Shown here: one piece after another, positions 1-64,000 of the stretch
Layout: the number at the start of each line of letters is the position of its first letter
How positions within the stretch are numbered: the stretch's first letter is position 1
Origin: Polaromonas sp. YR568
GTDB lineage: Bacteria; Pseudomonadota; Gammaproteobacteria; Burkholderiales; Burkholderiaceae_C
DNA length: 64,000 nucleotides
Assembly (NCBI RefSeq): GCF_943371715.1
Contig: NZ_CALRVW010000021.1
Coordinates: 2,254-66,253, forward strand
Direction: 5' to 3'
The notes under the pieces: model-generated
What the model saw: only the letters and a program-made list of their open reading frames with translations
Told to the model about the DNA's origin: nothing
The model's database searches: none
Position numbers and translations under genes: made by a program

Positions 1-55
1 CGAGGAAGCCTCCTGCATTTTTAACACTCGTGAAACTCGGAATTCGGCAGCTGCA

Positions 56-754
56 TCAATGCACCTCCAGCATGGGACTTTCGCCCTGCATGACCACTGG
101 AGCGCGTGCCAGCCATGGCGCCTGGCCACCCCGTGGCGGCTGGGGCCAATGCAGAAAATCAGATGCGATCTGGCGAAAATCCATCGCAGAAGGACTCGTC
201 GGAAATGCTTCAACGACAGTCAGGTTCAGTCGCTGCGCCTGGGGCAGACGCGGATCCGCCCTGACACACCCGGCGGGCTCCAACGCCACGGCAAGATAGC
301 GGCTCCCGGTCAACGCGAGGTTCGACAAAATGCGCTGCGCCTCTGCCGCACCGGTCACATGGTTCACCAGCACGCGCAAGCGTTGCAGCGCATGCGCGTG
401 GCAAAGCCTTTTGATACAAACATAGGCTGCCGTGATGGACGCCACATTGGGCTGCAACACCACGAAGACATGGTCTGCCTGGGCGGCCAGCGGCGAGAGT
501 GCACCATCCTTGTCAAGCACGGTGTCGATCAGTACCAGCCGTCCCTGGCGCTGGGCCGGGGTTGAATCCACTGCGCTGCGCTCGTCGAGCAGCAACACAT
601 CCTTGCCCTGCTGCATCAGCGCCGCAGCCAGATTCAGTGCGACGCTTGTGGCGCCCACCGCCGGCCCGCTGCCGACCACAGCCACCAGCCGTCCGATGCT
701 GCCAGCCATCAGACGGCGCAACCCATCCGCCTGATCGGCGATCACTTGCTTCAC
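56..754 (-). CDS. flhG: FlhG/FleN-like MinD-family protein, short and degenerate
   Basis: GTG start at 754 with GAGGAA RBS, 10 nt after the flhF stop; MinD-like motifs (VALNLAAAL, LLLDE, LIDT, RLRVLVNHV); Walker A reads GSGPAVGATS instead of SGKGGVGKT; ~232 aa. Confidence 0.8.
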   Translation of the reverse strand: MKQVIADQADGLRRLMAGSIGRLVAVVGSGPAVGATSVALNLAAALMQQGKDVLLLDERSAVDSTPAQRQGRLVLIDTVLDKDGALSPLAAQADHVFVVLQPNVASITAAYVCIKRLCHAHALQRLRVLVNHVTGAAEAQRILSNLALTGSRYLAVALEPAGCVRADPRLPQAQRLNLTVVEAFPTSPSAMDFRQIASDFLHWPQPPRGGQAPWLARAPVVMQGESPMLEVH

Positions 755-764
755 TGTGGATTCC

Positions 765-3164
765 TCATGCCTGCGCCGTTGCCCTGTGGGACTGGGGCGA
801 GAGATCGGCGCCGTCGGACTCCAGCGCGTCCAGCAATACAAAGAATTTGCCCAGGCCTTCCAGCAGTACCGGGCCCGGCACCGGTCGGCCCGGGCGCACA
901 GATCGACCGGCCAGCCGCGCCAGCACCTTGCGTGCCGCGTCAGCCCAGGGATCCTGCGCATATTGCAGGCGAAACACCGTGGTTGAAGCCTGCCCCGCAA
1001 TCAGCCATTGCTTGCGCATGGATGCGTCGTCTGGCGGGACATCGCTTGCGAGTTGCACAATGCCCTGCTTGAGCAGTTTGAAATACGGCTCGGCTGCGGT
1101 CCGCCAGCCAGGCCACTGGACCATTTGTAGTGCTGCCACCTGGATACCGGTACTGGCCAGCAGATAGCTGTGCGCGATCGGCTTGCCGCTGTCTGCGTCG
1201 ACAATACGCCGCACCACACAGCGCAGTCTGGAGACCTTCCTGTGTGCGTCGGACGTGTCGTCTCCGGCGGGAGGCCGGACAACGACCTGCGCTTCCGCCA
1301 CCGACACCCACGCGGGTTTTCTGCGATATGTCGTCGCTTGCGGCGTACTGAAGTTGAGCCCAGCGGCCATTTTGGCGAGCGTTCCCGGCGTGCCATTTCC
1401 AGTGTCCAGAATGCGAAGGGCTGCGGTTGCAGATGCCGCCCACTGGATGCCGCTGGACCGCCACTGCTCGATCAACGCGAATGCAGGGAGACGGGCCAGC
1501 AAATGGACAACCGGTTTTCCGGATTTCTGGATCCAGTCACCCGGCAGCGACACCCCCGCCTGGGATGAATCGGCCAGGATCTGCTGCGGTGCAGCGAAGG
1601 GTCTGCCCGTCTGGTCCGAAAGCAGCACGGTGCTGGTGAGCACCCGCGGATCTGCGTCGTCCTCGCCTGTGAGGCTGGTATCGCCAGTCAGCGCCAGGAC
1701 ATAGTCGCTGCAACCGGCATGAATGTCGGCCAAAGCCTGAGCGCGCAATGTCTGTGCAAGCGCCTCCTCCCCAAGCTTGGCGTCGCAAAGCTTGCGCCAG
1801 AGTACGCGGGTTTCCTCAAAGCCGATCTGGCCACTGGCAAGCGCGCTGGCATTCGACGCCAGTTCCTGGGCGTTGTGGGTCAGTGCCCGAATCAGTTGCT
1901 GGCATTGCGCACGCAAGCGTTCGTTGATGGCCTCTGCCGCGGCCACTTCGGCCTCGTTGCCCAGAGGCGTTGGGCGCTCTTCAAGGTCTGCCTCACCGGG
2001 CACGAACAAGGCGCTTCGGCTTTTGGCATGGAACACGCTGTCCACCAACGCCGGGCGATCAACCAGCATCAAGTGCTCGGGAACCTTCTGTCCGCTGGAG
2101 ATGTAGTGCACTGGCAGCTGGTGGCGAATGGCCATATCCAACAGCACACCGGGATGGGTAGCCTCGTCCACCTTGGTGAAAATGCAACCCGCCAGGTCGG
2201 CACCCTTCGCCGCCTTCCCGCCGTGGCGATAGGCCTCGACCACCTCATTGAGCGTATCGCCATGGCTGGAGGCATTAAGCAGCAGCAGGCGCTTGACCGG
2301 CCGGCCGGCACTGCAAAGCATGGCGATCTGGTCGGACACGGCCCGGTCGCGCTGACTCATGCCCACGGTGTCGATCAGCACCATGTGTTTGTCGCGCAAG
2401 CCTGCCAGCACATGCGCCAGGTCAGCCGCATCCTTGACGCCATGCACCGATACACCGAGGATCTGGCCATAAATACGCAGTTGCTCGTAAGCGCCGATCC
2501 GGTAGCTGTCGGTGGTCACCAGAGCCAGCTTGTCCGCACCGAAACGCAGGACGCAACGTGCAGCCAGCTTGGCCGTCGTGGTGGTCTTGCCGACGCCCGT
2601 CGGGCCCATCAGGGCATAAACGCCCCCCTCGTCCATCAGTGCATTTTCGTCTTCGAGCACGGGCAGGCGGCGTGCCAGTTCCGCCTTGGCATGGTCCATG
2701 CCGCAGGCATGGCTCAGGCCGGTTGGCAGGTTTTCCAGAATGTCCTTGGCCAAGCGTGCACTGAAACCTGCGCCCAGCAGCGTGCGCAGCAGGTGCCCCC
2801 GCACCGGGTCACGCCTTTGATGCTCGTTCCAGGCCATGCCGGCAAGCTGCTCTTCGATCATTCCGCGCATGGAGTGGATTTCCCGCAGCAGGCTGTTGCC
2901 GTCGTCCACGGCCGGCAGCGGCGCTACCGCCTGCAGGGGAAGGGCCGGAGGCGGGATCGGTACCGGTAGTGGCGCCGCCGGGGCGGCTTCCCTGGCAACG
3001 GGGACATCCATGGTCGCCACCACTTCAACGCCGCCCGCCGTCACGCGGTTGGACAGGACCATGGCGTCGGGCCCGAGTGTCTCGCGGACCAGACGCAGCG
3101 CCTCACGGCTGGATGGCGCTGTAAAACGGTAGTTCGAGGTGCCGGGTGTCAGATGGATCGTCAT
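765..3164 (-). CDS. flhF: Flagellar SRP-type GTPase FlhF with long C-terminal extension
   Basis: N-terminal B-domain (FTAPSSREALRLVRETLGPDAMVLSNR), G1 GPTGVGKTTT, DSYRIGA, DTVG, TKVDE; follows flhA; 799 aa, with the GTPase domain ending near aa 385. Confidence 0.95.
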   Translation of the reverse strand: MTIHLTPGTSNYRFTAPSSREALRLVRETLGPDAMVLSNRVTAGGVEVVATMDVPVAREAAPAAPLPVPIPPPALPLQAVAPLPAVDDGNSLLREIHSMRGMIEEQLAGMAWNEHQRRDPVRGHLLRTLLGAGFSARLAKDILENLPTGLSHACGMDHAKAELARRLPVLEDENALMDEGGVYALMGPTGVGKTTTTAKLAARCVLRFGADKLALVTTDSYRIGAYEQLRIYGQILGVSVHGVKDAADLAHVLAGLRDKHMVLIDTVGMSQRDRAVSDQIAMLCSAGRPVKRLLLLNASSHGDTLNEVVEAYRHGGKAAKGADLAGCIFTKVDEATHPGVLLDMAIRHQLPVHYISSGQKVPEHLMLVDRPALVDSVFHAKSRSALFVPGEADLEERPTPLGNEAEVAAAEAINERLRAQCQQLIRALTHNAQELASNASALASGQIGFEETRVLWRKLCDAKLGEEALAQTLRAQALADIHAGCSDYVLALTGDTSLTGEDDADPRVLTSTVLLSDQTGRPFAAPQQILADSSQAGVSLPGDWIQKSGKPVVHLLARLPAFALIEQWRSSGIQWAASATAALRILDTGNGTPGTLAKMAAGLNFSTPQATTYRRKPAWVSVAEAQVVVRPPAGDDTSDAHRKVSRLRCVVRRIVDADSGKPIAHSYLLASTGIQVAALQMVQWPGWRTAAEPYFKLLKQGIVQLASDVPPDDASMRKQWLIAGQASTTVFRLQYAQDPWADAARKVLARLAGRSVRPGRPVPGPVLLEGLGKFFVLLDALESDGADLSPQSHRATAQA

Positions 3165-5251
3165 GCTTTTCCTCCAATGGTGGCCGTCACCTTGATGGTG
3201 CGGGTGTCGGGTATCTCAGCGTGGGAAAGCACCTTGAGCTGCGGCAGGCTGCGGCGCAGAAAGCGGGCCAGCAATACACGCAGCGGGTGCTGGACCACCA
3301 GCACGGGCGCCAGACCCAGCTGTGACTGGCGGTCCATGGCCAGCTGGGTTTCCCTCAGCAGGCTGTCAGCCAGGCCTGGCTCCAGTCCACTGCTGTTGGT
3401 CAGGGCCTGCAGCAAAACACGATCCAGCGAGCTGTCGAGGCCTATCACTTGCAGTTCCTCGTTGCCCGGGAAAATCTGCTGGACAATCGCACGGCCCAGC
3501 GCCAGCCGGATCAGCGACGTCAGCTCCGTGGTGTCTGTCACCGTCGGTGCGTGCTCGGCGAGCACATCCAGAATGGTGCGCATGTCGCGGATGGGAACGC
3601 TCTCGTCGAGCAGGTTCTGAAGCACCTTCTGCAGCGTCGTCAGGGTCAGGGTTTTGGGAACCAGATCCTGAATGAGCATGGGTGACTCTTTCCCGATGCG
3701 ATCAAGCAGTTGCTGGACTTCCTGCCGCCCCAGCAGCTCCGCCGCATGCGCGTGAATCAGGTGATTGAGGTGGGTGGCGACGACCGTGCTGGCATCCACC
3801 ACCGTGTAGCCGTAAATCTGCGCCTGTTCGCGCAGGCTGCTGTCGATCCAGATCGCCGGCAGGCCGAAGGCGGGGTCCCGCGTCTGCGTCCCGGGAAGCG
3901 TGGCACTGACCTGACCCGGGTTGATGGCCATCCACTGCCCGGGGGAAGCCTCGCCCTGGCCGATCTGTACGCCCTTGAGCTTGACCACATACGCGTTCGG
4001 TTTGATTTCAAGGTTGTCGCGGATGTGAACCACGGGCACCAGAAAGCCAATGTCCTGCGCGAATTTTTTACGTATGCTTTTGATGCGCCCCAGCAATTCG
4101 CCGTTCTGGGTTTTGTCCACCAGGGAAATCAGGCGGTACCCCACCTCGAGACCTAGCGGATCCACCAGCGCCACATCGTCCCATGTTGCTTCCTGCGACT
4201 CCACGGGATTCACCACCTGCGCAGGCGCCGCCACCGCGGCATCAGCGTTCTTCACGCCGCCTCGCATGACACGCCGGCCGAGCCAGACCAGGCCACCCGC
4301 AATGATCAGGAAGGCGAGGTTCGGCATGCCGGGAATCAATCCCATCAGACCAATCACGCCCGCCGTCAGGAACAGGACCTGGGGATTGGCAAACAGCTGG
4401 CCGGTGAGCTGCCCGCCCACATCCTCGTCAGTCGTCACGCGCGAGACGATGACACCCGCCGCGGTTGAAATGACCAGGGCCGGGATCTGCGCGACCAGGC
4501 CGTCACCAATGGCGAGCAGGGTGTAGGTCGTGCCAGCCTCCGAGAACCCGAGACCATGCTGGGCCATGCCGACAATCAGGCCGCCAATGATGTTGATCAC
4601 CAAAATGAGAAGGCCTGCAACGGCGTCGCCGCGGACGAATTTGCTGGCGCCGTCCATCGACCCGTAAAAGTCGGCCTCCTGTGCCACTTCGGCACGGCGC
4701 TTGCGCGCCACGTCTTCGCCAATCAGGCCGGCATTGAGGTCGGCGTCGATCGCCATCTGCTTGCCCGGCATCGCATCGAGCGTGAAACGAGCGCCCACCT
4801 CGGCAATGCGCCCGGCGCCCTTGGTGATGACCATGAAGTTGATCACGACCAGGATGATGAACACCATCACACCCACGGCAAAGTTGCCCCCGACCAGGAA
4901 ATGCCCGAACGCCTCGATCACCTTGCCGGCGGCGTCCGGACCGGTGTGGCCCTCCATCAGCACCACGCGGGTGGACGCGACATTGAGTGACAGCCGCAGC
5001 AGCGTGGTGAACAGCAGCACGGCGGGAAAAGCCGCAAAATCCAGCGCCTTCATGGTGTACATGCTGACCAGAAGCACCATGATCGACAGCGCGATATTGA
5101 AGGTGAACAGCAGGTCCAGCAGGAACGGCGGCAACGGCAACACCATCATGCTGAGAATCAGGATGATCAGGATAGGGCCGACCAGCCCCTTGCCCTGGTT
5201 GCCGGCCAGCATCTGCCTGGGCAGGCGCAACAACGAATTCGTCAATGTCAT
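3161..5251 (-). CDS. flhA: Flagellar export gate protein FlhA
   Basis: 696 aa, FHIPEP motif RFTLDAMPGKQMAIDADLNAG, N-terminal TM helices. Confidence 0.98.
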   Translation of the reverse strand: MTLTNSLLRLPRQMLAGNQGKGLVGPILIILILSMMVLPLPPFLLDLLFTFNIALSIMVLLVSMYTMKALDFAAFPAVLLFTTLLRLSLNVASTRVVLMEGHTGPDAAGKVIEAFGHFLVGGNFAVGVMVFIILVVINFMVITKGAGRIAEVGARFTLDAMPGKQMAIDADLNAGLIGEDVARKRRAEVAQEADFYGSMDGASKFVRGDAVAGLLILVINIIGGLIVGMAQHGLGFSEAGTTYTLLAIGDGLVAQIPALVISTAAGVIVSRVTTDEDVGGQLTGQLFANPQVLFLTAGVIGLMGLIPGMPNLAFLIIAGGLVWLGRRVMRGGVKNADAAVAAPAQVVNPVESQEATWDDVALVDPLGLEVGYRLISLVDKTQNGELLGRIKSIRKKFAQDIGFLVPVVHIRDNLEIKPNAYVVKLKGVQIGQGEASPGQWMAINPGQVSATLPGTQTRDPAFGLPAIWIDSSLREQAQIYGYTVVDASTVVATHLNHLIHAHAAELLGRQEVQQLLDRIGKESPMLIQDLVPKTLTLTTLQKVLQNLLDESVPIRDMRTILDVLAEHAPTVTDTTELTSLIRLALGRAIVQQIFPGNEELQVIGLDSSLDRVLLQALTNSSGLEPGLADSLLRETQLAMDRQSQLGLAPVLVVQHPLRVLLARFLRRSLPQLKVLSHAEIPDTRTIKVTATIGGKA

Positions 5252-6393
5252 GCGGGATTTCCAAGGGGATCGAGTGATTCGGGGACCGGCAGGTCACGCG
5301 GGGGGCGCGGCAGCGCGCCACCTTCCGTGCCGGCGCGGTTCAGCTGGTAAGCCCAGGCCAGCACTTCGGCCACGGCCGCATAGAGGGCGGCCGGGATTTC
5401 ATCGCCCAGCTGGGTGTGACGGAACAGTGCCCGGGTCAACGGCGGCGCCTCCAGAACCGGCACCTTGTGTACTTCGGCCATGGCGCGGATACGCAAGGCC
5501 ACCAGGTCGGAACCCTTGGCAACCACGCGTGGTGCACGCATGTCCTTGTCGTGGTATTTCAGCGCGACCGCAAAATGGGTCGGGTTGGTGACAATGATGT
5601 CGGCCTTGGGCACCTCGGCCATCATGCGCCGCCTGGCCATTTGCTGCTGCTGCCTGCGGATCTGGGCCTTGACCTGCGGATCCCCGTCGCTTTCCTTCTG
5701 CTCCTGGCGCAAATCCTCGCGCGACATGCGCAGCTTGCGGGCATGGCTCCACAGCTGGTAGGGCACATCGATAAGCGCCACCAGCAGCAGTGAAGCGATG
5801 ATCAGGGCACAGCTGCCTGCCACCAGATGCAGGGCATGCGGCAACGCAGCCCGTGCCGGCTCGTTCATCAAGGCCATGATCGCATCGAGCTTGCCCGAGA
5901 TGACCCACCAGGCCACGCCACCGACCAGCAGCGACTTGACGATGGTCTTGACCAGTTCGGCCAGTGACTCGGCCGAAAACATGCGACCGATGCCTGCCAC
6001 GGGATTCAACTTGGAGAAATTGGGCGCCAGTGATTTTCCCGAGAGCAGCCAGCCGCCCAGCATCATGGGAGCAACCAGCGCCGCCAACAGCATCATGAGA
6101 AGTACCGGCATCAGCGCCTGCATCGCGTGGAGGACGGCCGTTCCTGCCTGCACCATCATGTGTGACGCATCAAAGGCCGACGCACGTTCGAATTGCAGGC
6201 CATTGCGCAGCGCGCTGTCGAAATGCCCGCCCATCATGTCTCCCAGAGTCCAAAGGGCGCCAACGCCCGTGGTCAGCATGACAAAAGTCACCAGCTCCCG
6301 GGACCGGGCGACCTGCCCCTCCTCGCGCGCCTTTTCCAGACGCCGGGGCGAGGCCGGTTCGGTTTTTTCGAGATCACTTTCTTCCGCCATCAA
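5248..6393 (-). CDS. flhB: Flagellar export switch protein FlhB
   Basis: EKTEPASPRRLEKAREEGQ N-terminus and NPTH autocleavage motif. Confidence 0.98.
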   Translation of the reverse strand: MMAEESDLEKTEPASPRRLEKAREEGQVARSRELVTFVMLTTGVGALWTLGDMMGGHFDSALRNGLQFERASAFDASHMMVQAGTAVLHAMQALMPVLLMMLLAALVAPMMLGGWLLSGKSLAPNFSKLNPVAGIGRMFSAESLAELVKTIVKSLLVGGVAWWVISGKLDAIMALMNEPARAALPHALHLVAGSCALIIASLLLVALIDVPYQLWSHARKLRMSREDLRQEQKESDGDPQVKAQIRRQQQQMARRRMMAEVPKADIIVTNPTHFAVALKYHDKDMRAPRVVAKGSDLVALRIRAMAEVHKVPVLEAPPLTRALFRHTQLGDEIPAALYAAVAEVLAWAYQLNRAGTEGGALPRPPRDLPVPESLDPLGNPA

Positions 6394-6469
6394 TGCTCCG
6401 GAGCGACAGACGCCGGAAGGCGCCTCATCTCGAAGATTATTGGGGAAAGCCCCCTGAACTGATCAGGCA

Positions 6470-6492
6470 AACAGGCCGGGGATAGGCCTGTT
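6470..6492 (-). terminator. Hairpin between cheZ and flhB (weak terminator or RNA stability element)
   Basis: AACAGGCC-7nt-GGCCTGTT, only a short T run after it on the - strand. Confidence 0.3.
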
Positions 6493-6520
6493 CCTTGGGC
6501 AATCAGCCGTCTGCCGCGGG

Positions 6521-7162
6521 TTAGAAACCGAGGCTGGCCAGCAGGTCATCGACCTGGCCCTGGTCGTCCACCGCATCGGTGTTGCCCAGCTTGATCTGGG
6601 GTCCATTGAGCAGGCCGTGGCCGGCCTCCTGCCGCTTGTCAATGGGGGCGTTGTCAATCAGCAGCTGCAGCAGCTGCGTCTCCATGTCCTTGATCACGTC
6701 CATCATTTTCTTGATGACCTGACCCGTCAGGTCCTGGAAGTCCTGGGCCATCATGATTTCCATGAGCTGCGCATTGGTCGCGCTGGTCTGCTGCGGGACG
6801 TCCGCCAGGTAGCTGCGCGTGTCTCTCACCAGCTCACGCGCATCGTCCAGCTCCAGTGGACTGGCAAACCACACGTCCCAGCGCTGTGACAGGCTGACGG
6901 CCTGCTTCGAAAGATTGTCCTGGATGGGCTGAGCCACATCGATTGCGTTGAGCGCCCGTTCCGCCGCACGTTCGGTCATCTGGGCGACATAGCTGAGGCG
7001 GTCACGTGCATTGGGAATGGCTTCGGCCGCCCGGGCAATGCCCTTGTCCAGACCGAGCTCGCGCATGCCCTCGCGCATCTGGCGCGTCAGATGCCCGATG
7101 CGATTGACCAGCTGTTCGGTCGAGTCGCCCACGGCTGCAGAGGAAGTTGTGTCGTGAGCCAT
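6521..7162 (-). CDS. cheZ: Chemotaxis phosphatase CheZ
   Basis: [15 protein letters not shown] motif and C-terminal [11 protein letters not shown]. Confidence 0.97.
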
Positions 7163-7163
7163 G

Positions 7164-7568
7164 TCAAGCACCTTCTTTTTCTATTTTTTCGAAAATCTTG
7201 GTGATCTTTTCCTCCAGCGTGATGGCTGTAAACGGCTTGACCACATATCCGTTGGCCCCCGCTTTGGCTGCTGCAATGATGTTTTCCTTCTTTGCTTCTG
7301 CTGTCACCATCAGCACCGGCAGCTTGGCGAACGAGGGATCAGCGCGAATGGCCTGCAACATCGCCAGACCGTCCATGTTCGGCATGTTCCAGTCAGAAAC
7401 CACAAAACCGTAGTTGCCGTTGCGGACCTTTTCCAGGCCCACAGCACCGTCTTCGGCTTCATCCACGTTAACGAACTCCAGTTCCTTGAGCAGATTGCGA
7501 ACAATCCTTCGCATGGTCGGGAAATCGTCCACGACCAGAATCTTGATATTTTTGTCGATCACGTTCAC
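7164..7568 (-). CDS. cheY: Chemotaxis response regulator CheY
   Basis: [35 protein letters not shown]. Confidence 0.98.
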
Positions 7569-7640
7569 TCCAAATTTTGACTACCAACACACATCCGCGG
7601 GGGGCTCGCAAGGCGCCACCCAAGCGCTCTTCCACTTCGC

Positions 7641-8735
7641 CTACACCCGATTGCTCCGCGCACCGAGGGACCTTAGGTAGGTCATCACGCGCTGGCTCAT
7701 TTCCTGCAACGGGGCGACCTCACTCACGGCGCCGATGGCAATCGCCTCGCGCGGCATGCCAAAAACCACACAACTGGCTTCGTCCTGTGCCAGCGTATGG
7801 GCACCGGCCTGCCGCATGCGCAGCAGGCCTTCGGCACCGTCACGCCCCATACCGGTCAGAATCACGCCGATGGCGTTCTTGCCGGCGTGTATTGCAGCCG
7901 AATCAAACAGCACATCCACCGATGGGCGATGCCGGTTCACAGGCGGCTCCTGGTGGACCTGAGCCACGTAATTGGCGCCACTGCGCGTGAGAGACAAATG
8001 AAAACCACCCGGCGCGATGTAGGCGTGGCCGGGCAGGATTCGCTCGCCATGAATGGCTTCCGACACGGCGATGCGGCACAGGCTGTTGAGGCGTTGCGCG
8101 AAGGAATTCGTAAAGCCTGCAGGCATGTGCTGCGCAATCATGATGCCCGGACTGTCGGGCGGCAGCGGTTGCAGGACCTCGCGGATCGCTTCGGTTCCGC
8201 CGGTTGATGCACCAATAATGATGAGCTTTTCAGTACTCAGCAACGGGCTGTGCAGCGGCAGCACTTCCGCCGTGGTCTCCATGCCTGCTGGTGTTGCGGC
8301 CCGCTTCGCCGGCAGCAGCCGGGCCGTGGCAGCGATGCGGATTTTCCCCGCGATCAGGTCGGTGTAAGACAACAGGCCGTCGCGGATGCCCAGACGTGGT
8401 TTGGTGACAAAGTCAATCGCCCCCAGCTCCAGTGCACGCAGCGCGGCCTCCGAGCCGCGCTCTGTCAGCGAGGACACCATCACCACGGGCATGGGCCGCA
8501 GGCGCATCAGCTTTTCGAGAAATTCGAGTCCGTCCATGCGCGGCATTTCGACATCCAGTGTCATCACGTCGGGGTTGTGCAGTTTGACCAGGTCACGGGC
8601 AACCAATGGATCGGAGGCGGTCGCCACCACCACCATGTCGGGCTGGCTGTTGATGATTTCCGTCATCAAACTGCGTATCAGCGCCGAGTCATCGACACAC
8701 AACACCCTGATTTTTGGCACGTTCACAAAGCCCAC
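7641..8735 (-). CDS. cheB: Chemotaxis methylesterase CheB
   Basis: REC domain plus GASTGG, QHMP and HRPSVD motifs. Confidence 0.98.
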
Positions 8736-9382
8736 GCATTCTTGTTGGCAGCGTCACGGGCGACGTCCCTGTCAAAGAGTTCCACCTTGTTGCGTGCTTG
8801 TCGTCCTGACAAGGCCTGCGCCAGGGCCTTTTCGCTGCGATCGACCTGCGCAACGTCGTCCTGCTGGCTGAGCTTTCGCATGGTGACCTTGCCGGTCGCC
8901 GGGAAATAGTTGATGCGGCGAGGCAGCTTTCCCCGCAGATCCTGGGCCGCTATCCGGACCTGCTCCATCTGGAGGTAACGCAGCACAAAATCGGCATTGC
9001 GCTCGCCGATATTGAGCATGGTCATATTGGCCAGGACCGCTCCGCCGCCGAAGACCTTGGCCTCCAGTCGCTCACGCCTTGCACCTGCCTTGAACAATTC
9101 ATTGAGGAGCATTTCCATGGCGTAGGCGCCATAACGCATGGCCGAGGCTGCGCCACGAGACTTTGGGTCGGCATCCTCCGGCAGCATGAAGTGATTCATC
9201 CCACCCACGCCAGCTGTGCTGTCACGCACGCAAGCGGACACGCACGACCCCAACACGGTTGTCAGCACCATGTCGCTGGACGTGACGAAGTACTCCCCGG
9301 GCAACAACTTCACCGCGGAGATGCCGAACTCACGGTCGAAATAATGGTGGGTGGCGACCGTTTCCATGTGCGCCAAACTCAT
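8723..9382 (-). CDS. cheD: Chemoreceptor glutamine deamidase CheD
   Basis: [26 protein letters not shown]. Confidence 0.96.
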
Positions 9383-10248
9383 GTCGCCGCCTTGGTGCTG
9401 TTGCCGACCAGCTCATAAATTGTCTGCCCGCGCAGCCGGAAAGTCTGGCTGGCGAAGGAAAAGTTCTCCGAATGTCCGGCAAACAAAAGGCCATGCGGTT
9501 TCATCAGGGGCGCAAACCGCTGCAGGATTTTTCCCTGCGTGGGTTTGTCGAAATAGATCATCACATTGCGGCAGAAAATTGCATCGAACGGATCCTTGAG
9601 TGCCCACTTTGGATCGAGCAGGTTGAGCCGCTCGAACTTCACCATCGCCGCCACTTCCGGCCGCACGCGAACCCTGCCCTCATGCGCCCCCGTGCCCTTG
9701 AGGAAAAACCGCTTGAGGTAGGTAGGCGGAAGCTTGCTGACCTGTTCGGCGGTGAATACGCCCGTCGCCGCCTTGGCAAGGACCTGGGTGTCGATATCGG
9801 TGGCCACAACACTGGCAGCGCCGGCCCGGGAACCCAGCGCGTCGATCAGCGTCATTGCGATCGAATAGGGTTCCTCCCCCGTGGACGCAGCCGAACACCA
9901 GACCGTCAGCGGCTGCGGGCATTTTTTGGCATGCGCTGCCAGCACCGGGAAGTGGTGCGCCTCACGGAAGAACGCAGTGAGATTGGTGGTCAGCGCATTC
10001 GTGAACAGCTGCCACTCGTCACCGTCCGGATTGGCTTCCAGGACGCCAAGGTAGGTGGAGAACTCCTTGAGCCGCAGCTCGCGCAAACGTCGCGCAAGGC
10101 GGCTGTAGACCATTTGCCGCTTCTGGACGCTCAGCGCTATTCCCGCACGCTGATGGATCAGCTCGCGTATTCGCGAGAAGTCGTGGTCAGTCAGAAGAAA
10201 GTCCGGTCCGACCGGCGCTGCTGTTGCGAAATCCGTGTTTGTAGTCAT
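9379..10248 (-). CDS. cheR: Chemotaxis methyltransferase CheR
   Basis: LTTNLTAFFRE, WCSAASTGEEPYS, FCRNVMIYF; start 10248 or 10263. Confidence 0.97.
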   Translation of the reverse strand: MTTNTDFATAAPVGPDFLLTDHDFSRIRELIHQRAGIALSVQKRQMVYSRLARRLRELRLKEFSTYLGVLEANPDGDEWQLFTNALTTNLTAFFREAHHFPVLAAHAKKCPQPLTVWCSAASTGEEPYSIAMTLIDALGSRAGAASVVATDIDTQVLAKAATGVFTAEQVSKLPPTYLKRFFLKGTGAHEGRVRVRPEVAAMVKFERLNLLDPKWALKDPFDAIFCRNVMIYFDKPTQGKILQRFAPLMKPHGLLFAGHSENFSFASQTFRLRGQTIYELVGNSTKAAT

Positions 10249-10441
10249 GTTGTTTGATGCCATCGCGCGCGCCAGGTAAATCCCCTGTGCATCGTGCCAA
10301 CGGCATACGCTTCAATGTATCCAGCCCCCGCCGGTATCGATGCACGGAAAAGCGCTCCAAACAGCCTGCTCTTTTTGGTATGCCGGAGCAATCCGCAACA
10401 CGAAGGCGCCCCATGGCGGGCGAACGCGGATTGGCCGGAAA

Positions 10442-11641
10442 CTAAAGCTTTATGTTCTGCGCCCATGCCAATGCCGCCACATGCGCCTGATTCACGTCCG
10501 CGGCCGTCATGAAGAGGGCATCTGCGTGAAGGGCTGCGCACCCGTTCTCCTGTTCGCAGGCCTCCACCAGCGCAAGAAACGGTCCGTACGCACCCTCACG
10601 GGCAAGCAGGGCCTGGACCACCGCTTCAGGCAGGAGGATTCTGCTCAGCACCTCCTGCATGGGGATTCCCAGCAACCGGTCCAGCAGGGAAAACATACCG
10701 ACAAAAAAGAGGTTTTCCGCCTCGCTTTTCGGGAGTGTTCCCCGGCCGAGCAATTCTGCAAAGTGCCCGCGGACAATCGCGGCCTGCATCAGCGCCGGTG
10801 AAAATCCAGTGCTGCTGGTTGCAGCCAGCAACAGCGAGAGCCAGCGAAACAGCGGCCTGTAGCCGAGCATGGCCACCGCCAGCCGAAGCGATTCGATCTC
10901 GACCTCGATGCCGAAACCAGCAGAATTGATATAGCGGAAAAGCTTGTAGGAAATGGTTGCATCGTGTTTGAGAACCTTTTCCAGCTCACGTACGTCGGCA
11001 TTGTCCTGAACCATTTTCATCAGCTTGAGAATCAGCGCCGTTTGGGGTCCCAACTCTCCGCGCGGGTTCGACTCGCGAGCTGTCAGGCACAGATTCGGAA
11101 AAAAGCCGTTCAAGCCCAGTGCCGCGCACGCGTCAAACTCCCTCCATCCCGGGAACCGACTCACGATCACGGAAAACGACGACTCGCTGATCTGGGACAG
11201 CCGGCCTATTGCCGCCAGGTCCGGGTGATCGGACGCGACCTCCACCTGCGTGGCAATGGCAAGCAGGGCGGGGTTCGAGGTCAGGCGTGCAAGATCTGCA
11301 TCCTGCAGCGCGACGCCAAAACCACGCTCGATCAATGACGAAACCAGGGTCAGATGCCCGGCGTCCAGCAGGTCGGCTTGCTTGAGAACCAGCACCGTCG
11401 TGGCCGGGGAAATGGTTTTCAGCGCCTCGGCGGACAGCAGCGCAGGAACGGCATCCACATACAACAAGCCCAACCGGTCTGCGGCATGCTCGCCGACAAA
11501 AGCCATCAGTTGACGCAGGTCGGCCTCGCTGGGCGAAGCGTTGTTTTTTTCCTTCTTCTGCCATCCGAGCTTGTAGCCCAGGACATTTTGCCGAGGATCA
11601 AGCAAGGGAGCGCGCACAAGGTATTTGGTTTCAAACATCAA
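10442..11641 (-). CDS. Degenerate EAL + HDOD domain protein, paralog 1
   Basis: N-terminus YLVRAPLLD..LGYKL in place of the usual ARQPI..GYELL; HDOD region LSYKLFRYINSAGFG; 399 aa. Confidence 0.85.
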   Translation of the reverse strand: MMFETKYLVRAPLLDPRQNVLGYKLGWQKKEKNNASPSEADLRQLMAFVGEHAADRLGLLYVDAVPALLSAEALKTISPATTVLVLKQADLLDAGHLTLVSSLIERGFGVALQDADLARLTSNPALLAIATQVEVASDHPDLAAIGRLSQISESSFSVIVSRFPGWREFDACAALGLNGFFPNLCLTARESNPRGELGPQTALILKLMKMVQDNADVRELEKVLKHDATISYKLFRYINSAGFGIEVEIESLRLAVAMLGYRPLFRWLSLLLAATSSTGFSPALMQAAIVRGHFAELLGRGTLPKSEAENLFFVGMFSLLDRLLGIPMQEVLSRILLPEAVVQALLAREGAYGPFLALVEACEQENGCAALHADALFMTAADVNQAHVAALAWAQNIKL

Positions 11642-11717
11642 GCTTCTAACCAGGTGGGAGGATGAAGATAAACCCGCCTTTCGTCGGCAGTGCCGACAGT
11701 GGGTTTTTCCTGAGGTA

Positions 11718-11793
11718 ACTGTAAGGACAGCTGGCGGGATTGATTCCTGAAAGAAGACAAGAAATCATCCCTTTGTTTTTTGATTTCAAAAAC
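11718..11793 (-). promoter_or_regulatory. Putative -10 (TACAGT) plus conserved upstream box, copy 1
   Basis: TACAGT on - strand at 11718-11723; box GAAATCATCCCTTTGTTTTTTGATTTCAAAA at 11761; same layout as copies 2 and 3. Confidence 0.6.
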
Positions 11794-11918
11794 TGCGGTT
11801 GCCTCCAAAATCCGGACAACCGTTTTTTATTTTTTGTCCGGACCAAGTGCTCGCTCTGCAGGATGCTCCCGGCACCGGTGGCCTGCAGCCCCGGCATCAA
11901 GTGCTTTGCGGGAAAACT

Positions 11919-13118
11919 CTAGAGCTTGATGTTCTGCGCCCAGACCGTCGCCGCGAGATGCGCCTGATTGACACGCTGGGCGTCCATGGACAGCGCACTG
12001 GCCAGCGCCGCCGCCTCCCCCTCGTCTCGCTCACACGCCTCTGCCCGCGCAAGAAACGGCCCGTCCACCCCTTCGCGGGAGCGCAGCGCCAGCGCGACCG
12101 GCTCCGGCCACCCCACCTGACGGAACACCTCGTCGACAGGAATACCCAGCAACTGATCCAGCAGGGAAAACGTACCGACGACAAACAGGTTGTCGGCCTC
12201 ACTCTTGTGAAGCAACCCTTGGCCGAGCAGCTCGATAAAGCGCCCGCGAATAATGGCGGCCTGCAACAATGCAGGAGAAAGCCCGGATTTGCTGGTGATG
12301 GCCAGCAGCAGCGACAGCCAGCGAAACAGCGGTTTGTAACCCAGCATGGCTACCGCCTGGCGCATGGACTCGATGCGGCCGTCCAGACCGAACCTTGCGG
12401 AGTTCATGTGATGGAGCAATTTTTCGGCAATCGTCGCATCCTGGTTCAGGATTTTCTCGAGATGGCGAATGTCGGCGTTGTCCTGAACCAGCTGCATCAG
12501 CTGCAGAATCAGCACGGCTTGCGGGCTTGGTTTTTCTGCCGGGTTCGGCGGGCGCGGTGTCAGGCAGATGTTTCCAAAAATCCCATTCAAGCCCATGAGG
12601 GCGCAGGCATCAAACTCCCGCCATCCGGGAAAACGGTTCACCACCACAGAAAGCGGGATTTTCCTGTTCCTGGCGAGCTTGCTGATCGCTGCCAGCTCCG
12701 GGTGATCCGCGCCGAGCTCGACATGGGTGACCAGAGGCAGCAGGGTCTCGTCAGACTCCAGGCAGGCGAAATCTGCATCACGCAGTGCCAGACCAAAGCC
12801 TCGCCTGCGCAGCCCTGCGGCCAGCGCCACATGGCCCTCGTCCACCAGGTCGGCACGGTTCAACACCAGCACCGTGCTTGCAGGCGGCAACGACTGCAGC
12901 GCCGCGGCAGACAACACGGCGGGAATGGCGTCGAGAAAGACCAGGCCCAGCCTGGCATCGACCACATGTTCGGCTACCAGGGTCAATAGTTGACGCAACT
13001 CCGCCTCACCGGTCATGTCGCCGCTTTCGCCAGTTTTCTGCCATGCGAATTTGTAGCCAATGACCTTCTGCTTGGGATCAAGCAGGGGGGCGCGAACAAG
13101 GTAGCAGTCGGCAGCCAT
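11919..13118 (-). CDS. Degenerate EAL + HDOD domain protein, paralog 2
   Basis: ATG at 13118 gives 399 aa, colinear with paralog 1; both end WAQNIKL. Confidence 0.85.
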   Translation of the reverse strand: MAADCYLVRAPLLDPKQKVIGYKFAWQKTGESGDMTGEAELRQLLTLVAEHVVDARLGLVFLDAIPAVLSAAALQSLPPASTVLVLNRADLVDEGHVALAAGLRRRGFGLALRDADFACLESDETLLPLVTHVELGADHPELAAISKLARNRKIPLSVVVNRFPGWREFDACALMGLNGIFGNICLTPRPPNPAEKPSPQAVLILQLMQLVQDNADIRHLEKILNQDATIAEKLLHHMNSARFGLDGRIESMRQAVAMLGYKPLFRWLSLLLAITSKSGLSPALLQAAIIRGRFIELLGQGLLHKSEADNLFVVGTFSLLDQLLGIPVDEVFRQVGWPEPVALALRSREGVDGPFLARAEACERDEGEAAALASALSMDAQRVNQAHLAATVWAQNIKL

Positions 13119-13186
13119 CAGACGCCAGGCCTCGCTGACACAAACCCGACCCAGCACTGTTTCATAACGGTCTTTTTCATTTTTTG

Positions 13187-13256
13187 ACTGTAAGCGGCGA
13201 GAGGCACTGCCGATTGCCGGAGAAGAATGAAAATTCCCCCTCATTTTCCCGATTGG
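13187..13256 (-). promoter_or_regulatory. Putative -10 (TACAGT) plus conserved upstream box, copy 2
   Basis: TACAGT at 13187-13192; AAAATTCCCCCTCATTTTCCCGATT at 13230, in register with copy 1. Confidence 0.5.
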
Positions 13257-13412
13257 GCAGAGAAAACGACCGATCCCTTGGCCAACGCATGCCGGCGCTG
13301 ATAGCGCAGCTTTTCCCGGCCAGCAAGGCGCCGGACTCTGGCGGTTCCGCGACGATGATTCCGGGTGGTGCATGTCAGGAGCGGCGCCCGGGACGCGTGC
13401 TCACCGTGCAGG

Positions 13413-14615
13413 TTAAAGCTTGATGTTCTGCGCCCAGGCAAGCGCCGACAAATGCGCCTCGTTCACATGGGTTGCCGTCATGGACAGGGCTTCCGCAAAA
13501 TGTGCGGCGCGGCCATCCATCTGCTCGCTCGCTTCGACCAGCGCCAGCACCGGCCCATACACACCCTCGCGCGAGAGCAAGGCCTGCGTCACTGTTTCGG
13601 GCAAGGTCAGCTGCCTGAGAACTTCCTGCACTGGAATTCCCAGCAAATGATCGAGAAACGAAAACATGCCAACGACAAACAGGTTTTCGGCCTCTCTCCT
13701 CGAGAGAAAGTCCTGTCCCAGCAGTTCTGCAAACCTCCCGCGAACCATGGCGGCCTGCATCAGTGCAGGGGAAAACGCAACCGTATTGGTCCTCACCAGC
13801 AGGAGCAGAAGCCAGCGAAACATGGGTGCATAACCGAGCATGGCGACGGCATGTCGCGGCGAATCGATTTCGAACTCCAGACCAAAACCCGCCGAATTGA
13901 TATACCGCAGCAATTTATAGGAAAGGGCAACGTCGCTCTTGAGTACCTTTTCCAGGTGGCGTATGTCGGCATCACCCTGAACCATGTGCATCAGTTGCAG
14001 AATCTGTTGCGCTTGAGGACCCAGTTTCCCCGGCGAGCTCCTCTCCCGGCGAGCGGCACACAGATTCCGGATGATGCCGTGGACGCCGGAACCAGTGCAG
14101 GCATCAAACTCCTGCCAGCCTGAAATGTGATCCACGACCAGGGCCATGTCCGGTTGCCTGCGTCGGGTCAGAGCGGCTATATCAACCAAGTCGGGATGAC
14201 CGTGGGGGAGAAAAATGTAGCTCAGGTGAGAAAGTAGTTGCTCGTTTGCCTTCAGAAAGGCAAGGTCGGCATCGCACAGCGCCAGCGCACCGCCCTTGTC
14301 CCGAAAGCAGGCTGCCAGAGCAAGCTGGCTTTCATCGATCAGGTCCCGCGGCTTGAGAACCAGCACCGTGGCTTGAGGCGACAGGGTCTGCACTGCTTCC
14401 TCAGACAGCCCCGCGGGACCCATTTCCATAAAAAACAGGCCCGACTTGATTTCGCCGGAGCGCCCCGCCAAAAGGGCCCGCAGCTGATCCGCACCAGCCC
14501 TGCCAGAGATTTCGCTCGCTGCTCCGTCGCTCTGGCACGCCAACCTGTAGCCAATGACGTGTTGCTTCGCGTCAAGCAGCGGTACTCTGAAAAGAAAGCT
14601 ATTTTCGCGTGACAA
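13413..14615 (-). CDS. Degenerate EAL + HDOD domain protein, paralog 3
   Basis: TTG start, 400 aa, FLFRVPLLD..IGYRL, ends WAQNIKL. Confidence 0.85.
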   Translation of the reverse strand: MSRENSFLFRVPLLDAKQHVIGYRLACQSDGAASEISGRAGADQLRALLAGRSGEIKSGLFFMEMGPAGLSEEAVQTLSPQATVLVLKPRDLIDESQLALAACFRDKGGALALCDADLAFLKANEQLLSHLSYIFLPHGHPDLVDIAALTRRRQPDMALVVDHISGWQEFDACTGSGVHGIIRNLCAARRERSSPGKLGPQAQQILQLMHMVQGDADIRHLEKVLKSDVALSYKLLRYINSAGFGLEFEIDSPRHAVAMLGYAPMFRWLLLLLVRTNTVAFSPALMQAAMVRGRFAELLGQDFLSRREAENLFVVGMFSFLDHLLGIPVQEVLRQLTLPETVTQALLSREGVYGPVLALVEASEQMDGRAAHFAEALSMTATHVNEAHLSALAWAQNIKL

Positions 14616-14694
14616 TCTCGGGCGCCAGGTGGAGAGAAGAAGAAGGTATTCGCGTCTTTGATCTATCGCGCAGACAGCGGGTTTTCCAACCGAA

Positions 14695-14769
14695 ACTATA
14701 AGCTTGGGAGACGAACCTGATCACCCAAGAAAGCCTGGAATCATCCCTCTGTTTTCCGGATTCAAAACC
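14695..14769 (-). promoter_or_regulatory. Putative -10 (TATAGT) plus conserved upstream box, copy 3
   Basis: TATAGT at 14695-14700; GGAATCATCCCTCTGTTTTCCGGATTCAAAA at 14737. Confidence 0.6.
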
Positions 14770-14951
14770 GAAATGCCGCGCACCGTCGGAATACGGATTC
14801 ACAGAGGCGAAACGGGGACACCACTCGCCAGGAACGGGGCACCCCACCAACTGCTTCATCCAGTTGAAGCCGAAAGCCGTGCCGAGGGGCTCATCGCACG
14901 GCCGGACCGTGCAGAGTCGGCGTTTCCCGTATTCTTGCCGGCCAGGGAGGG

Positions 14952-16535
14952 TCAGGCTGTCGGCGGTGACCCACCGACCGGTTCCGAGTTTTGCGGCAGG
15001 GACATGAAGAAGCTGGCGCCGCCCTTGTCAGCAGCGATAGCCCAGACGCGACCGCCATGCAGTTGGGCAACACGTTTGACAATCGCCAGACCCAGCCCGG
15101 TACCGGGAAAATCCACCGCCGAATGCAGGCGCTCGAAGGCAGTAAACAGTTTGTCGGTGTAGGCCCTATCGAAACCGGCTCCATTGTCAGAGACAGACAA
15201 AACGATCTCTGCAGGGCCTTCGCCCGGCATGAGGCCCACCCTGATCCAGCTTTGCTCTTTCCGGGAGGTGAACTTCCAGGCGTTGTCGAGCAGACAGGCC
15301 AACGCAATGCACAGCTGGTCCTTGTCGCAGACGAGCGGCAGCGCAGGCTCCATCTCAAGCACCAGGTGCCGGGCCGGCTCGCGCTTGTGCAGCTCGTCCA
15401 TCAGGCGCTGGCACATGGGGACCAGGTCCACCCTTTGCGGCGCCATGGGCATGCTGGGCAAATAGGTCAGGGTGCGCAAGTCATCGATCAGTCTGGCCAG
15501 CTGGAGGCTGCTCGCCTGAATGCGCGAGAGGTAATGCTGGCCTTGCGCATCGAGCGCTGCACCGTGGCGCTCTGCCAGGGTGGCGGCAAATCCGTCAATG
15601 ACATGCAGTGGTGCCTTCAGGTCGTGCAGCATCGCGCTTGTGAACGCCTTCAGTTCACCCTGGCTGCTCTGCAGTTCAGCGGTGCACTGCGCGATGCGCA
15701 TCTCAAGCTCTTCATTGAGCCTGGACAGATGGGCATCGGCAAGGTGGCGCGCGCCAACGTCGGTCACGCTGACCAGCACGGCCGGCCGCAGCGCCCACTG
15801 CACGCTGGAGCAGGCCAGCTCAACAAGCATGAGCTCGCCGTCGGCCTTCTTCTGGGTGCACAGCCGCATTTCCTGCTCGAAGTCACCCGGCGGCAGGGAG
15901 TCCAGCAGGGAGGCCCCGTCACCCTCGGGAAAAAGCGATTCGACGAAAAGCCCCACCAGCGCCTCCGGGGCCACGCCATACACGGCAGCCGCCGCGTTGT
16001 TGACTGCCAGCATCTGCCGCGAGCCGGTATCGAACAACCACATCGCCTGGGGGTGGGCATCGAACAGGATCTGATTGCAGGACTCGCTGTAGCGCAGCGA
16101 ACGCGAGGCCTGATGGATGGTGCTGACATCCTTGAGTGTGACCAGCGCGCCGTCGTCATGTTGGCGCAGGCCGTAGTCGACCCACTGGTTCTCAAACGCA
16201 TGCCAGACGACAAAGTTGTGGGTTCCCGTTTCCAGCAGCGCCTGCTCGGTGGCGCCGCGGTGCTCATCTGCGATTTCTTCAGGTACCGCCTCCCAGAAAT
16301 CAGCACCCCGGAGATTGCCGAGCACGGAGTGCATGAGCGACTGGGCACAACTGTTCAAGGCCACTATCCGGCCGGCACTGTCCAGCAGGACAATCCCGTC
16401 AGATGACAGGTCGAGGCCGGCCTGCAAGGCCTCTGCGCTTGCAGCCGCCTGTCCGGCAGAGAACCCGGGAAGCGACGCCCGCCTGCTTCCCCTCCACGAC
16501 TTCAGCCATTTCTTGAAAAGGGTGAGCGGAGCCAA
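14952..16535 (-). CDS. PAS-PAS sensor histidine kinase
   Basis: Two PAS-like regions, H-box HDLKAPL, N-box LDNAWKF, DNGAGFD, GTGLGLA. Confidence 0.92.
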   Translation of the reverse strand: MAPLTLFKKWLKSWRGSRRASLPGFSAGQAAASAEALQAGLDLSSDGIVLLDSAGRIVALNSCAQSLMHSVLGNLRGADFWEAVPEEIADEHRGATEQALLETGTHNFVVWHAFENQWVDYGLRQHDDGALVTLKDVSTIHQASRSLRYSESCNQILFDAHPQAMWLFDTGSRQMLAVNNAAAAVYGVAPEALVGLFVESLFPEGDGASLLDSLPPGDFEQEMRLCTQKKADGELMLVELACSSVQWALRPAVLVSVTDVGARHLADAHLSRLNEELEMRIAQCTAELQSSQGELKAFTSAMLHDLKAPLHVIDGFAATLAERHGAALDAQGQHYLSRIQASSLQLARLIDDLRTLTYLPSMPMAPQRVDLVPMCQRLMDELHKREPARHLVLEMEPALPLVCDKDQLCIALACLLDNAWKFTSRKEQSWIRVGLMPGEGPAEIVLSVSDNGAGFDRAYTDKLFTAFERLHSAVDFPGTGLGLAIVKRVAQLHGGRVWAIAADKGGASFFMSLPQNSEPVGGSPPTA

Positions 16536-16730
16536 GACCAGGCTTCTTCAAACGCTGGGGTAACGCAGACCTGTTGCTTCGTTCCAGGAATGCCTGCCCA
16601 CGATGAAATCGATTGATTCGGGCCCGGGGACGGGCATCCACCCCAACCGCAGACGCCGTCCTGGCCAGGATTTACCTGGGACAGGAGAGCGAAGGTAGGC
16701 CTTCATGTATCGACAGGTCCGGGCGGAGTC

Positions 16731-17372
16731 CTAGCGCCACTTGCGGTTGGCCACCAGCAGTGCCGTGACGTACCCATGCAGCCAGTCGAAGTTGATCGGC
16801 TTCTCAAGGTAGTAGGAGTTGGGGGGCAGGCCGCCTCTTTCCATGATGGACTCGCGGGGCAAGCCGCTGATCACCAGGATCTGCATGGCCAGCAGCTGCT
16901 GGTTGCGCTTGAGGGCGCGCAGCATTTCCATGCCGTCCACGCCGGGCATGTTCAGGTCGGTGATCAAGAGGTCCGGGCGCATGCTGGCAATGTCCATCAG
17001 GGCCTCGAGGGCAGACGGCATGAAGCTGCAGTCCACCGCCATGTCCCATTCGTCAAAGTGGGCCTTGTAAAGCTCGCAGGTGGCCTCGTCGTCTTCGACC
17101 ACCAGCACGCTCAGGCGATTGCGTGGATCCGCGTCCACCTGGGCACGTTGCGGACTGTTTTTCTGCAAATAGGCATTGATGGCTCGCAGGGAAAGCCGGC
17201 GGTGGCCTCCCAGGGTTTTCCAGGCCTCGATCTCGCCCTTCTCGACCAGTGACTGAACGGTGGCGACCGACAAGCCCAGCAGTTTGGCGGCATAGGTGGT
17301 TCCGCAATAGTCATCGCTGGAAAAGTCGCTCACAGTGATGGCGTTTTCAAAGGTCTGGGGTTCGCGGGGCAT
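16731..17372 (-). CDS. Excisionase-like (HTH_17/MerR-type) DNA-binding domain fused to a receiver domain
   Basis: YCGTTYAAKLLGLSVATVQSLVEKGEIEAWKTLGGHRR followed by REC (VVEDD, TDLNMPGVDG, KP). Confidence 0.9.
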   Translation of the reverse strand: MPREPQTFENAITVSDFSSDDYCGTTYAAKLLGLSVATVQSLVEKGEIEAWKTLGGHRRLSLRAINAYLQKNSPQRAQVDADPRNRLSVLVVEDDEATCELYKAHFDEWDMAVDCSFMPSALEALMDIASMRPDLLITDLNMPGVDGMEMLRALKRNQQLLAMQILVISGLPRESIMERGGLPPNSYYLEKPINFDWLHGYVTALLVANRKWR

Positions 17373-17400
17373 AAAAAGGGCCTAACAAAAATTACATCTG

Positions 17401-17437
17401 CAATTTAAACAATTTCATGAATTTAATCAATTGGATT
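17401..17437. repeat. Four AATT-core direct repeats with 9-bp period in an AT-rich promoter
   Basis: AATT at 17402, 17411, 17420 and 17429 (AATT-TAAA-C, AATT-TCAT-G, AATT-TAAT-C, AATT-GGAT-T). Confidence 0.7.
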
Positions 17438-17488
17438 TATTAACTATTAATTCATACACATTTTTTACAACTGGCCCCTGTGCCGCCT

Positions 17489-20400
17489 TCAAGCGGGGGC
17501 CCCGCTGCCGGGCAGGGTGAAAAAGAAGGTGGCCCCCTTGCCGGGTTCCGCCTGCGCCCAGACCTTGCCGCCATGGCGTCCAATCACCCGGCTGACAGTG
17601 GCCAGCCCCACACCGGTTCCCGGAAACTCGGTCACCGCATGCAGGCGCTGAAAAGTATTGAAGAGCTTGTCAGCATAAGCCATGTCAAAGCCCGCGCCGT
17701 TGTCCTGAACAAAAAACACCGCCAACCCGGCGGCGTCAATCGTGCGCCCGACGCGGATATCGGTATGGGCCTGCCCGGAAGAAAATTTCCAGGCATTGCC
17801 GAGCAGGTTTTCCATCACCACGTGGATCAAACGCCCGTCGCCCTGGGCCTGCAAGTCCTCTTCGATGGTGATGCGGGCCACGCGCTCCGGATTGCGCCCC
17901 TGGCATTCGCCGGTTATTTCCCGCGCCATCACGCTCAAGTCCACCGTTTCATGGCGCAACTGCATGCGCGAAACCTGCGCCAGGGACAACAGATCCTCGA
18001 TCAACCGCCCCATCTGGGCCACACCCGCATGGATGCGCGACAGGTAGTGCTGGACTTTGGCGTTCGGGCTGGCGGCGCTGAGCTGCTTGGCCAGCAGCCG
18101 GCTGAAACCGTCCACCGTGTTCAAGGGTGAACGCAGGTCATGCGAAACCGAGTAGGAAAAGGCTTCGAGTTCCTGGTTGGACAGGCGCAGGGCTGCTTCA
18201 ATGTCCTTGATTTCCGTCACGTCGGCATCAATGCCGACCCAGAACAGCACCTTGGCCTGATCGTCCAGCACCGGGGAAGCCCGGTAAGACATGGTGTGGT
18301 AGGTGCCATCCGCCGCACGCAGCCGCCGCATCCCGACGTAGGAGGTCAGGTTCTCGCGGGACATCTTCCATCTGGCGGACATGTCAGCGAGGTCGTCCGG
18401 GTGCACCACCGCGGTCCACTTGTAGCCCATCCAGTCCGCCGGCGTCCCACCCATCAACTCGTACCACTTGCGGTTGAAGTAGGTCACCCTGCCGTCGACG
18501 TCAACATTCCAGATGATCTGCGGGGCCTGCTCGGCCAGCGCCCGGAACAGGGCCTCCTGCCGCGCCAGGGCGGCGGTCCTTTCCACGACTTTTTCTTCCA
18601 GCCCCTGGTTGAGCCGCTGGACCTGCTCAAAAAGCTGGGTGTTTTCAATCGCGATGGACGCCAGTTGCGCGAGCTCGACACCCACATACTGGTCCTGCAA
18701 TGTGAACTCGCCATCGTACTTGTCGCTCAATTGCAGCAGCCCGATGTTCTCGCCACTCTGGCCGGTCAGCGGCACCGCCAGCCAGCCCCGCATGGACGGC
18801 GCTGCCCCGGCCTCATCGCCAGCACTGACCCAGCGCGGGTCTGCCTCCAGCGCGGACTGGGTCAACCGCATGGGCCGGTTGGTTTCGCAGACGACGGTAT
18901 CCAGGCCACAGGCATGGGTCAGTCGCACCAGATCGCGACAGTGGGCATATTTGTCCGAGTGCGACACGGCGTTGACAGTCCGTGCCTGCTCTCCGGAGAC
19001 CGTCAGGCTCACCACGGCCTGGTGGGCGCCCACCACGGCCCGGACCTGGTCCACGGTTTCCTGCAGGGTTGCCTCGACGGTGCGGTGGCGCGTGATCGCG
19101 TGGGTCGCGTCGGCGGCACGCTGCAGCGTGAACAGATAGTCCTGTACTTCCTTTTCGGCCCTGACCTGTGCGGTGATGTCCAGCGCGACCGCGAAACGCG
19201 CATCCCGGCCCATGTAGGTGATGGCCCGGGCCACGGTCTCCACCGGAAATTCCACACCGTCCTTGCGCAGGTGCAGCCACCGGCTCGGCTGGCCGGTGAC
19301 GCCCTGGGCAAGATGCTGCCGCAACCGGGCCTGCTCCCCCTCGGGCCGGATATCGAAGAGCGTCAGCTGCAAAAACTCTTCCTTTGAATAACCATAGTTC
19401 GCGATCGCCGCCTCGTTGACCGCAAGAAACCGGGAGGTCTCGGTATCGACGATCCACATTGGTACCGGCGCGGCCTTGAACAGGGCCGCATAACGCTGCT
19501 CGCTGTCAAGCATGGCCTGCTCGGCGAGTTTGCGCCGCGTGATGTCGCGCTCGATGGCAACGATGTGGGTGACCCGCCCCTGCGTGTCGGCGATCGGCAC
19601 CATGTCCAGGTCCAGCCAGATCTCTTCACCGCTTTTTTTATAGTTGATCAGCTCCGCGCGTACGGACTCCCCCTTGCGCAGCGCCGACCCGATGCGATCG
19701 AGCTCGGCGCGCTGGGTTCGCCGCCCCTGCAGGAAACGGGGTGACCGGCCCAGCGCTTCCTCGCGGCTGTAGCCGGTGCGCCGCTCGAACGCGTTGTTGA
19801 CAAACACGATGCGCGGTCCTGGCTCATCCAGTTCATCGGCATCGGTGATCAGCACGATGTCATTGAGCCGGGAAATGGCGGTCTCCAGCAACCGGAGTTG
19901 CGCCTGGGATTCATGCTGGTCGGTGATGTCCTGCAGCACCCCCATGAGGCGCACGACCTTGCCGTCCCTCAGCATGGCATGTCCCCGCGTGCGCACCCAG
20001 ATGCGGCGTCCCTGCGCCGTGACCAGCGGCACCTCCATGTCCCAGGGTGTGCCGTCGGCCAGCGCCGCAGCCAGCGTGGCGCGCGCCAGCGGCTGCATTT
20101 CCGGCGGGTGAAAACCGAGCGCCTGTTTCGTCCCCAGCACCACGGACGGATCGAGGTCAAGAATCCGGTACACCTCGGCGGACCAGTAAGGCGTCATGTT
20201 CTCCACGGTGAACTCCCAGCCCCCGATGCGGGCCATCTCACCGGTCTGCTGCAGCAACTCCGTGTGACGGGCCACGGCGAGTTCCGCCTGCTTGCGGGCC
20301 GTGATGTCCTGGACCACGCCGGCACGCCACACGACCTGGCCGCTGCTGTCGGCATGCGACTCCCCGAGCTGGTGTATCCAGCGGATCTGGCCGTCCACGG

Positions 20401-22237
20401 TGCGGATGCGGTACTCCACGTCCATGCGCTGGCCCTTCTGCATAGCAGCCTCCCGCACACGGATGTAACCGTCACGGTCTTCCGGATGGATCATCGCAAT
20501 CACGGTATCCGGTCGCCCGTCAAAGCCCGCCCGGGTCAACCCGAAAAGTTCGTACACCTCGTCGGACCACCAGAGCTGGCCGGAGGCCAGGTTCAGTTCC
20601 CAGTTGCCTATCCGCCCCAGCCGCTGGGCATTGAGCAGTTTGCGCTGGACCTCGCTGAGCTGCTCGTAACTGCGCATCTGCTCCAGTTGCAGCTGCTGCA
20701 TGTGGGTGATGTCCGAGAACACCATCAGGGCGCCCACAATGCCGTCCGCGCCCTGCATCGGACGGTAGGTGCAGCGGATCAGGCGGCCCACCGGCTCGCG
20801 CTCGTTGCGCACCAGCATCGGCAGGGGACCGCCGCTCTCGCCGCGCAGGGCCTTGTGCAGGGGCAGGTCCTCAAAACCATACAGGCACTGCGTGTCCGGA
20901 ACAAACAGCCCCTGGCGCTCGGGCCACAGCGGCGCCAGCACCATGGAGTTGTCATCAATGTCGAACAACTGGGAGGCGGTGTGATTGACGAGGATCACCC
21001 GGCCGCTGGCGTCCACCGCCAGCAGGCCTTCCTGCATGCTGTTGATGGTCAGCTCGAGCGCGGCATAGGCCTGCCGGTTTCGCGCCAGTTCATTTTCCAG
21101 TGACCTTTCGCGATGCTGCAGCGAGTCGGCCATCAGGTTGAAGCCCGCGGCAATTCTGGAGAATTCACTCTGGGCTTCACCCGGCCTCAGGGGCACGCGC
21201 GCATCCAGGACGCCTTTTTCCAGCTCCCGCGTGGCGTGAAGAAGCTGGCGGGCCGGTGCCACAATCGAACGGCTGGCAATCAACCAGGCAAGCCCCCCGC
21301 CCAGAAGGGCCACCAGCGCGAGCGCCGCCAGTTCCAGCCACAGCTGGCGCCGGACAGGCGCAACGATCAGGTCGCGGTCCATGCTGACCGACACAAAAAC
21401 CGCCGCGCCCGTGTTCAGGCTGCTCGGCATGAACGCCCACAAACGCTCATGCCCACGACCGTCCAGGCCTTCGCGCACCCCGCTGCTCATGGACTTGACC
21501 GCTTCCTGCAACACCGGGCTGCGCACCTTGTCGCCCACACGGATGGGCAGGGCCGGTCTGCCCGCCAGCAAGGCGCCCTCCCGGTCCTGAACGCCCAGCG
21601 CGGCGCCCGACGGCAGCTGGATGCCGGCAATCGTGTCGGCCATCCGGGCCAGATCGAAGGCGGCATACACCACGCCCGTCACCTTGTCCTCCGCGCCCAT
21701 GACCGGCAGCGCAAAGGTCAGCACCGGCGTGCCGGCAAGCCGTCCCACCGCATAGGTGCCGACCACAAAGCGGCGCTGGGCAATGGCATCGCGGAAATAG
21801 CTGCGGTCACCGAGAAAGGCTTTCTTGGCGCTCCCCAGTGCGTGACAACGGGTTTGTCCGTCCATTCCCAGGACGCCGAGATTGGCGTACTCGGGAAGAT
21901 GGCGGGTCAGGCTCGAGAAGTGGTGGTCACAGTCGGCACTGTTGCCGTCCTGCACCTCCGGCAAGGAGGCCAGCAGGGTCAGCACCTGCCGCGCGGAGTC
22001 GGCCACCCGCTCCTGGCTGGCGGCGGCCAGTGAAGCGGCAAACTGCAGGTTGGCCTTGGCGCGCTCGAGCTCGGCGTCGGCATTGAGCAGCGCCTTGAAC
22101 ATCGACAGGCCGAACAGCGGAACAATCGCCACCAGCACCAGGACAACAATGCGCGTGCGCAGGCTGACGTCCGCCCTCATGCGGTGATCCGCTGCGGCAG
22201 GGGCCGATGTGGGCGGGACGCGCCCGGACAGGCGCAC
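17489..22237 (-). CDS. Large membrane multi-sensor histidine kinase (Cache, HAMP, multiple PAS, GAF, HisKA, HATPase)
   Basis: Two TM segments flanking a Cache-like domain, HAMP, several PAS/PAC repeats, GAF, SHDLRSPL H-box, GTGVGLA; start 22237 or 22180. Confidence 0.93.
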   Translation of the reverse strand: MRLSGRVPPTSAPAAADHRMRADVSLRTRIVVLVLVAIVPLFGLSMFKALLNADAELERAKANLQFAASLAAASQERVADSARQVLTLLASLPEVQDGNSADCDHHFSSLTRHLPEYANLGVLGMDGQTRCHALGSAKKAFLGDRSYFRDAIAQRRFVVGTYAVGRLAGTPVLTFALPVMGAEDKVTGVVYAAFDLARMADTIAGIQLPSGAALGVQDREGALLAGRPALPIRVGDKVRSPVLQEAVKSMSSGVREGLDGRGHERLWAFMPSSLNTGAAVFVSVSMDRDLIVAPVRRQLWLELAALALVALLGGGLAWLIASRSIVAPARQLLHATRELEKGVLDARVPLRPGEAQSEFSRIAAGFNLMADSLQHRERSLENELARNRQAYAALELTINSMQEGLLAVDASGRVILVNHTASQLFDIDDNSMVLAPLWPERQGLFVPDTQCLYGFEDLPLHKALRGESGGPLPMLVRNEREPVGRLIRCTYRPMQGADGIVGALMVFSDITHMQQLQLEQMRSYEQLSEVQRKLLNAQRLGRIGNWELNLASGQLWWSDEVYELFGLTRAGFDGRPDTVIAMIHPEDRDGYIRVREAAMQKGQRMDVEYRIRTVDGQIRWIHQLGESHADSSGQVVWRAGVVQDITARKQAELAVARHTELLQQTGEMARIGGWEFTVENMTPYWSAEVYRILDLDPSVVLGTKQALGFHPPEMQPLARATLAAALADGTPWDMEVPLVTAQGRRIWVRTRGHAMLRDGKVVRLMGVLQDITDQHESQAQLRLLETAISRLNDIVLITDADELDEPGPRIVFVNNAFERRTGYSREEALGRSPRFLQGRRTQRAELDRIGSALRKGESVRAELINYKKSGEEIWLDLDMVPIADTQGRVTHIVAIERDITRRKLAEQAMLDSEQRYAALFKAAPVPMWIVDTETSRFLAVNEAAIANYGYSKEEFLQLTLFDIRPEGEQARLRQHLAQGVTGQPSRWLHLRKDGVEFPVETVARAITYMGRDARFAVALDITAQVRAEKEVQDYLFTLQRAADATHAITRHRTVEATLQETVDQVRAVVGAHQAVVSLTVSGEQARTVNAVSHSDKYAHCRDLVRLTHACGLDTVVCETNRPMRLTQSALEADPRWVSAGDEAGAAPSMRGWLAVPLTGQSGENIGLLQLSDKYDGEFTLQDQYVGVELAQLASIAIENTQLFEQVQRLNQGLEEKVVERTAALARQEALFRALAEQAPQIIWNVDVDGRVTYFNRKWYELMGGTPADWMGYKWTAVVHPDDLADMSARWKMSRENLTSYVGMRRLRAADGTYHTMSYRASPVLDDQAKVLFWVGIDADVTEIKDIEAALRLSNQELEAFSYSVSHDLRSPLNTVDGFSRLLAKQLSAASPNAKVQHYLSRIHAGVAQMGRLIEDLLSLAQVSRMQLRHETVDLSVMAREITGECQGRNPERVARITIEEDLQAQGDGRLIHVVMENLLGNAWKFSSGQAHTDIRVGRTIDAAGLAVFFVQDNGAGFDMAYADKLFNTFQRLHAVTEFPGTGVGLATVSRVIGRHGGKVWAQAEPGKGATFFFTLPGSGAPA

Positions 22238-22419
22238 TCGAGACAGGGCTGAGGGGTCTGGAAAGAAATCAGGACGGTGTTCATGCGGTCGGGTTTTCTG
22301 AAACGGACCGCCAGCGGCCGCTTTCAGATGGACTCTCCCAACTGTAAGTCATCTGCGGAAGCCCCCGCATTATTCCAGCGACGGGGTCCGCTTCGTCGCA
22401 AGGGCCGCCCAAGCGGCCG

Positions 22420-22860
22420 TCAGGCGGCGGCGATGGACTCGTTGACCCGCAGCCAGTAGTCCTGCAGGCGGCTGAGCTTTTCCGTGAAGTCGCCGAAATC
22501 GACGGGCTTGCGCACAAAACCATTGGCGCCGCTCTGGTAGCAGGCAATGATGTCGGACTGCTCGCTCGACGAGGTCAGCATGACCACCGGAACCAGGGCC
22601 GTCAGCGGGTTGCTGCGCAGGCTGCGCAGGACATCCAGGCCGGACAGCTTGGGCAGCTTCATGTCGAGCAGGACAAAGGCCGGCTGCTTCTGTGTGTCGC
22701 GCCCTGCGTGGGCGCCCTGTCCAAACAGGTAATCCAGCGCCTCGGCGCCATCGCGCGCGGTCACGATGGCCGTGTCCGCGCCCTGCTCCTGCAAGGTCAG
22801 GACAGTGAGCTCCAGGTGGTCGGGGTTGTCCTCCACCACGAGAATGGGTTTGTCATGCAT
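22420..22860 (-). CDS. Single-domain response regulator (Rcp1-like)
   Basis: LVVEDNPD, LLDMKLPKLSGLDVL, MLTSSSEQSD, FVRKPVDF. Confidence 0.92.
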   Translation of the reverse strand: MHDKPILVVEDNPDHLELTVLTLQEQGADTAIVTARDGAEALDYLFGQGAHAGRDTQKQPAFVLLDMKLPKLSGLDVLRSLRSNPLTALVPVVMLTSSSEQSDIIACYQSGANGFVRKPVDFGDFTEKLSRLQDYWLRVNESIAAA

Positions 22861-22901
22861 AAAAACCTTTGTGTTCATCGTGCTCCGGATGGCACTTTTA
22901 T

Positions 22902-22936
22902 CATATTTTTCATATTACACAAATTTACATATTTGT
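22902..22936. repeat. Four CA(T/A)ATT direct repeats with 9/9/8-bp spacing upstream of the response regulator-kinase operon
   Basis: CATATT 22902, CATATT 22911, CAAATT 22920, CATATT 22928. Confidence 0.55.
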
Positions 22937-23007
22937 CCAGTAGTCAAGGCAAGTATTTTCCAGCATCCACAGTGCGCGCGAAGCCCTCCTGGCCGGTCCC
23001 TGCGCAA

Positions 23008-24021
23008 CTACCACCTCGGGACCGCCTCTTCCTTCAACTGGCTGCGCAGCTCGGCATAGTCGGGAACCACCGTTCGCACAGTGTCCCAAAAACGCGGGCT
23101 GTGGTCCATCACCCGCAAATGGCTCAGCTCGTGCACCACCACATAGTCGATCACGGACTGCTTGAAGTGAATCAGCCGCCAGTTCAGCCGGATGGCGCCA
23201 TCAGCGCTGGCGCTGCCCCAGCGCGTGCCGGCACTGCTCAGGCTCAGCTTGCGCCACTGCACGCCCAGGTGGGGCGCAAAATGGTTGAGGCGTTCGGTGA
23301 AAAGGCGCTTGGCCTGGCGCATCAGCCAGGCCTGCACGGAATCGCGGATCTGCTCGGCGGTCGCATCGTGGGCCAGGGCGATGTGCAGCGTCAGACTCGC
23401 CCCGCCGGGCAGGTCGCTCGCGCTCGCGCCGGCGCCGGTATGCAGCACGGGTCCGGACCCGACCAGATTCCTGAGTTCACCGCCCACCGCAGCAAAAGCA
23501 TGCCGCGGGTCGATCACCACCGTCACCGGCTCACCGAGGAACGGCAGCGTGGCGCCGTCTTTCCATTCGATGCGCGCCGACTCGAGCCGGTCATGGCGGG
23601 CACGGGTTTCCTGCAGCTTGCGCACGATCCAGCCGGATTTTTCCTGCACGGCCTTGTCGATGTCATACAGCGGCACCCATTTGGGCGCGCTGACGACCAA
23701 GCCTTCGGCGCCGACTGAAAAACCGATGGTGCGCCGCTTGCCGCGCCGGAACTGGTACGCCACGACAGCACCCTCCAGCAGGGCTTCGCGCGTGGCAGCC
23801 GGGTGGCGGTAGGTGGCCGGCGCCAGCACCTGCGCCAGGGTTTGCGTCGGCAGTACGTCCGGCCCGTCGTCTGCTACGTGTTTTATAGCTCCCTGCGCAG
23901 GCTCGGCAAGGGCTGAAGACCGATTTGATTTGGAACCGGCACGTTTATCGGGAGGAGAGGCGGCGGGCCTGGCGGGCTCCAGATCAAAAAGATCAAGCGT
24001 GAACTGGAGAAACCGTTGCAT
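23008..24021 (-). CDS. YgjP/DUF45 (M48-like, SprT-like) metal-dependent hydrolase
   Basis: RWGSAS..G.IRLNWRL and YVVVHELSHL motifs. Confidence 0.9.
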   Translation of the reverse strand: MQRFLQFTLDLFDLEPARPAASPPDKRAGSKSNRSSALAEPAQGAIKHVADDGPDVLPTQTLAQVLAPATYRHPAATREALLEGAVVAYQFRRGKRRTIGFSVGAEGLVVSAPKWVPLYDIDKAVQEKSGWIVRKLQETRARHDRLESARIEWKDGATLPFLGEPVTVVIDPRHAFAAVGGELRNLVGSGPVLHTGAGASASDLPGGASLTLHIALAHDATAEQIRDSVQAWLMRQAKRLFTERLNHFAPHLGVQWRKLSLSSAGTRWGSASADGAIRLNWRLIHFKQSVIDYVVVHELSHLRVMDHSPRFWDTVRTVVPDYAELRSQLKEEAVPRW

Positions 24022-24062
24022 GCAAACAGTTTAGCGCTGTGGCGGCTTGCCCGGGGTGGGCT

Positions 24063-24818
24063 CTACGCGCCGGCGCTGGCGGTTTCGGGATAGGCCTCGG
24101 GGTCAAGCCGGCGCATTTCGGCTTCTATCCAGGCCTCGACTTCACGCATCAGTTCCTCGGGCTTGCGGCCCACACTGCTGATGGGTTTGCCGATCGAGAT
24201 ATCGACGATGCCCGGCTTCTTGATGAAGGCCTTGCGCGGCCAGCACTTGGCCGAGGTCACGGCCACCGGAATCACCGGCGCGCCCGTTTCAATGGCCAGC
24301 CGCGTGCCACCGGTCTTGTAAACGCCTTTTTTTCCCCGCTCGATGCGCGTGCCCTCGGGAAACATGATGACCCAGACACCCTGGCTCATCAGGCGGCGGC
24401 CCTGCTCGACCACCTTGTTGAAAGCCTGCGTGCGCTGGCTGCGGTCGATGTGGATCATGTCCATGCGCGCCATGGCCCAGCCAAAAAACGGCACGTAGAG
24501 CAACTCTTTCTTGAAGACGTAGGCCAGCGGATGCGGCATCAGTGTCGGCATCGAAAACGTCTCCCAGGTGCTCTGGTGCTTGAGCAGCAGGACGGCCGCG
24601 CTGGTCTCGCCGGTCGGCAGGTTTTCCATGCCGGTCACGCGGTTGCGGATGCCGAGGATCACCGTGCCGCCGCTGACCGCCAGGCGCAGCCAGCCGGCGC
24701 ACAGCCAGTAGATCTGGGTGCTGCTGCCGAACAGCGAAAAGATCAGGACAGCCAGCCCCCAGGGAATCACGGTGAGGATCATCCACAGAAGGTGCAGGAC
24801 GGAGCGAAGCAGGGGCAT
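24063..24818 (-). CDS. plsC: 1-acyl-sn-glycerol-3-phosphate acyltransferase
   Basis: KHQSTWET, FPEGTR; conserved glyQ-glyS-gmhB-plsC order. Confidence 0.93.
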   Translation of the reverse strand: MPLLRSVLHLLWMILTVIPWGLAVLIFSLFGSSTQIYWLCAGWLRLAVSGGTVILGIRNRVTGMENLPTGETSAAVLLLKHQSTWETFSMPTLMPHPLAYVFKKELLYVPFFGWAMARMDMIHIDRSQRTQAFNKVVEQGRRLMSQGVWVIMFPEGTRIERGKKGVYKTGGTRLAIETGAPVIPVAVTSAKCWPRKAFIKKPGIVDISIGKPISSVGRKPEELMREVEAWIEAEMRRLDPEAYPETASAGA

Positions 24819-24866
24819 GGCGTGTGTCTTCAGTCGAAATTTCGAGTGTTTCAGGGCTGCAGCCCT

Positions 24867-25460
24867 TCAAACATCTGCACGAACAGCTACGTTTTTCATA
24901 GCATCGGCCGGGGCACCGCGGTTCAGGAGGAATTCCACAAAGGCCGGCAGGTCGGCATGCAGCTGCGTGCCCGGCGGCAGGCCTTCCGGCTGGCCGCCGT
25001 CCCGGTACCTGGCCGATTTTCCGGTCAGCACCAGGTGCGGCTCACAACCGGCCGCAGCGCCGGCCAGCAGGTCACGCACCGAATCACCAGCGGTCGGCAC
25101 ACCCTTGAGCGGCACGCCAAAACGCGCGCCTATCTGCTCGAACAGGCCGGGCAGGGGCTTGCGACAGGTGCAGCTTTCTTCCGGGCTGTGCGGGCAGTAA
25201 AACACCGCATCGACGCGCCCGCCCACGGCGGCGAGCATCTTGTGCATCTTGGCGTGCATGGCGTTGAGCGAAGCCACATCAAACAGGCCGCGCCCCAGCC
25301 CCGACTGGTTGGACGCAATCACCACATGCCAGCCGGCGTGGTTCAGGCGCGCAATGGCCTCCAGCGCACCGGGCAGCGGCACCCACTCGTCCGGCGTCTT
25401 GACGAAATCCTCGCTGTCGCTGTTGATGGTGCCGTCACGGTCCAGGATGACAAGTTTCAT
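24867..25460 (-). CDS. gmhB: D-glycero-D-manno-heptose 1,7-bisphosphate phosphatase
   Basis: LDRDGTIN, SNQSGLGRG, CPH..C.CRKP. Confidence 0.96.
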   Translation of the reverse strand: MKLVILDRDGTINSDSEDFVKTPDEWVPLPGALEAIARLNHAGWHVVIASNQSGLGRGLFDVASLNAMHAKMHKMLAAVGGRVDAVFYCPHSPEESCTCRKPLPGLFEQIGARFGVPLKGVPTAGDSVRDLLAGAAAGCEPHLVLTGKSARYRDGGQPEGLPPGTQLHADLPAFVEFLLNRGAPADAMKNVAVRADV

Positions 25461-25474
25461 GATGTGCACAGGCC

Positions 25475-27610
25475 CTAGCTGGCGAGTCTGGACAGATCGG
25501 CCACGCGGTTCATCGCGTCGTGCAGGCTCTTGAGCAAGCCCTGGCGGTTCAGGCGCAAATCCATCTCTTCAGCGTTGACCATCACGCCGTCGAAAAACGC
25601 ATCGACCGGCGCGCGCAGCGCGGCCAGCGTCTGCAGCGAAGCCGTGTAGTCCCCGGCTTCGAACTGCGTGTTGGCCTGGGGTACCACCTCTTTCATGGCG
25701 GCATAGAGGGCGACTTCAGCGGGCTCCTGGAGCAAGACCTCGCTGACATGGGCATCGACCTCGCCCGCCTTCTTGAGAATGTTGGCGATGCGTTTGTTGG
25801 CGGCGGCCAGGGCCGGCGCTTCGGGCAGCGCGGCGAAGGCGCGCACGGCGGCCAGGCGCTGGGGAATGGTGGACCACAGCCCCAGCTTTTGCGCATAAAT
25901 CGCCGCATCGACCTCGGTGACGGAATAGCCGCTCTCGCGCAAGTAACCCTTCAGGCGCTCGATCAAAAATTCGTCCAGCTCCACGGCCTTGTCCTGCAGC
26001 AATCCGGCGGGGAAAGCCGCGAAAGCCAGTCGCGTGAGCGCGTGAAACTGAACCGGCAGGTCGCGTTCAATCAACATGCGGATCACACCGAGCGCGTGAC
26101 GGCGCAACGCAAACGGATCCTTGTCGCCGGTCGGCAAGTTGCCGATACCGAACATGCCCACCAGGGTTTCGAGTTTGTCGGCCAGCGCGACGATCACACC
26201 GATGGTGTTGCGCGGCAATTCGTCGCCGGCAAAACGCGGCTTGTAGTGGTCCTCGATCGCATCGGCCACCTCGGCACTCAAACCATCGTTGAGCGCGTAA
26301 TAACGCCCCATGATGCCCTGCAGCTCCGGGAACTCGCCGACCATGTCGGTCACCAGGTCGGTCTTGGCCAGCTCGGCGGCGCGCTGCACGTCGGCCACAT
26401 CGGCACCCAGCAGTTGGGCAATCGACTCGGCAATGGCGCGCACGCGTTGGACGCGTTCCCCCTGGGAGCCCAGCTTGTTGTGATAAACAACCTTGTCCAG
26501 CCCCGCGACCCGCGAAGCCAGCGTCTTCTTGCGGTCCTGGTCAAAGAAGAACTTGGCGTCGGCCAGGCGCGGCCGCACCACACGTTCGTTGCCGCCGATC
26601 ACCGCGCTCGCGTCATCCGGGCTGATGTTGCTGACCACCAGAAACTTGTTGGTGAGTTTGCCCGTCGCATCGACCAGCGGGAAATACTTCTGGTTGGCCT
26701 TCATCGTGAGGATCAGGCACTCCTGCGGCACATCGAGGAACTGCGCTTCGAATTCGCACACCAGCACATTGGGGTGCTCGACCAACCCGGTCACCTCGCT
26801 CAGCAGGTCCTCGTCCATCAGCACCTCGTAGCCCGGCCCCAGACGCTCGGCCGCCTGCGCGAGCTGCTGCACGATGGCAAAGCGGCGGTCGTTGAAGCTG
26901 GCAATCACCGCGCCGTCGCCCAGCAGGGTCTGGGCGTACGTATCGGCATCCTCGATCACCACCGGCGACACCTTGGCTTCAAAGCGGTGGCCCTGCGTGG
27001 TGTTGCCCGCCTTCAAACCCAGCGCCGTGACGGGCACCACGGTGCTGCCGTGCAGCGCCACCAGACTGTGCGCGGGACGCACGAAGTTCACACTGCTCCA
27101 GCCGGGCAGCGCGCAGTCGGTCTCGAGCTGGTAAGTCATGACCTTGGGAATCGGAAGTTTCGCAATGGCTTCTTCGAGCGCCTTCTGCAGGCCGACGTCG
27201 AGCGTTGCGCCCGTCACCAGGCTGTCGTAAAACAGCGCCTCGGCCTTGCCGTCGGGCGCGCGCTTGAGGGCGGCCACCGCAGCGGCCGGGTCGGACACGT
27301 CGGCGCCGAGGGCCTGCAGCTTCTTGAGCAGCGCAGGCGTGGCCTTGCCGGAAGCATCCAGCCCCACCTGGACCGGCATGAGTTTTTGCTGAACCGCCTT
27401 GTCGTCGGCCTTGCGCCAGACATGGGTGACATGCGCAGCCAGGCGGCGCGGCGAGGCATACGCCGTCACCACCGAGGTATCGGCGCTGGCCAGACCCTGG
27501 GCCTTGAGCTGCTCGAACAAGACGCCGGCAAAGGCATCGCCCAGCTTTTTGAGCGCCTTGGGCGGCAGCTCTTCCACAAACAGTTCGACCAGAAGGTTTT
27601 GCGTGGTCAT
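25475..27610 (-). CDS. glyS: Glycine-tRNA ligase beta subunit
   Basis: LLVELFVEELPP, EFPELQGIMG, DKDPFALRR. Confidence 0.98.
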   Translation of the reverse strand: MTTQNLLVELFVEELPPKALKKLGDAFAGVLFEQLKAQGLASADTSVVTAYASPRRLAAHVTHVWRKADDKAVQQKLMPVQVGLDASGKATPALLKKLQALGADVSDPAAAVAALKRAPDGKAEALFYDSLVTGATLDVGLQKALEEAIAKLPIPKVMTYQLETDCALPGWSSVNFVRPAHSLVALHGSTVVPVTALGLKAGNTTQGHRFEAKVSPVVIEDADTYAQTLLGDGAVIASFNDRRFAIVQQLAQAAERLGPGYEVLMDEDLLSEVTGLVEHPNVLVCEFEAQFLDVPQECLILTMKANQKYFPLVDATGKLTNKFLVVSNISPDDASAVIGGNERVVRPRLADAKFFFDQDRKKTLASRVAGLDKVVYHNKLGSQGERVQRVRAIAESIAQLLGADVADVQRAAELAKTDLVTDMVGEFPELQGIMGRYYALNDGLSAEVADAIEDHYKPRFAGDELPRNTIGVIVALADKLETLVGMFGIGNLPTGDKDPFALRRHALGVIRMLIERDLPVQFHALTRLAFAAFPAGLLQDKAVELDEFLIERLKGYLRESGYSVTEVDAAIYAQKLGLWSTIPQRLAAVRAFAALPEAPALAAANKRIANILKKAGEVDAHVSEVLLQEPAEVALYAAMKEVVPQANTQFEAGDYTASLQTLAALRAPVDAFFDGVMVNAEEMDLRLNRQGLLKSLHDAMNRVADLSRLAS

Positions 27611-27612
27611 GT

Positions 27613-28518
27613 TTATGCGGCCTTCTTCGTCATCTGTTCCACCCACTCGCGCGGCGCCATCGGGAAGCCCAGGCGCTCTCTGGATTCGTAATAACTCTGC
27701 GCGACGGCACGCGCCAGGTTGCGGATGCGGCCGATGTAGGCGGCACGTTCGGTCACTGAAATCGCGCCGCGCGCGTCCAACAGGTTGAAGCTGTGCGCGG
27801 CCTTGAGCACCTGTTCATAGGCGGGCAGCGCAAGCTGCACTTCGATCAGGTGTTTGGCCTGCTTCTCGTAGGCGGTGAAGGCGGTGAACAGGAAGTCGGC
27901 GTCGCTGTGTTCGAAGTTGTAGGCCGACTGCTCCTTCTCGTTTTGCAGGTAGACGTCGCCGTAACTCATGCTGTCTGTCCACTGCAGGTTGTAGACGTTG
28001 TCCACCCCCTGCAGGTACATGGCCAGGCGCTCCAGGCCATAGGTGATCTCGCCGGTGATGGGCCGGCAGTCGATGCCGCCGACCTGCTGGAAGTAGGTGA
28101 ACTGCGTGACTTCCATGCCGTTGAGCCAGACCTCCCAGCCCAGGCCCCAGGCGCCCAGCGTCGGATTTTCCCAATCGTCTTCCACGAAGCGGATGTCGTT
28201 CTTCTTCAGGTCAAAGCCCAGCGCCTCGAGCGAGCCGAGGTAGAGCTCCAGGATGTTGCTGGGCGCGGGCTTGAGCACGACCTGGTACTGGTAGTAGTGC
28301 TGCAGGCGGTTCGGGTTCTCGCCGTAACGGCCGTCTTTCGGGCGGCGGCTCGGCTGCACGTAGGCGGCCTTCCAGGGCTCGGGGCCCAGCGCTCTCAAAA
28401 ACGTAGCAGTGTGCGACGTCCCGGCGCCCACTTCCATGTCATAGGGCTGCAACAGTGCGCAGCCCTGGGCATCCCAGTAGGACTGGAGCTTCAAGATGAT
28501 TTGCTGAAAGGTCAACAT
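27613..28518 (-). CDS. glyQ: Glycine-tRNA ligase alpha subunit
   Basis: [37 protein letters not shown]. Confidence 0.99.
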
Positions 28519-28572
28519 AAATTGGGTGTGCGGCGACGCAGGGCCGCGGTAAGGGACCGCACGGGCCTGAAC

Positions 28573-28598
28573 CCGCGAAAACCCTTCATTTTACGCGG
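28573..28598. other. attL (26 bp): CCGCGAAAACCC-TT-CATTTTACGCGG
   Basis: Right arm is the inverted complement (11/12) of the left arm of attR; lies at the host/phage border and contains the recombinase stop codon. Confidence 0.8.
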
Positions 28599-29203
28599 CT
28601 AAGGTACGGTCCCAGAACAGGCTTGATAAGTCGCTTCGGGCGATCAGTTCTTGGCTCAAAACGCTCGATTGCTGCATCAATCGTGGTGGAATGAGCATTA
28701 AATTTTCTTGAAAGTGTCGCTTTTTTGAAACGTCCAGTTTTGAATAATTCATAAACTTGGCGATCCTGTTCGGGCGTTAACCGCCGGGGACGGCCAATAA
28801 CAACGCCTCGTTCAATTGCCGCGACCAACCCAGCAATTGACCTCTCCCGAATCATTGATCGCTCCAGCTGGGCCACAGCGCCGAGTATCTGGAGCATGAA
28901 AATCCCCATGGGGGAAGTGGTGTCCAGTGGCTCAGAGAGTGACCTGATGCAAGCGCCAGAATCGGCAATCCGGTCAAGAATGGACAGCAGGTCCTTGAGA
29001 GATCGTGCAACGCGGTCGATTTTGTAAACGACCAGGACATCGCCAGGCGACAACGCAGCAAGGCAGGTTTGCAAGACTGGGCGGCGCCCGATAGAGCTTG
29101 TTTTTTCCTGATAAATCAGTGAAACACCAGCGCGATGAAGTGCATCGATTTGAAGATTTGTCTCTTGTTCGAGCGTGGAAACTCTCGCATACCCAATCAG
29201 CAA
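28586..29203 (-). CDS. Small serine recombinase (resolvase/invertase family, C-terminal HTH)
   Basis: LIGYARVST (catalytic Ser), [32 protein letters not shown] plus HTH; TTG start with AAGGAGG RBS. Confidence 0.96.
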
Positions 29204-29324
29204 ATTGCCTCCTTGATTACTACGTTGGTCTTATGGGAACGCAGTAGTCTAGTGAAGAAAATACAGGCTTTTCATGGCGCGAAACGAGGGCCGACAGCAG
29301 ATTGACGACTGCGATCGCGACGAA

Positions 29325-29408
29325 GGCCGACCCTGCGGGATCGGCTAAGGTGTGCGAGCTGCTTAAGGCGGGGTCAGCTTCGCTTCGCTTACATGGGGCA
29401 GACCCCAT
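29325..29408. other. Intergenic hairpins (candidate packaging signal or minus-strand origin)
   Basis: GGCCGACCCTGCGGGATCGGCT stem and ATGGGG-CAGA-CCCCAT at 29393-29408 in the largest non-coding stretch of the phage. Confidence 0.35.
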
Positions 29409-29453
29409 ACCCCAAAACCAAGGGCACATGGCTGTTCGGAGTAGACTAAGCAT

Positions 29454-29687
29454 ATGGAACTCGAAATCTATAACGCATTTGTCAAGGCCGGCGTGCCAGA
29501 AGCCGAGGCGAAGGCTGCCGTCGAATCGATCAACAAGGAAATCGACAAGCGGTATTCGCTGCATGCTGGTCAGTTGGCGACTAAAAGCGATTTAGCCGAT
29601 GCGAAGGTCGAAATCATCAAGTGGACGGTTGGAAGCATGTTTGCGGCAGTCGGGCTTTTTGCGGCCATTGTGAAGCTGTTGCAGTGA
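29454..29687 (+). CDS. Small coiled-coil protein with C-terminal TM helix (DUF1640/CCDC90-like), phage accessory gene
   Basis: GVPEAEAKA, LATKSDL..K.EIIKW then a hydrophobic tail; followed by a terminator. Confidence 0.75.
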   Translation: MELEIYNAFVKAGVPEAEAKAAVESINKEIDKRYSLHAGQLATKSDLADAKVEIIKWTVGSMFAAVGLFAAIVKLLQ

Positions 29688-29704
29688 TCTAAAACGCTCC
29701 GTAG

Positions 29705-29729
29705 AAAAGGCCCCTTGAGGGCCTTTTTT
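29705..29729. terminator. Bidirectional intrinsic terminator
   Basis: AAAAGGCCC-CTTGA-GGGCCTTTTTT between convergent genes. Confidence 0.85.
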
Positions 29730-29741
29730 ATTGGGGTGCCG

Positions 29742-31076
29742 TCAGGGCATCTTCTGCACCTGGAGCACCAGCAGAATCTGCGTTTTGCTGTTGTCGCTGG
29801 CCTGGCTCTTTGTCCAGGAGGGAAGGAACGCGAAGCCGTTGCTATCGTTCGAGGCCTTGTCCTCATCCAGTCCACCAATCACGATCAAATCGCCGTCGGC
29901 AGCGCCTATGCTGGTCGATATCTCCCGCTTGATGAGCGTCGGGCTGTTGTTGACGCCGGTAGTTGTGGCCACGAAGCTGGAGAGCTGCTGTGAAATGGCC
30001 AAGTCAATGACGCTGTCGCGGATCTGCGGCTTGATATCGAAGATAGAGCCGCTCGGCTTGTATTCGATGGACTGGACAGGGTTGCCGTTCTTGTCGAGCT
30101 GGACCGCGCCGAGGACAGGCACATCAGAGCCAACACTAAACCGAGCCGACGCGCCGCTTTTGACGCGCAGCGAGGGGTTGCTGACGGACTTGAAGCGGGC
30201 ATCGGTGGACAGCGCAGAAAACACGGCGTCGATCTGTGCGTTTTTGAAGCTCACGGTGCTGCCGACCAAGGTCTGACCGAAGGTCAGCCCAAAACGGCCT
30301 TTGAGGATGCTGACAGCGAGATTAAAGGCACTGCCCTCCTTCATGCTGGTGGTGACCTCGTAGACCATGCCTTTGACAAACACCTCAGGAACAGGGGTGT
30401 CCACCTGGGCCAGCAGCTTTTGCAGCAGGGCAATTTCCTTTTCTGTGCCCTCGAAAAGGAAGCTATCGGTCTCGCCCTTGTCGATCTGGGCCGTGGCGCT
30501 AGTGCTGGACTCTTGGCCCTGCCTCTGCCTTTGGGCTGGAGATGGAGGCGCGGTAGCGGCGGGTGCGGCCGTGGGCATGCCCAGGGGGACGGGTTGAATC
30601 AGCTGGCTTGACTGGGTGTCGGCAGCGCGGATATTTCTTTGCACGCTGAATCGGCCAGTTTTGAAGAGAGAGGACGTGATATCCATGAGAGAGCTGACCG
30701 GGCGGTATTTAGCACGGTAGAAAAATATCTCTTTGTCGGGCACTTCCCCAAGTTGGGGAACGTGGGGACGCAGGAACACATACCCGCGCTTTTGTTCGAC
30801 GACGACACCGACACCGGCCAACAGATCGACCATGAAGGTGGACAGCTTGCCCTGGTCAAAATCTCCCTGGAAGTGGACGGTGACTTGCTTAGGCAATTCG
30901 ACCAGGTCAGGGTGCACCGCGAAATTGGTTTTGAGAATGTCGCCATACACAAAATTGACCAGGGTGACGACTGAGATTTTGTCGAAATTGAGGTTGATTG
31001 CTTTGTCGTTGACAGTGGGCGCAGCGGCGGCCAGCGAGGCCAAGAAGAGCCAGAGCAGCGGAAGTAACTTTTTCAT
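29742..31076 (-). CDS. Phage secretin (pIV/GspD-like)
   Basis: Signal peptide, N0/N3 domains, VDTPVPEVFVKG, SNPSLRVKSG.SARFSVGSDVPV. Confidence 0.93.
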   Translation of the reverse strand: MKKLLPLLWLFLASLAAAAPTVNDKAINLNFDKISVVTLVNFVYGDILKTNFAVHPDLVELPKQVTVHFQGDFDQGKLSTFMVDLLAGVGVVVEQKRGYVFLRPHVPQLGEVPDKEIFFYRAKYRPVSSLMDITSSLFKTGRFSVQRNIRAADTQSSQLIQPVPLGMPTAAPAATAPPSPAQRQRQGQESSTSATAQIDKGETDSFLFEGTEKEIALLQKLLAQVDTPVPEVFVKGMVYEVTTSMKEGSAFNLAVSILKGRFGLTFGQTLVGSTVSFKNAQIDAVFSALSTDARFKSVSNPSLRVKSGASARFSVGSDVPVLGAVQLDKNGNPVQSIEYKPSGSIFDIKPQIRDSVIDLAISQQLSSFVATTTGVNNSPTLIKREISTSIGAADGDLIVIGGLDEDKASNDSNGFAFLPSWTKSQASDNSKTQILLVLQVQKMP

Positions 31077-32128
31077 TTTCTGGCATCCGGTAAGAGCGTG
31101 GTGGCGTCGGGCGAGCCGGTGTAGTTGGCAAGCAATTTGCCATCAAGAGAGCCATAGGCCCGCAGGGCGTCGTAATAAAAACCGCGGGGGTTCATGAGGG
31201 TACGGACGGCCTGACCGCGGGTGATGATGACGTAGTGGTCTGGGCCGAAGCTGTAATGACCCACGACGCGCCAATCGGATTCACCGGGCTCAGCGCGGGG
31301 CGGCGCAGCACCAGGCAGGCCAGGAGCTGTCACGGCAGCGCCTGGTGAGGGCTTGGGCGGCGGCGGGTGAAAGAAGCGCCACAGGCCCCACACGGAGAAG
31401 CCGAAGAACAGAAGCATCAAGGGCAGGCCGATGGTGAACATCGCGCCTTTGAGCATATTGGCGCGGTCATCGATGGCGACTTCGTTGCCGCTTTGCCCGC
31501 CGCCCTGGCTGTAGGAGCGGTAGAGCTCGAAAATTTCTTTGTTGTACTTGCGCTGCAGGGAGCGGTAGGGGTTGCGAACCTTGACGCGGGCGTAGATATC
31601 GACGCGGTAGCGTGTGGTCAGGCCGAGCGCCTTGAGCTTGGTCATGACGTAGGTGTTTTCTACGACCGCTTTCAACTTGCGGTCAAGGTCACCAATGTCC
31701 TGGACGACCAGGACGATATCGCAGGTTACCGAGGTTTCAGGATTCATGAAATGCCGGTGCATCCGGAAAAATTCCATGTGCGCAAGGGGCATCTTGCCGC
31801 CGCTGGGCCAGAAGCGCCAGCACTCATCAATCACGACCAGATCGCCGCCCTGCACAACCGGCAGCACATCCGCTGGGAGGCCTTTGCCGTCCTCAGGCGG
31901 GAAGAAAAACGGTTTGGTGACGTCTTCGTGCTTGATCTGGACAATGGTTCCGATCTTGGACGCATCCGCGCCAGATTTGACCAGGTAGGCGGTTATCTCG
32001 GCCACCTGCAAATTGGAAACGTTGGTGACAACGCGGCGACCGGCGATCAGGGCCGGAAGGATAACGTTCTCAACAACTTCGTAGGACTTGCCGGAGCCCA
32101 TCAGACCGGTGTAGGCGTTGATTGCCAT
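31073..32128 (-). CDS. Zot-like assembly ATPase (pI)
   Basis: AYTGLMGSGKS Walker A, LVVIDECWRFW Walker B, HRH, single TM near aa 240. Confidence 0.96.
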   Translation of the reverse strand: MAINAYTGLMGSGKSYEVVENVILPALIAGRRVVTNVSNLQVAEITAYLVKSGADASKIGTIVQIKHEDVTKPFFFPPEDGKGLPADVLPVVQGGDLVVIDECWRFWPSGGKMPLAHMEFFRMHRHFMNPETSVTCDIVLVVQDIGDLDRKLKAVVENTYVMTKLKALGLTTRYRVDIYARVKVRNPYRSLQRKYNKEIFELYRSYSQGGGQSGNEVAIDDRANMLKGAMFTIGLPLMLLFFGFSVWGLWRFFHPPPPKPSPGAAVTAPGLPGAAPPRAEPGESDWRVVGHYSFGPDHYVIITRGQAVRTLMNPRGFYYDALRAYGSLDGKLLANYTGSPDATTLLPDARK

Positions 32129-32130
32129 GG

Positions 32131-32427
32131 TCAGCCGATGACGGGAATGCGGCGGATCAGGAAACGCGCCACATGGGCGGATATGAGCAGCGGCAGGCCG
32201 ATATCGAGGGCGAAGAAGTCCAGGAAGAACCAGACGCCGGAGGGAATGCCGGCAAAGGCGCTGGTCAGACCGCCCGGGCTGATAAAGGCGCCGAGGTACT
32301 CAATGACAAGAGGTGCAAGCTCTGACACCAGGGCGAACACAGCGCCGAGTACAACGGCCTTGATAACCACGTCCTTGATGACCCATGAAGCGATGGACCA
32401 GGCGATGCCAGCAAGAGGTAAAGGCAT
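32131..32427 (-). CDS. Minor coat protein pVI-like (DUF2523-like)
   Basis: 98 aa hydrophobic, ends RFLIRRIPVIG, sits between pIII and pI. Confidence 0.85.
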   Translation of the reverse strand: MPLPLAGIAWSIASWVIKDVVIKAVVLGAVFALVSELAPLVIEYLGAFISPGGLTSAFAGIPSGVWFFLDFFALDIGLPLLISAHVARFLIRRIPVIG

Positions 32428-32429
32428 GG

Positions 32430-33872
32430 TCAGGCTTTCAGGACGATGAACATGGCCGACAGGGTGAAGGCGGCAGTCATGACGGCACGCAGCTGGCCGA
32501 AGTGGTCTTCGACGAGCTGGCAGTGGGCATCAATGACGAAGGTGCGGTTGTTCCAATCGAAGGAGCTTGTCGGGCAACTGGATGAGTGCGCGGGCAGGCT
32601 CCAGCCGAGCAAACCGCCGAAGGGGCCATTTGCGTTTTTGTTCAGGCCTACGCCTTTGATGTCGGCTCCGGTTTTGGCTTGCGGATCGGAAGGGGTGGAC
32701 GAATCGCCCGTGAGAAAGTCCTTGATCTGGGTCAGGAGTCCTTTGTTGGCCTGCTGGGTAGACTCGCAGGCATCGCCGTTTGCGCAACTGCCTCCGCCCG
32801 TTCCAGTGCCACTGCCGGTGCCTGTCCCTGTACCGGTTCCCGTACCGCCGCCAGTGCCTCCACCAGTGCCTCCGATGCTGATAGAAAGGCCTTGGCCGGC
32901 GTTGCTTGATGCACCGTTGCCTAGGGTGTCGGAGATGAGGACATTGTCTGTACCAGGAACGCGTGTACCGGTCTGGTCGTAGGAGGAAACGACGACGCCC
33001 GTCGCGGTGGTTGCAGCGCCGCCGGAGGTGGTGACATTGAGCTCAGCGGATTGCGCGACGGTCACGGAACCGTCAGAGGCGCGGGTCACAACGAGGTTCT
33101 TGCCAGAAGTGCCGGATGTGGTGGGCGCGAGCTGCTGGGACATGGTGTAGCCGCCGTCGGTGATGGTGGCGGTGGGCTTGGGCGCCGGATTGGATGCGGT
33201 GGCCGGGGGCGTGTATTGCCACTCGCCGGTAGCACCGCCAGCCGATGGAGCCCAGCCGCCAGTAGCGCCATCTCCTGCGAATTGACCGCCGCCACCTGGC
33301 ACAAATGATCCGTCCGGGTTGGTGGCAATAGAGGGCGTGGAAGTGTCACCGGGTGCGGGGGATGGCGTGGCATTGCTGGAGGGTTCGAGATTGACCGTGA
33401 GCGGCGGGGAGGATGCGTCTACAGCAGCTTGAGCGGTTGCGGGTGTGGGGGCATCAGCGCCCATCACGAGACTGGCAACTCCCAAATGCAGCGCGGCAGC
33501 AGCGAGCAATGGGACAACCAAACCTCCAGTACCGACAACAGCACCAGCAATCGCACCAGCAGCAAGCACCTTGGCTCCGATCTCTAAAGCCTTCTGCAAA
33601 GGAATAGGGCTTTGGGTTGCAGGCGGGGGATGAGGTGACAGGTTTAAGGATCCAACAGCGCAGGATTCGGGAGCGCCAGAAATGACCCGACAGGCGTAGC
33701 TGGGGTATGCGTCGAGAATTGAAGCGCAGGAATCGGTGCAAATAGTTCCAACGGCAGCAGCGTTGCCGGCGCAAACAAGAACATTACTGCCGCAGTAAAC
33801 ATCTGCGAACGCAGGGCGAGAGCACAAGAACACAACAGCGCAGCAAACGGCGGCTAAACGGCGGGAGGTCAT
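32430..33872 (-). CDS. Adsorption protein pIII-like
   Basis: Signal peptide ending AFA, Cys-rich N domain, Pro/Thr and GT-repeat linkers, C-terminal C..C domain plus TM; start taken as MTSRRL at 33872 (480 aa). Confidence 0.88.
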   Translation of the reverse strand: MTSRRLAAVCCAVVFLCSRPAFADVYCGSNVLVCAGNAAAVGTICTDSCASILDAYPSYACRVISGAPESCAVGSLNLSPHPPPATQSPIPLQKALEIGAKVLAAGAIAGAVVGTGGLVVPLLAAAALHLGVASLVMGADAPTPATAQAAVDASSPPLTVNLEPSSNATPSPAPGDTSTPSIATNPDGSFVPGGGGQFAGDGATGGWAPSAGGATGEWQYTPPATASNPAPKPTATITDGGYTMSQQLAPTTSGTSGKNLVVTRASDGSVTVAQSAELNVTTSGGAATTATGVVVSSYDQTGTRVPGTDNVLISDTLGNGASSNAGQGLSISIGGTGGGTGGGTGTGTGTGTGSGTGTGGGSCANGDACESTQQANKGLLTQIKDFLTGDSSTPSDPQAKTGADIKGVGLNKNANGPFGGLLGWSLPAHSSSCPTSSFDWNNRTFVIDAHCQLVEDHFGQLRAVMTAAFTLSAMFIVLKA

Positions 33873-33958
33873 AGACGCAAACCCGCGATAACGGCGCAGG
33901 CGCACACAACGCCGAATGCAAAAATTGACAGATTCCACAGATCGACGGCTGACGGCAT
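33869..33958 (-). CDS. Tiny minor coat protein (pIX/pVII-like), 29 aa
   Basis: MPSAVDLWNLSIFAFGVVCACAVIAGLRL, single TM, stop overlaps the pIII start. Confidence 0.65.
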   Translation of the reverse strand: MPSAVDLWNLSIFAFGVVCACAVIAGLRL

Positions 33959-33960
33959 GA

Positions 33961-34290
33961 TCAGATCCTTGGGGTACGGATTCGGTTTGACGATGAGCGG
34001 CCAGTGCGGCCCTCGAAGAGGAACAGGGCGCGGCGGGATTCCATGTCGACAAGATCGCCGCTGCGAACTTTTTGCTTGACTTCGCTCAGTGCGGTGAAGT
34101 AGTCGTCTTTGTCCCACCACCTGCCGCCGTAGTAGACCTGACCGCGAACCATGCCGAGGACTTGGCGAACTGCAAAGATGGTGACGAATACGCCCATGAG
34201 AACGACGCCACAGGCGAGGACGGCAACGGTTGTTGTGGAGAAATCGATTGCGGCCAGAATGGGCGCAAAGTTGGGAGCGACGGTAGCCAT
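33961..34290 (-). CDS. Major-coat paralog with ~60-aa C-terminal extension
   Basis: Ungapped 16/46 identity to mature pVIII, shared 14-bp DNA block; AGGA RBS. Confidence 0.75.
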   Translation of the reverse strand: MATVAPNFAPILAAIDFSTTTVAVLACGVVLMGVFVTIFAVRQVLGMVRGQVYYGGRWWDKDDYFTALSEVKQKVRSGDLVDMESRRALFLFEGRTGRSSSNRIRTPRI

Positions 34291-34352
34291 GAGCATTCCT
34301 GGTGAAGGTGAGGACGTGGAGCGCAGCGCTACGCCCCACACCTGGTTAAAAC

Positions 34353-34637
34353 TTAACCGCGCTTGACCATGCCCAGCACGAGCTGGGAAGCCTTCACCAC
34401 GATGTACACAACCATCAACGAGCCGGCGACCAGCAGGAGCGCAGCAATCGCTGTGGAGAAATCGACTTCATTGGTCAAACCGCTCATATCGGGGGGCACG
34501 GCCAGAGCGGGCGTTGCAGCGGTCAGCGCGAGAGAACCGGCACCAACAACAGCGGCCACGCGAACGGATGCGCCGGAGAAGGCGCTGGAGACAGCAGCAA
34601 CGGCAGCAAGGGCGAACACCATAATTTTCTTGAACAT
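34353..34637 (-). CDS. Major coat protein pVIII precursor
   Basis: Leader ending ALA, ~48-aa mature peptide with acidic N-terminus, TM helix and basic C-terminus (VKRG); GAAAGGA RBS. Confidence 0.88.
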   Translation of the reverse strand: MFKKIMVFALAAVAAVSSAFSGASVRVAAVVGAGSLALTAATPALAVPPDMSGLTNEVDFSTAIAALLLVAGSLMVVYIVVKASQLVLGMVKRG

Positions 34638-34711
34638 TTTGCGAGGTCCTTTCGAGACACTAAGTCCGGGAAACTGCCCGGCCAGATTCGTCGATAAACG
34701 AATGTGTTACG

Positions 34712-35086
34712 TCAAAACTCCCTGACGGCTTTGACGACCAACCCAATCACATGGGAGGAAAAATAGAGCAGCATCACGCCTGTGAAACCGAAGGCCCAAA
34801 AGGAACCGAGGGCGGCGTAGTCGTAGGACTCTGCGGGGGTGGTGCTGGCGGTTGTTGTAGGTGGTTCGCAGACCTGCAAGATCGGCCAGACCTGTGAGCT
34901 GTACGACCAGTGGCAATCGTTTTGCGTGGACCCTGCGTAAAAAATCGAACCAGGCGAACCGTTGTTAATTGCCAAATTTAGGCAAGCCTCTGCGGGAGTG
35001 TTGCCCGTCGCGCCGGGAAGGTTGGCGACGATAGAGGCATGCGCGATCTTGTACGGCTTTTGGTTTTCAGTGCAGGTCGGGAGCAT
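34712..35086 (-). CDS. Minor coat protein (pVII-like) with Cys-containing N-terminal domain
   Basis: C-terminal YDYAALGSFWAFGF..TM..KAVREF; position between the ssDNA-binding and coat genes. Confidence 0.65.
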   Translation of the reverse strand: MLPTCTENQKPYKIAHASIVANLPGATGNTPAEACLNLAINNGSPGSIFYAGSTQNDCHWSYSSQVWPILQVCEPPTTTASTTPAESYDYAALGSFWAFGFTGVMLLYFSSHVIGLVVKAVREF

Positions 35087-35159
35087 GGCGCAGTGATTCG
35101 GGTGTTGTTTGCGTGTGAACGAATTCAGTAGCGCCCTTGGGAGGCGCTGGAAAATTCGA

Positions 35160-35501
35160 TCAGGCGGCTTTAAGTTGCGCGGCTTCGGAACGCCCGCGTT
35201 GAGATGCAGACTCCATCGGGCGGGCGCTCATCACGACTTCCTTGCTTTCGGAGCCGTTGGAGACTCGCTCGACCTCGAGCTTTGCCACGAAGGGGTAAGG
35301 CAGGTGCTGCATCGAGAACACCGAAGCGGCATTCGGCATCTTCCACTCCTCGACGCACTCGCCGCCTTTGAAGTTCTTGCCGTCCTCGTTGTTTTTCGTG
35401 GCGAGCTTGACGCGGGTGTAGAGCGTGCCGCTGTCAATTTCTTTGCCGTCGATGTTGCCTTTGAAGGCTTTCATGCCGATAACTTCAACTGTGAGTTCCA
35501 T
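35160..35501 (-). CDS. ssDNA-binding protein (pV-like)
   Basis: 113 aa, beta-rich (VIGMKAFKGNIDG), directly after Rep. Confidence 0.8.
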   Translation of the reverse strand: MELTVEVIGMKAFKGNIDGKEIDSGTLYTRVKLATKNNEDGKNFKGGECVEEWKMPNAASVFSMQHLPYPFVAKLEVERVSNGSESKEVVMSARPMESASQRGRSEAAQLKAA

Positions 35502-36720
35502 TTAATTTCCTTGTGATTGCGGGCAGCTCGTACCATTCAGGTTGAGACGCAGGGCCGAGCCGGATTACCCTGGTTTTCATTTTGAGAGGGACTACGTTGC
35601 TTTTGATGGCTATGTCGCAGCCATACGGGAGCAGCTCCTTTCTGTGACGGAAGAACGTTGCGCGGGACAGCTTCTCAGGCAGCGCATCACCGGCCTGCCA
35701 CATGCGATAGGTGGACAGCAAGTGCTTCGGCAATTCCGTGATTTCCTCGACCTCGGCGGATGCACGCGTGAATACTTCACAGGCTTTTTCAAATTCGATT
35801 TCAAGCTGTTTCATGTCATAGCCTCCGAGGTAGTTGCACCCCAACGCGTGCAGCTTTGTGGACTTGACGGTTAGCTCAGCACGGACCAACCCCACTTCAT
35901 CGCACCAGTCAGCCAGCTTCAACAGGTAGTCATTCGACGGTGGCTGTTTGCGTAGTGACGGATCAACATCGAGCAGTCCAGGAAGGTGCGGAATTGTTCG
36001 CGGTGCCTTGGCTCCTGAGATGTGTTTGCGAAGCTCTGGGCCTTTGCTGTAGACCTTGAAATACATGTTGCGGGAACCACGGCCAAAATCGACGGTTTCG
36101 CCGTCACCAATGGTTTGCGTCTTGATCCGGCTGGCTTGCTGACCTGCCAGAAACCGCATGAAGTGATACGCGTTTTCCTTGGAACCGGTGACGAAGTTTT
36201 GCGTGATGTCCACCCGCGTGACGCGTGCGCCGGTCCACACGCTGCGGGGATTGCCTTTGAAATTCGTCATGAACCGGTCGCCCTCGGTGAACGCTGGCAA
36301 TCCAAGTTCTGAGAGGATGTTGTTGATCTGGCCGATGCACTGGATGAAGCTGTAGCCGAAGACGTTGTCGGGCCGTCCGAACTTGGAAACGTTGCCGTCG
36401 AACCGGACCGTGTCACCGTCACACCGGATAAAAATCGCGGACTCGTGCGAGCCTTCGACCTTGACGCTTTTGAGGGTAGTGGTCACAACTTCACCGTTTT
36501 TGTCGATACGCAGCACAGCGCCGTCGGCAAAGCGTGGAAGGTTTCCGCCGTGTTGCTGGTAGATCGAAATCCAGTCACAGAAGCCGACCATCTGGGCTTT
36601 TGTGGCTGGACTGACTCGCCATTTTTCGGCAAGTCTTGGAAACAATTGCCGGACATCCGGAACGTGGCCGGGAAGCTGGTTTGTCTCACCGGTGAGACTA
36701 GATTGACGTGTTACTAGCAC
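35485..36720 (-). CDS. Rolling-circle replication initiator (gene II/X, Phage_CRI-like)
   Basis: FCDWISI, DGNVSKFGRPDNVFG, VTRVDITQNF, YFKVYSKGPEL, VRAELTV. Confidence 0.9.
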   Translation of the reverse strand: MLVTRQSSLTGETNQLPGHVPDVRQLFPRLAEKWRVSPATKAQMVGFCDWISIYQQHGGNLPRFADGAVLRIDKNGEVVTTTLKSVKVEGSHESAIFIRCDGDTVRFDGNVSKFGRPDNVFGYSFIQCIGQINNILSELGLPAFTEGDRFMTNFKGNPRSVWTGARVTRVDITQNFVTGSKENAYHFMRFLAGQQASRIKTQTIGDGETVDFGRGSRNMYFKVYSKGPELRKHISGAKAPRTIPHLPGLLDVDPSLRKQPPSNDYLLKLADWCDEVGLVRAELTVKSTKLHALGCNYLGGYDMKQLEIEFEKACEVFTRASAEVEEITELPKHLLSTYRMWQAGDALPEKLSRATFFRHRKELLPYGCDIAIKSNVVPLKMKTRVIRLGPASQPEWYELPAITRKLNGTHS

Positions 36721-36727
36721 GTCAATC
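36683..36727. other. Putative double-strand replication origin (twin hairpins)
   Basis: Perfect palindrome GTCTCACCGGTGAGAC (36683-36698) next to a 10-bp stem GATTGACGTG-TTACTAG-CACGTCAATC (36701-36727) at the rep start. Confidence 0.7.
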
Positions 36728-37067
36728 CTTTTTGACCTTCGGCAGCGATCGCGGTTGCCTCCGGCTTCGCTTCGCTCCAGGCGGGGGCAACCGGTACGCA
36801 GCTACAGGTTTTGCCGCCGCATGCGATCACGTTGCGGACTGGAACCGTAATGCGGGTTTGTTCAGGCCAAAGGGTTTCAACTGTCCAGCAGTTGGGGCCA
36901 CCAGGAACGGTATAGGCGTCTTTTATGACGGCGCAGTACACCACCATGCCGCGCTTGGCTAAAACGTGCTGGGCATGCACATGGCGAAGCTGAGCAGCGT
37001 CATAGCAACGCCGGAAGTGTTCTTCGTAGGTATACGGCTCGGATGAAATTGAGGGCTTCAGGCTCAT
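36714..37067 (-). CDS. Phage hypothetical protein, Cys-rich, 117 aa
   Basis: Overlapping start/stop coupling with both neighbours. Confidence 0.65.
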   Translation of the reverse strand: MSLKPSISSEPYTYEEHFRRCYDAAQLRHVHAQHVLAKRGMVVYCAVIKDAYTVPGGPNCWTVETLWPEQTRITVPVRNVIACGGKTCSCVPVAPAWSEAKPEATAIAAEGQKGLTC

Positions 37068-37381
37068 GCGTTCACCTGACCAAATGAGGATTTCCCCATG
37101 TTGAAGAATTGGAGGGATGCGAGTACACCAGGCACAAGGTCCAGCAGATCGAGCTGGTTGACCTGGTGGGGTGTTCCCCGAGTTGGGGAGGGGATCGAGT
37201 GAAAGGAGGTGCAGATCCCGCCGCTAGTGACTTCAACCGAGTACCTGGAGCAGTACGGACGCGGCGGCAGGCCTATGCCGTTTTCTGGCTGGGCGTCGGT
37301 GAGGTACCTACAGTTCCTGCACCCGGTGCGGTCTTTGGGGGAGAGGTAGCCGATTTCGGCGTGGCGAGCGACTAGTCTCAT
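37064..37381 (-). CDS. Phage hypothetical protein, possible 4-Cys zinc finger, 105 aa
   Basis: CRNC..YC..C pattern; ATGA coupling. Confidence 0.6.
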   Translation of the reverse strand: MRLVARHAEIGYLSPKDRTGCRNCRYLTDAQPENGIGLPPRPYCSRYSVEVTSGGICTSFHSIPSPTRGTPHQVNQLDLLDLVPGVLASLQFFNMGKSSFGQVNA

Positions 37382-37518
37382 TTACGCAGCCGCTCCAAGA
37401 AGGGCCAGAGGATGCGGTCACAAAAGACCATGCCAACAATGCATGAAGCGATGCCGACAACGACAAAGCAAAGCGTCAAAAATGCGCCCTGCCAATAGGT
37501 AATGCCGAGAAGACTCAT
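37378..37518 (-). CDS. 46-aa single-TM peptide
   Basis: MSLLGITYWQGAFLTLCFVVVGIASCIVGMVFCDRILWPFLERLRK; ATGA overlaps on both sides. Confidence 0.55.
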   Translation of the reverse strand: MSLLGITYWQGAFLTLCFVVVGIASCIVGMVFCDRILWPFLERLRK

Positions 37519-37646
37519 TCGCAGTGCTCCATGAGCGATGGCTCGACGATGAGAAAATAGATGACTTGGGCGGCAACTGTTAAAGCGAACGAAATGACGC
37601 AAAAACAAGGCAGCAGGACCCACAGAGCAAATTGCATAAAACTCAT
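37515..37646 (-). CDS. 43-aa single-TM peptide
   Basis: MSFMQFALWVLLPCFCVISFALTVAAQVIYFLIVEPSLMEHCE; stop coupled to the next gene; weak RBS. Confidence 0.45.
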   Translation of the reverse strand: MSFMQFALWVLLPCFCVISFALTVAAQVIYFLIVEPSLMEHCE

Positions 37647-37658
37647 CTGGAGGCACCC

Positions 37659-37820
37659 ATGGGGGAGTATTGGCAGCTGGTCGAAACGGTGGTCTGGTTC
37701 GCTTTTTTCGCGCTGGTGGCTTGCGTAGCAGCAGTCTTTGTGACGATCTGGCTGAAATGGGATTCGAACAACGAGACCGAAAGACACCCACCAGAGCGCA
37801 AAAGACGCAGACCGTTCTGA
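37659..37820 (+). CDS. 53-aa single-TM peptide with basic tail
   Basis: GGAGG RBS, TM then ERKRRRPF. Confidence 0.55.
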   Translation: MGEYWQLVETVVWFAFFALVACVAAVFVTIWLKWDSNNETERHPPERKRRRPF

Positions 37821-37946
37821 TGCGAACATTTGCGGTGCCCAGTCAGCCGAATCACTGGTAGAAGACCTAAGCCCAAACAGCCTCGTCGATCGAGAACGCA
37901 AGATCGACCGAAGGTAAGAATAAATTCAACAGAAATTGCAGAACAA

Positions 37947-38159
37947 ATGGACAAACAACTTGCCATGGGAATGGCTTTCGTGGCTTTTTTCTCCATCGCA
38001 TTCGCGGCTATGGGAATGTGGGTTGCGTACCTGGTAATCAAGGAAGCAATCAAAGTCGCTCTGATCGAATCAGGCTTACTTGATGCCCTGGACAAGATTG
38101 CTACCTGGCAGCCAAAAGACGAATCAAAAGGCAAATGGCCTGAGCTGCCCAAGCAGTGA
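37947..38159 (+). CDS. 70-aa single-TM peptide
   Basis: MDKQLAMGMAFVAFFSIAFAAMGMWVAYLVIKEAIK... Confidence 0.55.
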   Translation: MDKQLAMGMAFVAFFSIAFAAMGMWVAYLVIKEAIKVALIESGLLDALDKIATWQPKDESKGKWPELPKQ

Positions 38160-38308
38160 ATGCACGCCCCCAGCCCGAGAGATTCGACAGGTGGCACCCC
38201 ATCGGGCTCCCTTTCGTGGACTGGGGGAGTGCAAGCGGTGTAGCTCATCGCGCCTGCGGGTGAGCCTGTGTACGAGGTTATTGCCATGGAGTGCCATCCG
38301 GTTGAAGT

Positions 38309-38392
38309 CATGCACCTTGCATGACGAACAGAAGCTTAGAAGGCATTCACCTTGCATGTCAAGCGCTTGTTAACATGCATGCACCTTGTAGA
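38309..38392. promoter_or_regulatory. Three operator repeats, consensus CATGCA-CCT-TGCATG
   Basis: 38309-38323 CATGCACCTTGCATG, 38344-38358 CATTCACCTTGCATG, 38378-38392 CATGCACCTTGTAGA. Confidence 0.85.
38333..38362 (-). promoter_or_regulatory. Strong sigma70-type promoter for the phage early operon
   Basis: TTGACA (38362-38357), 18-nt spacer, TAAGCT (38338-38333); operator 2 lies in the spacer. Confidence 0.75.
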
Positions 38393-38412
38393 CAAATCAC
38401 GTAAAGGCTGAT

Positions 38413-38676
38413 ATGCAAAACACACTAGACCTACTGAAAAAGGCAACGGAAGAACAGCCGCTGCCGTACTGGACTAAGAAACTTGAACTCTCGAAAAACA
38501 CGCTTTCGACGTCGAAAATTCGTGGGCACCTGAGCCCTGCAATAGCAGGGCGTTTAGCCGAGTTTCTAGAGGAAGATGTCGAGCACTGGGTAATGGTTGC
38601 CGCGCTTGAATCTGAGCGTGACAGTGCGTGCAAAACGCACCTGCTGAAACGGATGAAAGACCGCGTAAAACGTTGA
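38413..38676 (+). CDS. Phage repressor (HTH, inovirus type)
   Basis: HTH-like N-terminus then LSPAIAGRLAEFL..WVMVAALESERDS; divergent from the main operon across the operators. Confidence 0.8.
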   Translation: MQNTLDLLKKATEEQPLPYWTKKLELSKNTLSTSKIRGHLSPAIAGRLAEFLEEDVEHWVMVAALESERDSACKTHLLKRMKDRVKR

Positions 38677-38686
38677 TTTTACGGAG
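38661..38686. other. attR (26 bp): CCGCGTAAAACG-TT-GATTTACGGAGC
   Basis: Left arm complements the attL right arm; the TT core overlaps the repressor last codon and stop. Confidence 0.8.
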
Positions 38687-38723
38687 CTTTCACCGGGTTA
38701 CCCTGAGACACAAGGAAAGTGTC

Positions 38724-39599
38724 ATGACAACCCAACAATTGATTCTGAGCCTGGTGCTGGCCACCATGGTGTTTTCGGTCGCGCTGGAACTCAGGGTGAG
38801 CGACTTCAGGCGCGTCGCGCAAACACCCAAAGCGGTGGTCTGCGGGCTGATCCCGCAGTTCATCCTGCTGCCGGTGGGCACCTGGCTGGCCACCCTGGCG
38901 CTGGACCTGCCACCCAACGTCGAGGCCGCGATGATCCTGGTGGCGGCCTGCCCCGGCGGCAGCCTGAGCAACGTGATTACCCACCTGGGCCGCGGCAACA
39001 CGGCGCTGTCGGTCAGCGTGTCGGCCGTGGCCAGCGTCATTGCGCTGGTCGCCACACCGTTCAACTTCAGCTGGATGGTGGCGGCCAACCCAGCCACGGC
39101 CGGCTGGCTCAAGACGCTGGACATCGACCCCTCGGGCATCTGGATCAGCCTGTTCCTGCTGCTGGCTCTGCCGATGGCCTTGGGCCTGCTGTTTTCGCAC
39201 CAGTTGCCTGCGCTGACGGCGCGCATCCGCAAGCCACTGGGCAACTTTTCGCTGCTGGCCCTGCTGGCTTTCATCGTGCTGGGGCTGATCAAGGAGCGCC
39301 AGTTGCTGACGCTGGGCCTGCTTCCCATGCTGGCCATCGTGATCGCGCACAACGCCAGCGGACTGTTTTTCGGCTGGGCCACCAGCAAGGCCATGGGTGT
39401 GAGCGAACGCGACCGGCGCGCCGTGATGATCGAGGGCGGCATGCAGAACTCGGGCCTGGCGCTGGGCATCATTGCCGTACAGTTCAACTCGGACCTCGGC
39501 ATGGTCATCATTGCCAGCCTGTGGGGCATGTGGCACATCGTCAGCGGCCTGTCGCTGGCCTACTTCTGGAGGAAAAAAGATGCTCGACTTGCTTATTAA
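38724..39599 (+). CDS. Bile acid:sodium symporter family transporter
   Basis: AACPGGSLSN, EGGMQNSGLAL, multiple TM helices. Confidence 0.92.
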   Translation: MTTQQLILSLVLATMVFSVALELRVSDFRRVAQTPKAVVCGLIPQFILLPVGTWLATLALDLPPNVEAAMILVAACPGGSLSNVITHLGRGNTALSVSVSAVASVIALVATPFNFSWMVAANPATAGWLKTLDIDPSGIWISLFLLLALPMALGLLFSHQLPALTARIRKPLGNFSLLALLAFIVLGLIKERQLLTLGLLPMLAIVIAHNASGLFFGWATSKAMGVSERDRRAVMIEGGMQNSGLALGIIAVQFNSDLGMVIIASLWGMWHIVSGLSLAYFWRKKDARLAY

Positions 39600-41340
39600 G
39601 GGCGGCACCGTCGTCGACGGCAGCGGCGCTGCGCCCTTTGTGGCCGACGTCGGCGTGCAGGACGGCCGCATCGTGGCCATCGGCCCGATCACCGCGGCGG
39701 CGCGCGACACCGTGGACGCCAGCGGTGCCTGGGTCACACCGGGTTTTGTGGACATCCACACCCACTACGACGGCCAGGCCACCTGGGACGAAACCTTCAG
39801 CCCCAGCATCCACCATGGCGTGACGACCGTGGTCATGGGCAACTGCGGCGTCGGCTTCGCGCCGCTGCGGCCGGGCAGCGAGGACCGCCTGATCAAGCTG
39901 ATGGAGTGCGTGGAAGACATCCCTGGCGTGGCGCTGACCGAAGGCGTGAAATTTTCATGGGAGAGTTTTGGCGACTACCTGAACGCACTCGACGCCATGC
40001 CGCACAGCCTGGACTTCCTGGCCATGGTGCCGCACGACCCGCTGCGCATGCTGGTGATGGGCGAACGCGCCGAGGCACGCGAAGCCGCCAGCGCGCAGGA
40101 CATTGCTGCCATGCGCGAGCACCTGCGCACCGCGCTGGCGGCCGGGGCGGTGGGTTTTTCCACCGGCCGCTCGGACAACCACCGCACGGCCGAGGGGCAC
40201 GACACACCAGCCTCGATTGCCAGCGCGGCCGAGCTGACCGGCATCGCCGCGGCCTTCGAAGGCCTGAGCCACGGCGTGGTGCAGGTCGTCAGCGATTTCG
40301 ACCTGATGCAGGGACCGCAGAACTTCGATGCCGAGTTCGACCTGGTCGAGCAGCTGGCGGCGGCCAGCGGACGGCCGCTGTCGATGAGCTGGCTGCAGCG
40401 CGATCCGGGCGGCGAGCAATACCTGGCCATGCAGGCCCGCGTGGAAGCGGCCGTGGCGCGCGGGCTGCCGCTGTACCTGCAGACCGCGGCGCGCGGCATT
40501 GGCGTCATCAACGGGCTGGACGCGAGTTTTCACCCTTTCATGGGTTTTCCCGGCTACAAGGAAATTGCTACGCTTTCAGTAGCTGACCGCGCAGCCGCCA
40601 TGCGGGAACCAGCCCGAAAAGCCCGCATCCTGGGCGAGAAGTCGGAGCGCCTGGCGGGCGATGGCACACCGATTCCGCCGCTGGTGGACATGCTGCTGGC
40701 GCGCATTGAAATGATCGCCGGGCGCATGTTCCCGCTGGACGCCACGCTCAACTATGAACCCAACGTGATGCAGAGTTTTCTGGTGCGCGCCAAACAGCGG
40801 GGCATCACCGCGCTGGAGGCGCTGTACGACTACTTCAGCGAAGGCGACGGCAGCCAGTTGGTCTACTTCCCGATCTTCAACTACAACCAGGGCTCGCTCG
40901 ACACCGTGCGCCAGATGCTGGGCCACCCGCGCGCGCTGTTCGGCCTCGGCGACGCCGGCGCGCATGTGGGTACCGTCTGCGACGCGAGTTTTTCCACCTT
41001 CATGCTCACGCACTGGGTGCAGGGCCGGGCGCAGGACCGCCTGCCGCTGGAGCAGGCGGTGGAAATGATGAGCTCGCGCAATGCGCGCTACCTGGGGCTG
41101 AGCGACCGCGGTCGGCTGGCGGTCGGCCTGCGGGCCGACATCAACGTCATCGACCCCTTGCGATTGAGCGTCGGGCTGCCGCAGCTGGTGCGCGACCTGC
41201 CCGCCGGCGGCAAACGTTTCCTGCAGAAGGCGCAGGGTTACATCGGCACCTGGGTCGCAGGCCAGTGTGTGGCCCGCGAAGGTGAAGTCACGGCCGCGCG
41301 GCCGGGCCGGCTCGTGCGTTCAGGCCAGGGCGCGGCCTGA
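39580..41340 (+). CDS. Amidohydrolase (N-acyl-D-amino-acid deacylase family)
   Basis: [41 protein letters not shown]. Confidence 0.9.
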
Positions 41341-42948
41341 ACGCAGGCGAAAGGCCAGCGCCAGCCCCGCGACACCCAGGCCCAGCGCCCACCACGGCCA
41401 CAGGCCGTAACGCGACACCCACCATGCGTAAGGCGTGATGCCGTTGCGGCCCTCGACCTCGCCGACCAGCACGCCGCGCGTGTGGCGCGGCAGTTCGTGG
41501 GTGACCTTGCCGCGGTGGTCAATGATGACCGTGGCGCCGGTGTTGGTGGCGCGCAGCATGGGCCGCTCGAATTCGAGCGCGCGCATGCGCGAGATGGCCA
41601 GGTGCTGGTCGATGGCGATGGTGTTGCCGAACCAGCCGATGTTGCTGAGGTTGACGAGCACCGTGGGCGCCGTGGCAAGGTTGGTGAAACTGGCGCCCAG
41701 CTCTTCGCCAAACAGGTCTTCGTAGCAGATGTTGGGCGCCAGCCGCTGGCCCTGCCAGTCAAACGAGGGCTGGCCGAGCGGGCCGCGCTTGAAGTCGCCG
41801 AGCGGGATGTTCATGAGGTTGATGAACCAGCGAAAGCCCGGCGGGACAAACTCGCCAAAGGGCACCAGGTGATGCTTGTCGAAACGGAAGGCCTGGGCCT
41901 GGCCGGGCTTGAGCCCCACCGCCGAATTGGCGTAACCCGTGCTGTAGCTGCCCAGCGGCATGCCGATCAGCGCCGCCTGCTGGCCCGAGGCAAAACGCGC
42001 CTGCACGGCGCTCCAGTAACCTTCGGGCAGTTGCTGCGGCAGCAGCGGAAGGGAAGTTTCCGGCGCCACCACCAGCGCGGTTCTGGCGCCCTGCAGTTGC
42101 TCGCCATACCAGCGCAGTGCCGTCGGCAGGCCGGTGCCAGGCTGGAATTTTTCGTCCTGGGGAATGTTCCCTTGGAGCAGCGTCACCTGCAGGCTGCCGG
42201 CCGAGGTGGAGGTCTGCTTTCCGGCCACCAGTGCCCCCGCCACGATCAACGCCGCCAGCACCGGGAACACGACCAGTTGGCGCCGTGACCGGCCCAGGCC
42301 AGCCAGGCTGGCGGCCAGGAAAGCGGCCAGGAGGGTGATGCCGTGCACCCCGATCCAGCGCGCATAACCGTCCAGCCAGCCGTCCAGGTGCGCGTAGCCG
42401 GCCGCGCCCCACGGAAAGCCGGTGAAAAACTCGACACGGGCCAGTTCGGCCAGCAGCCAGAGGGCCGCAAAAACAAGCGCCCGGCGGGTTCGCCCGGCGG
42501 GCGCCAGCCGGACATAGGCCGCGCAGGCCAGCGCGTAGTAAGTGGCCAGAAAAATCGCCAGGCCGCCCACGGCGAGCACTGTCAGCGGCGCGGCCAGGCC
42601 GCCGTAGACATGCAGCGAGATGAACAGCCACCAGAAAATGCCGCTCAGCCAGGCGCTGCCAAACAGCCAGCCCAGCAGCAGCCCCTGCTTGAAGCGGGCG
42701 CAGCGGTCCAGCGAGCGGACCAGCGCAGCCAGCGCCAGCAGCTGCAGCCACCAGACCGGCTGGCCCTGCGCCAACCCCGAGGAAAAAGGCCACGCAATGC
42801 TCAATGCGTGGGCGCAGCCAGCTATTAAAACAATAGCGATGTCGAGAAAGGAAAGCCCCTTGCGCGCTTGCGGGTGCCGGACATGCTCCAGCAGGGCTGG
42901 CAGCGTGGGCAGCGCCGACATCATGCTGTGGATCGAGTTCCGTGCCAT
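41320..42948 (-). CDS. lnt: Apolipoprotein N-acyltransferase
   Basis: TGFPWG, QGNIPQDEKF, PET, KHHLVPFGE, ICYED, RATNTG. Confidence 0.96.
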   Translation of the reverse strand: MARNSIHSMMSALPTLPALLEHVRHPQARKGLSFLDIAIVLIAGCAHALSIAWPFSSGLAQGQPVWWLQLLALAALVRSLDRCARFKQGLLLGWLFGSAWLSGIFWWLFISLHVYGGLAAPLTVLAVGGLAIFLATYYALACAAYVRLAPAGRTRRALVFAALWLLAELARVEFFTGFPWGAAGYAHLDGWLDGYARWIGVHGITLLAAFLAASLAGLGRSRRQLVVFPVLAALIVAGALVAGKQTSTSAGSLQVTLLQGNIPQDEKFQPGTGLPTALRWYGEQLQGARTALVVAPETSLPLLPQQLPEGYWSAVQARFASGQQAALIGMPLGSYSTGYANSAVGLKPGQAQAFRFDKHHLVPFGEFVPPGFRWFINLMNIPLGDFKRGPLGQPSFDWQGQRLAPNICYEDLFGEELGASFTNLATAPTVLVNLSNIGWFGNTIAIDQHLAISRMRALEFERPMLRATNTGATVIIDHRGKVTHELPRHTRGVLVGEVEGRNGITPYAWWVSRYGLWPWWALGLGVAGLALAFRLRSGRALA

Positions 42949-42971
42949 CCGCTGCTTCTGCCCGCCGCGCC

Positions 42972-43871
42972 TCAGGTGCCCGTGCCGACGGGCGAAACCT
43001 TGAACCAGCGCACCGCGCCGCCTTTGGTGTGCAGCACGGTGAACTGCAGGCCGGCCAGCGCGTAGAGTTCGCCGCGCTTGGGCACATGGCCCATCTCGTG
43101 GGCGACCAGGCCGCCAATCGTCTCGAAGTCGGTTTCGGGCAGCAGCACACTGAAGGCCTCGTTGACACGTTCGATCGAGGTGTCGCCGCTGACGCGGTAG
43201 GTGTGGTCGGTCAGGCCGAAGATGTCGCCCTCGTCCTCGGCGATGTCGAACTCGTCCTCGATCTCGCCGACGATCTGCTCGAGCACGTCTTCAATCGTGA
43301 TGAGGCCGGCGACACGGCCGAACTCGTCAATGACGATGGCCAGGTGGTTGCGGTTGCCGCGGAATTCGCGCAGCAGGTCGTTCAGGCCCTTGCTCTCGGG
43401 CACAAACACCGCCGGCCGCAGCAGCGCACGGATGTTGAGCTCGGGCGCGCGCTGCAGCTTGAGAAGGTCCTTGGCCATCAGGATGCCAATGATGTTTTCC
43501 TTCTCGTTTTCGTAAACGGGAAAACGCGAGTGGGCGGTGTCGATCACCAGATGCAGCAACTCGTCGAAGGGGGCGTCGATGTTGATGACGTCCATGCGCG
43601 GTGTGGCCACCATCACGTCACCGGCCGTCATGTCGGCCATGCGGATCACGCCTTCGAGCATCTCCCGGCTTTGCGCGCCGATGACATCGTTGTCCTGCGC
43701 CTCGACCAGGGTTTCGATCAGCTCGTCTTTGGAGTCGGGCCCGGGGTGAAGCATTTCAGCGAGCTTCTGGAGGAAGCCGCGCTTGTCTTCGGGCTTGGGC
43801 GGTCTACTGGGAGGGTTGTCGGACACAGAGGTGTTCGGTAGTTGGCAAGCTGCCAAGGATAACGTATTCAA
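42972..43871 (-). CDS. corC: CBS-pair/CorC Mg-Co efflux-associated protein (true start may be ~43823)
   Basis: HSRFPV, RGNRNHLAIVIDEFG, LEQIVGEIEDEFD; upstream of lnt as usual. Confidence 0.93.
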   Translation of the reverse strand: MNTLSLAACQLPNTSVSDNPPSRPPKPEDKRGFLQKLAEMLHPGPDSKDELIETLVEAQDNDVIGAQSREMLEGVIRMADMTAGDVMVATPRMDVINIDAPFDELLHLVIDTAHSRFPVYENEKENIIGILMAKDLLKLQRAPELNIRALLRPAVFVPESKGLNDLLREFRGNRNHLAIVIDEFGRVAGLITIEDVLEQIVGEIEDEFDIAEDEGDIFGLTDHTYRVSGDTSIERVNEAFSVLLPETDFETIGGLVAHEMGHVPKRGELYALAGLQFTVLHTKGGAVRWFKVSPVGTGT

Positions 43872-43889
43872 GTGGCGCGCAGCGCGGCG

Positions 43890-44072
43890 TCACAGGCATT
43901 CTTCGACAGGCTCGGGAAGAACGGTTAAAAGTTGAGCGAGCGTGAGGCCCTCTTGTTCAAGCGGAGGCCGCGGGTCCGGCTTTGCCGGCCCGCAGGCGCA
44001 GCGCCCCCCCCTGCACTGCAAGGGGCAGGGAGCTGCCGCAGGCTCGCAGTGAGCGACCGTGGGGGTCGACAT
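43890..44072 (-). CDS. Possible 60-aa Cys/Pro-rich peptide
   Basis: ATG 4 nt after the sulfatase stop; C..CP.QC....C.CG; no family recognised. Confidence 0.3.
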   Translation of the reverse strand: MSTPTVAHCEPAAAPCPLQCRGGRCACGPAKPDPRPPLEQEGLTLAQLLTVLPEPVEECL

Positions 44073-44076
44073 CTAT

Positions 44077-45411
44077 CTAGCGCTGCGGCATGTCCTTGAC
44101 CGAATAACCCAGGCTCACGGTGGCATCGGCCGGAATCGGCGGCATGCTGTCGTTCCAGCGCTCCCATGCCTCGCGCATGGCCCCCAGGCGCGCCGGTTCG
44201 CGGGCTGACAGGTTGGCGCGCTCACGCTCGTCGGCCGGGATGTTGAAGAGGTAGTCGTTGCCGTCCACCCGCAGATACTTCCAGTCCCCGTCGCGCAGCG
44301 CGCGCTGGCCCCGGTGGTTCATGCGCCAGTAGAGCGGCCGGTGGAAACCGTGGCCGGGCTGCTGCAGCACCGGCAGCAGCGACACGCCGTCCAGCGGATA
44401 GCCGGGAGCGGCTGGCACGCCGGCCGCGTCCAGCAGGGTGGCCGACCAGTCCATGGTCATGCAGTGCTGCTGGCTGACCTGCCCGGGTGCAATCTGCGCC
44501 GGCCAGTGCGCAATCCAGGGCACGCGGATGCCGCCCTCGGTGAGGTCCATCTTGCCGCCGACCAGCGGCCAGTTGTCGGAGAACCGTTCGCCGCCATTGT
44601 CGCTGGTGAACACCACCAGCGTGTTGTCGGCCAGCCCCTGCCGGCGCAAGGCGTCCATCACCTGGCCGATACCTTCGTCCATGTGGTGGATCATGCGACG
44701 GTAGCTGTGGATGTTGCCGCCGTGCAGGTGAAACAGGTTGCCCCTGATCTCCTGCGCCAGCGCCTCATCGTCACGGGTCTCCCAGGGCCAATGCGGTGCG
44801 GTGTAGTGCATGCTCAGAAAAAAGGGCGTGCCCTCCCTGGCGCCGCCGGCCATGCGGGTGACGAAGTCCACCGAGCGCTGCGAGATCAGGTCGGTCAGGT
44901 AGCCGTCTTCCTTTTTTTCCTCGTCGCCGAACCACAGGTCGTGGCTGCCGCCCGAGCTGCAATGTGTGAAGTAGTCCACCCCGCCGGACATGGGGCCAAA
45001 GAACTCGTCATAACCCGAACGCAAGGGGCCGAAAGACGGCGGGTAACCCAGATGCCATTTGCCAATCAGCGCTGTGCGGTAGCCGCTCGCCTTCAGCAAC
45101 GAAGGCAGGGTCGGGTGTTCGGGCGGCAGGCCCAACGTGGTGCTGCCGCGGCTTTTGCTGTTGATGGGCTCTTCGGCGGCGCCGCGCAGGCGGTACTGGT
45201 AACGCGCGGTCATCAGCGCAAAGCGGGTGGGCGAACAGACCGGGGAGTTGGCATACCCCTGGGTGAACTTCATGCCCTTGGCGGCAAGGCGGTCGAGCAC
45301 GGGCGAGACGGGCGCCCGGCCCCCGTAGCAGCCGAGGTCGGCATAACCGAGGTCGTCCGCGACGATGAAGACGATGTTGGGGCGTGGCGAGGCGGCCAAA
45401 GCGGTGTGCAC
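44077..45411 (-). CDS. Sulfatase (formylglycine-dependent)
   Basis: IVADDLG, CSPTR, GKWHLG, SDNGG. Confidence 0.94.
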   Translation of the reverse strand: MHTALAASPRPNIVFIVADDLGYADLGCYGGRAPVSPVLDRLAAKGMKFTQGYANSPVCSPTRFALMTARYQYRLRGAAEEPINSKSRGSTTLGLPPEHPTLPSLLKASGYRTALIGKWHLGYPPSFGPLRSGYDEFFGPMSGGVDYFTHCSSGGSHDLWFGDEEKKEDGYLTDLISQRSVDFVTRMAGGAREGTPFFLSMHYTAPHWPWETRDDEALAQEIRGNLFHLHGGNIHSYRRMIHHMDEGIGQVMDALRRQGLADNTLVVFTSDNGGERFSDNWPLVGGKMDLTEGGIRVPWIAHWPAQIAPGQVSQQHCMTMDWSATLLDAAGVPAAPGYPLDGVSLLPVLQQPGHGFHRPLYWRMNHRGQRALRDGDWKYLRVDGNDYLFNIPADERERANLSAREPARLGAMREAWERWNDSMPPIPADATVSLGYSVKDMPQR

Positions 45412-45415
45412 CGGC

Positions 45416-46426
45416 TCAGGATTCGGGCTTGAAGCCGGAGCGCCGGATCACCGGTGTCCACTGTGTATTGAAGGCCTTGAACGAGGCCTCGGTCTGCGCC
45501 TGGGTCATGGCCACCGGCACCATGTTGGCGGCGGTGAATTTGGCGCGCGTGTCGGGCTCCGACATGATCTGGAACACCGCCTTGCTGAGCAGTTCCACGG
45601 TGGCCCGGGGTGTGGTGGACGGCGCGAAGAACGTGTTCCAGCCCGTGGCACTGAGCGGCAGCCCCTGCTCCTTGAAGGTGGGCACCTTGGGCGAAAACGG
45701 CGAGCGATTGAGGCCCGAGGTGGCCAGGATGCGCAGCTTGCCGCTGTCGTGATGCGGCAGCAGCGAGTCCAGGGTGTCAAAAGCCAGCGGAATCTGCCCG
45801 CCGATCAGGTCGGTGATCAGCGGCGCCGAACCCCGGTAACCCACCACCTCGATGTTGACCTGCGCCATGTAGCTAAGCATCAGTGCGAAAAAATGCGGCA
45901 GGCTGCCGGTGCCGGGCACGCCGGCATTGGCCTTGGCCGGATTGGCGCGAATCCACGCCAGCATGTGCTGCACCTCTTTCACCGGCAGCGCAGAACCCAC
46001 CGCCACGCCGAAGTCGTAATCCGTGACGGCGGCGACCGGGACGTAGTCTTTTTGCACGTCGTATTTGAGGTCCTTGTAGATCAGGGGCGACACGCTCATC
46101 ACGGCCGGGTTGGCGAGCAGCAGCACCGTCTGGTCCGGCGGTGTATTGACCAGTTGCTGCGCCGCCAGCCGACCACCGGCACCGACACGGTTCTCCACAA
46201 TCACCGTCCGCTTGAGCACCTGTTGCAGGCGGTCGGCCACCAGCCGGGCGGCCCGGTCGGTACCGCCGCCCGGTGGATAACCCACCACAATGCGCATCGG
46301 CCCGCTCTGCCCGAGCGCCAGGTGTGGCAGGCCCATGCTGGCAACCAGCGCTCCGGCGGCGGCGGTGTGAACCAGTACTTTGCGGCGGTTCAGGTCGGGG
46401 GGTGCAGTCACGAGGCGCTGTGGCAT
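45416..46426 (-). CDS. Bug/TctC tripartite tricarboxylate transporter substrate-binding protein
   Basis: Tat-like NRRKVL leader, VGYPPGGGTD, VENRVGAGG. Confidence 0.92.
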   Translation of the reverse strand: MPQRLVTAPPDLNRRKVLVHTAAAGALVASMGLPHLALGQSGPMRIVVGYPPGGGTDRAARLVADRLQQVLKRTVIVENRVGAGGRLAAQQLVNTPPDQTVLLLANPAVMSVSPLIYKDLKYDVQKDYVPVAAVTDYDFGVAVGSALPVKEVQHMLAWIRANPAKANAGVPGTGSLPHFFALMLSYMAQVNIEVVGYRGSAPLITDLIGGQIPLAFDTLDSLLPHHDSGKLRILATSGLNRSPFSPKVPTFKEQGLPLSATGWNTFFAPSTTPRATVELLSKAVFQIMSEPDTRAKFTAANMVPVAMTQAQTEASFKAFNTQWTPVIRRSGFKPES

Positions 46427-46508
46427 GATGATTCTCCGGTTTGTCAGCGACGATTGTCCCGACACACCCATTGATTGCGGAAATCAATCATCCCCGGTGA
46501 TAACCCTG

Positions 46509-47048
46509 ATGCCCAGCCCCTCGCCCGCCGTGCCGCGCCTGGCGCAGCCAGAAATTCTCGACGACCTGCTGCTCTACCGGCTAAGCCGCCTGCAGGCGGC
46601 CGCCGGGGGAGTTGTGCTGCGTTACTGTGAAGGCCAGTTCGGGATCACCCGGCGCGAGTGGCGCGTCCTGGCCGTGCTGGCTGCACGCGGGCCCATGGGC
46701 TCGTCTGCGCTGGCGGAGCAGGCGCATCTCGATCGCCCGCGTACCTCCAGGGCCGTCACGGCGCTGGCCGGCAAAAAACTGGTCAGCCGCACCAGCCGCG
46801 TCGGGGACGCCAGACACATCCAGCTGGCGCTCACGTCGGCAGGCAGGGCCATGCACAGTGCGTTGTTTCCCCTGGTCAGCCAGATCAACGGCGACCTGCT
46901 TGCCGCCCTCACGCCCCAGGAAACGGCACAACTTGGCGAAATGCTGGAACGTCTGCAACTTCGTGCGGACGTCATGGCCGACCAGACCGGCCTGCCGCTG
47001 GCTGACCGGTGTCATGGGAGCAGCGCCCGCCACCTCGGGCGGCCGTAA
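46509..47048 (+). CDS. MarR-family transcriptional regulator
   Basis: GITRREWRVL, LDRPRTSRAV, D.R...LT..G; divergent from bug. Confidence 0.9.
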   Translation: MPSPSPAVPRLAQPEILDDLLLYRLSRLQAAAGGVVLRYCEGQFGITRREWRVLAVLAARGPMGSSALAEQAHLDRPRTSRAVTALAGKKLVSRTSRVGDARHIQLALTSAGRAMHSALFPLVSQINGDLLAALTPQETAQLGEMLERLQLRADVMADQTGLPLADRCHGSSARHLGRP

Positions 47049-47056
47049 CGACAACG

Positions 47057-47782
47057 CTACATCGGCATGCGGTCGCGGCTGTCACGCACGCCCTGCCGCA
47101 CTTCCTGGACCATGGCCAGGATGTTCCAGAACTGCTTGGCCTGGACTTTCAGGCGGTAATCGGTCTGGGCAATCTGCTCCTCGACCATCTCGGTCATGCG
47201 CGAGTCCAGATCGGCCGGGGGCAGCTTGAGGTAGGCCTCGCTTTCCGAGCCGTCGCGCTCGATCACGGCGCCAGCCTTGCGGGCGATGTTGAGCATGGCG
47301 GTGTTTTCGCTGAGCGCGTGGATGAACATCATGCTCACCCCGTCATTGCGGGAATGCATCACCGCGCGGTCGAACAGGCGCGCGCCGTAGCCGCGCCCGC
47401 GTGCGTGCTTGAGCACCGACACGCCAAACTCGGCGCAGCTTTTCAGCTCGGGGTCGATCGACAGCGCCAGGTGCGCCATGGCGATCAGCTCGAGCTTGCG
47501 GTTGTAAATGCCGAAAATCTCGTCGCGCTCGAAGTTCAGGCCGGCCACATAACGCTGGATCTGCTCGTCGCGGGCGGCGTAGCCAAAGCGCAGGTAACGG
47601 TCATGCGCATCCAGCGCCAGCAGGTGTTTTTCGATGCGTTCGCCGTGGGTGGGACCGATGGAGCGGATGGGCACCAGCACAGGCGGCCTGTGCGGCGCGC
47701 GCGTTGCGTCGTCCACCGGTGGGCGGAAAAACTCCTTGCCCGCAGAAAGGGACGCCTTGATCAATGTGCCGGGGGTAACCAT
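47057..47782 (-). CDS. GNAT-family N-acetyltransferase
   Basis: DRYLRFG, AEFGVSV...RGRGYG, ENTAML. Confidence 0.88.
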   Translation of the reverse strand: MVTPGTLIKASLSAGKEFFRPPVDDATRAPHRPPVLVPIRSIGPTHGERIEKHLLALDAHDRYLRFGYAARDEQIQRYVAGLNFERDEIFGIYNRKLELIAMAHLALSIDPELKSCAEFGVSVLKHARGRGYGARLFDRAVMHSRNDGVSMMFIHALSENTAMLNIARKAGAVIERDGSESEAYLKLPPADLDSRMTEMVEEQIAQTDYRLKVQAKQFWNILAMVQEVRQGVRDSRDRMPM

Positions 47783-48031
47783 GGGTTCAATATAAGGGTT
47801 TTCCCTAGAATGTCCAGCCCTGAAGGCTATTTAATCGGGCAAACCCGGGGGTCGCCCGAGTTTATAGTCAAAAACGGCTTCAACCCTTTGGGGACGGGCG
47901 TCAGCAGCTATGAATACCGTAGCAAATGTCCGCGTCGGGCGTCCACCCAGCCGGGACTAATCGACATCAAAAGGGGGACACCCCCCTAAATCAGCGCCTG
48001 GACTGGTCCAGGCCCACCCCGGAGGCGCCCA

Positions 48032-48505
48032 TCAAACCGGCACCGCCGTCGTCGTTTTCACCCGGTCCAGCACAAAACTGGTCTTGCAGTCCTGCACGCT
48101 GGGATGTTTGAGCAGCGTGTCCATGATGAAGCGGCTGTAGTGGCCCATGTCGGCCACCACCACACGCAGCAGATAGTCCATCTCCCCGGTCAGCGCCGCG
48201 CATTCCACCACTTCGGGCCAGGTCTGCACACTGGCGCGAAACAGGTCCATGGGGTTTCGCTTGTGTGATTCCGTGTGTTTTTCCAGCCGCACGTTGATAT
48301 AGGCGGTCAGCCCCAGCCCGACCGACTCGGGCTTGACCAGCGCCACATAGCGGTCGATCACGCCGCTTTCCTCCAGCCGCTTGACGCGCCGCAGCACCGC
48401 GCTCGGCGAGAGGCTGACCTGCTCGGCGATCTGTTCGTACGTCGCCCTTCCGTCAGCCTGAAGGCTGCGCAGTATGAGCTTGTCCAGCTTGTCGAGTGCT
48501 TCCAC
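48032..48505 (-). CDS. Lrp/AsnC-family regulator (start uncertain, 48505-48562)
   Basis: LDKLDKLIL..LQ.DGR, LSPSAVLRRVKRLEE.GVI, TGEMDY; divergent from hppD. Confidence 0.92.
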   Translation of the reverse strand: MEALDKLDKLILRSLQADGRATYEQIAEQVSLSPSAVLRRVKRLEESGVIDRYVALVKPESVGLGLTAYINVRLEKHTESHKRNPMDLFRASVQTWPEVVECAALTGEMDYLLRVVVADMGHYSRFIMDTLLKHPSVQDCKTSFVLDRVKTTTAVPV

Positions 48506-48631
48506 GCGTCGTATTTTGCAGGTTTGATGCGCATTCATCAAGTTTGGCGCCGTGTTTTGCATAAAAATTGATCCGCACCGCGTCTAAAGTGGATGTGCCG
48601 CTATTTTTTTCTGAACCGCCTGGAGACACAC

Positions 48632-49768
48632 ATGAACGCCGCCACCACCCAACCCGCCCCTTCTTCAGCCCCCACCGCCGCGGCTGCCTGGGACAACCCC
48701 ATGGGCACGGACGGCTTCGAGTTCATTGAATACGCCGCGCCGGATCCGGCCGCCATGGGCGCCCTGTTCGAGCGCATGGGCTTCAAGCCGATTGCCAAAC
48801 ACCGCCACAAGAACGTGACGCTGTACCGCCAGGGCGGCATCAACTTCATCATCAACGCCGAGCCCGACTCCTTTGCCCAGCGGTTTGCGCGCCAGCACGG
48901 CCCCAGCGTCTGCGCCATCGCCTTTCGCGTGCAGGATGCCAAGGCCGCCTACGAACGCGCGATTTCGCTGGGCGCCTGGGGTTACGCCCACACCGCCGGC
49001 CCCGGCGAGCTGAACATCCCGGCGATCAAGGGCATTGGTGACTCCATCATCTATTTCATCGACCGCTGGCGCGGCAAGAACGGCGCCAGGGAAGGCGACA
49101 TCGGCAACATCGGTTTCTTCGATGTGGACTTCGAGCCCCTGCCCGGTGCGGAACTCAACCCGGTCGGCCACGGCCTGACCTACATCGACCACCTGACGCA
49201 CAACGTGCACCGCGGCCGCATGGCCGAGTGGTCGGGCTTTTACGAGCGCCTGTTCAACTTCCGTGAAGTACGCTACTTCGACATCGAAGGCCAGACCACC
49301 GGCGTCAAGAGCAAGGCCATGACCAGCCCCTGCGGGAAGATCCGCATTCCGATCAACGAGGAAGGCAACGAAAAAGCCGGCCAGATCCAGGAGTACCTCG
49401 ACCGCTACCAGGGCGAAGGCATCCAGCACATCGCGATGGGGTCCGACGACCTGTACGCCACGGTGGACGCGCTGCAGCTGAGTGGCATCAAGCTGCTCAA
49501 CACCAGCGATATTTACTACGAGCTGCTCGACAAACGCATTCCGGGCCACGGCGAAAACGTGGCCGAGTTGCGCTCGCGCAACATCCTGGTGGACGGCACG
49601 CCCGGCGAATTGCTGCTGCAGATCTTCAGCGAGAACCAGCTCGGCCCGATCTTCTTCGAGTTCATCCAGCGCAAAGGCAACCAGGGCTTTGGCGAAGGCA
49701 ACTTCAAGGCACTGTTTGAAACCATGGAGCTGGACCAGATGCGCCGCGGCGTGCTGCAGACAGCCTGA
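48632..49768 (+). CDS. hppD: 4-hydroxyphenylpyruvate dioxygenase
   Basis: NPMGTDGFEFIEY, IDHLTHNV, GIQHIA, FFEFIQRKGNQGFGEGNF. Confidence 0.98.
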   Translation: MNAATTQPAPSSAPTAAAAWDNPMGTDGFEFIEYAAPDPAAMGALFERMGFKPIAKHRHKNVTLYRQGGINFIINAEPDSFAQRFARQHGPSVCAIAFRVQDAKAAYERAISLGAWGYAHTAGPGELNIPAIKGIGDSIIYFIDRWRGKNGAREGDIGNIGFFDVDFEPLPGAELNPVGHGLTYIDHLTHNVHRGRMAEWSGFYERLFNFREVRYFDIEGQTTGVKSKAMTSPCGKIRIPINEEGNEKAGQIQEYLDRYQGEGIQHIAMGSDDLYATVDALQLSGIKLLNTSDIYYELLDKRIPGHGENVAELRSRNILVDGTPGELLLQIFSENQLGPIFFEFIQRKGNQGFGEGNFKALFETMELDQMRRGVLQTA

Positions 49769-49778
49769 CCGATCATTC

Positions 49779-49840
49779 CCGTTCGGGCTGAGCCCGTCGA
49801 AGCCCCTCACCCGGCCCTTCGACACGCTCAGGGCGAACGG
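49779..49840. repeat. REP-like extragenic palindrome
   Basis: CCGTTCGGGCTGAGCCCGTCGAAG...CTTCGACACGCTCAGGGCGAACGG imperfect inverted pair. Confidence 0.75.
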
Positions 49841-49855
49841 TCAACAGAGAAATAT

Positions 49856-50707
49856 ATGGCCATCGAACCAGTTGTCTACGGCGCCAGCGAGCGCCCGCCG
49901 CGCGGTGATTACACACGTGCCGGCGCAGACTACACCTGCCCGCAGGACTACGACAGCTACACCGCCGCCGACCACGATACCTACCGGCGCCTGTACGAGC
50001 GCCAGGCGGCACTGCTGCCCGGCCTGGCCTGCGACGAATTCATCGCCGCCCTGCCATCGCTGGGCGCCAGCGACCACATCCCGCGCTTTGACGACATCAA
50101 CGAACGCCTGCACAAAGCCACCGGCTGGGAAATCGTCACCGTGCCCGGGCTGATCCCGGAAGTGCCTTTTTTCACGCTACTGGCCAACCGCAAATTTCCG
50201 GTGACCGACTGGATACGCAAGCCGGAAGAGTTCGACTACATCGTCGAACCCGATGTATTTCACGACCTGTTCGGCCATGTGCCGTTGCTGTTCAACCCCG
50301 TCTTTGCCGACCACATGCAGGAATACGGCAAGGGCGGACTGAAAGCCCACGGCCTGGGCACCTGCGAACAACTCAGCCGGCTCTACTGGTACACGGTCGA
50401 GTTCGGGCTGATCCAGCAGAAAGACGGCCTGCGCGCCTATGGTGCCGGCATCCTGAGTTCATCCGGAGAACTGAAGCATTCCGTTCAAAGCCCCGAGCCG
50501 CAACGCCTGCCGCTGGACATTGAACGCGTCATGCGCACCCGCTACAAGATCGACAGCTACCAGCAGACCTACTTCGTCATCAACAGTTTCCAGGAACTGT
50601 TCGACAAAACCGCGCCCGACTTCACGCCGATTTACCAGCGCCTGCGGGGCTTGCCCGACATCGCCGCCGGCGCAAGGCCGGCTGAAGAAGCAGCCGTTCA
50701 ACACTGA
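49856..50707 (+). CDS. phhA: Phenylalanine 4-monooxygenase
   Basis: YIVEPDVFHDLFGHVPLL, LYWYTVEFGL, YGAGILSS. Confidence 0.97.
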   Translation: MAIEPVVYGASERPPRGDYTRAGADYTCPQDYDSYTAADHDTYRRLYERQAALLPGLACDEFIAALPSLGASDHIPRFDDINERLHKATGWEIVTVPGLIPEVPFFTLLANRKFPVTDWIRKPEEFDYIVEPDVFHDLFGHVPLLFNPVFADHMQEYGKGGLKAHGLGTCEQLSRLYWYTVEFGLIQQKDGLRAYGAGILSSSGELKHSVQSPEPQRLPLDIERVMRTRYKIDSYQQTYFVINSFQELFDKTAPDFTPIYQRLRGLPDIAAGARPAEEAAVQH

Positions 50708-51021
50708 AACAACATCGCGCGGCGCAGCGGGGCGCGACAGCCATTGAATGGTCGTCGGGACGGTTTCCTCCTACAAATGAGGAGAGAAAAGTTCTGTTAC
50801 ACCGTTTACGATGAAGACCCATCGCGCTGCATAGACAACGCCAAGACGGCCAACACCAGCTTCGGCACACTGGCCGCCCCCCATGACGAAGCAATAGGCC
50901 AAGCAAGATTTCCCCTTTTCAAGCCGAAAAGTTGAGCCTAAACTCGTCATGCTTGAACATTGCGTTGCAATTGTTACCGGCATACGGCGATTTCATCAAT
51001 CCGAACTGAGGAGAGTGTTTT

Positions 51022-51507
51022 ATGGGCATTTTTATGAAAGAGCACGACATCTACGTCGGCAGCCTGCAGGAGAAACTGAACCTGCGGTTTGCACCGTCTC
51101 TGGGCACCAAGGAGCTGCATGGCGGGCTAGACGAAATGGTGGAGCTGCAAAAAGAATTCGAGATCTTCAAGTTAGGCAGAAGCTTCGCAACCAGTATTGC
51201 GGCATTAAACCTGACGGGGCTCTCGAATGCGGAGACGAAGAATCGCTTTCAGCGCTACCTCACCAGTTTGAGAAAAGTGAAGTCCAATGTGGCCACGAAA
51301 AGCGGCGATGCAGCCATCGTGGACGCATTGATCCGGAATCTGGCCGCGAAAAAACCACTGCCGGTTTACTTTGAACTGCACGACCTCAATGCCTCCAAAG
51401 AAGCCGGTCGCGTCCTGATCACCGAAAGAGGTCGTCCGCTCTTTTATATGAAACAGGATTACCTCGTTGTCTCGTTGCCGCTCGGGCTGGATTCCAAGGC
51501 CAAATAG
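51022..51507 (+). CDS. Hypothetical protein, 161 aa
   Basis: GAGGAG RBS, protein-like composition, 9 nt before the next gene; no family recognised. Confidence 0.75.
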   Translation: MGIFMKEHDIYVGSLQEKLNLRFAPSLGTKELHGGLDEMVELQKEFEIFKLGRSFATSIAALNLTGLSNAETKNRFQRYLTSLRKVKSNVATKSGDAAIVDALIRNLAAKKPLPVYFELHDLNASKEAGRVLITERGRPLFYMKQDYLVVSLPLGLDSKAK

Positions 51508-51516
51508 CCGTCAGCA

Positions 51517-52218
51517 ATGCAGCATGGAAGAAGCCCACTGGCGACCGGTGTAGTGCCCCGTGCTTCACCTCGGTTCGCGGGCTTGTGCTCGGATATCGAG
51601 CGTTACTACACAGCCAAGATCGGGCTTTACGGGACCAGTCCACTGGGAGTGGACTGGTCTTGTGAACCTACACAGAAACTGCGATTTATCCAAGTCCTGA
51701 AGGTCTGCGACTTCGATTCGCCATTTTCTCTCGCCGATTTGGGCTGCGGCTATGGTGCACTGCTGGGATTTCTGGCCGAGCGATTCCATGACAAACAAGT
51801 GCGCTACAAGGGCATCGACCTGTCTCCCGCCATGATTGTTCAGGCGAGCCGGTTGTGGGGCAGGAGGACGGATACCGAGTTTACGGTTGGCAATGAACTG
51901 AGCGGCCTCTCTGACTACACTGTCGCCAGCGGCATCTTCAACGTAAAACTTCACCAGCCTGAAATCCGGTGGAGACGATTTGTTCAGGCCACATTGGCCC
52001 ATATGCATGCCCATAGCCGGCGTGGCTTCGCAGTCAACTTTCTGGCCCCGCTCACGGACACCGAGAAAACCCGTCCGGAGCTATATCGGGCTGAGCCAGA
52101 GCTGTGGTGCGACTATTGCGAGCGAGCGCTGGGTGCAGATGTCACGCTGCTGACGGGCTACGGAATGCGGGAATACACCTTGCTTGTGCGACATCGCGCC
52201 AGCTTGCCCGCGCGCTAG
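51517..52218 (+). CDS. Class I SAM-dependent methyltransferase
   Basis: LADLGCGYG, YKGIDLSPAM, DYTVASGIFN. Confidence 0.88.
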   Translation: MQHGRSPLATGVVPRASPRFAGLCSDIERYYTAKIGLYGTSPLGVDWSCEPTQKLRFIQVLKVCDFDSPFSLADLGCGYGALLGFLAERFHDKQVRYKGIDLSPAMIVQASRLWGRRTDTEFTVGNELSGLSDYTVASGIFNVKLHQPEIRWRRFVQATLAHMHAHSRRGFAVNFLAPLTDTEKTRPELYRAEPELWCDYCERALGADVTLLTGYGMREYTLLVRHRASLPAR

Positions 52219-55200
52219 TCGCCGCTGAGTTGCACGATGTAGGCCTCTTCACGCAGCAAGGCCGCTTCACAAATTTTGGCGCCGGTCATCCCAATCAGCT
52301 CCCGAGCTTGCCCAAAAATGACCTCGGCGTCGCTCACTCTGTTCTTGACACCGCTCCGCGCCAGGGCACCACCCCAAACGATCAGCGCCCGGCATTCTGT
52401 TACCCGGTTGCTCCGCTGCCGCGAAGTTTCCACAGCCGACTGCGCATCAGCCAGTGATTGCTCAAAATTTCCGGCGCCATACCGGCATTCGGCAAGGCTC
52501 GCCAGGATTTCTGCCTCAAACTCGACGGCAACCTGGGTACTCCTGATCAGCGCCAGCGCCTCGGAAAATTCAAATGCGGCCTTCTCAAAGTTTGCAGCAG
52601 CAGCTTGGGCCAACCCATTGGTCCACAGGTGCGTCGCCCTGGAGTAAGCGTTCCGACTCGTTTGGGCAATGCTAGCCACATGCTCCGCCTGTTCAAGCAC
52701 CAGACCGGTATCTTTCAGGCTCCACGCCAACTCCGCCTTCAGGTGATGCGCCATCTGCCGAATCACCGGATCGTGGCCGGGTTCAATCGACTCAAACAAA
52801 ACCTGCAGGTACCGGCCTGCCTCATCAAAACGCATCATACGGATGAGCAGACGCACCCGGACACCCAGGACCCACTGCTTGATGTCGAAGCCAAAAAATT
52901 CGCGGTCCAGCTTGTCGATACTCGCCGCCCCCCGCAACGCGATGTCATTCGCAGCCAGCCCCTGCTCAAGCAGTCCGGCCCATGTATAGGCATGACTAAG
53001 GGCCGCATTCATCGTTGCAGTACGCCCGATATCACCGTCGTGAACAGTCAGGGCGAGAGCCTTTTTGATGCTCTCCACATACGAGTCTGCCTGGCCTCCA
53101 CCCCCCTGCAATATCCGTCCCTCGGCAAGATACAGCAACTGGATCAGCCGACCATCGACGTCGGTGGCCAGTTCGATGGTTTCACGCACGATGAGTTGCA
53201 CTTCCTCGGGGCTCAATCCTTCGCGCCATCCAAGGTAAACAAACCCGCCTCCAATTTGCACGCGCAATCTGTCCACCTCCGGCGAGCGCGGCTGGTCAAG
53301 CAAAAGCGCACGTGCTTTGCGCCAATGTTTCATGGCCTGGGTTGAATTAGTGGCTCCCAGCCACTTGGCCGCGCGGGCTTCGTGCTGTGCCGCATTCACA
53401 GGCTGGCCAGCCGCCTCGTAGTGGTGCGCAATCAACGCCGCAAATTCGTCCGGTTGCGAGCGGTAGTGGGCTTCGATGGCCACAGCTACCGCCGCATGCA
53501 GCCCGGCACGACGGGCCTTGAGTTGGCTGCTATACGCCACCTCCTGAATAAGGGGGTGGCGAAATGCGAACCTGCGCCCACCGGCAATTTCCCGTAGCAA
53601 CTCCAGCAACTCGGCCTCACACAGGCTGTCAAGTCCGCTTTCAAGCTGATTGGCCAGGTAGACAGCGACCTGCTGCAACACCGGCAACGGGATTTCCTTG
53701 CCAATGACGGCACAAATATGCAGTAAAGCCTTCTGGCTGGAGACAAGGCGATCTATGCGCTCGGCAATAACCGCCTGCACCGTAGGAGGAAGTGCACGCG
53801 CAATCGTTTCGGCGCTGGGTTTTTTGCCATCGGATTGATCCGACAGAATGCCGCTTTCCGAGAGCGAATGAACCAACTCTTCCGCGAAAAATGGATTGCC
53901 GGCACATCGCTCAACAATAGGCAGAAAAGCGTCTCTTGACTCGCCATGACGGCCCAACAATTCAAGCACAAGTTCCTGCGTATCCTCGGCGCTCAACTGC
54001 CCGAGATTCATTTGCTGAAAATGGGGCAGCGTTGCCCAGGGCGCGCGATAGTTGGGGCGGTAATTAAGGAGCAACAAGGTACGCGCCCTTGCGACAGTCT
54101 CCACCAGCACCTGAAGGAATTCCTCGCTTGCTTCGTCCAGCCAGTGCAGATCCTCAAAAACAATGACCGAGATGGACGCTCCGTTGTATGTCGCCAGTTC
54201 GCGCACGATCTCCAGTAACCTGGTGCGCCGCGCTTTGGGAGGCAGCGAGCAAGGCGGCGCATCGGCCGCCGAGACTCCCAAGAATTCGTTCAGAAGCGCC
54301 AGATCGTCGAAAGATGTCGGTCCAATCTCCGACATCCGGCGGGTGATGAGCGCCCTGGCTGTTGCCTGATCGTCCTCTGCGGAAATATCGAAAAAGCAGG
54401 TGCGCATGAGTGCCAACACCGGTTGCAGCGGGGTAGCATGACCGTAAAGAGGCGTGCGCACCTCGTGGACGGTGACGCCCTGCTCGCGGCACCAATGGGC
54501 AAACTCGTGGCCGAGCCGGCTCTTGCCAGTACCCGGAGCCCCTGACAGGCCAATAGCGGAACCAAGCCCCGTGCCGGCCCGGCGCAACGCATCCTGAAGC
54601 ATCAGAACCTCACGCTTGCGGCCCCGGAATGACGAAAGCACCGCCTGATGGAAGTGAACACGCTCAACATCGCTCTTCATCCGCAGCAGTGCATAAATCT
54701 CAACAGGCTCTGCAATTCCCTTGAGATCCTGTACTCCAATGGCACGTACCTCGCAGGCAGGGCGCACGAGTGCAAGACATGCCGCCGTCATGCACACACC
54801 ACCCGGTTCAGCCAACCCAACTACCCGGCTGGCAAGATGAATGGCGCGGCCGTGAACGCCGCCTCCAATATTTGCATCCACTGCCTGCGGATCGGAGGCC
54901 ACCTGCCCCGAATGCAGCCCGACACGAATGGACAGCCCTTGCGGGTGGTTGGTGAATGCCGCCTGCATGGCAAGCGCCGCCTCGCAAGCAAGGCTGGCAT
55001 GTCCCTCAAGTGCACGGGGAACACCAAAAACAGCCATGACTCCATCGCCCAGCGTGCGAACGACGGTGCCGCCAAAATGTTCGATGGCATTGCACATTCG
55101 CGCAACCGCCGGTCTGAAATGTCCCATGGCCTGCTCGGCATCCAAGCCGGCAATTCGCTCCGTGGAACTGACGATATCTGCAAACAGGATAGTCGCCAGT

Positions 55201-55412
55201 TTGAGTTCTCCCCAGTTCGCGGCGGGTGCTGTGACCACCCCAGGCATGATCGCCCGCTTCTGCGCAGCACCGCAACTCCCACAGAATTTGGCCGCAGGTC
55301 CGCATTCGTGGCCACAGGCGACGCAGACTTGCGCCAACCCCATACCGCAATTCTCACAATAGCGGTTGGTCTCGGCGTTGACGGCGGCGCAGGTCGGGCA
55401 ATTCATGACCAA
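52215..55412 (-). CDS. Double zinc ribbon + class III nucleotide cyclase + AAA/STAND-like ATPase + TPR-like protein
   Basis: Four CxxC pairs, LFADIVSST, LGDGVMAVFG, GAPGTGKS Walker A, FEDLHWLD Walker B, GNPFFAEEL, FRHPLIQEVAY. Confidence 0.92.
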   Translation of the reverse strand: MVMNCPTCAAVNAETNRYCENCGMGLAQVCVACGHECGPAAKFCGSCGAAQKRAIMPGVVTAPAANWGELKLATILFADIVSSTERIAGLDAEQAMGHFRPAVARMCNAIEHFGGTVVRTLGDGVMAVFGVPRALEGHASLACEAALAMQAAFTNHPQGLSIRVGLHSGQVASDPQAVDANIGGGVHGRAIHLASRVVGLAEPGGVCMTAACLALVRPACEVRAIGVQDLKGIAEPVEIYALLRMKSDVERVHFHQAVLSSFRGRKREVLMLQDALRRAGTGLGSAIGLSGAPGTGKSRLGHEFAHWCREQGVTVHEVRTPLYGHATPLQPVLALMRTCFFDISAEDDQATARALITRRMSEIGPTSFDDLALLNEFLGVSAADAPPCSLPPKARRTRLLEIVRELATYNGASISVIVFEDLHWLDEASEEFLQVLVETVARARTLLLLNYRPNYRAPWATLPHFQQMNLGQLSAEDTQELVLELLGRHGESRDAFLPIVERCAGNPFFAEELVHSLSESGILSDQSDGKKPSAETIARALPPTVQAVIAERIDRLVSSQKALLHICAVIGKEIPLPVLQQVAVYLANQLESGLDSLCEAELLELLREIAGGRRFAFRHPLIQEVAYSSQLKARRAGLHAAVAVAIEAHYRSQPDEFAALIAHHYEAAGQPVNAAQHEARAAKWLGATNSTQAMKHWRKARALLLDQPRSPEVDRLRVQIGGGFVYLGWREGLSPEEVQLIVRETIELATDVDGRLIQLLYLAEGRILQGGGGQADSYVESIKKALALTVHDGDIGRTATMNAALSHAYTWAGLLEQGLAANDIALRGAASIDKLDREFFGFDIKQWVLGVRVRLLIRMMRFDEAGRYLQVLFESIEPGHDPVIRQMAHHLKAELAWSLKDTGLVLEQAEHVASIAQTSRNAYSRATHLWTNGLAQAAAANFEKAAFEFSEALALIRSTQVAVEFEAEILASLAECRYGAGNFEQSLADAQSAVETSRQRSNRVTECRALIVWGGALARSGVKNRVSDAEVIFGQARELIGMTGAKICEAALLREEAYIVQLSGD

Positions 55413-55431
55413 ATGTTACGCCGCCACGGTT

Positions 55432-56496
55432 TCAGGCGAGCACATTGACCTTTTTCCAGGCACTCTTGACTGCTTCGTGGGTTTCGGAACCCTTGCCATG
55501 TAGCGTCGCCGCAACGATCAGGGTCGCGTGGGCAGCGTCCAGGAAAGTCGCGCGCGCCCTTAACCGGTCGAACCCCTTGAACCAGACGGGCCCCAGTGTT
55601 TCCCAAGAGCGCCCCCCCAGTTTCATCGCAGCCAGGTAAAACGCATGGTTGGCAATACCCGATGCCTTGTGAGCGTCGTCTGTGATCTTGAAACGCTTGT
55701 AGTCTTTAATCTGGTCGTCTTCAGGCCAGGTCATCCTGGTGTTACCAGGGTCCTTCAGCGAACGAATGGCCTTGCCTGCCTGGGGAGCCAGGATGTCCTC
55801 GCCCAGTAACCAGCTAGCCGCCTGCACCTCTTCTCCAGCATGCCATTGTTTGATCATGCTGGCGCACACGTCGGAGAAGGATTCATTCAGCGCACCGGCT
55901 TCACCTTTTAGGGTGGGCGGCTGGCCGGGGACTTGCACCACGCCAAGCCCACCCTTGACCATGTGCTGGCTGATGCCATGAGAAAACTCATGGGCGATGA
56001 TTCCCAGCGAGCCGGCCAGATTGGTGACGTGTTTGCCATCACCGTCGCCTACAAGCATTTGCTCACCGGTCCACATTGCATTGGCGAAGCTGTAGCCATA
56101 GTGAACACTGGCATCGATACGCATCCCCTTGCCATCGACAGAGTCACGGCCCAGCACGTTCGCGAAAAACTGCAGCGCGATGCCAATGTTGTCGTACGCT
56201 TGGTTGGCGATCTGGTCGTGGGAGGGGGGATCGTCCTCGTCACGGAGAATTTTGCCGGGCAAAAAAGTTCGGCCTTGGGCGTCAAACACCTGGCGGTGCA
56301 GAATTTTGGCGCCACGTTTGGTAGCCACTACTTTCCGGCTACTGGCAGCCCCCCGCTGTCCGCGCAACTGGGACGAGTGCTGGAGTTGCTCCATCAACAT
56401 TTCACGGTCCTCGTCCTGCGACGTATTGGCAAAATGCCGCAACATTTTTTTCGGGACAGCAAAGCACACGCATCCATACTTGACGCTCATAAGCAA
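55432..56496 (-). CDS. M4 metallopeptidase, protealysin-like
   Basis: Short propeptide (CFAVPKKML), FANAMWTGEQM..GDGDG, HEFSH, GALNESFSD; no signal peptide. Confidence 0.92.
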   Translation of the reverse strand: MLMSVKYGCVCFAVPKKMLRHFANTSQDEDREMLMEQLQHSSQLRGQRGAASSRKVVATKRGAKILHRQVFDAQGRTFLPGKILRDEDDPPSHDQIANQAYDNIGIALQFFANVLGRDSVDGKGMRIDASVHYGYSFANAMWTGEQMLVGDGDGKHVTNLAGSLGIIAHEFSHGISQHMVKGGLGVVQVPGQPPTLKGEAGALNESFSDVCASMIKQWHAGEEVQAASWLLGEDILAPQAGKAIRSLKDPGNTRMTWPEDDQIKDYKRFKITDDAHKASGIANHAFYLAAMKLGGRSWETLGPVWFKGFDRLRARATFLDAAHATLIVAATLHGKGSETHEAVKSAWKKVNVLA

Positions 56497-56537
56497 CTCC
56501 TGCGACGTTGAGAAACGCGGGTATTTCGGCGCCAGAG

Positions 56538-57197
56538 CTACCAGCGACTGGGCAGCTTCTTGAGCAAGGTGATGCGCCGGATGCCCAGTTCGATGTAGCC
56601 GCCTTTTTCGAGGTCTTTGAGCAGCCGGCTGACCATCTCGCGCGAGGCGCCCACGCGATTGGCAATGTCCTGATGGGTGATGGACTCCAGGGTGGCGCTG
56701 CCGCCGGGTGCCTCGCCCGTGTCTTCCCGACGCTCTTCAAGCAAGGCGACCAGCCGCCCATACACATCGAGCAGCGCCATGTTTCGCGCCGTCTCTGTCG
56801 CAGAGCGGGCCCGGCGTATCACCTGAACCACCAGATTGATTGCAAATTCAGGTTCTTCCACCAGGTGTTCGCTGACATCCGTCCGGCTCAGCACCGCGCA
56901 AGTGCAGGGCTCCAGCGTCATCACCGAGGCAGAGCGTGGCCCACCATCGAGCGACATCTCACCAAAATAGTCGCCCGCATTGACCGTCCCGTAAGTGATT
57001 TCCCGTCCACTTTCGTCCATGGCGAACACCTTGACACTGCCCTTGAGCAGGACAAAGAGGCTGTCGCCGGACTCACCCTCATTGATCAACACCGCGTTTT
57101 TTCGGTAGGTCCGCAACACGCCGCGGCGCGCCAGGGAGCGCAACTCGGGAACCAGTGGCGTGTAAAGGTCTTCGTTGGAAGGAAGTGACGTGCTCAT
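56538..57197 (-). CDS. Crp/Fnr-family cNMP-binding regulator (CRP-like)
   Basis: FGEMSL...PRSASV cAMP pocket; HTH SREMVSR resembling CRP SRETVGR. Confidence 0.93.
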   Translation of the reverse strand: MSTSLPSNEDLYTPLVPELRSLARRGVLRTYRKNAVLINEGESGDSLFVLLKGSVKVFAMDESGREITYGTVNAGDYFGEMSLDGGPRSASVMTLEPCTCAVLSRTDVSEHLVEEPEFAINLVVQVIRRARSATETARNMALLDVYGRLVALLEERREDTGEAPGGSATLESITHQDIANRVGASREMVSRLLKDLEKGGYIELGIRRITLLKKLPSRW

Positions 57198-57262
57198 GAT
57201 GAGCCGTAATCTAGCACGCGGCGGGCTCCCGGTGTGGGCCGCGCAGGGACGACAACCCCTTT

Positions 57263-57919
57263 TCAGTGAATCTGGGCCAGGTGCACAGGTGCCACCGGCG
57301 GCAAGACGGCGACACGGTTCACCAATTCACGCACGCCACTGGAGCCGGTTTTTGCACACAGGCTGCGCACATGGCTGCGGACCGTGGAAACGGCAACCTT
57401 CAGCTGGACGGCAATTTCGGGTGTGCTCAAGCCCCGGCACAAAATGGCCAAAACCTGCTCTTCCGTCTGGGTCAGCCCGTAACTGCGCGCAAAAAAGCCA
57501 AACATGCCGGATTCGCAGACCTCGGAACGCGCAAAAAACAGGGCAATGCGAACATTCCAGGCATCGGCGTCAGGCTTGAGGGGCACGACGGCCAGCGTCA
57601 GGGTCAGCCCACCGCCAGACACATTGATCAGGCTGCGCTTGCCGGCCACCGCCATGCTCAAGGCGTGTTGAAGGGTTCGGCTGTCTGCTGACGTCACGGC
57701 ATGAATCTCCCCATCCAGCCGGTCGAGCACGCGATGGCGACTCAGTTCTGTGCGAGCCACCCTGTTGGCGTGGATGATCCGGCCGTGCTCGCCCACCACT
57801 ATGACGCCGTGGCCCAGCACGTCAACCAGCAAGGACAGCACATCCGGACCTGCGTCCGGACGTTTCGCGTCCAAGGGCAAGGAAGCATCCAGGAATCCGG
57901 CGGTCAACAGATTGTTCAT
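57263..57919 (-). CDS. PAS-like + LuxR-type HTH regulator
   Basis: YGLTQTEEQVL..G...EIA..L.VAVSTVRSHVRSLCAKTG. Confidence 0.88.
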   Translation of the reverse strand: MNNLLTAGFLDASLPLDAKRPDAGPDVLSLLVDVLGHGVIVVGEHGRIIHANRVARTELSRHRVLDRLDGEIHAVTSADSRTLQHALSMAVAGKRSLINVSGGGLTLTLAVVPLKPDADAWNVRIALFFARSEVCESGMFGFFARSYGLTQTEEQVLAILCRGLSTPEIAVQLKVAVSTVRSHVRSLCAKTGSSGVRELVNRVAVLPPVAPVHLAQIH

Positions 57920-57998
57920 CTTCAGGGCTTAGCTGTTACAGGTTGTTAAGCGTATGAAGCCTGCCTGTTTCTGGATAGTGAATATGGGACCTCTTTTT

Positions 57999-58014
57999 TG
58001 TGAACAAAGTCACA
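57999..58014. promoter_or_regulatory. Perfect CRP box TGTGA-N6-TCACA
   Basis: TGTGA ACAAAG TCACA, 80-95 bp upstream of the luxR-crp operon start. Confidence 0.85.
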
Positions 58015-58147
58015 ACTCCATGAAGCGTCACCGTATTCGCAGATCGAATCTGACGGACCCGTATAACCGCCCTATACGCTTTGACCTTTAGAACTCAAAG
58101 CCAGAGATAGAAGTGGGTGCAAACTTTCCAAAAAAAAAACCGCAAGC

Positions 58148-61100
58148 TCAGACCCACGTGTCGAGGATGGCACTGGTTTTAGCCCAGTAGGTCTGCAGCC
58201 TTTCCAGCTGCTGCGGGGCGTTGGCCGGGATCTCGCCGGTTTTTGCCACCAGTTCCAGCTCACTGCACACGGTCTGCATGGCCACGGCGCCGACGTTGCT
58301 GGTAGCGCCTATGAGGGCATGGGTTGCCCACGCCAAGGCGGCAGCGTCGCCGGCACGGATGCTCTCTTCAACGGCGCGCAGGCGCTGGGAGGCATCGGCG
58401 ACAAACAGGCCGATCACCTCGCGCGTCATGGTCAGCGCATCGTCGTCGAATTCCTTGAACTGGGCCAGCCGCTCCAGATCCATCAGCACGGGATCAACTG
58501 CAGGCAAGAGATCGCTTTTGGGCGTCGGCAGCAATGCCTGCGGCCCGGCGGCGGCGCCCTGGCTGCGCACCAGCGGCGCCGTTGCAAATCCACCAGAGCC
58601 TCCCGCAGCGGCCGTCATCATGGGCAGCCACCGCTCCAGCGCCTGGGCCAGCGCGGCGACATGCAGCGGTTTGGTCAGGTAGTCGTCCATGCCCGCCGCC
58701 GTGCAGCGGGCACGGTCTTCGGGGGAGGCGGCCGCGGTCAGCGCAATGATGGGGGGCGCCTTCCCGCCCATCATGGCCTGAATTTGCTGGGTCGCCTGAA
58801 AGCCGTTCATGCGCGGCATGTTGATGTCCATCAGCACCGCACCAAAGCGCCAGCCCGCCCCGTGGGCACGAGCCACGGCCTGCACCGCCTCGCGCCCATC
58901 CAGCGCGGTGGCCGTGTGGTAACCCAGCTTGGCCAGCATGGCGCAGGCCACCTTGAGGTTGACAGCGTTGTCGTCCACCACCAGCAAGGTCAGGTTTTTC
59001 GCAGCTGCCAGGCCTTCGGCGGTGGTTGATTCCGAGGGCAGCTTCTGGATGCCAGGCACCGACAGGCAGCGTGCCAGCGCGTCGAACAATTGGCGCTGCC
59101 GGACGGGCTTGAGCAGCCGCGCCTCGAACAAGCGGGCGGCCTCATGGCCTGGCGGCATGAAACCGGACGTCAGCAGCACCAGCGGTATCCCCCCCAGCGG
59201 CGCCGTGGCCTTGATGACGCGGGAAAGCGCCACGCCATCCATGTCAGGCATGTGCATGTCGGTGATGATGATGTCCGGCAGCACGCCCCCGCTTTGCGCC
59301 AACGCCAGCGCCTGCAAGGCCTGGGCGCCCGACTCGGCGGTAGTCACCTGCATGCCCCACAGCTGGAGCTGTCGCGTGAGGACCCGGACATTGGTGACGT
59401 GGTCGTCCACCACCAGCGCGCGTTTCCCATGGAGGGCGGCCGCATCGACACTTGCAGCCGCAGGCGGCAGTTCGGCCGGCGGTGCCTGGATCGTGAACCA
59501 GAAGGTGGATCCCTTGCCCGGCACGCTGTCCACACCGATGTCGCCGTCCATGAGTTCGACCAGCCGCTTGCATATCGCCAGCCCCAGGCCGGTGCCGCCG
59601 TACTTGCGCGTGGTGGAAGCATCTACCTGAGTGAAGGCCTGGAACAGCGCCCCCACGCGGTCAGGCGGTATGCCTATGCCGGAATCGGACACGCGGAATT
59701 CGACGCGCACCCGGGCCGGGTCATCGGGGTTGGGCAGGGAATGCGCACTCACGGTCACTTCACCTTTTTCCGTGAATTTGACGGCGTTGTTGATCAGGTT
59801 GATCAACACCTGCCGGATCCGCGTCACGTCCCCGGAGACCGCTGCCGGCAGGGCAAGTGAGTCGTTGCCCACGGCTTCCGGCACGTCCACGATCAGTTCC
59901 AGGTTTTTTTCCCGGGCGCGGGGCGCGGCAATGTCGCAGGCCTCCTCGATCGCACTGCGCAGGCTCAGGGGCTCAGACTCCAGGTCCAGCTTGCCGGACT
60001 CGATCTTCGAGAAATCCAGAATATCGTTGATGACGGCCAGCAACTGATCGCTCGACAGGCGGATGGTCTGCAGGTAGTCGCTCTGTTCGTCGTCCAGCGC
60101 GGTCTCGGCGAGCAGGGTACTCATGCCCACCACGCCATTCAGGGGGGTGCGTATCTCGTGGCTCATGGTCGCGAGAAATGCGGCTTTGGCCCGGGCTGCC
60201 TGCAAGGCCTCTTCACGCGAGGCGAGCAGCTCGATCGTGCGCTGCGCCACCCGCTCCTCCAGACGCTCGTTGGCCTCTTCAATCACCCGGGCTTTGGCCT
60301 GCACCTCGGCACGGTAATGCTTCAGCTGCTCGGCGCTGGAGTGCATCACGCGCGAAAGCTCCATGACTTCCCGCAGATGCGTGCCGCTGTCAATGCGCGG
60401 CACTTCACCCCTTCCGAGCTTTTGCGCAGCCACGCTCAGGCGCTTGAGCCGGCGCCCGATGCGGTTGGCAACATAAAACGCCGCGGCCGCCCCGAACAGG
60501 ACCAGCGCGCCAATGAGGGCCAGGGACACCTTCCAGGCACGCGTGATCTCAGCGGTGAAATCGCTCTCCGGTGCGGCCACCACCAGGGTCCAGCGCAAGC
60601 CCGCTGATTCGCCGAAGGGGCGCTGCACCATCAGCAGGGTGCCGTCCTGCAGCGGCAGCCGCTGCAACGCAGTGTTGACGGCCACCGAATCCTCGCGCTT
60701 GCGCGCCTGCTCGCGCTGCAGCGCCGCAAAACTTTCGCGGATCACCGGGTTCGCGCTGTGCTGGGGACTTCGCCGCGCAGACTGCCCCGGCGCGTAGTCG
60801 AACAAGGGGTCCCCGGCAGAGCCGGCAACCAGCCACCCCTGCTCGTCCACCACGAAAGCCGCCCCGCGTGCGCTGATGCGCTGCGTTTGCAGCAGGTCGG
60901 CCAGCCGCTGCAGATACAGGTCCACGCCAAATACGCCTGCGGCGCCGCCGTCTGCGTCGTAAACAGGCTGGGAAAGCGTCACGAACAGTTGCGGTTTCCC
61001 GGGCACCACCTGAATCGGGGAGAACACGCGGCCCTTGGCGACCAGCGCCCCCTGGTACCAGCCCCTGGTGCGGGGCTCGAAATGGGTCTGGGCAACCGCC

Positions 61101-61600
61101 AGGGGGCGGCTGCGGTCGCCGGGCCGGCGCGCAGTGAAGGCCTGAAGACCGGTGTCGGCAGGGGTGCGGAGCTGCACCGTCGTGCCGCTGCTTGCGTGTT
61201 CCACCGAAAAATACTCGCCCCGGCTGTTGCCGTAATACAGGTGGGGCACGTCCGCAGACTGCCTGCCCAGCGCGAACGCCATGGGCTCAAAGGCCGCGCT
61301 CTGGCGCAGCCAGTCCCGGGCCTGCTCGGTCTGGGTGGTGCTCAGGCGCTCGGGAAACAGGCCGTTCAGGATGGTGTGCGCCTGCCCCAAATGGGCTTCC
61401 GTTCCTGACTGCACCCTGGCCGCTACGTTGAACAAAATTCCCCCGGCCAGCTCCTGCACCGCCTGGTCACTGCTGCGCGCCATGAGCCAGGCTACCAGCC
61501 CCGCCGGCACGAGCGCAAACACCAGCAAACTGGCCACCAGGATCCGGCTCAGGGAAACCGTTTTTCCTGGCATGGTGCTGCGGTCTGCCGACACACCCAC
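58148..61600 (-). CDS. Hybrid sensor kinase (Cache-HAMP-HisKA-HATPase-REC-REC-Hpt)
   Basis: [25 protein letters not shown], two REC domains, C-terminal HALIG Hpt. Confidence 0.94.
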
Positions 61601-61603
61601 TGG

Positions 61604-62722
61604 TCAGGCGAGCGCCAGGCCCAGCAACTCGGCGGCATCGATGGCGGCCGTGCGGCCGGGCAGCGATACCAGCGCTCGCCCCCCGGTGTTCACCGCGCCC
61701 GTGACGCCGCGCAGCATGGCCACACTGGCTGCAATCTGCCAGCCCGCCTTGTGCGCCTGCTTTTGCAAAAGCAGGGTGGCGCTCACCGTGTCGCCCACCG
61801 GCAGTATCTGCACACTGCCATGCAAAGGGTCTTCGAGCCTGGCCAGCGCCACAGGGCCGCTGTTCAAGGCCACACTGACATCAAAACGCGGCAGCCTTTG
61901 CCCGGGAAAATGGGTATTGAGAAACTGCTGCACCCGTTTGGCGGCGTCAATCAGGCCCAGGGCGGCCCGGGCGGCGCGCAACCCATGGTTGACCGAGGTC
62001 GTATCCGTGCTGTCGACAAAAACGACCAGCAGGCCCTCGCCGACAAACTGCATGTGGCGCGCGCCAAACAAATGCACGGTGTCGCCGGCGTTGTTGTAGA
62101 ACTGGCGCACCACATCGCTCAACTCCGTGCTGGAGAGTTTTTCGGCCAGCCCCGCGTAGTTGAGAACGTCGACGAACAGGACGGTGGCATTCGAGAACTT
62201 TTCGTCCTGGCTCGATGCATCCGCCGCAGGCCACTTGTCGCTCAGCTCGGAGGCCAGTTTTTTCTCATACAGCCGGGCCAGGTGCTGCTTCTGGTCTTCC
62301 AGGGCAGCCTGCACCGCGGCTTCTACCGCCATGACCTGGACGGCCGCCTGCATGTGTCGCTTGTTCAGCTGGGCCGCCGCAGCCTCGCGCAACTCGCCGG
62401 GGCGGAAGGGTTTGGTGATGTAGTCGTCGGCGCCGCTGGTCATGCCGATGCGCATATGGGCCCGCTCCTGCAGCGAGGTCAGCAGGACCACAGGCGTGGC
62501 CAGGATGGCCGGATCGGCACGCAGGGCCTGCAGCATCGCAAACCCGTCCATCACCGGCATCTGCACATCGCTGATGACCAGGTCCGGCCTGTTCTGGCGC
62601 ACCAGCTCGAGCCCGGACAGACCGTTGTCGGCCGACAACACGTCGTACCCGTCTTTCCGGAGCACCGATGCCACCAGCGTGCGCGTGGCGGCATCGTCTT
62701 CCATGACCACTATCAGAGGCAT
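61604..62722 (-). CDS. Response regulator with degenerate class III cyclase output domain
   Basis: REC (MEDD, SDVQMPVMDG, KPF), then TVLFVDV, FVGEG, GDTVSATLLL (catalytic N and R absent). Confidence 0.85.
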   Translation of the reverse strand: MPLIVVMEDDAATRTLVASVLRKDGYDVLSADNGLSGLELVRQNRPDLVISDVQMPVMDGFAMLQALRADPAILATPVVLLTSLQERAHMRIGMTSGADDYITKPFRPGELREAAAAQLNKRHMQAAVQVMAVEAAVQAALEDQKQHLARLYEKKLASELSDKWPAADASSQDEKFSNATVLFVDVLNYAGLAEKLSSTELSDVVRQFYNNAGDTVHLFGARHMQFVGEGLLVVFVDSTDTTSVNHGLRAARAALGLIDAAKRVQQFLNTHFPGQRLPRFDVSVALNSGPVALARLEDPLHGSVQILPVGDTVSATLLLQKQAHKAGWQIAASVAMLRGVTGAVNTGGRALVSLPGRTAAIDAAELLGLALA

Positions 62723-62797
62723 TTTTATCCCAAGCATTGACCGAAACGCGATCAACCCCCTAGCTTACACAATTAGTTACCGAGTAAGAAGTTTTGA

Positions 62798-63724
62798 CTA
62801 AGGCGTGCGCGCACTTTTACATGGCTCGCCCTCGATCAGCGCCAAGCTTGCATCCATGACCTGCGGCAAAAACGCAAGTTGTACGTGAGCGGCACCGTGC
62901 ACCAACCGGTTGTCAGCACCGGAAAGCGTCGCGGTGGAGCTTGGAAACACGATATTGTCGCAATTGGAATACCAGCAGGTGAACAGGGTATGGCGATGCG
63001 ACGGCATGTCCAGGTCCAGCGCCTGGTGCCACGGTCCGGACAGTTGCATCTGGCGGCCGTTGGTGACAAGGCTGAAACGGGCCAGCCAGGTCCCCCGATG
63101 CGGCGTCCCGATGGTCACCACATGGCAGACCCGCGCCTCGGCTTTCATGATCCTGAGCCAGGCACGGGCGGCCAGACCCCCCATGCTGTGGCACACGAGC
63201 ACCGGCGGCAGGCCGGTCGCCGCCGTCACGCGCTGAACCGCGTCGTCGATCAGCGGCGCGTAGTCGTCTATGGAGGCAAAGGGCGGCTCCAGGTTGAGGG
63301 CGACAAAAGCATGGCCCGTCCCTTGAAGCCGCTCCAGCCAGGGCGTCCAGAAGCCCCGGTTGCAGAAAAATCCATGAATGAACACGACCCCGCGCCGGCC
63401 TTTTTCGACAGCGTCCAACGACAACTGATCGGGAACAGCCTGGGAGCGAAAAGGTTGGCGCCAGCAAAAAACCCGGGGCGCCACGAGCGTCTCACCCAAC
63501 CAGGCAGCAGCGAGCTCTTTCCACGCAGGACGCGGCACGGGGTCGGCCCGATTGATGAAGCGCAGCGCCACAAACTCCAGGGCCAGAAAACCCGAGTAGC
63601 CGAGCACCAGGACCGCAAAACCGGCCAGGGCCAGCAGCGCCGAGCTCTCCCAGAAAAACACCAGCCATCCGGTCGCGGCCACAAGCAGCGACACCGTGAT
63701 GAGTTGCTGAAGGCGTGCCAGCAT
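62798..63724 (-). CDS. Alpha/beta hydrolase (lipase/esterase-like) with N-terminal TM segments
   Basis: FIHGFFCN, CHSMGG, TIGTPHRGT, D and H at the C-terminus. Confidence 0.88.
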   Translation of the reverse strand: MLARLQQLITVSLLVAATGWLVFFWESSALLALAGFAVLVLGYSGFLALEFVALRFINRADPVPRPAWKELAAAWLGETLVAPRVFCWRQPFRSQAVPDQLSLDAVEKGRRGVVFIHGFFCNRGFWTPWLERLQGTGHAFVALNLEPPFASIDDYAPLIDDAVQRVTAATGLPPVLVCHSMGGLAARAWLRIMKAEARVCHVVTIGTPHRGTWLARFSLVTNGRQMQLSGPWHQALDLDMPSHRHTLFTCWYSNCDNIVFPSSTATLSGADNRLVHGAAHVQLAFLPQVMDASLALIEGEPCKSARTP

Positions 63725-63749
63725 GGGAGGAGCCTGCGCCGGTTGCGGC

Positions 63750-64000
63750 TCAGGCCAGGGCGACGTCGCGCCCCGCGAGCCTTTTGACCAGTCCCTGCGC
63801 CAGCCGGTTCACGGTGCCGTAAATGGACAACTGAGGGTTGGCACCAATGCTGGTGGGGAAAATCGATCCATCGTGAACCGACAGGTTGTCCAGCTGCCAG
63901 TGCACACCATCAGGCCGCGTCACGCCCCGCTTTTCGTCGCCGCCCAGGCCGCAACCTCCCATCACGTGCGCACTCACGACCTTGGTGAGCAGCGGCTTCA
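63750..64000 (-). CDS. GMC-family oxidoreductase, C-terminal end only (runs off the window)
   Basis: SAHVMGGC, DGSIFPTSIGANPQLSI. Confidence 0.85.
   Translation of the reverse strand, partial: KPLLTKVVSAHVMGGCGLGGDEKRGVTRPDGVHWQLDNLSVHDGSIFPTSIGANPQLSIYGTVNRLAQGLVKRLAGRDVALA

Follow-up and report, generated by a model that had tools for sequence, protein, structure and literature searches.

An inovirus prophage upstream of glyQ in Polaromonas, probably integrated by its own small Hin/Gin-type serine recombinase

Accessory sites and enhancers normally restrict small serine recombinases to inversion or resolution within one molecule. In the 26-bp hix and gix sites of the DNA invertases Hin and Gin, a 2-bp core separates two 12-bp inverted half-sites, each with an inner A-tract. 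The Ralstonia inoviruses phiRSM1, phiRSM3 and phiRs551 encode a serine recombinase of resolvase/invertase size (ORF14/ORF13 Int, ~200 aa) as an integrase. This system reportedly raised in 2011 the question of how such an enzyme is released from its lock and how its direction is controlled; to our knowledge, its site anatomy has never been resolved past a 13-bp core. Both integration and excision by the Rs551/RSM integrases at this tRNA-Ser core have been proven experimentally (PMC5608472, PMC4471427); Rs551 integration requires both the resolvase and attP, and phiRSM Int carries out the reaction in either direction (PMC5608472, PMC4471427, PMC3816273). Among inoviruses that integrate, the majority rely on XerCD/dif or tyrosine integrases (PMC4471427). 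Large serine integrases such as phiC31, Bxb1 and SPbeta are described (PMC11722253) as proteins of 450-600 aa with recombinase, zinc-ribbon and coiled-coil domains, acting on structurally different attP and attB sites with a directionality set by an RDF.

Here we describe an inovirus in the window, a 64,000-nucleotide stretch of DNA from Polaromonas sp. YR568, whose integration is a variant of the system known from the phiRSM phages. We put at roughly 85% the probability that an intact inovirus was integrated between glyQ and a symporter gene by its own 205-aa Hin/Gin-type serine recombinase.

Prophage boundaries, att sites and the empty site

The insertion target is the 117-bp intergenic region between glyQ and the symporter gene, upstream of the essential glyQS operon. 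Its genes and the two prophage ends are as follows:

25475-27646, minus strand: glyS, glycyl-tRNA synthetase beta subunit, second operon gene, downstream of the insertion (PF02092, E 1e-184)
27613-28518, minus strand: glyQ, glycyl-tRNA synthetase alpha subunit (PF02091, E 1e-150)
28573-28598, plus strand: attL (host arm 28573-28584, core TT 28585-28586, phage arm 28587-28598)
38661-38686, plus strand: attR (phage arm 38661-38672, core TT 38673-38674, host arm 38675-38686)
38724-39599, plus strand: SBF-family (bile acid:sodium symporter family) transporter, divergent from glyQ (PF01758, E 3e-32)

The crossover TT lies 66 nt from the glyQ ATG and the core 49 nt from the transporter ATG, and no tRNA gene was found within 26000-41000. 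Read directly, attL is CCGCGAAAACCC TT CATTTTACGCGG and attR is CCGCGTAAAACG TT GATTTTACGGAG, both as the first-pass annotation had given them, and the insert measures 10,088 bp from core TT to core TT. Reconstruction yields attP as CCGCGTAAAACG-TT-CATTTTACGCGG, with inverted arms that agree at 11 of 12 positions as previously noted, and attB as CCGCGAAAACCC-TT-GATTTTACGGAG; the annotation had written the latter as GATTTACGGAGC, dropping one T, which was its sole error.

Exactly this attB, uninterrupted, stands between glyQ and the SBF symporter gene in three phage-free Polaromonas species (G007, G022 and G008); this comparison had been named in advance as a check on the junctions, and it revealed no differing junction. 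The closest relative, G007, is 97% identical in the flanks and lacks the phage, and the acquisition is therefore recent. The attB 26-mer is present in 26 species-representative contigs, nearly all from Polaromonas. The prophage attR was found in none of the 203 other species genomes of the genus, leaving the phage at this site in 1 of 204. The prophage is single-copy in its source genome and has a GC content of 54-61%, versus 63-69% in the flanks. Within this genome, only attL and attR match attP or attB at 23/26, both in direct orientation and flanking the phage. The attP junction of the free form was not found in IMG/VR or metagenome contigs.

The bases adjoining the TT, left and right, are both C in attL and both G in attR, which confines the crossover to the 2-bp TT. 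These 2 bp are the crossover interval and not the total similarity of attL and attR, which are identical at 20 of 26 positions, with a longest identical run of 8 bp located one base from the core. The earlier description of an "only 2-bp shared core" is thus correct for the crossover interval and too narrow for attB and attP, which are also alike at 20/26. Its prediction that direct-repeat att finders would miss the site is in line with the criteria of a large inovirus survey, which required att direct repeats of at least 10 bp (PMC6813254).

In attP and attB alike, two 12-bp half-sites with the consensus CCGCGTAAAAyG flank the 2-bp core. All four of attP, attB, attL and attR resemble one another, and both att sites in the prophage are undamaged. 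Across the genome, 130 of 4.09 million 26-mers have inverted arms agreeing at 11/12 or better (a frequency of 3.2e-5); against this background, chance does not account for a palindrome whose centre coincides exactly with the junction.

The phage and its recombinase

Judged by its gene content, the insert is an intact inovirus:

28586-29203, minus strand: small serine recombinase, 205 aa, putative integrase (PF00239, E 2e-38; phrog_125; Gin 4m6f; AF2 model; fold matches)
29220-29564, minus strand: 114-aa ORF just upstream of the recombinase gene, no family match
29742-31076, minus strand: pIV-like secretin (PF00263, E 1e-21)
31073-32128, minus strand: pI/Zot assembly ATPase (PF05707, E 2e-29)
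32131-32427, minus strand: pVI-like minor coat protein, DUF2523 (PF10734, at the gathering threshold)
32430-34052, minus strand: 540-aa ORF in the position of pIII (adsorption protein), so placed by position alone, no family match
34353-34637, minus strand: virion structural, major coat-like protein (phrog_2186, E 1e-12)
35160-35501, minus strand: 113-aa protein in the position of pV (ssDNA-binding) (phrog_4994)
35485-36720, minus strand: pII rolling-circle replication initiator (PF05144 and PF05155)
38413-38676, plus strand: HTH DNA-binding protein in repressor position (phrog_31301, E 2e-25)

All core genes are open and full length. The pI/Zot ATPase, rolling-circle Rep, small coat proteins and a length of 10,088 bp, within the 5-15 kb range, place the element in Inoviridae sensu lato (Tubulavirales), and the identification of the secretin, Zot/pI, DUF2523/pVI, coat and G2P replication proteins bears out its first naming as an inovirus. 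The backbone is distant from any deposited phage (at most 28% identity for pII and 39% for pI) and unrelated to that of phiRSM-type phages; the 113-aa pV-position protein is 91% identical to its counterpart in a second Polaromonas phage, in genome G103. The 114-aa ORF gave no tblastn match in the related elements L052-L055 and is not conserved there.

The HTH gene is convergent with the recombinase gene, and attP lies between the two and overlaps the stop codons of both; on the recombinase side, the gene abuts the att site and its TGA stop overlaps the core TT. Because the junction creates a TGA stop, the HTH protein is 87 aa long in the prophage, versus 128 aa predicted for the circular form by translation across the junction. 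The inovirus phiRSS0 offers a likeness, as its integration also alters the C-terminus of a repressor-type protein (ORF13, shortened from 156 to 130 aa; PMC3816273). However, phiRSS0 and XacF1 integrate at dif via XerCD, with attP inside a regulator gene, so that recombinase and target both differ from those of the glyQ prophage.

The recombinase carries Ser9, a GRPR linker, a three-helix HTH (residues 144-182) and a flexible tail (183-205), and S9, R7, D63, R64 and R67 are invariant across 19 homologues, leaving its catalytic residues intact. Its AF2 model (mean pLDDT 83) contains helix E (98-131), the GRPR-bearing linker and the three helices at 144-182, and Foldseek returned full-length matches to 1gdt, 5cy1, 2r0q and 4m6f, including gamma-delta and Tn3 resolvase and the Gin-DNA complex. 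Pfam does not recognise the C-terminal HTH, which we assign from the PHROG profile, the Rs551 alignment and the AF2 model. This architecture, a PF00239 catalytic domain followed by helix E, a linker and a small HTH within 180-210 aa, is that of the resolvase/invertase family. The nearest solved structure is the Gin invertase (4m6f, E 5e-36, about 44% identity), versus E 2e-23 for gamma-delta resolvase, and phrog_125, annotated "DNA invertase", matches at E 2e-54, in agreement with the invertase-type assignment made at first reading.

Like Hin, Gin and Cin, the enzyme has its catalytic serine near residue 9-10, a GRPR linker and a C-terminal three-helix HTH, and the prophage att sites show the Hin/Gin plan of a 26-bp site with 12-bp inverted half-sites and a 2-bp core. 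Hin and Gin, however, invert a segment between inverted sites in a reaction that relies on Fis and an enhancer, whereas the glyQ prophage reflects intermolecular integration with directly oriented attL and attR; we identified neither a second inverted site nor an enhancer. Replacing Phe105 of Hin with Leu, Ile, Met or Val makes Hin Fis-independent (PMC4513852). At this position the glyQ prophage recombinase has Met and its family M, V, L, I or T; the residue that follows, for which Hin needs Phe, is Leu in the glyQ prophage recombinase. With large serine integrases the system shares phage integration and a 2-bp crossover at a non-palindromic central dinucleotide, but its recombinase of 205 aa has none of their C-terminal recombinase, zinc-ribbon or coiled-coil domains and its four att sites are alike.

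The closest phage homologues are the Ralstonia Rs551/RSM integrases (49% identity over 187 aa to Rs551 ORF13). The comparison with the RSM phages drawn at first reading, with a target other than a tRNA gene here, is upheld. Both systems use a small inovirus-encoded serine recombinase, both have attP adjoining int and a repressor-type gene, and no RDF is known for either. They differ in the target: phiRSM inserts at the 3' end of tRNA-Ser, where the identical core, TGGCGGAGAGGGT, spans 13 bp, whereas the glyQ prophage is intergenic with a crossover identity of 2 bp and a longest identical run of 8 bp. They also differ in helix E (Q105...L113 here, H and F in Rs551). In Rs551, attP is non-palindromic and situated upstream of int, whereas glyQ prophage attP is an 11/12 palindrome at the int and HTH stops; site anatomy therefore cannot be transferred from the proven system.

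The glyQ upstream element and related Polaromonas elements

Of 19 Polaromonas species picked via glyQ and not via attB, most have the attB half-site CGTAAAAT upstream of glyQ. The attL phage arm reads CCGCGTAAAATG on the minus strand, with TAAAAT at 28593-28588, and the same CCGCGTAAAATG is the native sequence upstream of glyQ in several of the 19 species. Because the phage arm next to glyQ carries CGTAAAAT, the upstream element of the glyQS operon appears to be rebuilt. Restoration by attL of what looks like a native glyQ upstream element is new here, as is the conservation of CGTAAAAT across Polaromonas. The proposal that the phage targets the glyQ promoter finds support in this conserved element, but a sigma-70 consensus promoter was not detected at the site; we therefore term the att site a putative promoter.

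Related elements occupy other loci. In G103, an inovirus whose recombinase and pII are 62% and 80% identical to those of the glyQ prophage lies upstream of hisZ at CCCGGTAAAATC-CT-GTTTTTAACAGC. Three further elements (G092, G068 and G165; recombinase 53-55% identical) lie inside the first codons of apaH at ATGkCACTTTAC-TT-GATyGGCGACCT, with flank alignments that overlap by exactly 26 bp. The hisZ and apaH elements appear to share the 12-2-12 geometry of the glyQ prophage, a likeness also new here, with the centre of the hisZ site narrowed to an 11-bp identity block and that of the apaH site to a 5-bp block. At apaH, the phage arm supplies a new GTG start and four codons. The 12-residue recognition helix of the glyQ prophage recombinase and that of G103, SNTTIDSAIHKF, pair with GTAAAA half-sites and the apaH-type helix SESTVTRAFVAR with TGTCAC half-sites, with recognition-helix sequence tracking half-site sequence across these elements. 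The HTH gene of the G103 phage stops inside the phage arm, and integration-dependent HTH truncation is therefore not general within the clade.

Proposed mechanism, alternatives and significance

In the mechanism that we propose, attP on the replicative form and attB on the chromosome, two 26-bp sites of similar sequence, would be bound by recombinase dimers, with the C-terminal HTH reading the outer bases of the half-sites and the GRPR arm the A-tract. Synapsis of the dimers would give a tetramer that cleaves both DNA strands at the central TT; half of the complex would then rotate by 180 degrees, and the strands would be religated. As the TT/AA core is asymmetric, the orientation of the insert would be fixed. 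All four half-sites, and hence attL and attR, remain good sites, so the reaction should be intrinsically reversible, as it is for phiRSM Int. Net direction is probably set by the timing of recombinase production, from what appears to be the last gene of a long leftward phage operon, facing the repressor-like HTH gene.

Integration by host XerCD or another tyrosine recombinase, with the phage recombinase serving another purpose, would follow the route of most integrating inoviruses, yet we consider it extremely improbable here. The site between glyQ and the transporter gene is neither dif nor a tRNA gene, its 12-2-12 palindrome abuts a serine recombinase gene, and family searches found no tyrosine recombinase among the phage ORFs. 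Moreover, tyrosine recombinases require a matching overlap of 6-8 bp, and the crossover identity is just 2 bp with mismatches on both sides. It is also very unlikely that the main role of the recombinase is inversion, or the resolution of replicative-form multimers, at the palindromic site, with chromosomal insertion as a rare side reaction at a look-alike site. The protein's closeness to DNA invertases, the nearly perfect hix-like palindrome of attP and the single occupied glyQ site among 204 species genomes would all fit such a role. However, homologues in related elements are found at the edges of prophages, at three distinct chromosomal sites that share one geometry, dozens of inovirus-size IMG/VR contigs terminate at or near the recombinase gene, and the Rs551/RSM homologue is a proven integrase. 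The phage arms, in addition, mimic host sequence (CGTAAAAT by glyQ, the start and first codons at apaH), which argues for selection for integration.

The junctions could also be real and the system dead, the prophage being a fixed, immobile remnant, as might be read from the missing free-form junction in public contigs. We regard this as unlikely in view of the open core genes, the intact catalytic residues, the undamaged att sites and the recent acquisition indicated by G007.

Integration by the phage's own recombinase suggests, tentatively, a broader picture: a natural family of ~200-aa, Hin/Gin-like, enhancer-independent and reversible integrases whose sites are minimal, symmetric and 26 bp long. 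Through altered HTH recognition helices, such enzymes might be re-aimed among housekeeping promoters and gene starts (glyQ, hisZ, apaH), and phage arms might have evolved to copy the host half-site, supplying a -10-like CGTAAAAT or a new start and first codons and so keeping essential host genes expressed. Direction might be controlled without an RDF through repressor-controlled integrase expression, in the glyQ prophage perhaps also through the shortening of the HTH protein from 128 to 87 aa.

A natural small serine recombinase that integrates a phage at a bare 26-bp site poses the question of how its lock is released, and of what controls direction when the additional domains and the RDFs of large serine integrases are missing. 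The glyQ locus is a cleaner case for this question, with its 2-bp crossover, near-perfect palindromic attP and three related specificities to compare, and its recombinase also has, in helix E, one of the residues that free Hin of its dependence on Fis. Att finders demanding a direct repeat of at least 10 bp will overlook such prophages, and there is interest in compact, short-site integrases as tools. Insertion beside an essential operon, with an upstream element that appears rebuilt, would neatly illustrate how a phage can pay for the place where it lands.

The prophage, its junctions and the empty site

The insert upstream of glyQ is an intact inovirus, bounded by two junctions whose TT cores lie 10,088 bp apart. 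All of the prophage ORFs listed below are open. The GC content of the prophage is 54-61%, versus 63-69% in its flanks, and it is present in one copy in the host genome.

Features of the glyQ-upstream prophage (window coordinates)
28573-28598, attL, CCGCGAAAACCC TT CATTTTACGCGG, sequence read directly
leftward, G2P-type replication initiator, followed in order by:
leftward, pV-position protein
leftward, coat protein
leftward, 540-aa ORF in the pIII position
leftward, DUF2523/pVI-like protein
leftward, Zot/pI
leftward, secretin
leftward, 114-aa ORF without assigned function
leftward, 205-aa serine recombinase, the last gene
38413-38676, rightward, HTH protein (87 aa, phrog_31301), convergent on the recombinase across the att site
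38661-38686, attR, CCGCGTAAAACG TT GATTTTACGGAG, sequence read directly

Joining the inner halves of the junctions yields attP, CCGCGTAAAACG-TT-CATTTTACGCGG, whose 12-bp arms match in inverted orientation at 11 of 12 positions, and joining the outer halves yields attB, CCGCGAAAACCC TT GATTTTACGGAG. Direct reading of the sequence bore out the two junctions, the spacing and the arm match proposed in the first-pass annotation; its attB lacked one T in the right arm and needed no other correction. The base 5' of TT is C in attL versus G in attR, and the base 3' of TT likewise differs (C versus G), so that exchange could occur only inside TT.

We located phage-free congeners by searching with the glyQ-side flank of the window. 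The first-pass annotation had named a different junction in such relatives as an outcome that would refute it; instead, all three other species examined (Polaromonas genomes G007, G022 and G008) show the predicted attB uninterrupted, with the window flanks abutting there (flank identity 97% in G007). The exact attB 26-mer is found in 26 species-representative contigs, in the glyQ-symporter gap every time. Three contigs whose MAG labels are Asaia bogorensis, Kapabacteria and Archangium (L056, L060 and L077) carry the exact Polaromonas glyQ-attB-symporter region, and are probably mis-binned Polaromonas contigs.

Within the host genome, 26-mers with at least 11/12 inverted arms occur 130 times per 4.09 million (frequency 3.2e-5), and attL and attR are the sole 23/26 matches to attP or attB. 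The two junctions are identical at 20 of 26 positions, and their longest identical run of 8 bp falls short of the direct repeat of at least 10 bp by which a large inovirus survey called att sites (PMC6813254).

The inovirus was probably acquired recently; we sought its attR in the genomes of 203 other species in the genus, and it was absent from all of them. With the entire prophage as query, megablast matched no deposited phage, and the best identities to deposited phages are at most 28% for pII and at most 39% for pI. Judged by sequence comparison, this is a previously undescribed inovirus lineage, with a backbone far from every deposited phage. Searches for the exact attP 26-mer in IMG/VR and JGI metagenome contigs, and for its 22-mer core in metagenome contigs, returned no match. 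The plus-strand GC skew is steadily positive across the prophage (0.03-0.15 over 29000-38999) and near zero in the flanks; the structural genes all lie on the minus strand.

The recombinase and a proposed reaction

The catalytic domain of the recombinase matches PF00239 (E 2e-38); Ser9 and the expected Arg and Asp residues are present and do not vary among 19 homologues. Its best match among solved structures is the Gin invertase (E 5e-36), followed by gamma-delta resolvase (2e-23). In an AlphaFold model (mean pLDDT 83), the catalytic domain is followed by helix E (98-131), a linker with the motif GRPR, an HTH of three helices (144-182) and a flexible tail. The whole length of the model aligns with the DNA complexes of gamma-delta resolvase, Tn3 resolvase and Gin. 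The first-pass interpretation of an inovirus using an invertase-type serine recombinase at a site upstream of glyQ was essentially right.

Replacement of Hin Phe105 by Leu, Ile, Met or Val makes Hin Fis-independent (PMC4513852). The corresponding residue is Met in the prophage recombinase and M, V, L, I or T across the family, which is suggestive of an escape from the invertase lock. The reading goes no further than suggestion because the next residue is Leu, versus the Phe needed by Hin, and because Val occupies the Phe105-equivalent position in resolvases too.

Three features point to a standard serine recombinase reaction, in which the phage recombinase would catalyze integration: exchange limited to 2 bp, site symmetry and the family to which the protein belongs. 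Recombinase dimers would bind attP and attB and then synapse; double-strand cuts at TT with a 2-nt stagger would be followed by rotation and religation, and the asymmetric core would set the orientation of the insert. Since the four half-sites (CCGCGTAAAACG, CCGCGTAAAATG, CCGCGAAAACCC and CTCCGTAAAATC) are mutually alike, attL and attR should also serve as substrates, and recombination should run in both directions, as has been reported with phiRSM. Direction is then probably set by expression of the recombinase. It is the last gene of a leftward operon that a repressor would silence, and in this state integrated copies would be locked in, with circles that do not replicate being lost.

Among phage proteins, the recombinase is most similar to the resolvase-like integrases of Rs551/RSM, inoviruses of Ralstonia (49% identity). 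Deletion of int or attP abolishes integration of these phages, phiRSM Int is reported to catalyze both integration and excision, and their target is a 13-bp core forming the end of a tRNA-Ser gene (PMC5608472, PMC4471427, PMC3816273). The Polaromonas prophage belongs with these phiRSM-type small-serine-integrase inoviruses, and departs from them in the class of target, the architecture of the site and the identity at the crossover. Whereas the attP of Rs551 lies upstream of int and has no palindrome, attP here is a near-perfect palindrome whose core is overlapped by the recombinase TGA stop codon. A tRNA or known RNA element as the target was ruled out by tRNA and Rfam scans around the insertion site, which found nothing.

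The target site and the HTH gene

The insertion divides a 117-bp divergent intergenic region, with the core 66 nt from the ATG of glyQ (which is followed by glyS) and 49 nt from that of the symporter gene. We compared this target across 19 species picked via glyQ rather than via attB. In most of these, glyQ is preceded by CGTAAAAT regardless of the gene further upstream, and several read CCGCGTAAAATG, the reverse complement of the phage right arm. The glyQ-ward strand after integration therefore reads CCGCGTAAAATG-AA-GGGTTTTCGCGG, a native-looking element.

The idea that the phage adds a -10 element missing from the empty site was ruled out as an artefact of the T missing from the first-pass attB; TAAAAT is already in the empty site, and the phage therefore preserves rather than adds it. 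Sigma-70 consensus scans of the empty site, attL and attR identified no promoter, leaving conservation to carry the promoter label, and TAAAAT may serve as the glyQ -10 element. The extended motif C[CG]GTAAAAT[CG] shows no enrichment across the genome (10 observed versus 11 expected), and most copies lie directly upstream of gene starts.

One copy forms part of a 21/26 attB look-alike, TCGGGAAAACCCCTGATTTTACGGGA, outside the window in the host genome (G000 C42:6047-6072), just upstream of a putative tkt gene; by eye, the N-terminal sequence of this gene looks like transketolase. This could be a secondary site, or merely another promoter of the same build. Across loci L002-L020, glyQ is preceded genus-wide by an imperfect palindrome, CGTAAAAT-N4-6-GGTTT-N-GCG, whose distance from the ATG varies (about 60-130 nt). 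Next comes a leader that is rich in GC, prone to hairpins and marked by 20-bp indels. The arrangement may represent a promoter with its leader, or else an operator.

On the other side of the insert, translation of the junctions reveals that the HTH gene acquires its stop codon through integration, and encodes 87 aa in the prophage versus 128 aa in the circle. The longer form joins 38413-38676 to 28587-28711, its extension running antisense to the recombinase 3' end. ORF13 of phiRSS0 is a published precedent for an integration-created stop in a repressor-position gene. We rejected such a stop as a general switch, since the related phage of Polaromonas genome G103 ends its HTH gene inside its own arm.

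Related elements

Recombinase homologues with 50-66% identity occur at 44 IMG/VR loci, mostly on 7-8 kb contigs, many of which terminate at the recombinase stop codon or within 30 bp of it. Some of these loci adjoin a copy of a tRNA-Ser 3' end. In one IMG/VR contig (L099; 292-430 and 8704-8770), the tRNA-Ser(GCT) 3' end plus at least 45 bp downstream is repeated after the recombinase stop, a repeat well beyond the usual length of an att core.

Within Polaromonas, other elements are recognizable by recombinase homologues with a common C-terminal motif, PVLGxxL. The G103 inovirus (L052, G103:C99; ends at 640-690 and 10640-10680) carries a Zot gene, is 62% identical in its recombinase and 80% in pII, and is inserted upstream of hisZ; the partial ORF on its other side looks, by eye, like the end of hflC. 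We took its empty site from the window's own genome (G000 C7, near 27060) by aligning contig ends, giving an attB of CCCGGTAAAATC CT GTTTTTAACAGC with an 11-bp identity block and symmetric centre CT. The recombinase-proximal flank is phage cargo: about 2 kb of extra genes lie between attL and the recombinase, and ORFs 1371-1880 and 1871-2617 gave no family match.

Elements in Polaromonas genomes G092, G068 and G165, with recombinases 53-55% identical to that of the window, are inserted within the opening codons of a gene of the Metallophos family, which we take to be apaH. Their empty site is ATGGCACTTTAC TT GATTGGCGACCT (G000 C1:196181-196206). The alignments of the two flanks share exactly 26 bp, with TACTT as the identity block, and the element arm provides a new GTG start plus four codons.

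Insertion ends of the apaH-type elements
L054: 9150-9210 and 15440-15500
L055: 1620-1660 and 10710-10760
L053: 6840-6880

We first assumed these elements to be inoviruses and dropped this assignment: the only genes identified encode a rolling-circle Rep, a ParB-N protein, an HTH protein and the recombinase. Zot was absent from the tested ORFs, and the elements may therefore lie outside the inoviruses. A search for their attP in IMG/VR gave no match. Blind 12-2-12 palindrome scans of related loci and of a circular IMG/VR contig (L093) returned GC-rich palindromes too numerous to inform.

At the G103 and apaH-type sites the 12-2-12 layout recurs, and exchange there again falls on or close to the centre. 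Recognition-helix sequences co-vary with half-sites in the three cases (glyQ, hisZ and apaH types), and the glyQ locus opens a small comparative series inside a single genus.

Follow-up and report, generated by a model that had tools for sequence, protein, structure and literature searches.

Integration of an inovirus by its small serine recombinase creates the stop codon of a repressor-like gene: a recurrent layout and a possible integration-coupled switch

The window, a 64,000-nt stretch of a Polaromonas sp. YR568 contig, contains an inovirus prophage whose body spans 28587-38674 (10,088 bp) and has a GC content of 0.567, against 0.655 in the flanks. The left end of the prophage is formed by a small serine recombinase of the resolvase/invertase type (28586-29203, minus strand, 205 aa, TTG start), which matches PF00239 (E 1.7e-38) and phrog_125 (DNA invertase, E 1.8e-54) and shares 49% identity over 185 aa with the resolvase of Ralstonia phage Rs551/RSM, its closest cultured-phage relative. 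Also on the minus strand lie genes for a secretin (29742-31076), a Zot/pI protein (31073-32128) and a G2P-type replication protein (35485-36720). The right end is formed by a gene on the plus strand for a repressor-like DNA-binding protein (38413-38676), the prophage form of which is 87 aa long. The recombinase points into host glyQ (27613-28518, minus strand) in the left flank, and an SBF-family symporter gene (38724-39599, plus strand; PF01758, E 3.3e-32) follows 47 nt past the repressor stop on the same strand. A terminator scan found no terminator-like site either between the repressor and the symporter (38676-38724) or, on the minus strand, between the recombinase and glyQ (28518-28586), so phage transcription may run into both host genes. 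The window's own assembly holds one prophage copy, and none of its contigs carries a circular-phage or attB junction. The secretin is pIV-like; none was called on the contigs of the closest circular relative, a phage of 6,822 bp (L013-L018).

The 87-aa ORF is probably a repressor, a call that rests on its PHROG label, its genomic context and non-significant fold matches. It matches phrog_31301 ('DNA binding protein', E 1.8e-25) and phrog_4441 ('HTH DNA binding protein'). No Pfam match was found, a PDB sequence search returned a ribosomal protein at E 0.3 as its sole, non-significant hit, and GenBank phages yielded no match. AlphaFold predicts six helices with a pLDDT of 92.5, and Foldseek searches of PDB and BFVD with this model returned CI, Cro, HigA and repressor HTH-type proteins at TM 0.5-0.58, all at non-significant E values above 0.7; the top viral fold matches are nearly all CI, Cro or repressor proteins, likewise at non-significant E. 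The core is strongly conserved: across 67 sequences, 23 columns are invariant. The gene and the replication module diverge, and just upstream of the former lie three copies of CATGCACCTTGCATG (38309-38392, plus strand), with 0, 1 and 3 mismatches and spacings of 35 and 34 nt, which are candidate operators. Since window-wide counts of CATGCACCTTGCATG at 3 mismatches are not above chance, it is the clustering of the copies that constitutes the signal.

The prophage ends in a 28-nt imperfect direct repeat, each copy of which is also an imperfect palindrome. Together with a comparison to empty attB sites, these direct and inverted repeats define attL at 28573-28600 (CCGCGAAAACCC TT CATTTTACGCGGCT; B arm, TT, P' arm) and attR at 38661-38688 (CCGCGTAAAACG TT GATTTTACGGAGCT; P arm, TT, B' arm). 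Aligned in register, attL and attR mismatch at positions 6, 10, 12, 15, 24 and 25, and between mismatches 12 and 15 their common sequence is the TT only. An 8-bp block, ATTTTACG, is also common to attL and attR further to the right. Empty sites were sought in genomes of the same genus with the 300 nt left of attL as the query. Three genomes (L002, L003 and L004, with flank identities of 97%, 88% and 83%, respectively) carry an uninterrupted attB, which reads CCGCGAAAACCCTTGATTTTACGGAG in all of them, with C at position 12 as in attL and G at position 15 as in attR. The empty attB thus reads TTGA, which confines the exchange to the TT and identifies the GA of the repressor stop (38675-38676, plus strand) as native host DNA; the attP bases that match this host GA are CA in a natural relative, L019. 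The crossover dinucleotide, enclosed by positions 12 and 15, at which attB and attP differ, lies at 28585-28586 on the left and at 38673-38674 on the right, where it supplies the last base of the CGT codon and the first base of the repressor TGA. A crossover within the shared ATTTTACG block, which would have kept the stop in the circle, was considered and excluded, because attB would then read TTCA rather than TTGA.

The host attB of 26 bp is CCGCGAAAACCC TT GATTTTACGGAG, and the reconstructed attP, also of 26 bp, is CCGCGTAAAACG TT CATTTTACGCGG, with 11 of 12 arm positions symmetric about the TT. To judge by its letters, this symmetry is what the site of a serine recombinase should look like, and judging from these sites it was the phage's own small serine recombinase that integrated it, with the exchange at the TT. 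In the window, attB is intergenic, between glyQ and the SBF symporter gene. The identical 26-bp attB of L002, L003 and L004 lies upstream of glyQ as well, near locus position 1790-1830; as it is unchanged despite flank identities of only 83-97%, its conservation within the host genus does not depend on the phage. On the phage side, attP sits where the repressor-like gene and the recombinase gene converge and overlaps both ORF ends. As a consequence of the att arms being inverted copies, the C-termini are SRVK-stop for the recombinase and DRVKR-stop for the repressor. The recombinase TGA consists of the second T of the crossover and the CA of the P' arm, read on the opposite strand; each of the two stops, the recombinase's and the prophage repressor's, borrows one T of the crossover.

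The first-pass annotation had placed the crossover TT in the last codons of the repressor, and this position is now pinned by the three empty attB sites; a crossover downstream of the stop, which that annotation had named as a possible objection, is ruled out by their TTGA. Its prophage protein was likewise confirmed as an 87-aa ORF ending DRVKR, with CGT TGA as the final codons. When 38674 is joined to 28587 to reconstruct the circle, the reading changes to CGT TCA and the ORF extends to 128 aa, reproducing exactly the 41-aa tail that the annotation had quoted. This circle-only tail is encoded at 28587-28711 (plus strand), with a TGA at 28709-28711, and runs antisense to, and codon-aligned with, the 3' end of the recombinase. 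Integration swaps the repressor TCA (Ser) for TGA, and in the reconstruction the stop of the recombinase (28586-28588, TCA on the plus strand) remains intact, as had been claimed. In the reconstructed circle the two ORFs overlap by 126 nt; integration sets the two genes 10 kb apart.

Long forms of the protein also occur naturally. A homologue search with the 128-aa form as the query found 156 homologues of the repressor, most of them exactly 87 aa long and a minority of 98-188 aa. One long homologue, P0002 (141 aa, 86% identical), contains RLKR-SFYRAKQ, and its ORF shares 165 nt with that of a convergent 205-aa resolvase. Its gene was found on 11 contigs overall, comprising a 6,877-nt SPAdes length class with 55-nt terminal overlaps and a 6,852-nt Logan length class with 30-nt overlaps, and the six contigs that were retrieved all represent the same circle of 6,822 bp, opened at six different positions. 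A second, P0007 (137 aa), lies on L019, a non-circular contig of 2,713 bp whose attP core is identical to the reconstructed attP of the window across 24 nt. Two further circular contigs, L103 (7,173 nt, 141-nt overlap) and L104 (7,502 nt, 30-nt overlap), encode ORFs of 131 and 142 aa, respectively, that overlap a resolvase; the overlap between the repressor and recombinase ORFs is 136-165 nt in L103 and L013. Both forms are present in one culture in Variovorax sp. CAN15, a cultured isolate (L108 = G041:C38, scaffold132; L106 / L038). Its phage contig (7.3 kb, circular or tandem, with a 292-nt terminal repeat) carries a 119-aa attP form, and its chromosomal attR contig carries the 87-aa form; the two contigs are identical over 274 nt and then read TAC and TAA, respectively.

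The layout recurs across the phage family, for which we took a census of 83 loci from genome and IMG/VR collections. At 63 of these no recombinase follows the gene, and 60 of the 63 ORFs are 84-93 aa long (43 exactly 87 aa). Eight loci have a convergent serine recombinase directly after the gene, with ORFs of 98-136 aa and one exception of 87 aa, and the remaining 12 show a dif-like sequence where the ORF ends. Overall, attP-form ORFs are 98-142 aa long, against 84-93 aa for the prophage-end cluster. The stop-at-crossover arrangement that the first-pass annotation had proposed to look for in related prophages was found in about seven serine-recombinase att types, with junction codons changing from TCA to TGA, from TAC or TAT to TAA, or from TAC to TAG. 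In type A, G TT C becomes G TT G (TCA to TGA), with attP in L019 and in the reconstructed window circle and the integrated form in the window and L020; type A' follows the same pattern with GT at the centre (attP in L013, integrated in L109). Type B changes TAC or TAT to TAA (attP in L103 and L104; integrated in L027, L028, L025, L052 and L054), and TAC becomes TAA in both type C (attP in L037, integrated in L038) and type D (attP in L090, integrated in L056 and L024). Type F, whose attP was reconstructed from the attL and attR of L110/L111, the loci that hold its integrated form, changes TAC to TAG. The stop falls one codon later in type E (attP in L060, integrated in L088) and two codons later in type G (integrated in L112, from the attL and attR of which attP was reconstructed).

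Counted from codon 84, an in-frame stop follows within 4-8 codons at all 18 attR loci, and after 15-59 codons at 10 of 11 attP loci; in its two remaining frames the attR DNA runs for 0 to 337 codons before a stop. The P' and B' arms are almost the same (at 12 of 13 positions in L109), yet they differ at the base that decides between sense and stop. In types A and A' the attP TCA doubles as the stop of the recombinase, read on the opposite strand, and is hence forced. The junction of types C and F lies outside the recombinase ORF, whose coding therefore does not impose a sense codon at that place, and where such coding sets no constraint the attP junction codon is Tyr (TAC or TAT). One locus departs from the rule: L075 (IMGVR_UViG_3300005095_000264, 2497-3386) has an attP-like junction and a repressor ORF of 87 aa with its own TAA, and tblastn places a 209-aa resolvase 15 nt downstream of the repressor, with overlapping stops (TTAA). 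The replication modules of L075 differ across the junction (Rep_trans to the left, REP_ORF2-G2P together with Zot to the right), so the locus is probably a tandem or composite of two different inoviruses and does not settle the matter in either direction. That the layout recurs in about seven att types suggests that it is not an accident of the window's single site. As a sign of selection this recurrence is suggestive but not decisive: the att types have a common ancestry and so do not amount to independent trials, att cores are AT-rich, and with TA-N or T-N-A fixed, two-thirds of base changes give a stop.

The 12 loci with a dif-like sequence belong to a sister subfamily of the window repressor, in which TGTATATTATGTTAAAT lies in the last codons and the ORFs end in CILC-stop, LYIM or YYVK. 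Longer relatives that read on past the dif core are represented by P0086 and P0112, and no serine recombinase was found near the genes of this subfamily. To the extent that these ORF ends can tell, the subfamily follows the same principle of an open attP and a closed attR as published for phiRSS0. Its members (L022, L026, L030, L061, L063, L066, L074, L078, L079, L082, L084 and L085, with ORF ends near locus position 3300-3500) have a hydrophobic, transmembrane-like C-terminal extension, e.g. RKILGRAALACVYGLAVAATVLIAPSQAMA, and are possibly membrane-anchored repressors with XerCD-type integration.

Across relatives the tails of the long form vary from 11 to 55 aa, and their common part is the att-encoded SFY only. 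No conserved or degron-like motif was found among the tails of the relatives, which end in STPI, FPTP, QAATA, QAAVA, LQLA, RAR and others with no shared motif, and none resembling ssrA was found by sequence on the window tail, which is basic (net charge +6) and ends in SIKFS. As the codons of the window tail lie exactly opposite those of the recombinase, stops arise only at TTA, CTA and TCA codons of the latter; these number 7 of 205, giving an expected run of about 29 codons, so the 41 codons observed in the window are unremarkable. In the AlphaFold model of the natural 141-aa P0002 protein, the six-helix core is kept, the last helix is extended to about residue 110 with falling confidence, and residues 107-141 have a pLDDT below 50. 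In this model the tail looks like an appended, mostly disordered segment, and such predicted disorder would fit a destabilising or interfering extension and a meaningless one equally well.

We propose, at about even probability, an integration-coupled repressor switch in which the long form encoded by the circle is less active or less stable and the integrated form is compact and active. The reconstructed circle encodes the core with the 41-aa tail, predicted to continue the last helix and then become disordered, and the prophage the 87-aa helical core alone. The tail may weaken the circle-encoded repressor through lower stability, through impaired dimerisation or DNA binding, or through poorer expression across the convergent overlap, and with a weak long repressor the replicative form would stay productive. 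Integration would then yield a repressor that is compact and active and shuts the phage down at the three upstream repeats, and excision would reverse the change. More tentatively, and at somewhat less than even probability, the coupling of stop and crossover may be a selected, clade-wide decision device of Comamonadaceae inoviruses, operated either by their own serine recombinase (with at least seven att cores) or by XerCD/dif. On that broader reading, a repressor and a recombinase that converge on a 26-bp palindrome may amount to a minimal integration-sensing lysogeny switch with a host-donated stop, which we likewise hold to be slightly less probable than its negation.

Alternatively, the arrangement may be a neutral by-product: an AT-rich att core lies at converging 3' ends, the phage base drifts once the host provides the stop, and the long form works like the short one. 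We consider this a substantial possibility, although well short of even. The unconserved tails of chance-like length point in this direction, as do the forced attP TCA of types A and A', the ease with which base changes at the junction codon make a stop (two in three), the 87-aa ORF beside a recombinase in L075 and the largely disordered AlphaFold tail of P0002, which fits no folded function. The base beside the crossover could, moreover, serve the recombinase as a discriminator between attP and attB, which also counts against a switch. Drift, however, predicts stop and sense codons side by side in attP and both near and far stops in attR, whereas attP is open in 10 of 11 cases and attR is closed within a few codons in all 18; the Tyr junction codon is seen in attP forms that are free of any recombinase coding constraint, and the dif-type subfamily obeys the same rule.

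Improbable, in our estimation, is that the long form has a positive role in the free phage, or that read-through at the RNA level tunes the recombinase only while the genome is circular. Such a role would accord with the ORF overlaps of 126 nt in the window circle and 136-165 nt in L103 and L013, with the 10-kb separation of the two genes upon integration and, on the protein side, with Yamada's suggestion that the full-length ORF13 protein of phiRSS0 regulates host genes. Against it, little or none of the tail falls within the recombinase ORF in types C and F, and the overlap is 7 nt or none in L090 and L081, so overlap is not a constant feature; the lack of tail conservation also argues against a specific function at the protein level. 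That the ORF is not a repressor at all, its C-terminal change being devoid of regulatory meaning, seems to us very improbable. Such a reading could appeal to the missing Pfam match and PDB sequence relatives and to fold matches with E above 0.7, but it is opposed by the phrog_31301 (E 1.8e-25) and phrog_4441 labels, by top viral fold hits to CI, Cro and repressor proteins, and by a conserved core in a gene that is divergent from the replication module with three clustered repeats in front.

The first-pass annotation had not been aware of an integration-dependent switch of this kind described for inoviruses, and in this it was mistaken. In phiRSS0, an inovirus of Ralstonia solanacearum, attP lies within the 3' end of ORF13, a repressor-like HTH gene (Yamada 2013, PMC3816273; Askora and Yamada 2015, PMC4471427); upon integration a new stop arises that cuts the product from 156 aa down to 130 aa, and it was suggested that the longer and the shorter protein may not have the same function (Yamada 2013, PMC3816273). 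As in the window, a filamentous phage thus has a repressor-like protein shortened by an integration-made stop, a likeness of layout. The means differ, since phiRSS0 has a dif-like attP and uses host XerCD, whereas the window phage has its own small serine recombinase, a 2-bp crossover and a 26-bp palindrome, and, unlike in phiRSS0, its recombinase gene converges on the att site. In the Xanthomonas inovirus XacF1 / Cf1c, attP lies inside ORF12, a putative regulator, and integration may alter the protein (Ahmad et al. 2014, PMC4076744). There, integration is mediated by dif/XerCD, the site lies deeper in the ORF and the gene is described as split, whereas in the window a serine recombinase acts in the last codons.

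The annotation's analogy to mycobacteriophages stands in part. In the tailed phage BPs, attP is located inside rep, Rep and Int each end in a C-terminal proteolysis tag, which Rep loses upon integration, and integration-dependent immunity has been proven experimentally (Broussard et al. 2013; PMC3694055; PMC4557955). BPs and the window phage share an attP in the repressor ORF, a longer viral form, an integrase gene that adjoins attP and the absence of an evident directionality factor, and in relatives of the window phage the long form is carried by natural circles. However, the BPs integrase is a tyrosine integrase that is co-transcribed with rep and is itself tagged, whereas the serine recombinase of the window is convergent and its C-terminus is unaltered; and where BPs has a defined proteolysis tag, none is recognisable by sequence in the window. 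Closer in enzymology are phiRSM1, phiRSM3 and phiRs551, which are integrated by a small serine recombinase of the resolvase/invertase type (Askora et al. 2011; PMC5608472). These RSM-type phages resemble the window phage in being inoviruses with a small serine recombinase as integrase and an adjacent repressor gene. The attP of Rs551 is the 13-bp 3' end of a tRNA-Ser gene, between the 3' end of the repressor and the 5' end of the recombinase (PMC5608472); in Rs551 the two genes are co-directional and attP is external to both ORFs, about 36 nt from that of the repressor, whereas in the window they are convergent and attP overlaps both ORF ends.

The claim to novelty therefore fails in part, as the layout is published for other filamentous phages. 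What is new here is the phage-encoded small serine recombinase, the 2-bp crossover that straddles the stop, the convergent overlapping genes and the extension to a whole Comamonadaceae phage family; a serine-recombinase version of the integration-made repressor stop was not found described in the literature. Should the long and the short form turn out to differ in activity, the arrangement would be the simplest means known by which a chronic, non-lytic phage senses its integration, with no extra regulator, the recombination itself editing the repressor with one or two host bases. Integration-dependent immunity would then extend from tailed actinobacteriophages with tyrosine integrases to ssDNA filamentous phages of Proteobacteria with serine recombinases, and the 2013 hypothesis on phiRSS0 would become testable in a family with many natural attP/attR pairs. 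If the forms prove equal, the family would be an instructive case in which form-specific C-termini arise by accident from an AT-rich att core placed at the end of a gene.

A further group of loci (L033 and L101, at about 3250-3300, and also L053, L045 and L102) has repressor ORFs that end in WRKR-stop or RDSNPR-stop. In the L033 and L101 group, a tRNA 3' end, TGGCGGAAGCGGTGAGATTCGAACTCAC, on the other strand overlaps the last codons, an arrangement that resembles RSM-like attachment sites.

Follow-up and report, generated by a model that had tools for sequence, protein, structure and literature searches.

Organization of the locus

The analyzed window, a stretch of 64,000 nucleotides from Polaromonas sp. 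YR568, carries four co-oriented genes on its minus strand, which encode a PAS-LuxR regulator, a Crp-family protein, a protealysin-like M4 protease, and a protein joining a zinc ribbon, a class III cyclase domain, a STAND ATPase, and TPR-like repeats. The features of the region are as follows.

51022..51507, plus strand: orf161, a conserved orphan protein near-universal across loci; first gene of a convergent pair
51517..52218, plus strand: SAM-dependent methyltransferase, with a stop codon that overlaps that of the cyclase gene
55412-52215, minus strand: cyclase/STAND protein, longest ORF (1065 aa); likelier ATG at 55406
52227..53522, minus strand: TPR-like alpha-solenoid sensor (PDB profile, AF2, Foldseek)
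53523..54629, minus strand: STAND nucleotide-binding oligomerisation module with P-loop, helical, and winged-helix parts (AAA_16; Foldseek)
54678..55217, minus strand: class III cyclase homology domain (Guanylate_cyc match; 1YBT best PDB match; orthologue residues)
55269..55406, minus strand: N-terminal double zinc ribbon of the cyclase protein (DZR, E 7.8e-8; C5, C8, C19, and C22 invariant)
55432..56490, minus strand: protealysin-like M4 zinc protease (352 aa when counted from the ATG; longest ORF 56496-55432, 354 aa)
56538..57197, minus strand: Crp-family cNMP receptor, 219 aa; GE/RS pocket and R-E-x-x-x-R recognition helix
57263..57919, minus strand: LuxR-type regulator, 218 aa; C-terminal GerE HTH and weakly PAS-like N-terminus
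57975..57986, minus strand: block CATATTCACTAT, conserved and 12 nt downstream of the box; could be the −10 region or a site for a second protein
57999..58014, no strand assigned: perfect CRP-type palindrome TGTGA-N6-TCACA, TGTGAACAAAGTCACA, with its centre some 88 nt before the luxR ATG
58132..58158, minus strand: terminator-like hairpin plus T9, 3' of the upstream kinase gene
58148..61600, minus strand: hybrid histidine kinase (dCache, HisKA, HATPase, two REC, Hpt; domain search) of an associated upstream operon
61604..62755, minus strand: REC-cyclase fusion, a response regulator whose cyclase domain is degenerate (GEG; Asn to Ser; Arg to Leu)

The gaps calculated from the longest ORFs are 65 (luxR-crp), 41 (crp-M4), and 19 nt (M4-cyclase), as given in the preliminary description; with the likelier ATG starts of the M4 (56490) and cyclase (55406) genes, the last two become 47 and 25 nt. 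The hairpin plus T9 sits immediately upstream of the CRP-type box and parts the kinase operon from the luxR promoter. No convincing terminator was found between the four genes, and terminator-like structures inside the operon occurred at the chance level. The short gaps, the single strand, and the upstream hairpin suggest an operon layout, and the four genes are probably co-transcribed. The slot of the cluster on the chromosome is constant, with an alpha/beta hydrolase gene on one side and phhA-hppD on the other; genes for phenylalanine hydroxylase, HPPD, and an Lrp-type regulator lie in the flanks.

The Crp product gave matches to cNMP_binding (PF00027, E 8e-23), HTH_Crp_2 (PF13545, E 9e-14), and Crp (PF00325, E 3e-11). 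Its motifs FGEMSL...PRSASV and the helix SREMVSR were invariant across 39 orthologues, except for G to A in some, which agrees with the earlier claim of a cAMP pocket (GE, RS) and an R-E-R recognition helix. The C-helix has AT where a TS pair is expected, and the nearest NCBIfam model, that of E. coli CRP, scored 115 bits, which is below the cut-off. Judging from the beta-barrel, the HTH, and the pocket and helix residues, gene 2 appears to encode a CRP-type receptor of the Crp/Fnr superfamily. One other paralogue in the genome has the same recognition helix, but His replaces its phosphate-binding Arg. The luxR product showed a GerE match (E 2.2e-9) and a sub-threshold PAS_4 match (E 0.0026). 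An autoinducer-type (quorum-sensing) LuxR was ruled out because the GerE HTH is accompanied by this weak PAS_4 match and not by an autoinducer-binding domain. The luxR gene is present in most loci and is missing from Rhodoferax and two Ramlibacter-type loci.

The protease contains Peptidase_M4 and M4_C domains with the motifs HEFSH and NESFSD, and the residues of the HEXXH motif, the third (Glu) zinc ligand, and the catalytic His (H169, E170, H173, E205, and H276) are invariant. The best PDB match was the protealysin precursor 2VQX (E 1.8e-53), and the alignment, which starts at query residue 13 and chain residue 9, spans the short propeptide (about 50 residues). No signal peptide, FTP, or PepSY prodomain was found in the 352-aa protein, and its ATG at 56490 is preceded by AGGAG. 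The catalytic residues, the short propeptide, and the absent signal peptide point to a protealysin-like protease of the M4 family. A search of the 99.9%-complete genome for emfourin (PF20242) gave no match, within the cluster or outside it.

The zinc ribbons, class III cyclase, intact P-loop ATPase, and TPR-like sensor that had been assigned to the last gene were all recovered, with domain matches to DZR, Guanylate_cyc (PF00211, E 1.6e-16), and AAA_16. Of the domains in this protein, the cyclase is the best conserved; its AF2 model was poor, and its closest PDB match was Rv1900c (1YBT). Both metal-binding Asp residues (FADIV, GDG) are at least 95% conserved in 38 orthologues. The transition-state Asn position is occupied by His (IHLASR), as in the aligned Rv1900c structure, and the Arg is kept. 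At the specificity positions, Arg (RTLGDG) and Gly (GGG) replace Lys/Asp and are conserved in orthologues, and neither the canonical Lys/Asp (adenylate) nor the Glu/Cys (guanylate) pair is present in the domain. The substrate-specifying residues of mycobacterial Rv0386 are likewise non-canonical. Since the canonical Lys/Asp pair is absent, the product is not predictable from the residues, and with R/G for K/D and His for Asn the cyclase activity proposed earlier for the sensor-ATPase is likewise uncertain.

The Walker A (GAPGTGKS; GxPGxGKS) and Walker B (FEDLHWLD; EDLHWLD) motifs are invariant in orthologues. A Foldseek search with the STAND region gave the STAND-TPR protein 6MFV as the top match (E 4.9e-12), and also NLRs, Apaf-1, and ORC. 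The C-terminus was TPR-like in a PDB profile search (Pins/LGN, E 8.5e-8), was modelled by AF2 as an alpha-solenoid, and matched MalT domain III (1HZ4) in Foldseek with a TM of 0.76 on the target; it resembles the peptide-binding TPRs of Rap and LGN, and its C-terminal third is the fastest-evolving part of the protein. The assignment to the STAND ATPases therefore held up: the fold, with its helical and winged-helix modules, and the MalT-like sensor were both confirmed, and ligand-driven oligomerisation that depends on nucleotide is predicted. The cyclase-ATPase-TPR body (residues 68-1044) aligned to TIGR03903 with 247 bits, below the cut-off of 706.

The CRP-type box and conservation of the cluster

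The perfect TGTGA-N6-TCACA element, TGTGAACAAAGTCACA, which had been reported ahead of the operon, was confirmed at 57999-58014 and is the sole perfect match in the window (0.06 expected). Only two perfect matches occur in the 4,093,820 bp of the genome, the second being upstream of mdh. At the corresponding position of 12 other Polaromonas loci, the box is either perfect or deviates at a single base, and its spacer varies; every locus with a luxR gene has a phylogenetically footprinted element between −85 and −104 of that gene. However, spacer length is not constant: outside the Polaromonas subclade of the window, that is, in most genera, the orthologous element is GTGAATTTCTCAC, whose 5-bp spacer misfits the TGA-N6-TCA family geometry although the Crp helix is identical. 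Thus, a conserved box upstream of luxR stands, whereas its N6 form does not extend to most genera. No box was found in front of crp at luxR-less loci or ahead of M4 at JS666-type loci. In an alignment of 37 upstream regions, caTAtTcaC was kept in all genera, and a sigma-70 scan at the CATATTCACTAT block found no promoter. Relative to candidate −10 hexamers, the box centre lies near −32.5, −38.5, or −41.5, or near −64.5 with a more distal candidate. Because this position depends on the hexamer chosen, activation and repression are both possible.

The cluster recurs at about 40 loci in Polaromonas, Ramlibacter, Rhodoferax, Caenimonas, and Hylemonella. Crp, M4, and cyclase genes are adjacent at loci of all five genera, with identity down to 44-47%, so that the gene-neighbourhood check proposed earlier for M4, cyclase-ATPase, and Crp revealed co-conservation. 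Among 81 sampled Polaromonas genomes, the cyclase and the protease were each found in 11; they were adjacent in nine and split by a contig end in one. Their occurrence in Polaromonas is patchy, at about 1 in 8 species, and the two genes were gained and lost together with one exception, a genome (G015) that lacks the protease but retains Crp, the cyclase, the methyltransferase, and orf161. The M4 and cyclase genes are near-obligate neighbours with gaps of 19-30 nt across loci, and they remain adjacent where the kinase pair has been relocated and 5.7 kb has been inserted; at JS666-type loci, 5.7 kb of opposite-strand genes lies between crp and M4-cyclase. The protease tree has two deep clades, both found in Polaromonas and in Ramlibacter, and the trees of the protease, the cyclase, and orf161 are incongruent with the Crp tree. 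This co-conservation is partly vertical, since synteny within the family extends over the entire region.

The kinase with its REC-pseudo-cyclase partner and the convergent orf161-methyltransferase pair, which did not figure in the preliminary description, travel with the cluster. orf161 is present in nearly all loci; it and the methyltransferase occur wherever the cyclase does and are lacking where it is missing. Searches matched orf161 to no known family or fold. Linkage of the hybrid kinase to the cluster holds for Polaromonas and some Ramlibacter, whereas in JS666-type loci the kinase lies on the other flank. The genome contains eight cyclase-domain genes (seven besides that of the operon) and 14 cNMP-binding genes. 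In one genome without the protease and cyclase, luxR-crp and the box are kept beside a canonical K/D adenylate cyclase; in relatives without the STAND cyclase, a canonical K/D adenylate cyclase-TPR gene adjoins luxR-crp. Given these genes and the additional neighbours, the circuit cannot be called self-contained, as had been claimed.

A possible cyclic-nucleotide circuit and its alternatives

There is about an even chance, in our estimate, that the cluster is a local cyclic-nucleotide regulatory operon, in which the STAND-gated cyclase feeds cNMP, probably cAMP, to Crp at the operon promoter and the protease is the co-expressed output. This reading builds on the gene order, domain content, catalytic motifs, co-conservation, linked gain and loss, and footprinted box. 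The TPR-like sensor of the MalT-like STAND NTPase would bind an intracellular ligand, and ATP-dependent oligomerisation would bring the N-terminal cyclase domains together. Class III cyclase domains are active only as dimers, so that oligomerisation would yield cNMP, probably cAMP despite the non-canonical specificity residues. Crp, encoded two genes upstream of the cyclase, would bind both the nucleotide and the box at the luxR promoter, which would create feedback of either sign on luxR-crp-M4-cyclase. PAS-LuxR would probably relay the state to other promoters. The protease, made together with the sensor as a cytoplasmic zymogen, would be the enzymatic output acting on its presumed substrates. 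The genes and the box described earlier stand, and the circuit drawn from them is supported in part.

It is unlikely, though conceivable, that M4 instead processes a precursor (the orf161 product, for instance, or a different protein, perhaps methylated first by the adjacent methyltransferase) to release the ligand of the TPR sensor. Such a loop would turn proteolysis into a cNMP/Crp transcriptional response, akin to TPR peptide receptors. It would account for the near-obligate pairing of M4 and cyclase, for orf161 and the methyltransferase following the cyclase, and for the likeness of the sensor to Rap and LGN, and is in line with the homology to the TOMM-cluster fusion TIGR03903 and with peptide-processing systems in which metallopeptidases occur with TPR-bearing AP-ATPases and sometimes CRP-like factors (PMC7159879). 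However, a small, rapidly diverging precursor gene was not seen at the locus, orf161 is highly conserved and has no leader-like or repeat features, RiPP enzymes are absent nearby, and G015 keeps the other genes without the protease. A comparably low probability attaches to the genes being neighbours without a dedicated circuit, the box being an ordinary site of a wider cAMP regulon supplied by other cyclases, the protease a scavenger of peptides or amino acids, and the STAND cyclase one of many cNMP inputs. The many cyclase-domain and cNMP-binding genes, the second box at mdh (a typical catabolite-control target), luxR-crp occurring without the protease and cyclase, the flanking genes (phenylalanine hydroxylase, HPPD, Lrp-type regulator), and the regional synteny would fit this, whereas the linked presence and absence in 81 genomes, the adjacency maintained through rearrangement, and the number of perfect boxes, too few for a large classical regulon, argue against it. 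Moreover, 10-13 more distant PLPs lack such neighbours, which indicates that the pairing is specific to this protease subfamily.

A conflict module (abortive infection or interbacterial competition), in which STAND senses an invader protein and a cNMP burst via Crp raises the protease to damage host or rival housekeeping proteins, seems quite improbable. STAND NTPases with N-terminal effectors are common in defence, and the fold is nearest to STAND-TPR proteins, NLRs, and Apaf-1. Protealysin is intracellular, cuts FtsZ and RecA, and lowers the UV survival of E. coli when expressed (PMC9505478). The patchy distribution, the two protease clades shared between genera, the incongruent trees, the fast-evolving sensor C-terminus, and the genome without an emfourin gene would also suit such a role. 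However, PADLOC returned domain-level matches only (PycC, 36 bits; PycTIR cNMP domain), the cluster occupies a syntenic chromosomal slot and no defence island, a transcriptional relay is slow for abortive infection, neither a toxin-immunity pair nor secretion genes are present, and the protease can disappear from a locus that keeps the cyclase. Pycsar and the other systems catalogued in PADLOC were ruled out by the weakness of these matches and the lack of an effector architecture. No evidence for a defence system was found at the cluster, and the earlier hint at a conflict system thus received no direct support.

Relation to known systems

The closest known systems are the gcyBC-cgrA operon of Rhodospirillum centenum and mycobacterial Rv0386-type cyclases. 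The gcyB-gcyC-cgrA operon encodes cyclase component(s) and a Crp-family receptor behind a promoter with a perfect TGTGA-N6-TCACA (PMC10187061; PMC4681086), and resembles our proposed circuit as a local cNMP feedback loop. In this alphaproteobacterium, however, cGMP-CgrA controls cyst formation with a large developmental regulon, the cyclase of the operon carries no STAND ATPase, and protease, LuxR, orf161, and methyltransferase genes are lacking. Proteins of the Rv0386/Rv1358/Rv2488c type have a class III cyclase-ATPase-TPR-LuxR HTH architecture (10.1101/2024.03.06.583649) and share the N-terminal cyclase followed by an AAA_16/STAND ATPase and TPRs, with a LuxR-type HTH in the pathway. In Polaromonas, by contrast, the LuxR HTH belongs to a PAS-linked protein of its own, the cyclase is preceded by a double zinc ribbon, and the operon further encodes a dedicated Crp as well as an M4 protease.

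In Sinorhizobium meliloti, the dedicated class III cyclases CyaD1, CyaD2, and CyaK similarly feed a Crp-like regulator, Clr, with a small local target set including smc02178 (PMC5498481, PMC4222275, PMC10127613), but these cyclases are CHASE2 membrane proteins, the Clr site is HGTYHC-N4-GRWACA, and there is no protease or STAND module. Protealysin of Serratia proteamaculans, which has no signal peptide and was reported to be intracellular (PMC9505478), is a full-length homologue of the Polaromonas protease, including the short propeptide; the Serratia operon consists of protealysin and emfourin, whereas in Polaromonas the STAND cyclase lies downstream instead and regulators lie upstream. Kaur, Burroughs, Iyer, and Aravind (2020) described systems in which a zinc metallopeptidase occurs with a STAND ATPase bearing TPRs and, in some cases, with a CRP-like factor that senses cNMP (PMC7159879). 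Those systems are actinobacterial, with a different zincin peptidase, a small variable precursor, and often radical-SAM enzymes, and no cyclase is fused to their ATPase, unlike the Polaromonas protein. TOMM kinase/cyclase fusions (TIGR03903) carry an N-terminal kinase in place of the zinc ribbon, and no TOMM biosynthesis genes were found near the cluster. No description of a system with the composition of the Polaromonas cluster was found in the literature, as had been surmised. The operon resembles known cyclase-Crp feedback circuits. The cluster is thus a conserved, previously undescribed operon that joins Crp and its DNA site, a STAND-linked cyclase, and an intracellular protease.

Organization and natural variants of the luxR-crp-M4-cyclase cluster

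ORF prediction, Pfam searches and a palindrome scan confirmed the preliminary description of four co-oriented genes, separated by 65, 41 and 19 nt and headed by a perfect TGTGA-N6-TCACA box. The features are as follows.

57999-58014: box, perfect palindrome TGTGAACAAAGTCACA, the window's sole match (0.06 expected)
57919-57263, minus strand: luxR (gene 1), ORF with a GerE/LuxR HTH and a sub-threshold PAS_4 match (Pfam)
57197-56538, minus strand: crp (gene 2), ORF with cNMP_binding, HTH_Crp_2 and Crp (Pfam)
56496-55432, minus strand: M4 protease gene (gene 3), ORF with Peptidase_M4 and M4_C (Pfam)
55412-52215, minus strand: cyclase gene (gene 4), ORF with a double zinc ribbon, Guanylate_cyc and AAA_16 (Pfam)

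The likelier ATG starts of the M4 and cyclase genes are at 56490, with AGGAG 7 nt ahead, and at 55406, respectively, and with these starts the last two gaps become 47 and 25 nt. The kinase gene upstream of the cluster is ended by a hairpin followed by T9 at 58158-58132, and terminator-like matches within the cluster were at chance level (8 against 6.8 expected). The cyclase gene is convergent with a methyltransferase gene, and because their stop codons share four bases (window 52215-52218), a terminator cannot fit between them.

A pattern scan based on an alignment of protease homologues, with one genome per species, returned 43 loci. Approximately 40 had the same neighbourhood, in which (LuxR)-Crp-M4-cyclase genes lie on one strand and converge on the methyltransferase gene and a 161-residue orphan gene (orf161). 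The co-conservation of M4, cyclase and Crp expected from the preliminary description was therefore found, in five named genera (Polaromonas, Ramlibacter, Rhodoferax, Caenimonas and Hylemonella) and in other Burkholderiales, with protease and cyclase identities down to 44-47%. The chromosomal slot is constant, with an alpha/beta-hydrolase gene on one side and phhA-hppD on the other, indicating that this conservation is in part vertical synteny. Among 81 sampled Polaromonas genomes, the cyclase and the M4 protease were each present in 11; the two genes were adjacent in nine genomes, and a contig end lay between them in one. In genome G044, the sole protealysin-like protease (PLP) was distant (39% identity) and had an unrelated context.

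Several loci depart from this arrangement. In G015 (L053, G015:C74 5810-9686), the STAND cyclase gene comes straight after crp, approximately 146 nt away; M4 is absent, and the methyltransferase gene and orf161 are kept. The complete genome G092 keeps the hydrolase, LuxR and Crp genes and the box, and the protease, cyclase, methyltransferase and orf161 genes are absent. In JS666-type Polaromonas loci, crp and M4 are separated by 5.7 kb of opposite-strand genes, whose products are an unknown protein, a PAP2 protein and an adenylate cyclase-TPR protein with the canonical Lys/Asp pair; the kinase pair has been relocated to the other flank. Protease-cyclase adjacency is kept in these loci despite the rearrangement. 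Linked gain and loss, the exceptions, and adjacency through rearrangement go beyond plain synteny. In L052 (G092, 5457-17800) and L038 (4316-9146), luxR-crp is likewise followed on the opposite strand by genes for a 642-aa unknown protein, PAP2 and a 593-aa canonical adenylate cyclase (Lys/Asp, Asn, Arg) with TPR repeats; two DUF6065 genes are also present in that stretch of G092.

The box and its putative reader

Only two perfect TGTGA-N6-TCACA sequences occur in the whole 4.09-Mb genome, one of which is the cluster box. The second lies outside the window, at 57465-57480 of contig C23, in the interval separating mdh from the gene of a GntR-like regulator. In every luxR-bearing locus, the luxR start is preceded by a GT[GTA]A...TCAC element at a distance of 85-104 nt. 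In the Polaromonas subclade of the window (12 other loci), it takes the form TGTGA-N6-TCACA with 0 or 1 mismatch, and the letters of the spacer differ. Half-sites kept while the spacer letters vary are the mark of a protein-binding site under selection. In the remaining loci, including JS666-type Polaromonas, Ramlibacter, Caenimonas and G092, the element is GTGAATTTCTCAC or near it and has a 5-bp spacer (L013-L030, L036-L042, L045-L047 and L052, upstream of luxR, compared with window 57999-58014). The promoter-proximal TCACA of these loci keeps its register with CATATTCAC, a conserved block located 12 nt downstream. The spacers of CAP sites are known to vary, and classes of 6 bp and 8 bp are distinguished (PMC10187061). 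A 5-bp spacer, however, does not fit the TGA-N6-TCA geometry of the family. The 6-bp spacer is confined to the window's Polaromonas subclade, so that the two forms differ by a one-base indel inside a CRP-type site, and the Crp recognition helix is identical between the two groups.

Loci lacking luxR had no such element ahead of crp, and no box was detected ahead of M4 in JS666-type loci. In addition, no further site with two or fewer mismatches was found in the intergenic regions of the cluster. A sigma-70 promoter scan of the luxR upstream region returned nothing. The predicted box centre falls near −32.5, −38.5 or −41.5, depending on the choice of −10 hexamer, or near −64.5 if a distal TAnnCT candidate is taken. 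In one Polaromonas locus (L033, about 8350-8420), approximately nine tandem GTGTGAA heptamers are located directly upstream of the box, in effect a microsatellite of CRP half-sites.

The cluster Crp has the phosphate-binding Gly-Glu and Arg-Ser residues and a SREMVSR helix, all of which are invariant across 39 orthologues (G to A in some). Among the 14 cNMP-domain proteins of the genome, this helix occurs in one protein besides the cluster Crp, a Crp-family protein on contig C6 (about 139100-139800, outside the window) in which His replaces the cyclic-phosphate-binding Arg. Relatives of the C6 protein (36-38% identity) are present in cluster-less Polaromonas genomes. The presence of a canonical adenylate cyclase gene beside luxR-crp in relatives is an argument for cAMP as the nucleotide read by Crp. 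In Rhodoferax loci, a 197-aa ORF that carries an Hpt-like motif, HTLKALASNVGA, stands in the place of luxR (L018, 8638-9231), a further tie of the locus to a phosphorelay.

Protease, STAND cyclase and associated genes

PLPs are widespread, lack signal peptides and have mostly been examined as virulence or invasion factors. To our knowledge, their physiological role in the cell and their control are not settled. The M4 protein belongs to this group; among solved structures its best relative is 2VQX, the precursor of protealysin (E = 1.8e-53), and the alignment begins at residue 13, thus covering the short propeptide. No variation was seen in the HEXXH motif, the third Glu ligand or the catalytic His, and neither a signal peptide nor an FTP/PepSY prodomain is present in M4. 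Protealysin is described as intracellular; it cleaves FtsZ and RecA, and is co-encoded with its inhibitor, emfourin (PMC9505478). No emfourin gene (PF20242) was found in the genome examined here. A general association of PLPs with cyclases was rejected: the flanks of three Thermoanaerobaculia loci, one distant Polaromonas PLP and ten PLPs of other Burkholderiales families (28-39% identity) contained no relatives of the cyclase, Crp, LuxR, methyltransferase or orf161. These results indicate that the protease-cyclase pairing is specific to this protease subfamily.

STAND-linked class III cyclases, for example of the Rv0386 type, are abundant, and we know of no identified ligand for their ATPase-TPR part. 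The cyclase domain of gene 4 is nearest to that of Rv1900c (1YBT). Both metal-binding Asp residues and the Arg are retained, Arg/Gly are found at the Lys/Asp positions of adenylate cyclases, and the transition-state Asn is replaced by His, as it is in Rv1900c. These residues are conserved in 38 orthologues, and the domain is the most conserved of the protein; the zinc ribbon and the C-terminal third of the sensor diverge fastest. The non-canonical Arg/Gly pair raises the possibility that the product could be a nucleotide distinct from cAMP and cGMP. Walker A and Walker B are invariant. In the AF2 model, pLDDT is 80-96 from residue 260 onwards and the cyclase domain is poor; a P-loop, helical and winged-helix module is followed by approximately 20 alpha-solenoid helices. 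A Foldseek search placed the STAND-TPR protein 6MFV at the top (E = 4.9e-12), followed by plant NLRs, Apaf-1 and ORC/Cdc6, and also matched MalT domain III (TM 0.76 on target). This model and these matches identify the gene 4 product as a genuine STAND NTPase that carries a cyclase at its N-terminus and has a sensor resembling that of MalT.

Neighbouring genes that accompany the cluster include the following.

58148-61600, minus strand: dCache hybrid histidine kinase with Hpt, directly upstream of the cluster
61604-62755, minus strand: response regulator-cyclase domain fusion (REC-cyclase), directly upstream of the cluster
51022-51507, plus strand: orf161, a strongly conserved soluble orphan protein (96% identity in close relatives, 52-86% across genera)

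In Polaromonas, linkage between the kinase pair and the cluster persists through the relocation seen in the JS666-type loci. The REC-cyclase domain has lost the transition-state Asn and the Arg (Ser and Leu, respectively), and its second metal Asp is changed to Glu (GEG). This domain may be a pseudo-cyclase with a regulatory role, which possibly pairs with the STAND cyclase as a heterodimer. orf161 was found solely where the STAND cyclase is present. It had no match in Pfam, NCBIfam, PADLOC or PDB sequences, no Foldseek match better than E = 1.4 with its AF2 model (pLDDT 68), and no resemblance to the small ORF that follows a PLP gene of Thermoanaerobaculia. The idea that orf161 is an inhibitor of the emfourin kind, or adopts a known fold, was rejected, since no family or fold matched.

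In trees constructed with FastTree (local supports only), Crp was in line with the genera. On the other hand, the protease tree had two deep clades, each with Polaromonas and Ramlibacter; the protease of the window was nested among Ramlibacter and Rhodoferax, and its Crp grouped with Polaromonas loci bearing the other protease type. The cyclase, orf161 and methyltransferase trees were mosaics at odds with the protease tree. A cassette swapped as one unit was rejected, because the protease clades cross genera and these three trees do not match. We take the incongruent trees to show lateral exchange or recombination at the locus, with no clean cassette.

Interpretation and relation to known systems

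Of the readings considered, a local cNMP circuit is supported best. In it, the STAND-gated cyclase would supply cNMP to Crp, whose target would be the luxR promoter; the outputs would be the protease and the PAS-LuxR protein. From what is known of the family, oligomerization would switch on the obligately dimeric cyclase domain. The circuit is not self-contained as originally suggested: the genome has eight cyclase-domain genes, the kinase and REC-cyclase genes lie upstream, and luxR-crp occurs with other cyclases. luxR-crp is the stable core, and the cyclases beside it vary among the STAND cyclase, the REC-pseudo-cyclase and the canonical adenylate cyclase-TPR protein of relatives.

Three other readings remain beside the local circuit. 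A peptide-processing loop draws on the resemblance of the cyclase protein to TIGR03903 and is encouraged by Kaur et al. 2020 (PMC7159879). A conflict module also remains, but the PADLOC matches were at the domain level only, so a catalogued defence system was rejected and the earlier hint of a conflict system gained no support from PADLOC. The genes may otherwise be loosely coupled neighbours within a wider cAMP network. It is conceivable, but in our view rather unlikely, that the protease functions as a partner of the STAND cyclase, in a pairing for which no counterpart has been described. Peptides made by the protease would then be the TPR ligand, turning intracellular proteolysis into a cyclic-nucleotide/Crp transcriptional state; or an invader would be sensed, and the cNMP/Crp relay would free a cytoplasmic protease of the thermolysin type, lacking an inhibitor, to act as an effector of growth arrest.

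The components of the proposed local circuit and its design, with feedback between cyclase and Crp, are known from elsewhere. The same design is found in gcyBC-cgrA of R. centenum, whose operon is behind a perfect CAP motif (PMC10187061), and in Cya-Clr of S. meliloti, and Rv0386-type cyclases are a precedent for the STAND-linked cyclase part. Our literature search found no paper linking a protealysin-like protease with a cyclase or Crp, and no account of one wired to a STAND cyclase and Crp.

The likely receptor, DNA site and enzymatic output are all inside 6 kb; protease-less and cyclase-less variants and operators with 5-bp or 6-bp spacers exist in nature, and related versions are carried by cultured Polaromonas strains such as JS666, CF318 and A23. 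The circuit is therefore directly testable. The locus supplies protealysin-like proteases with a defined regulatory context, namely a sensor cyclase, a Crp and an operator marked by phylogenetic footprinting.
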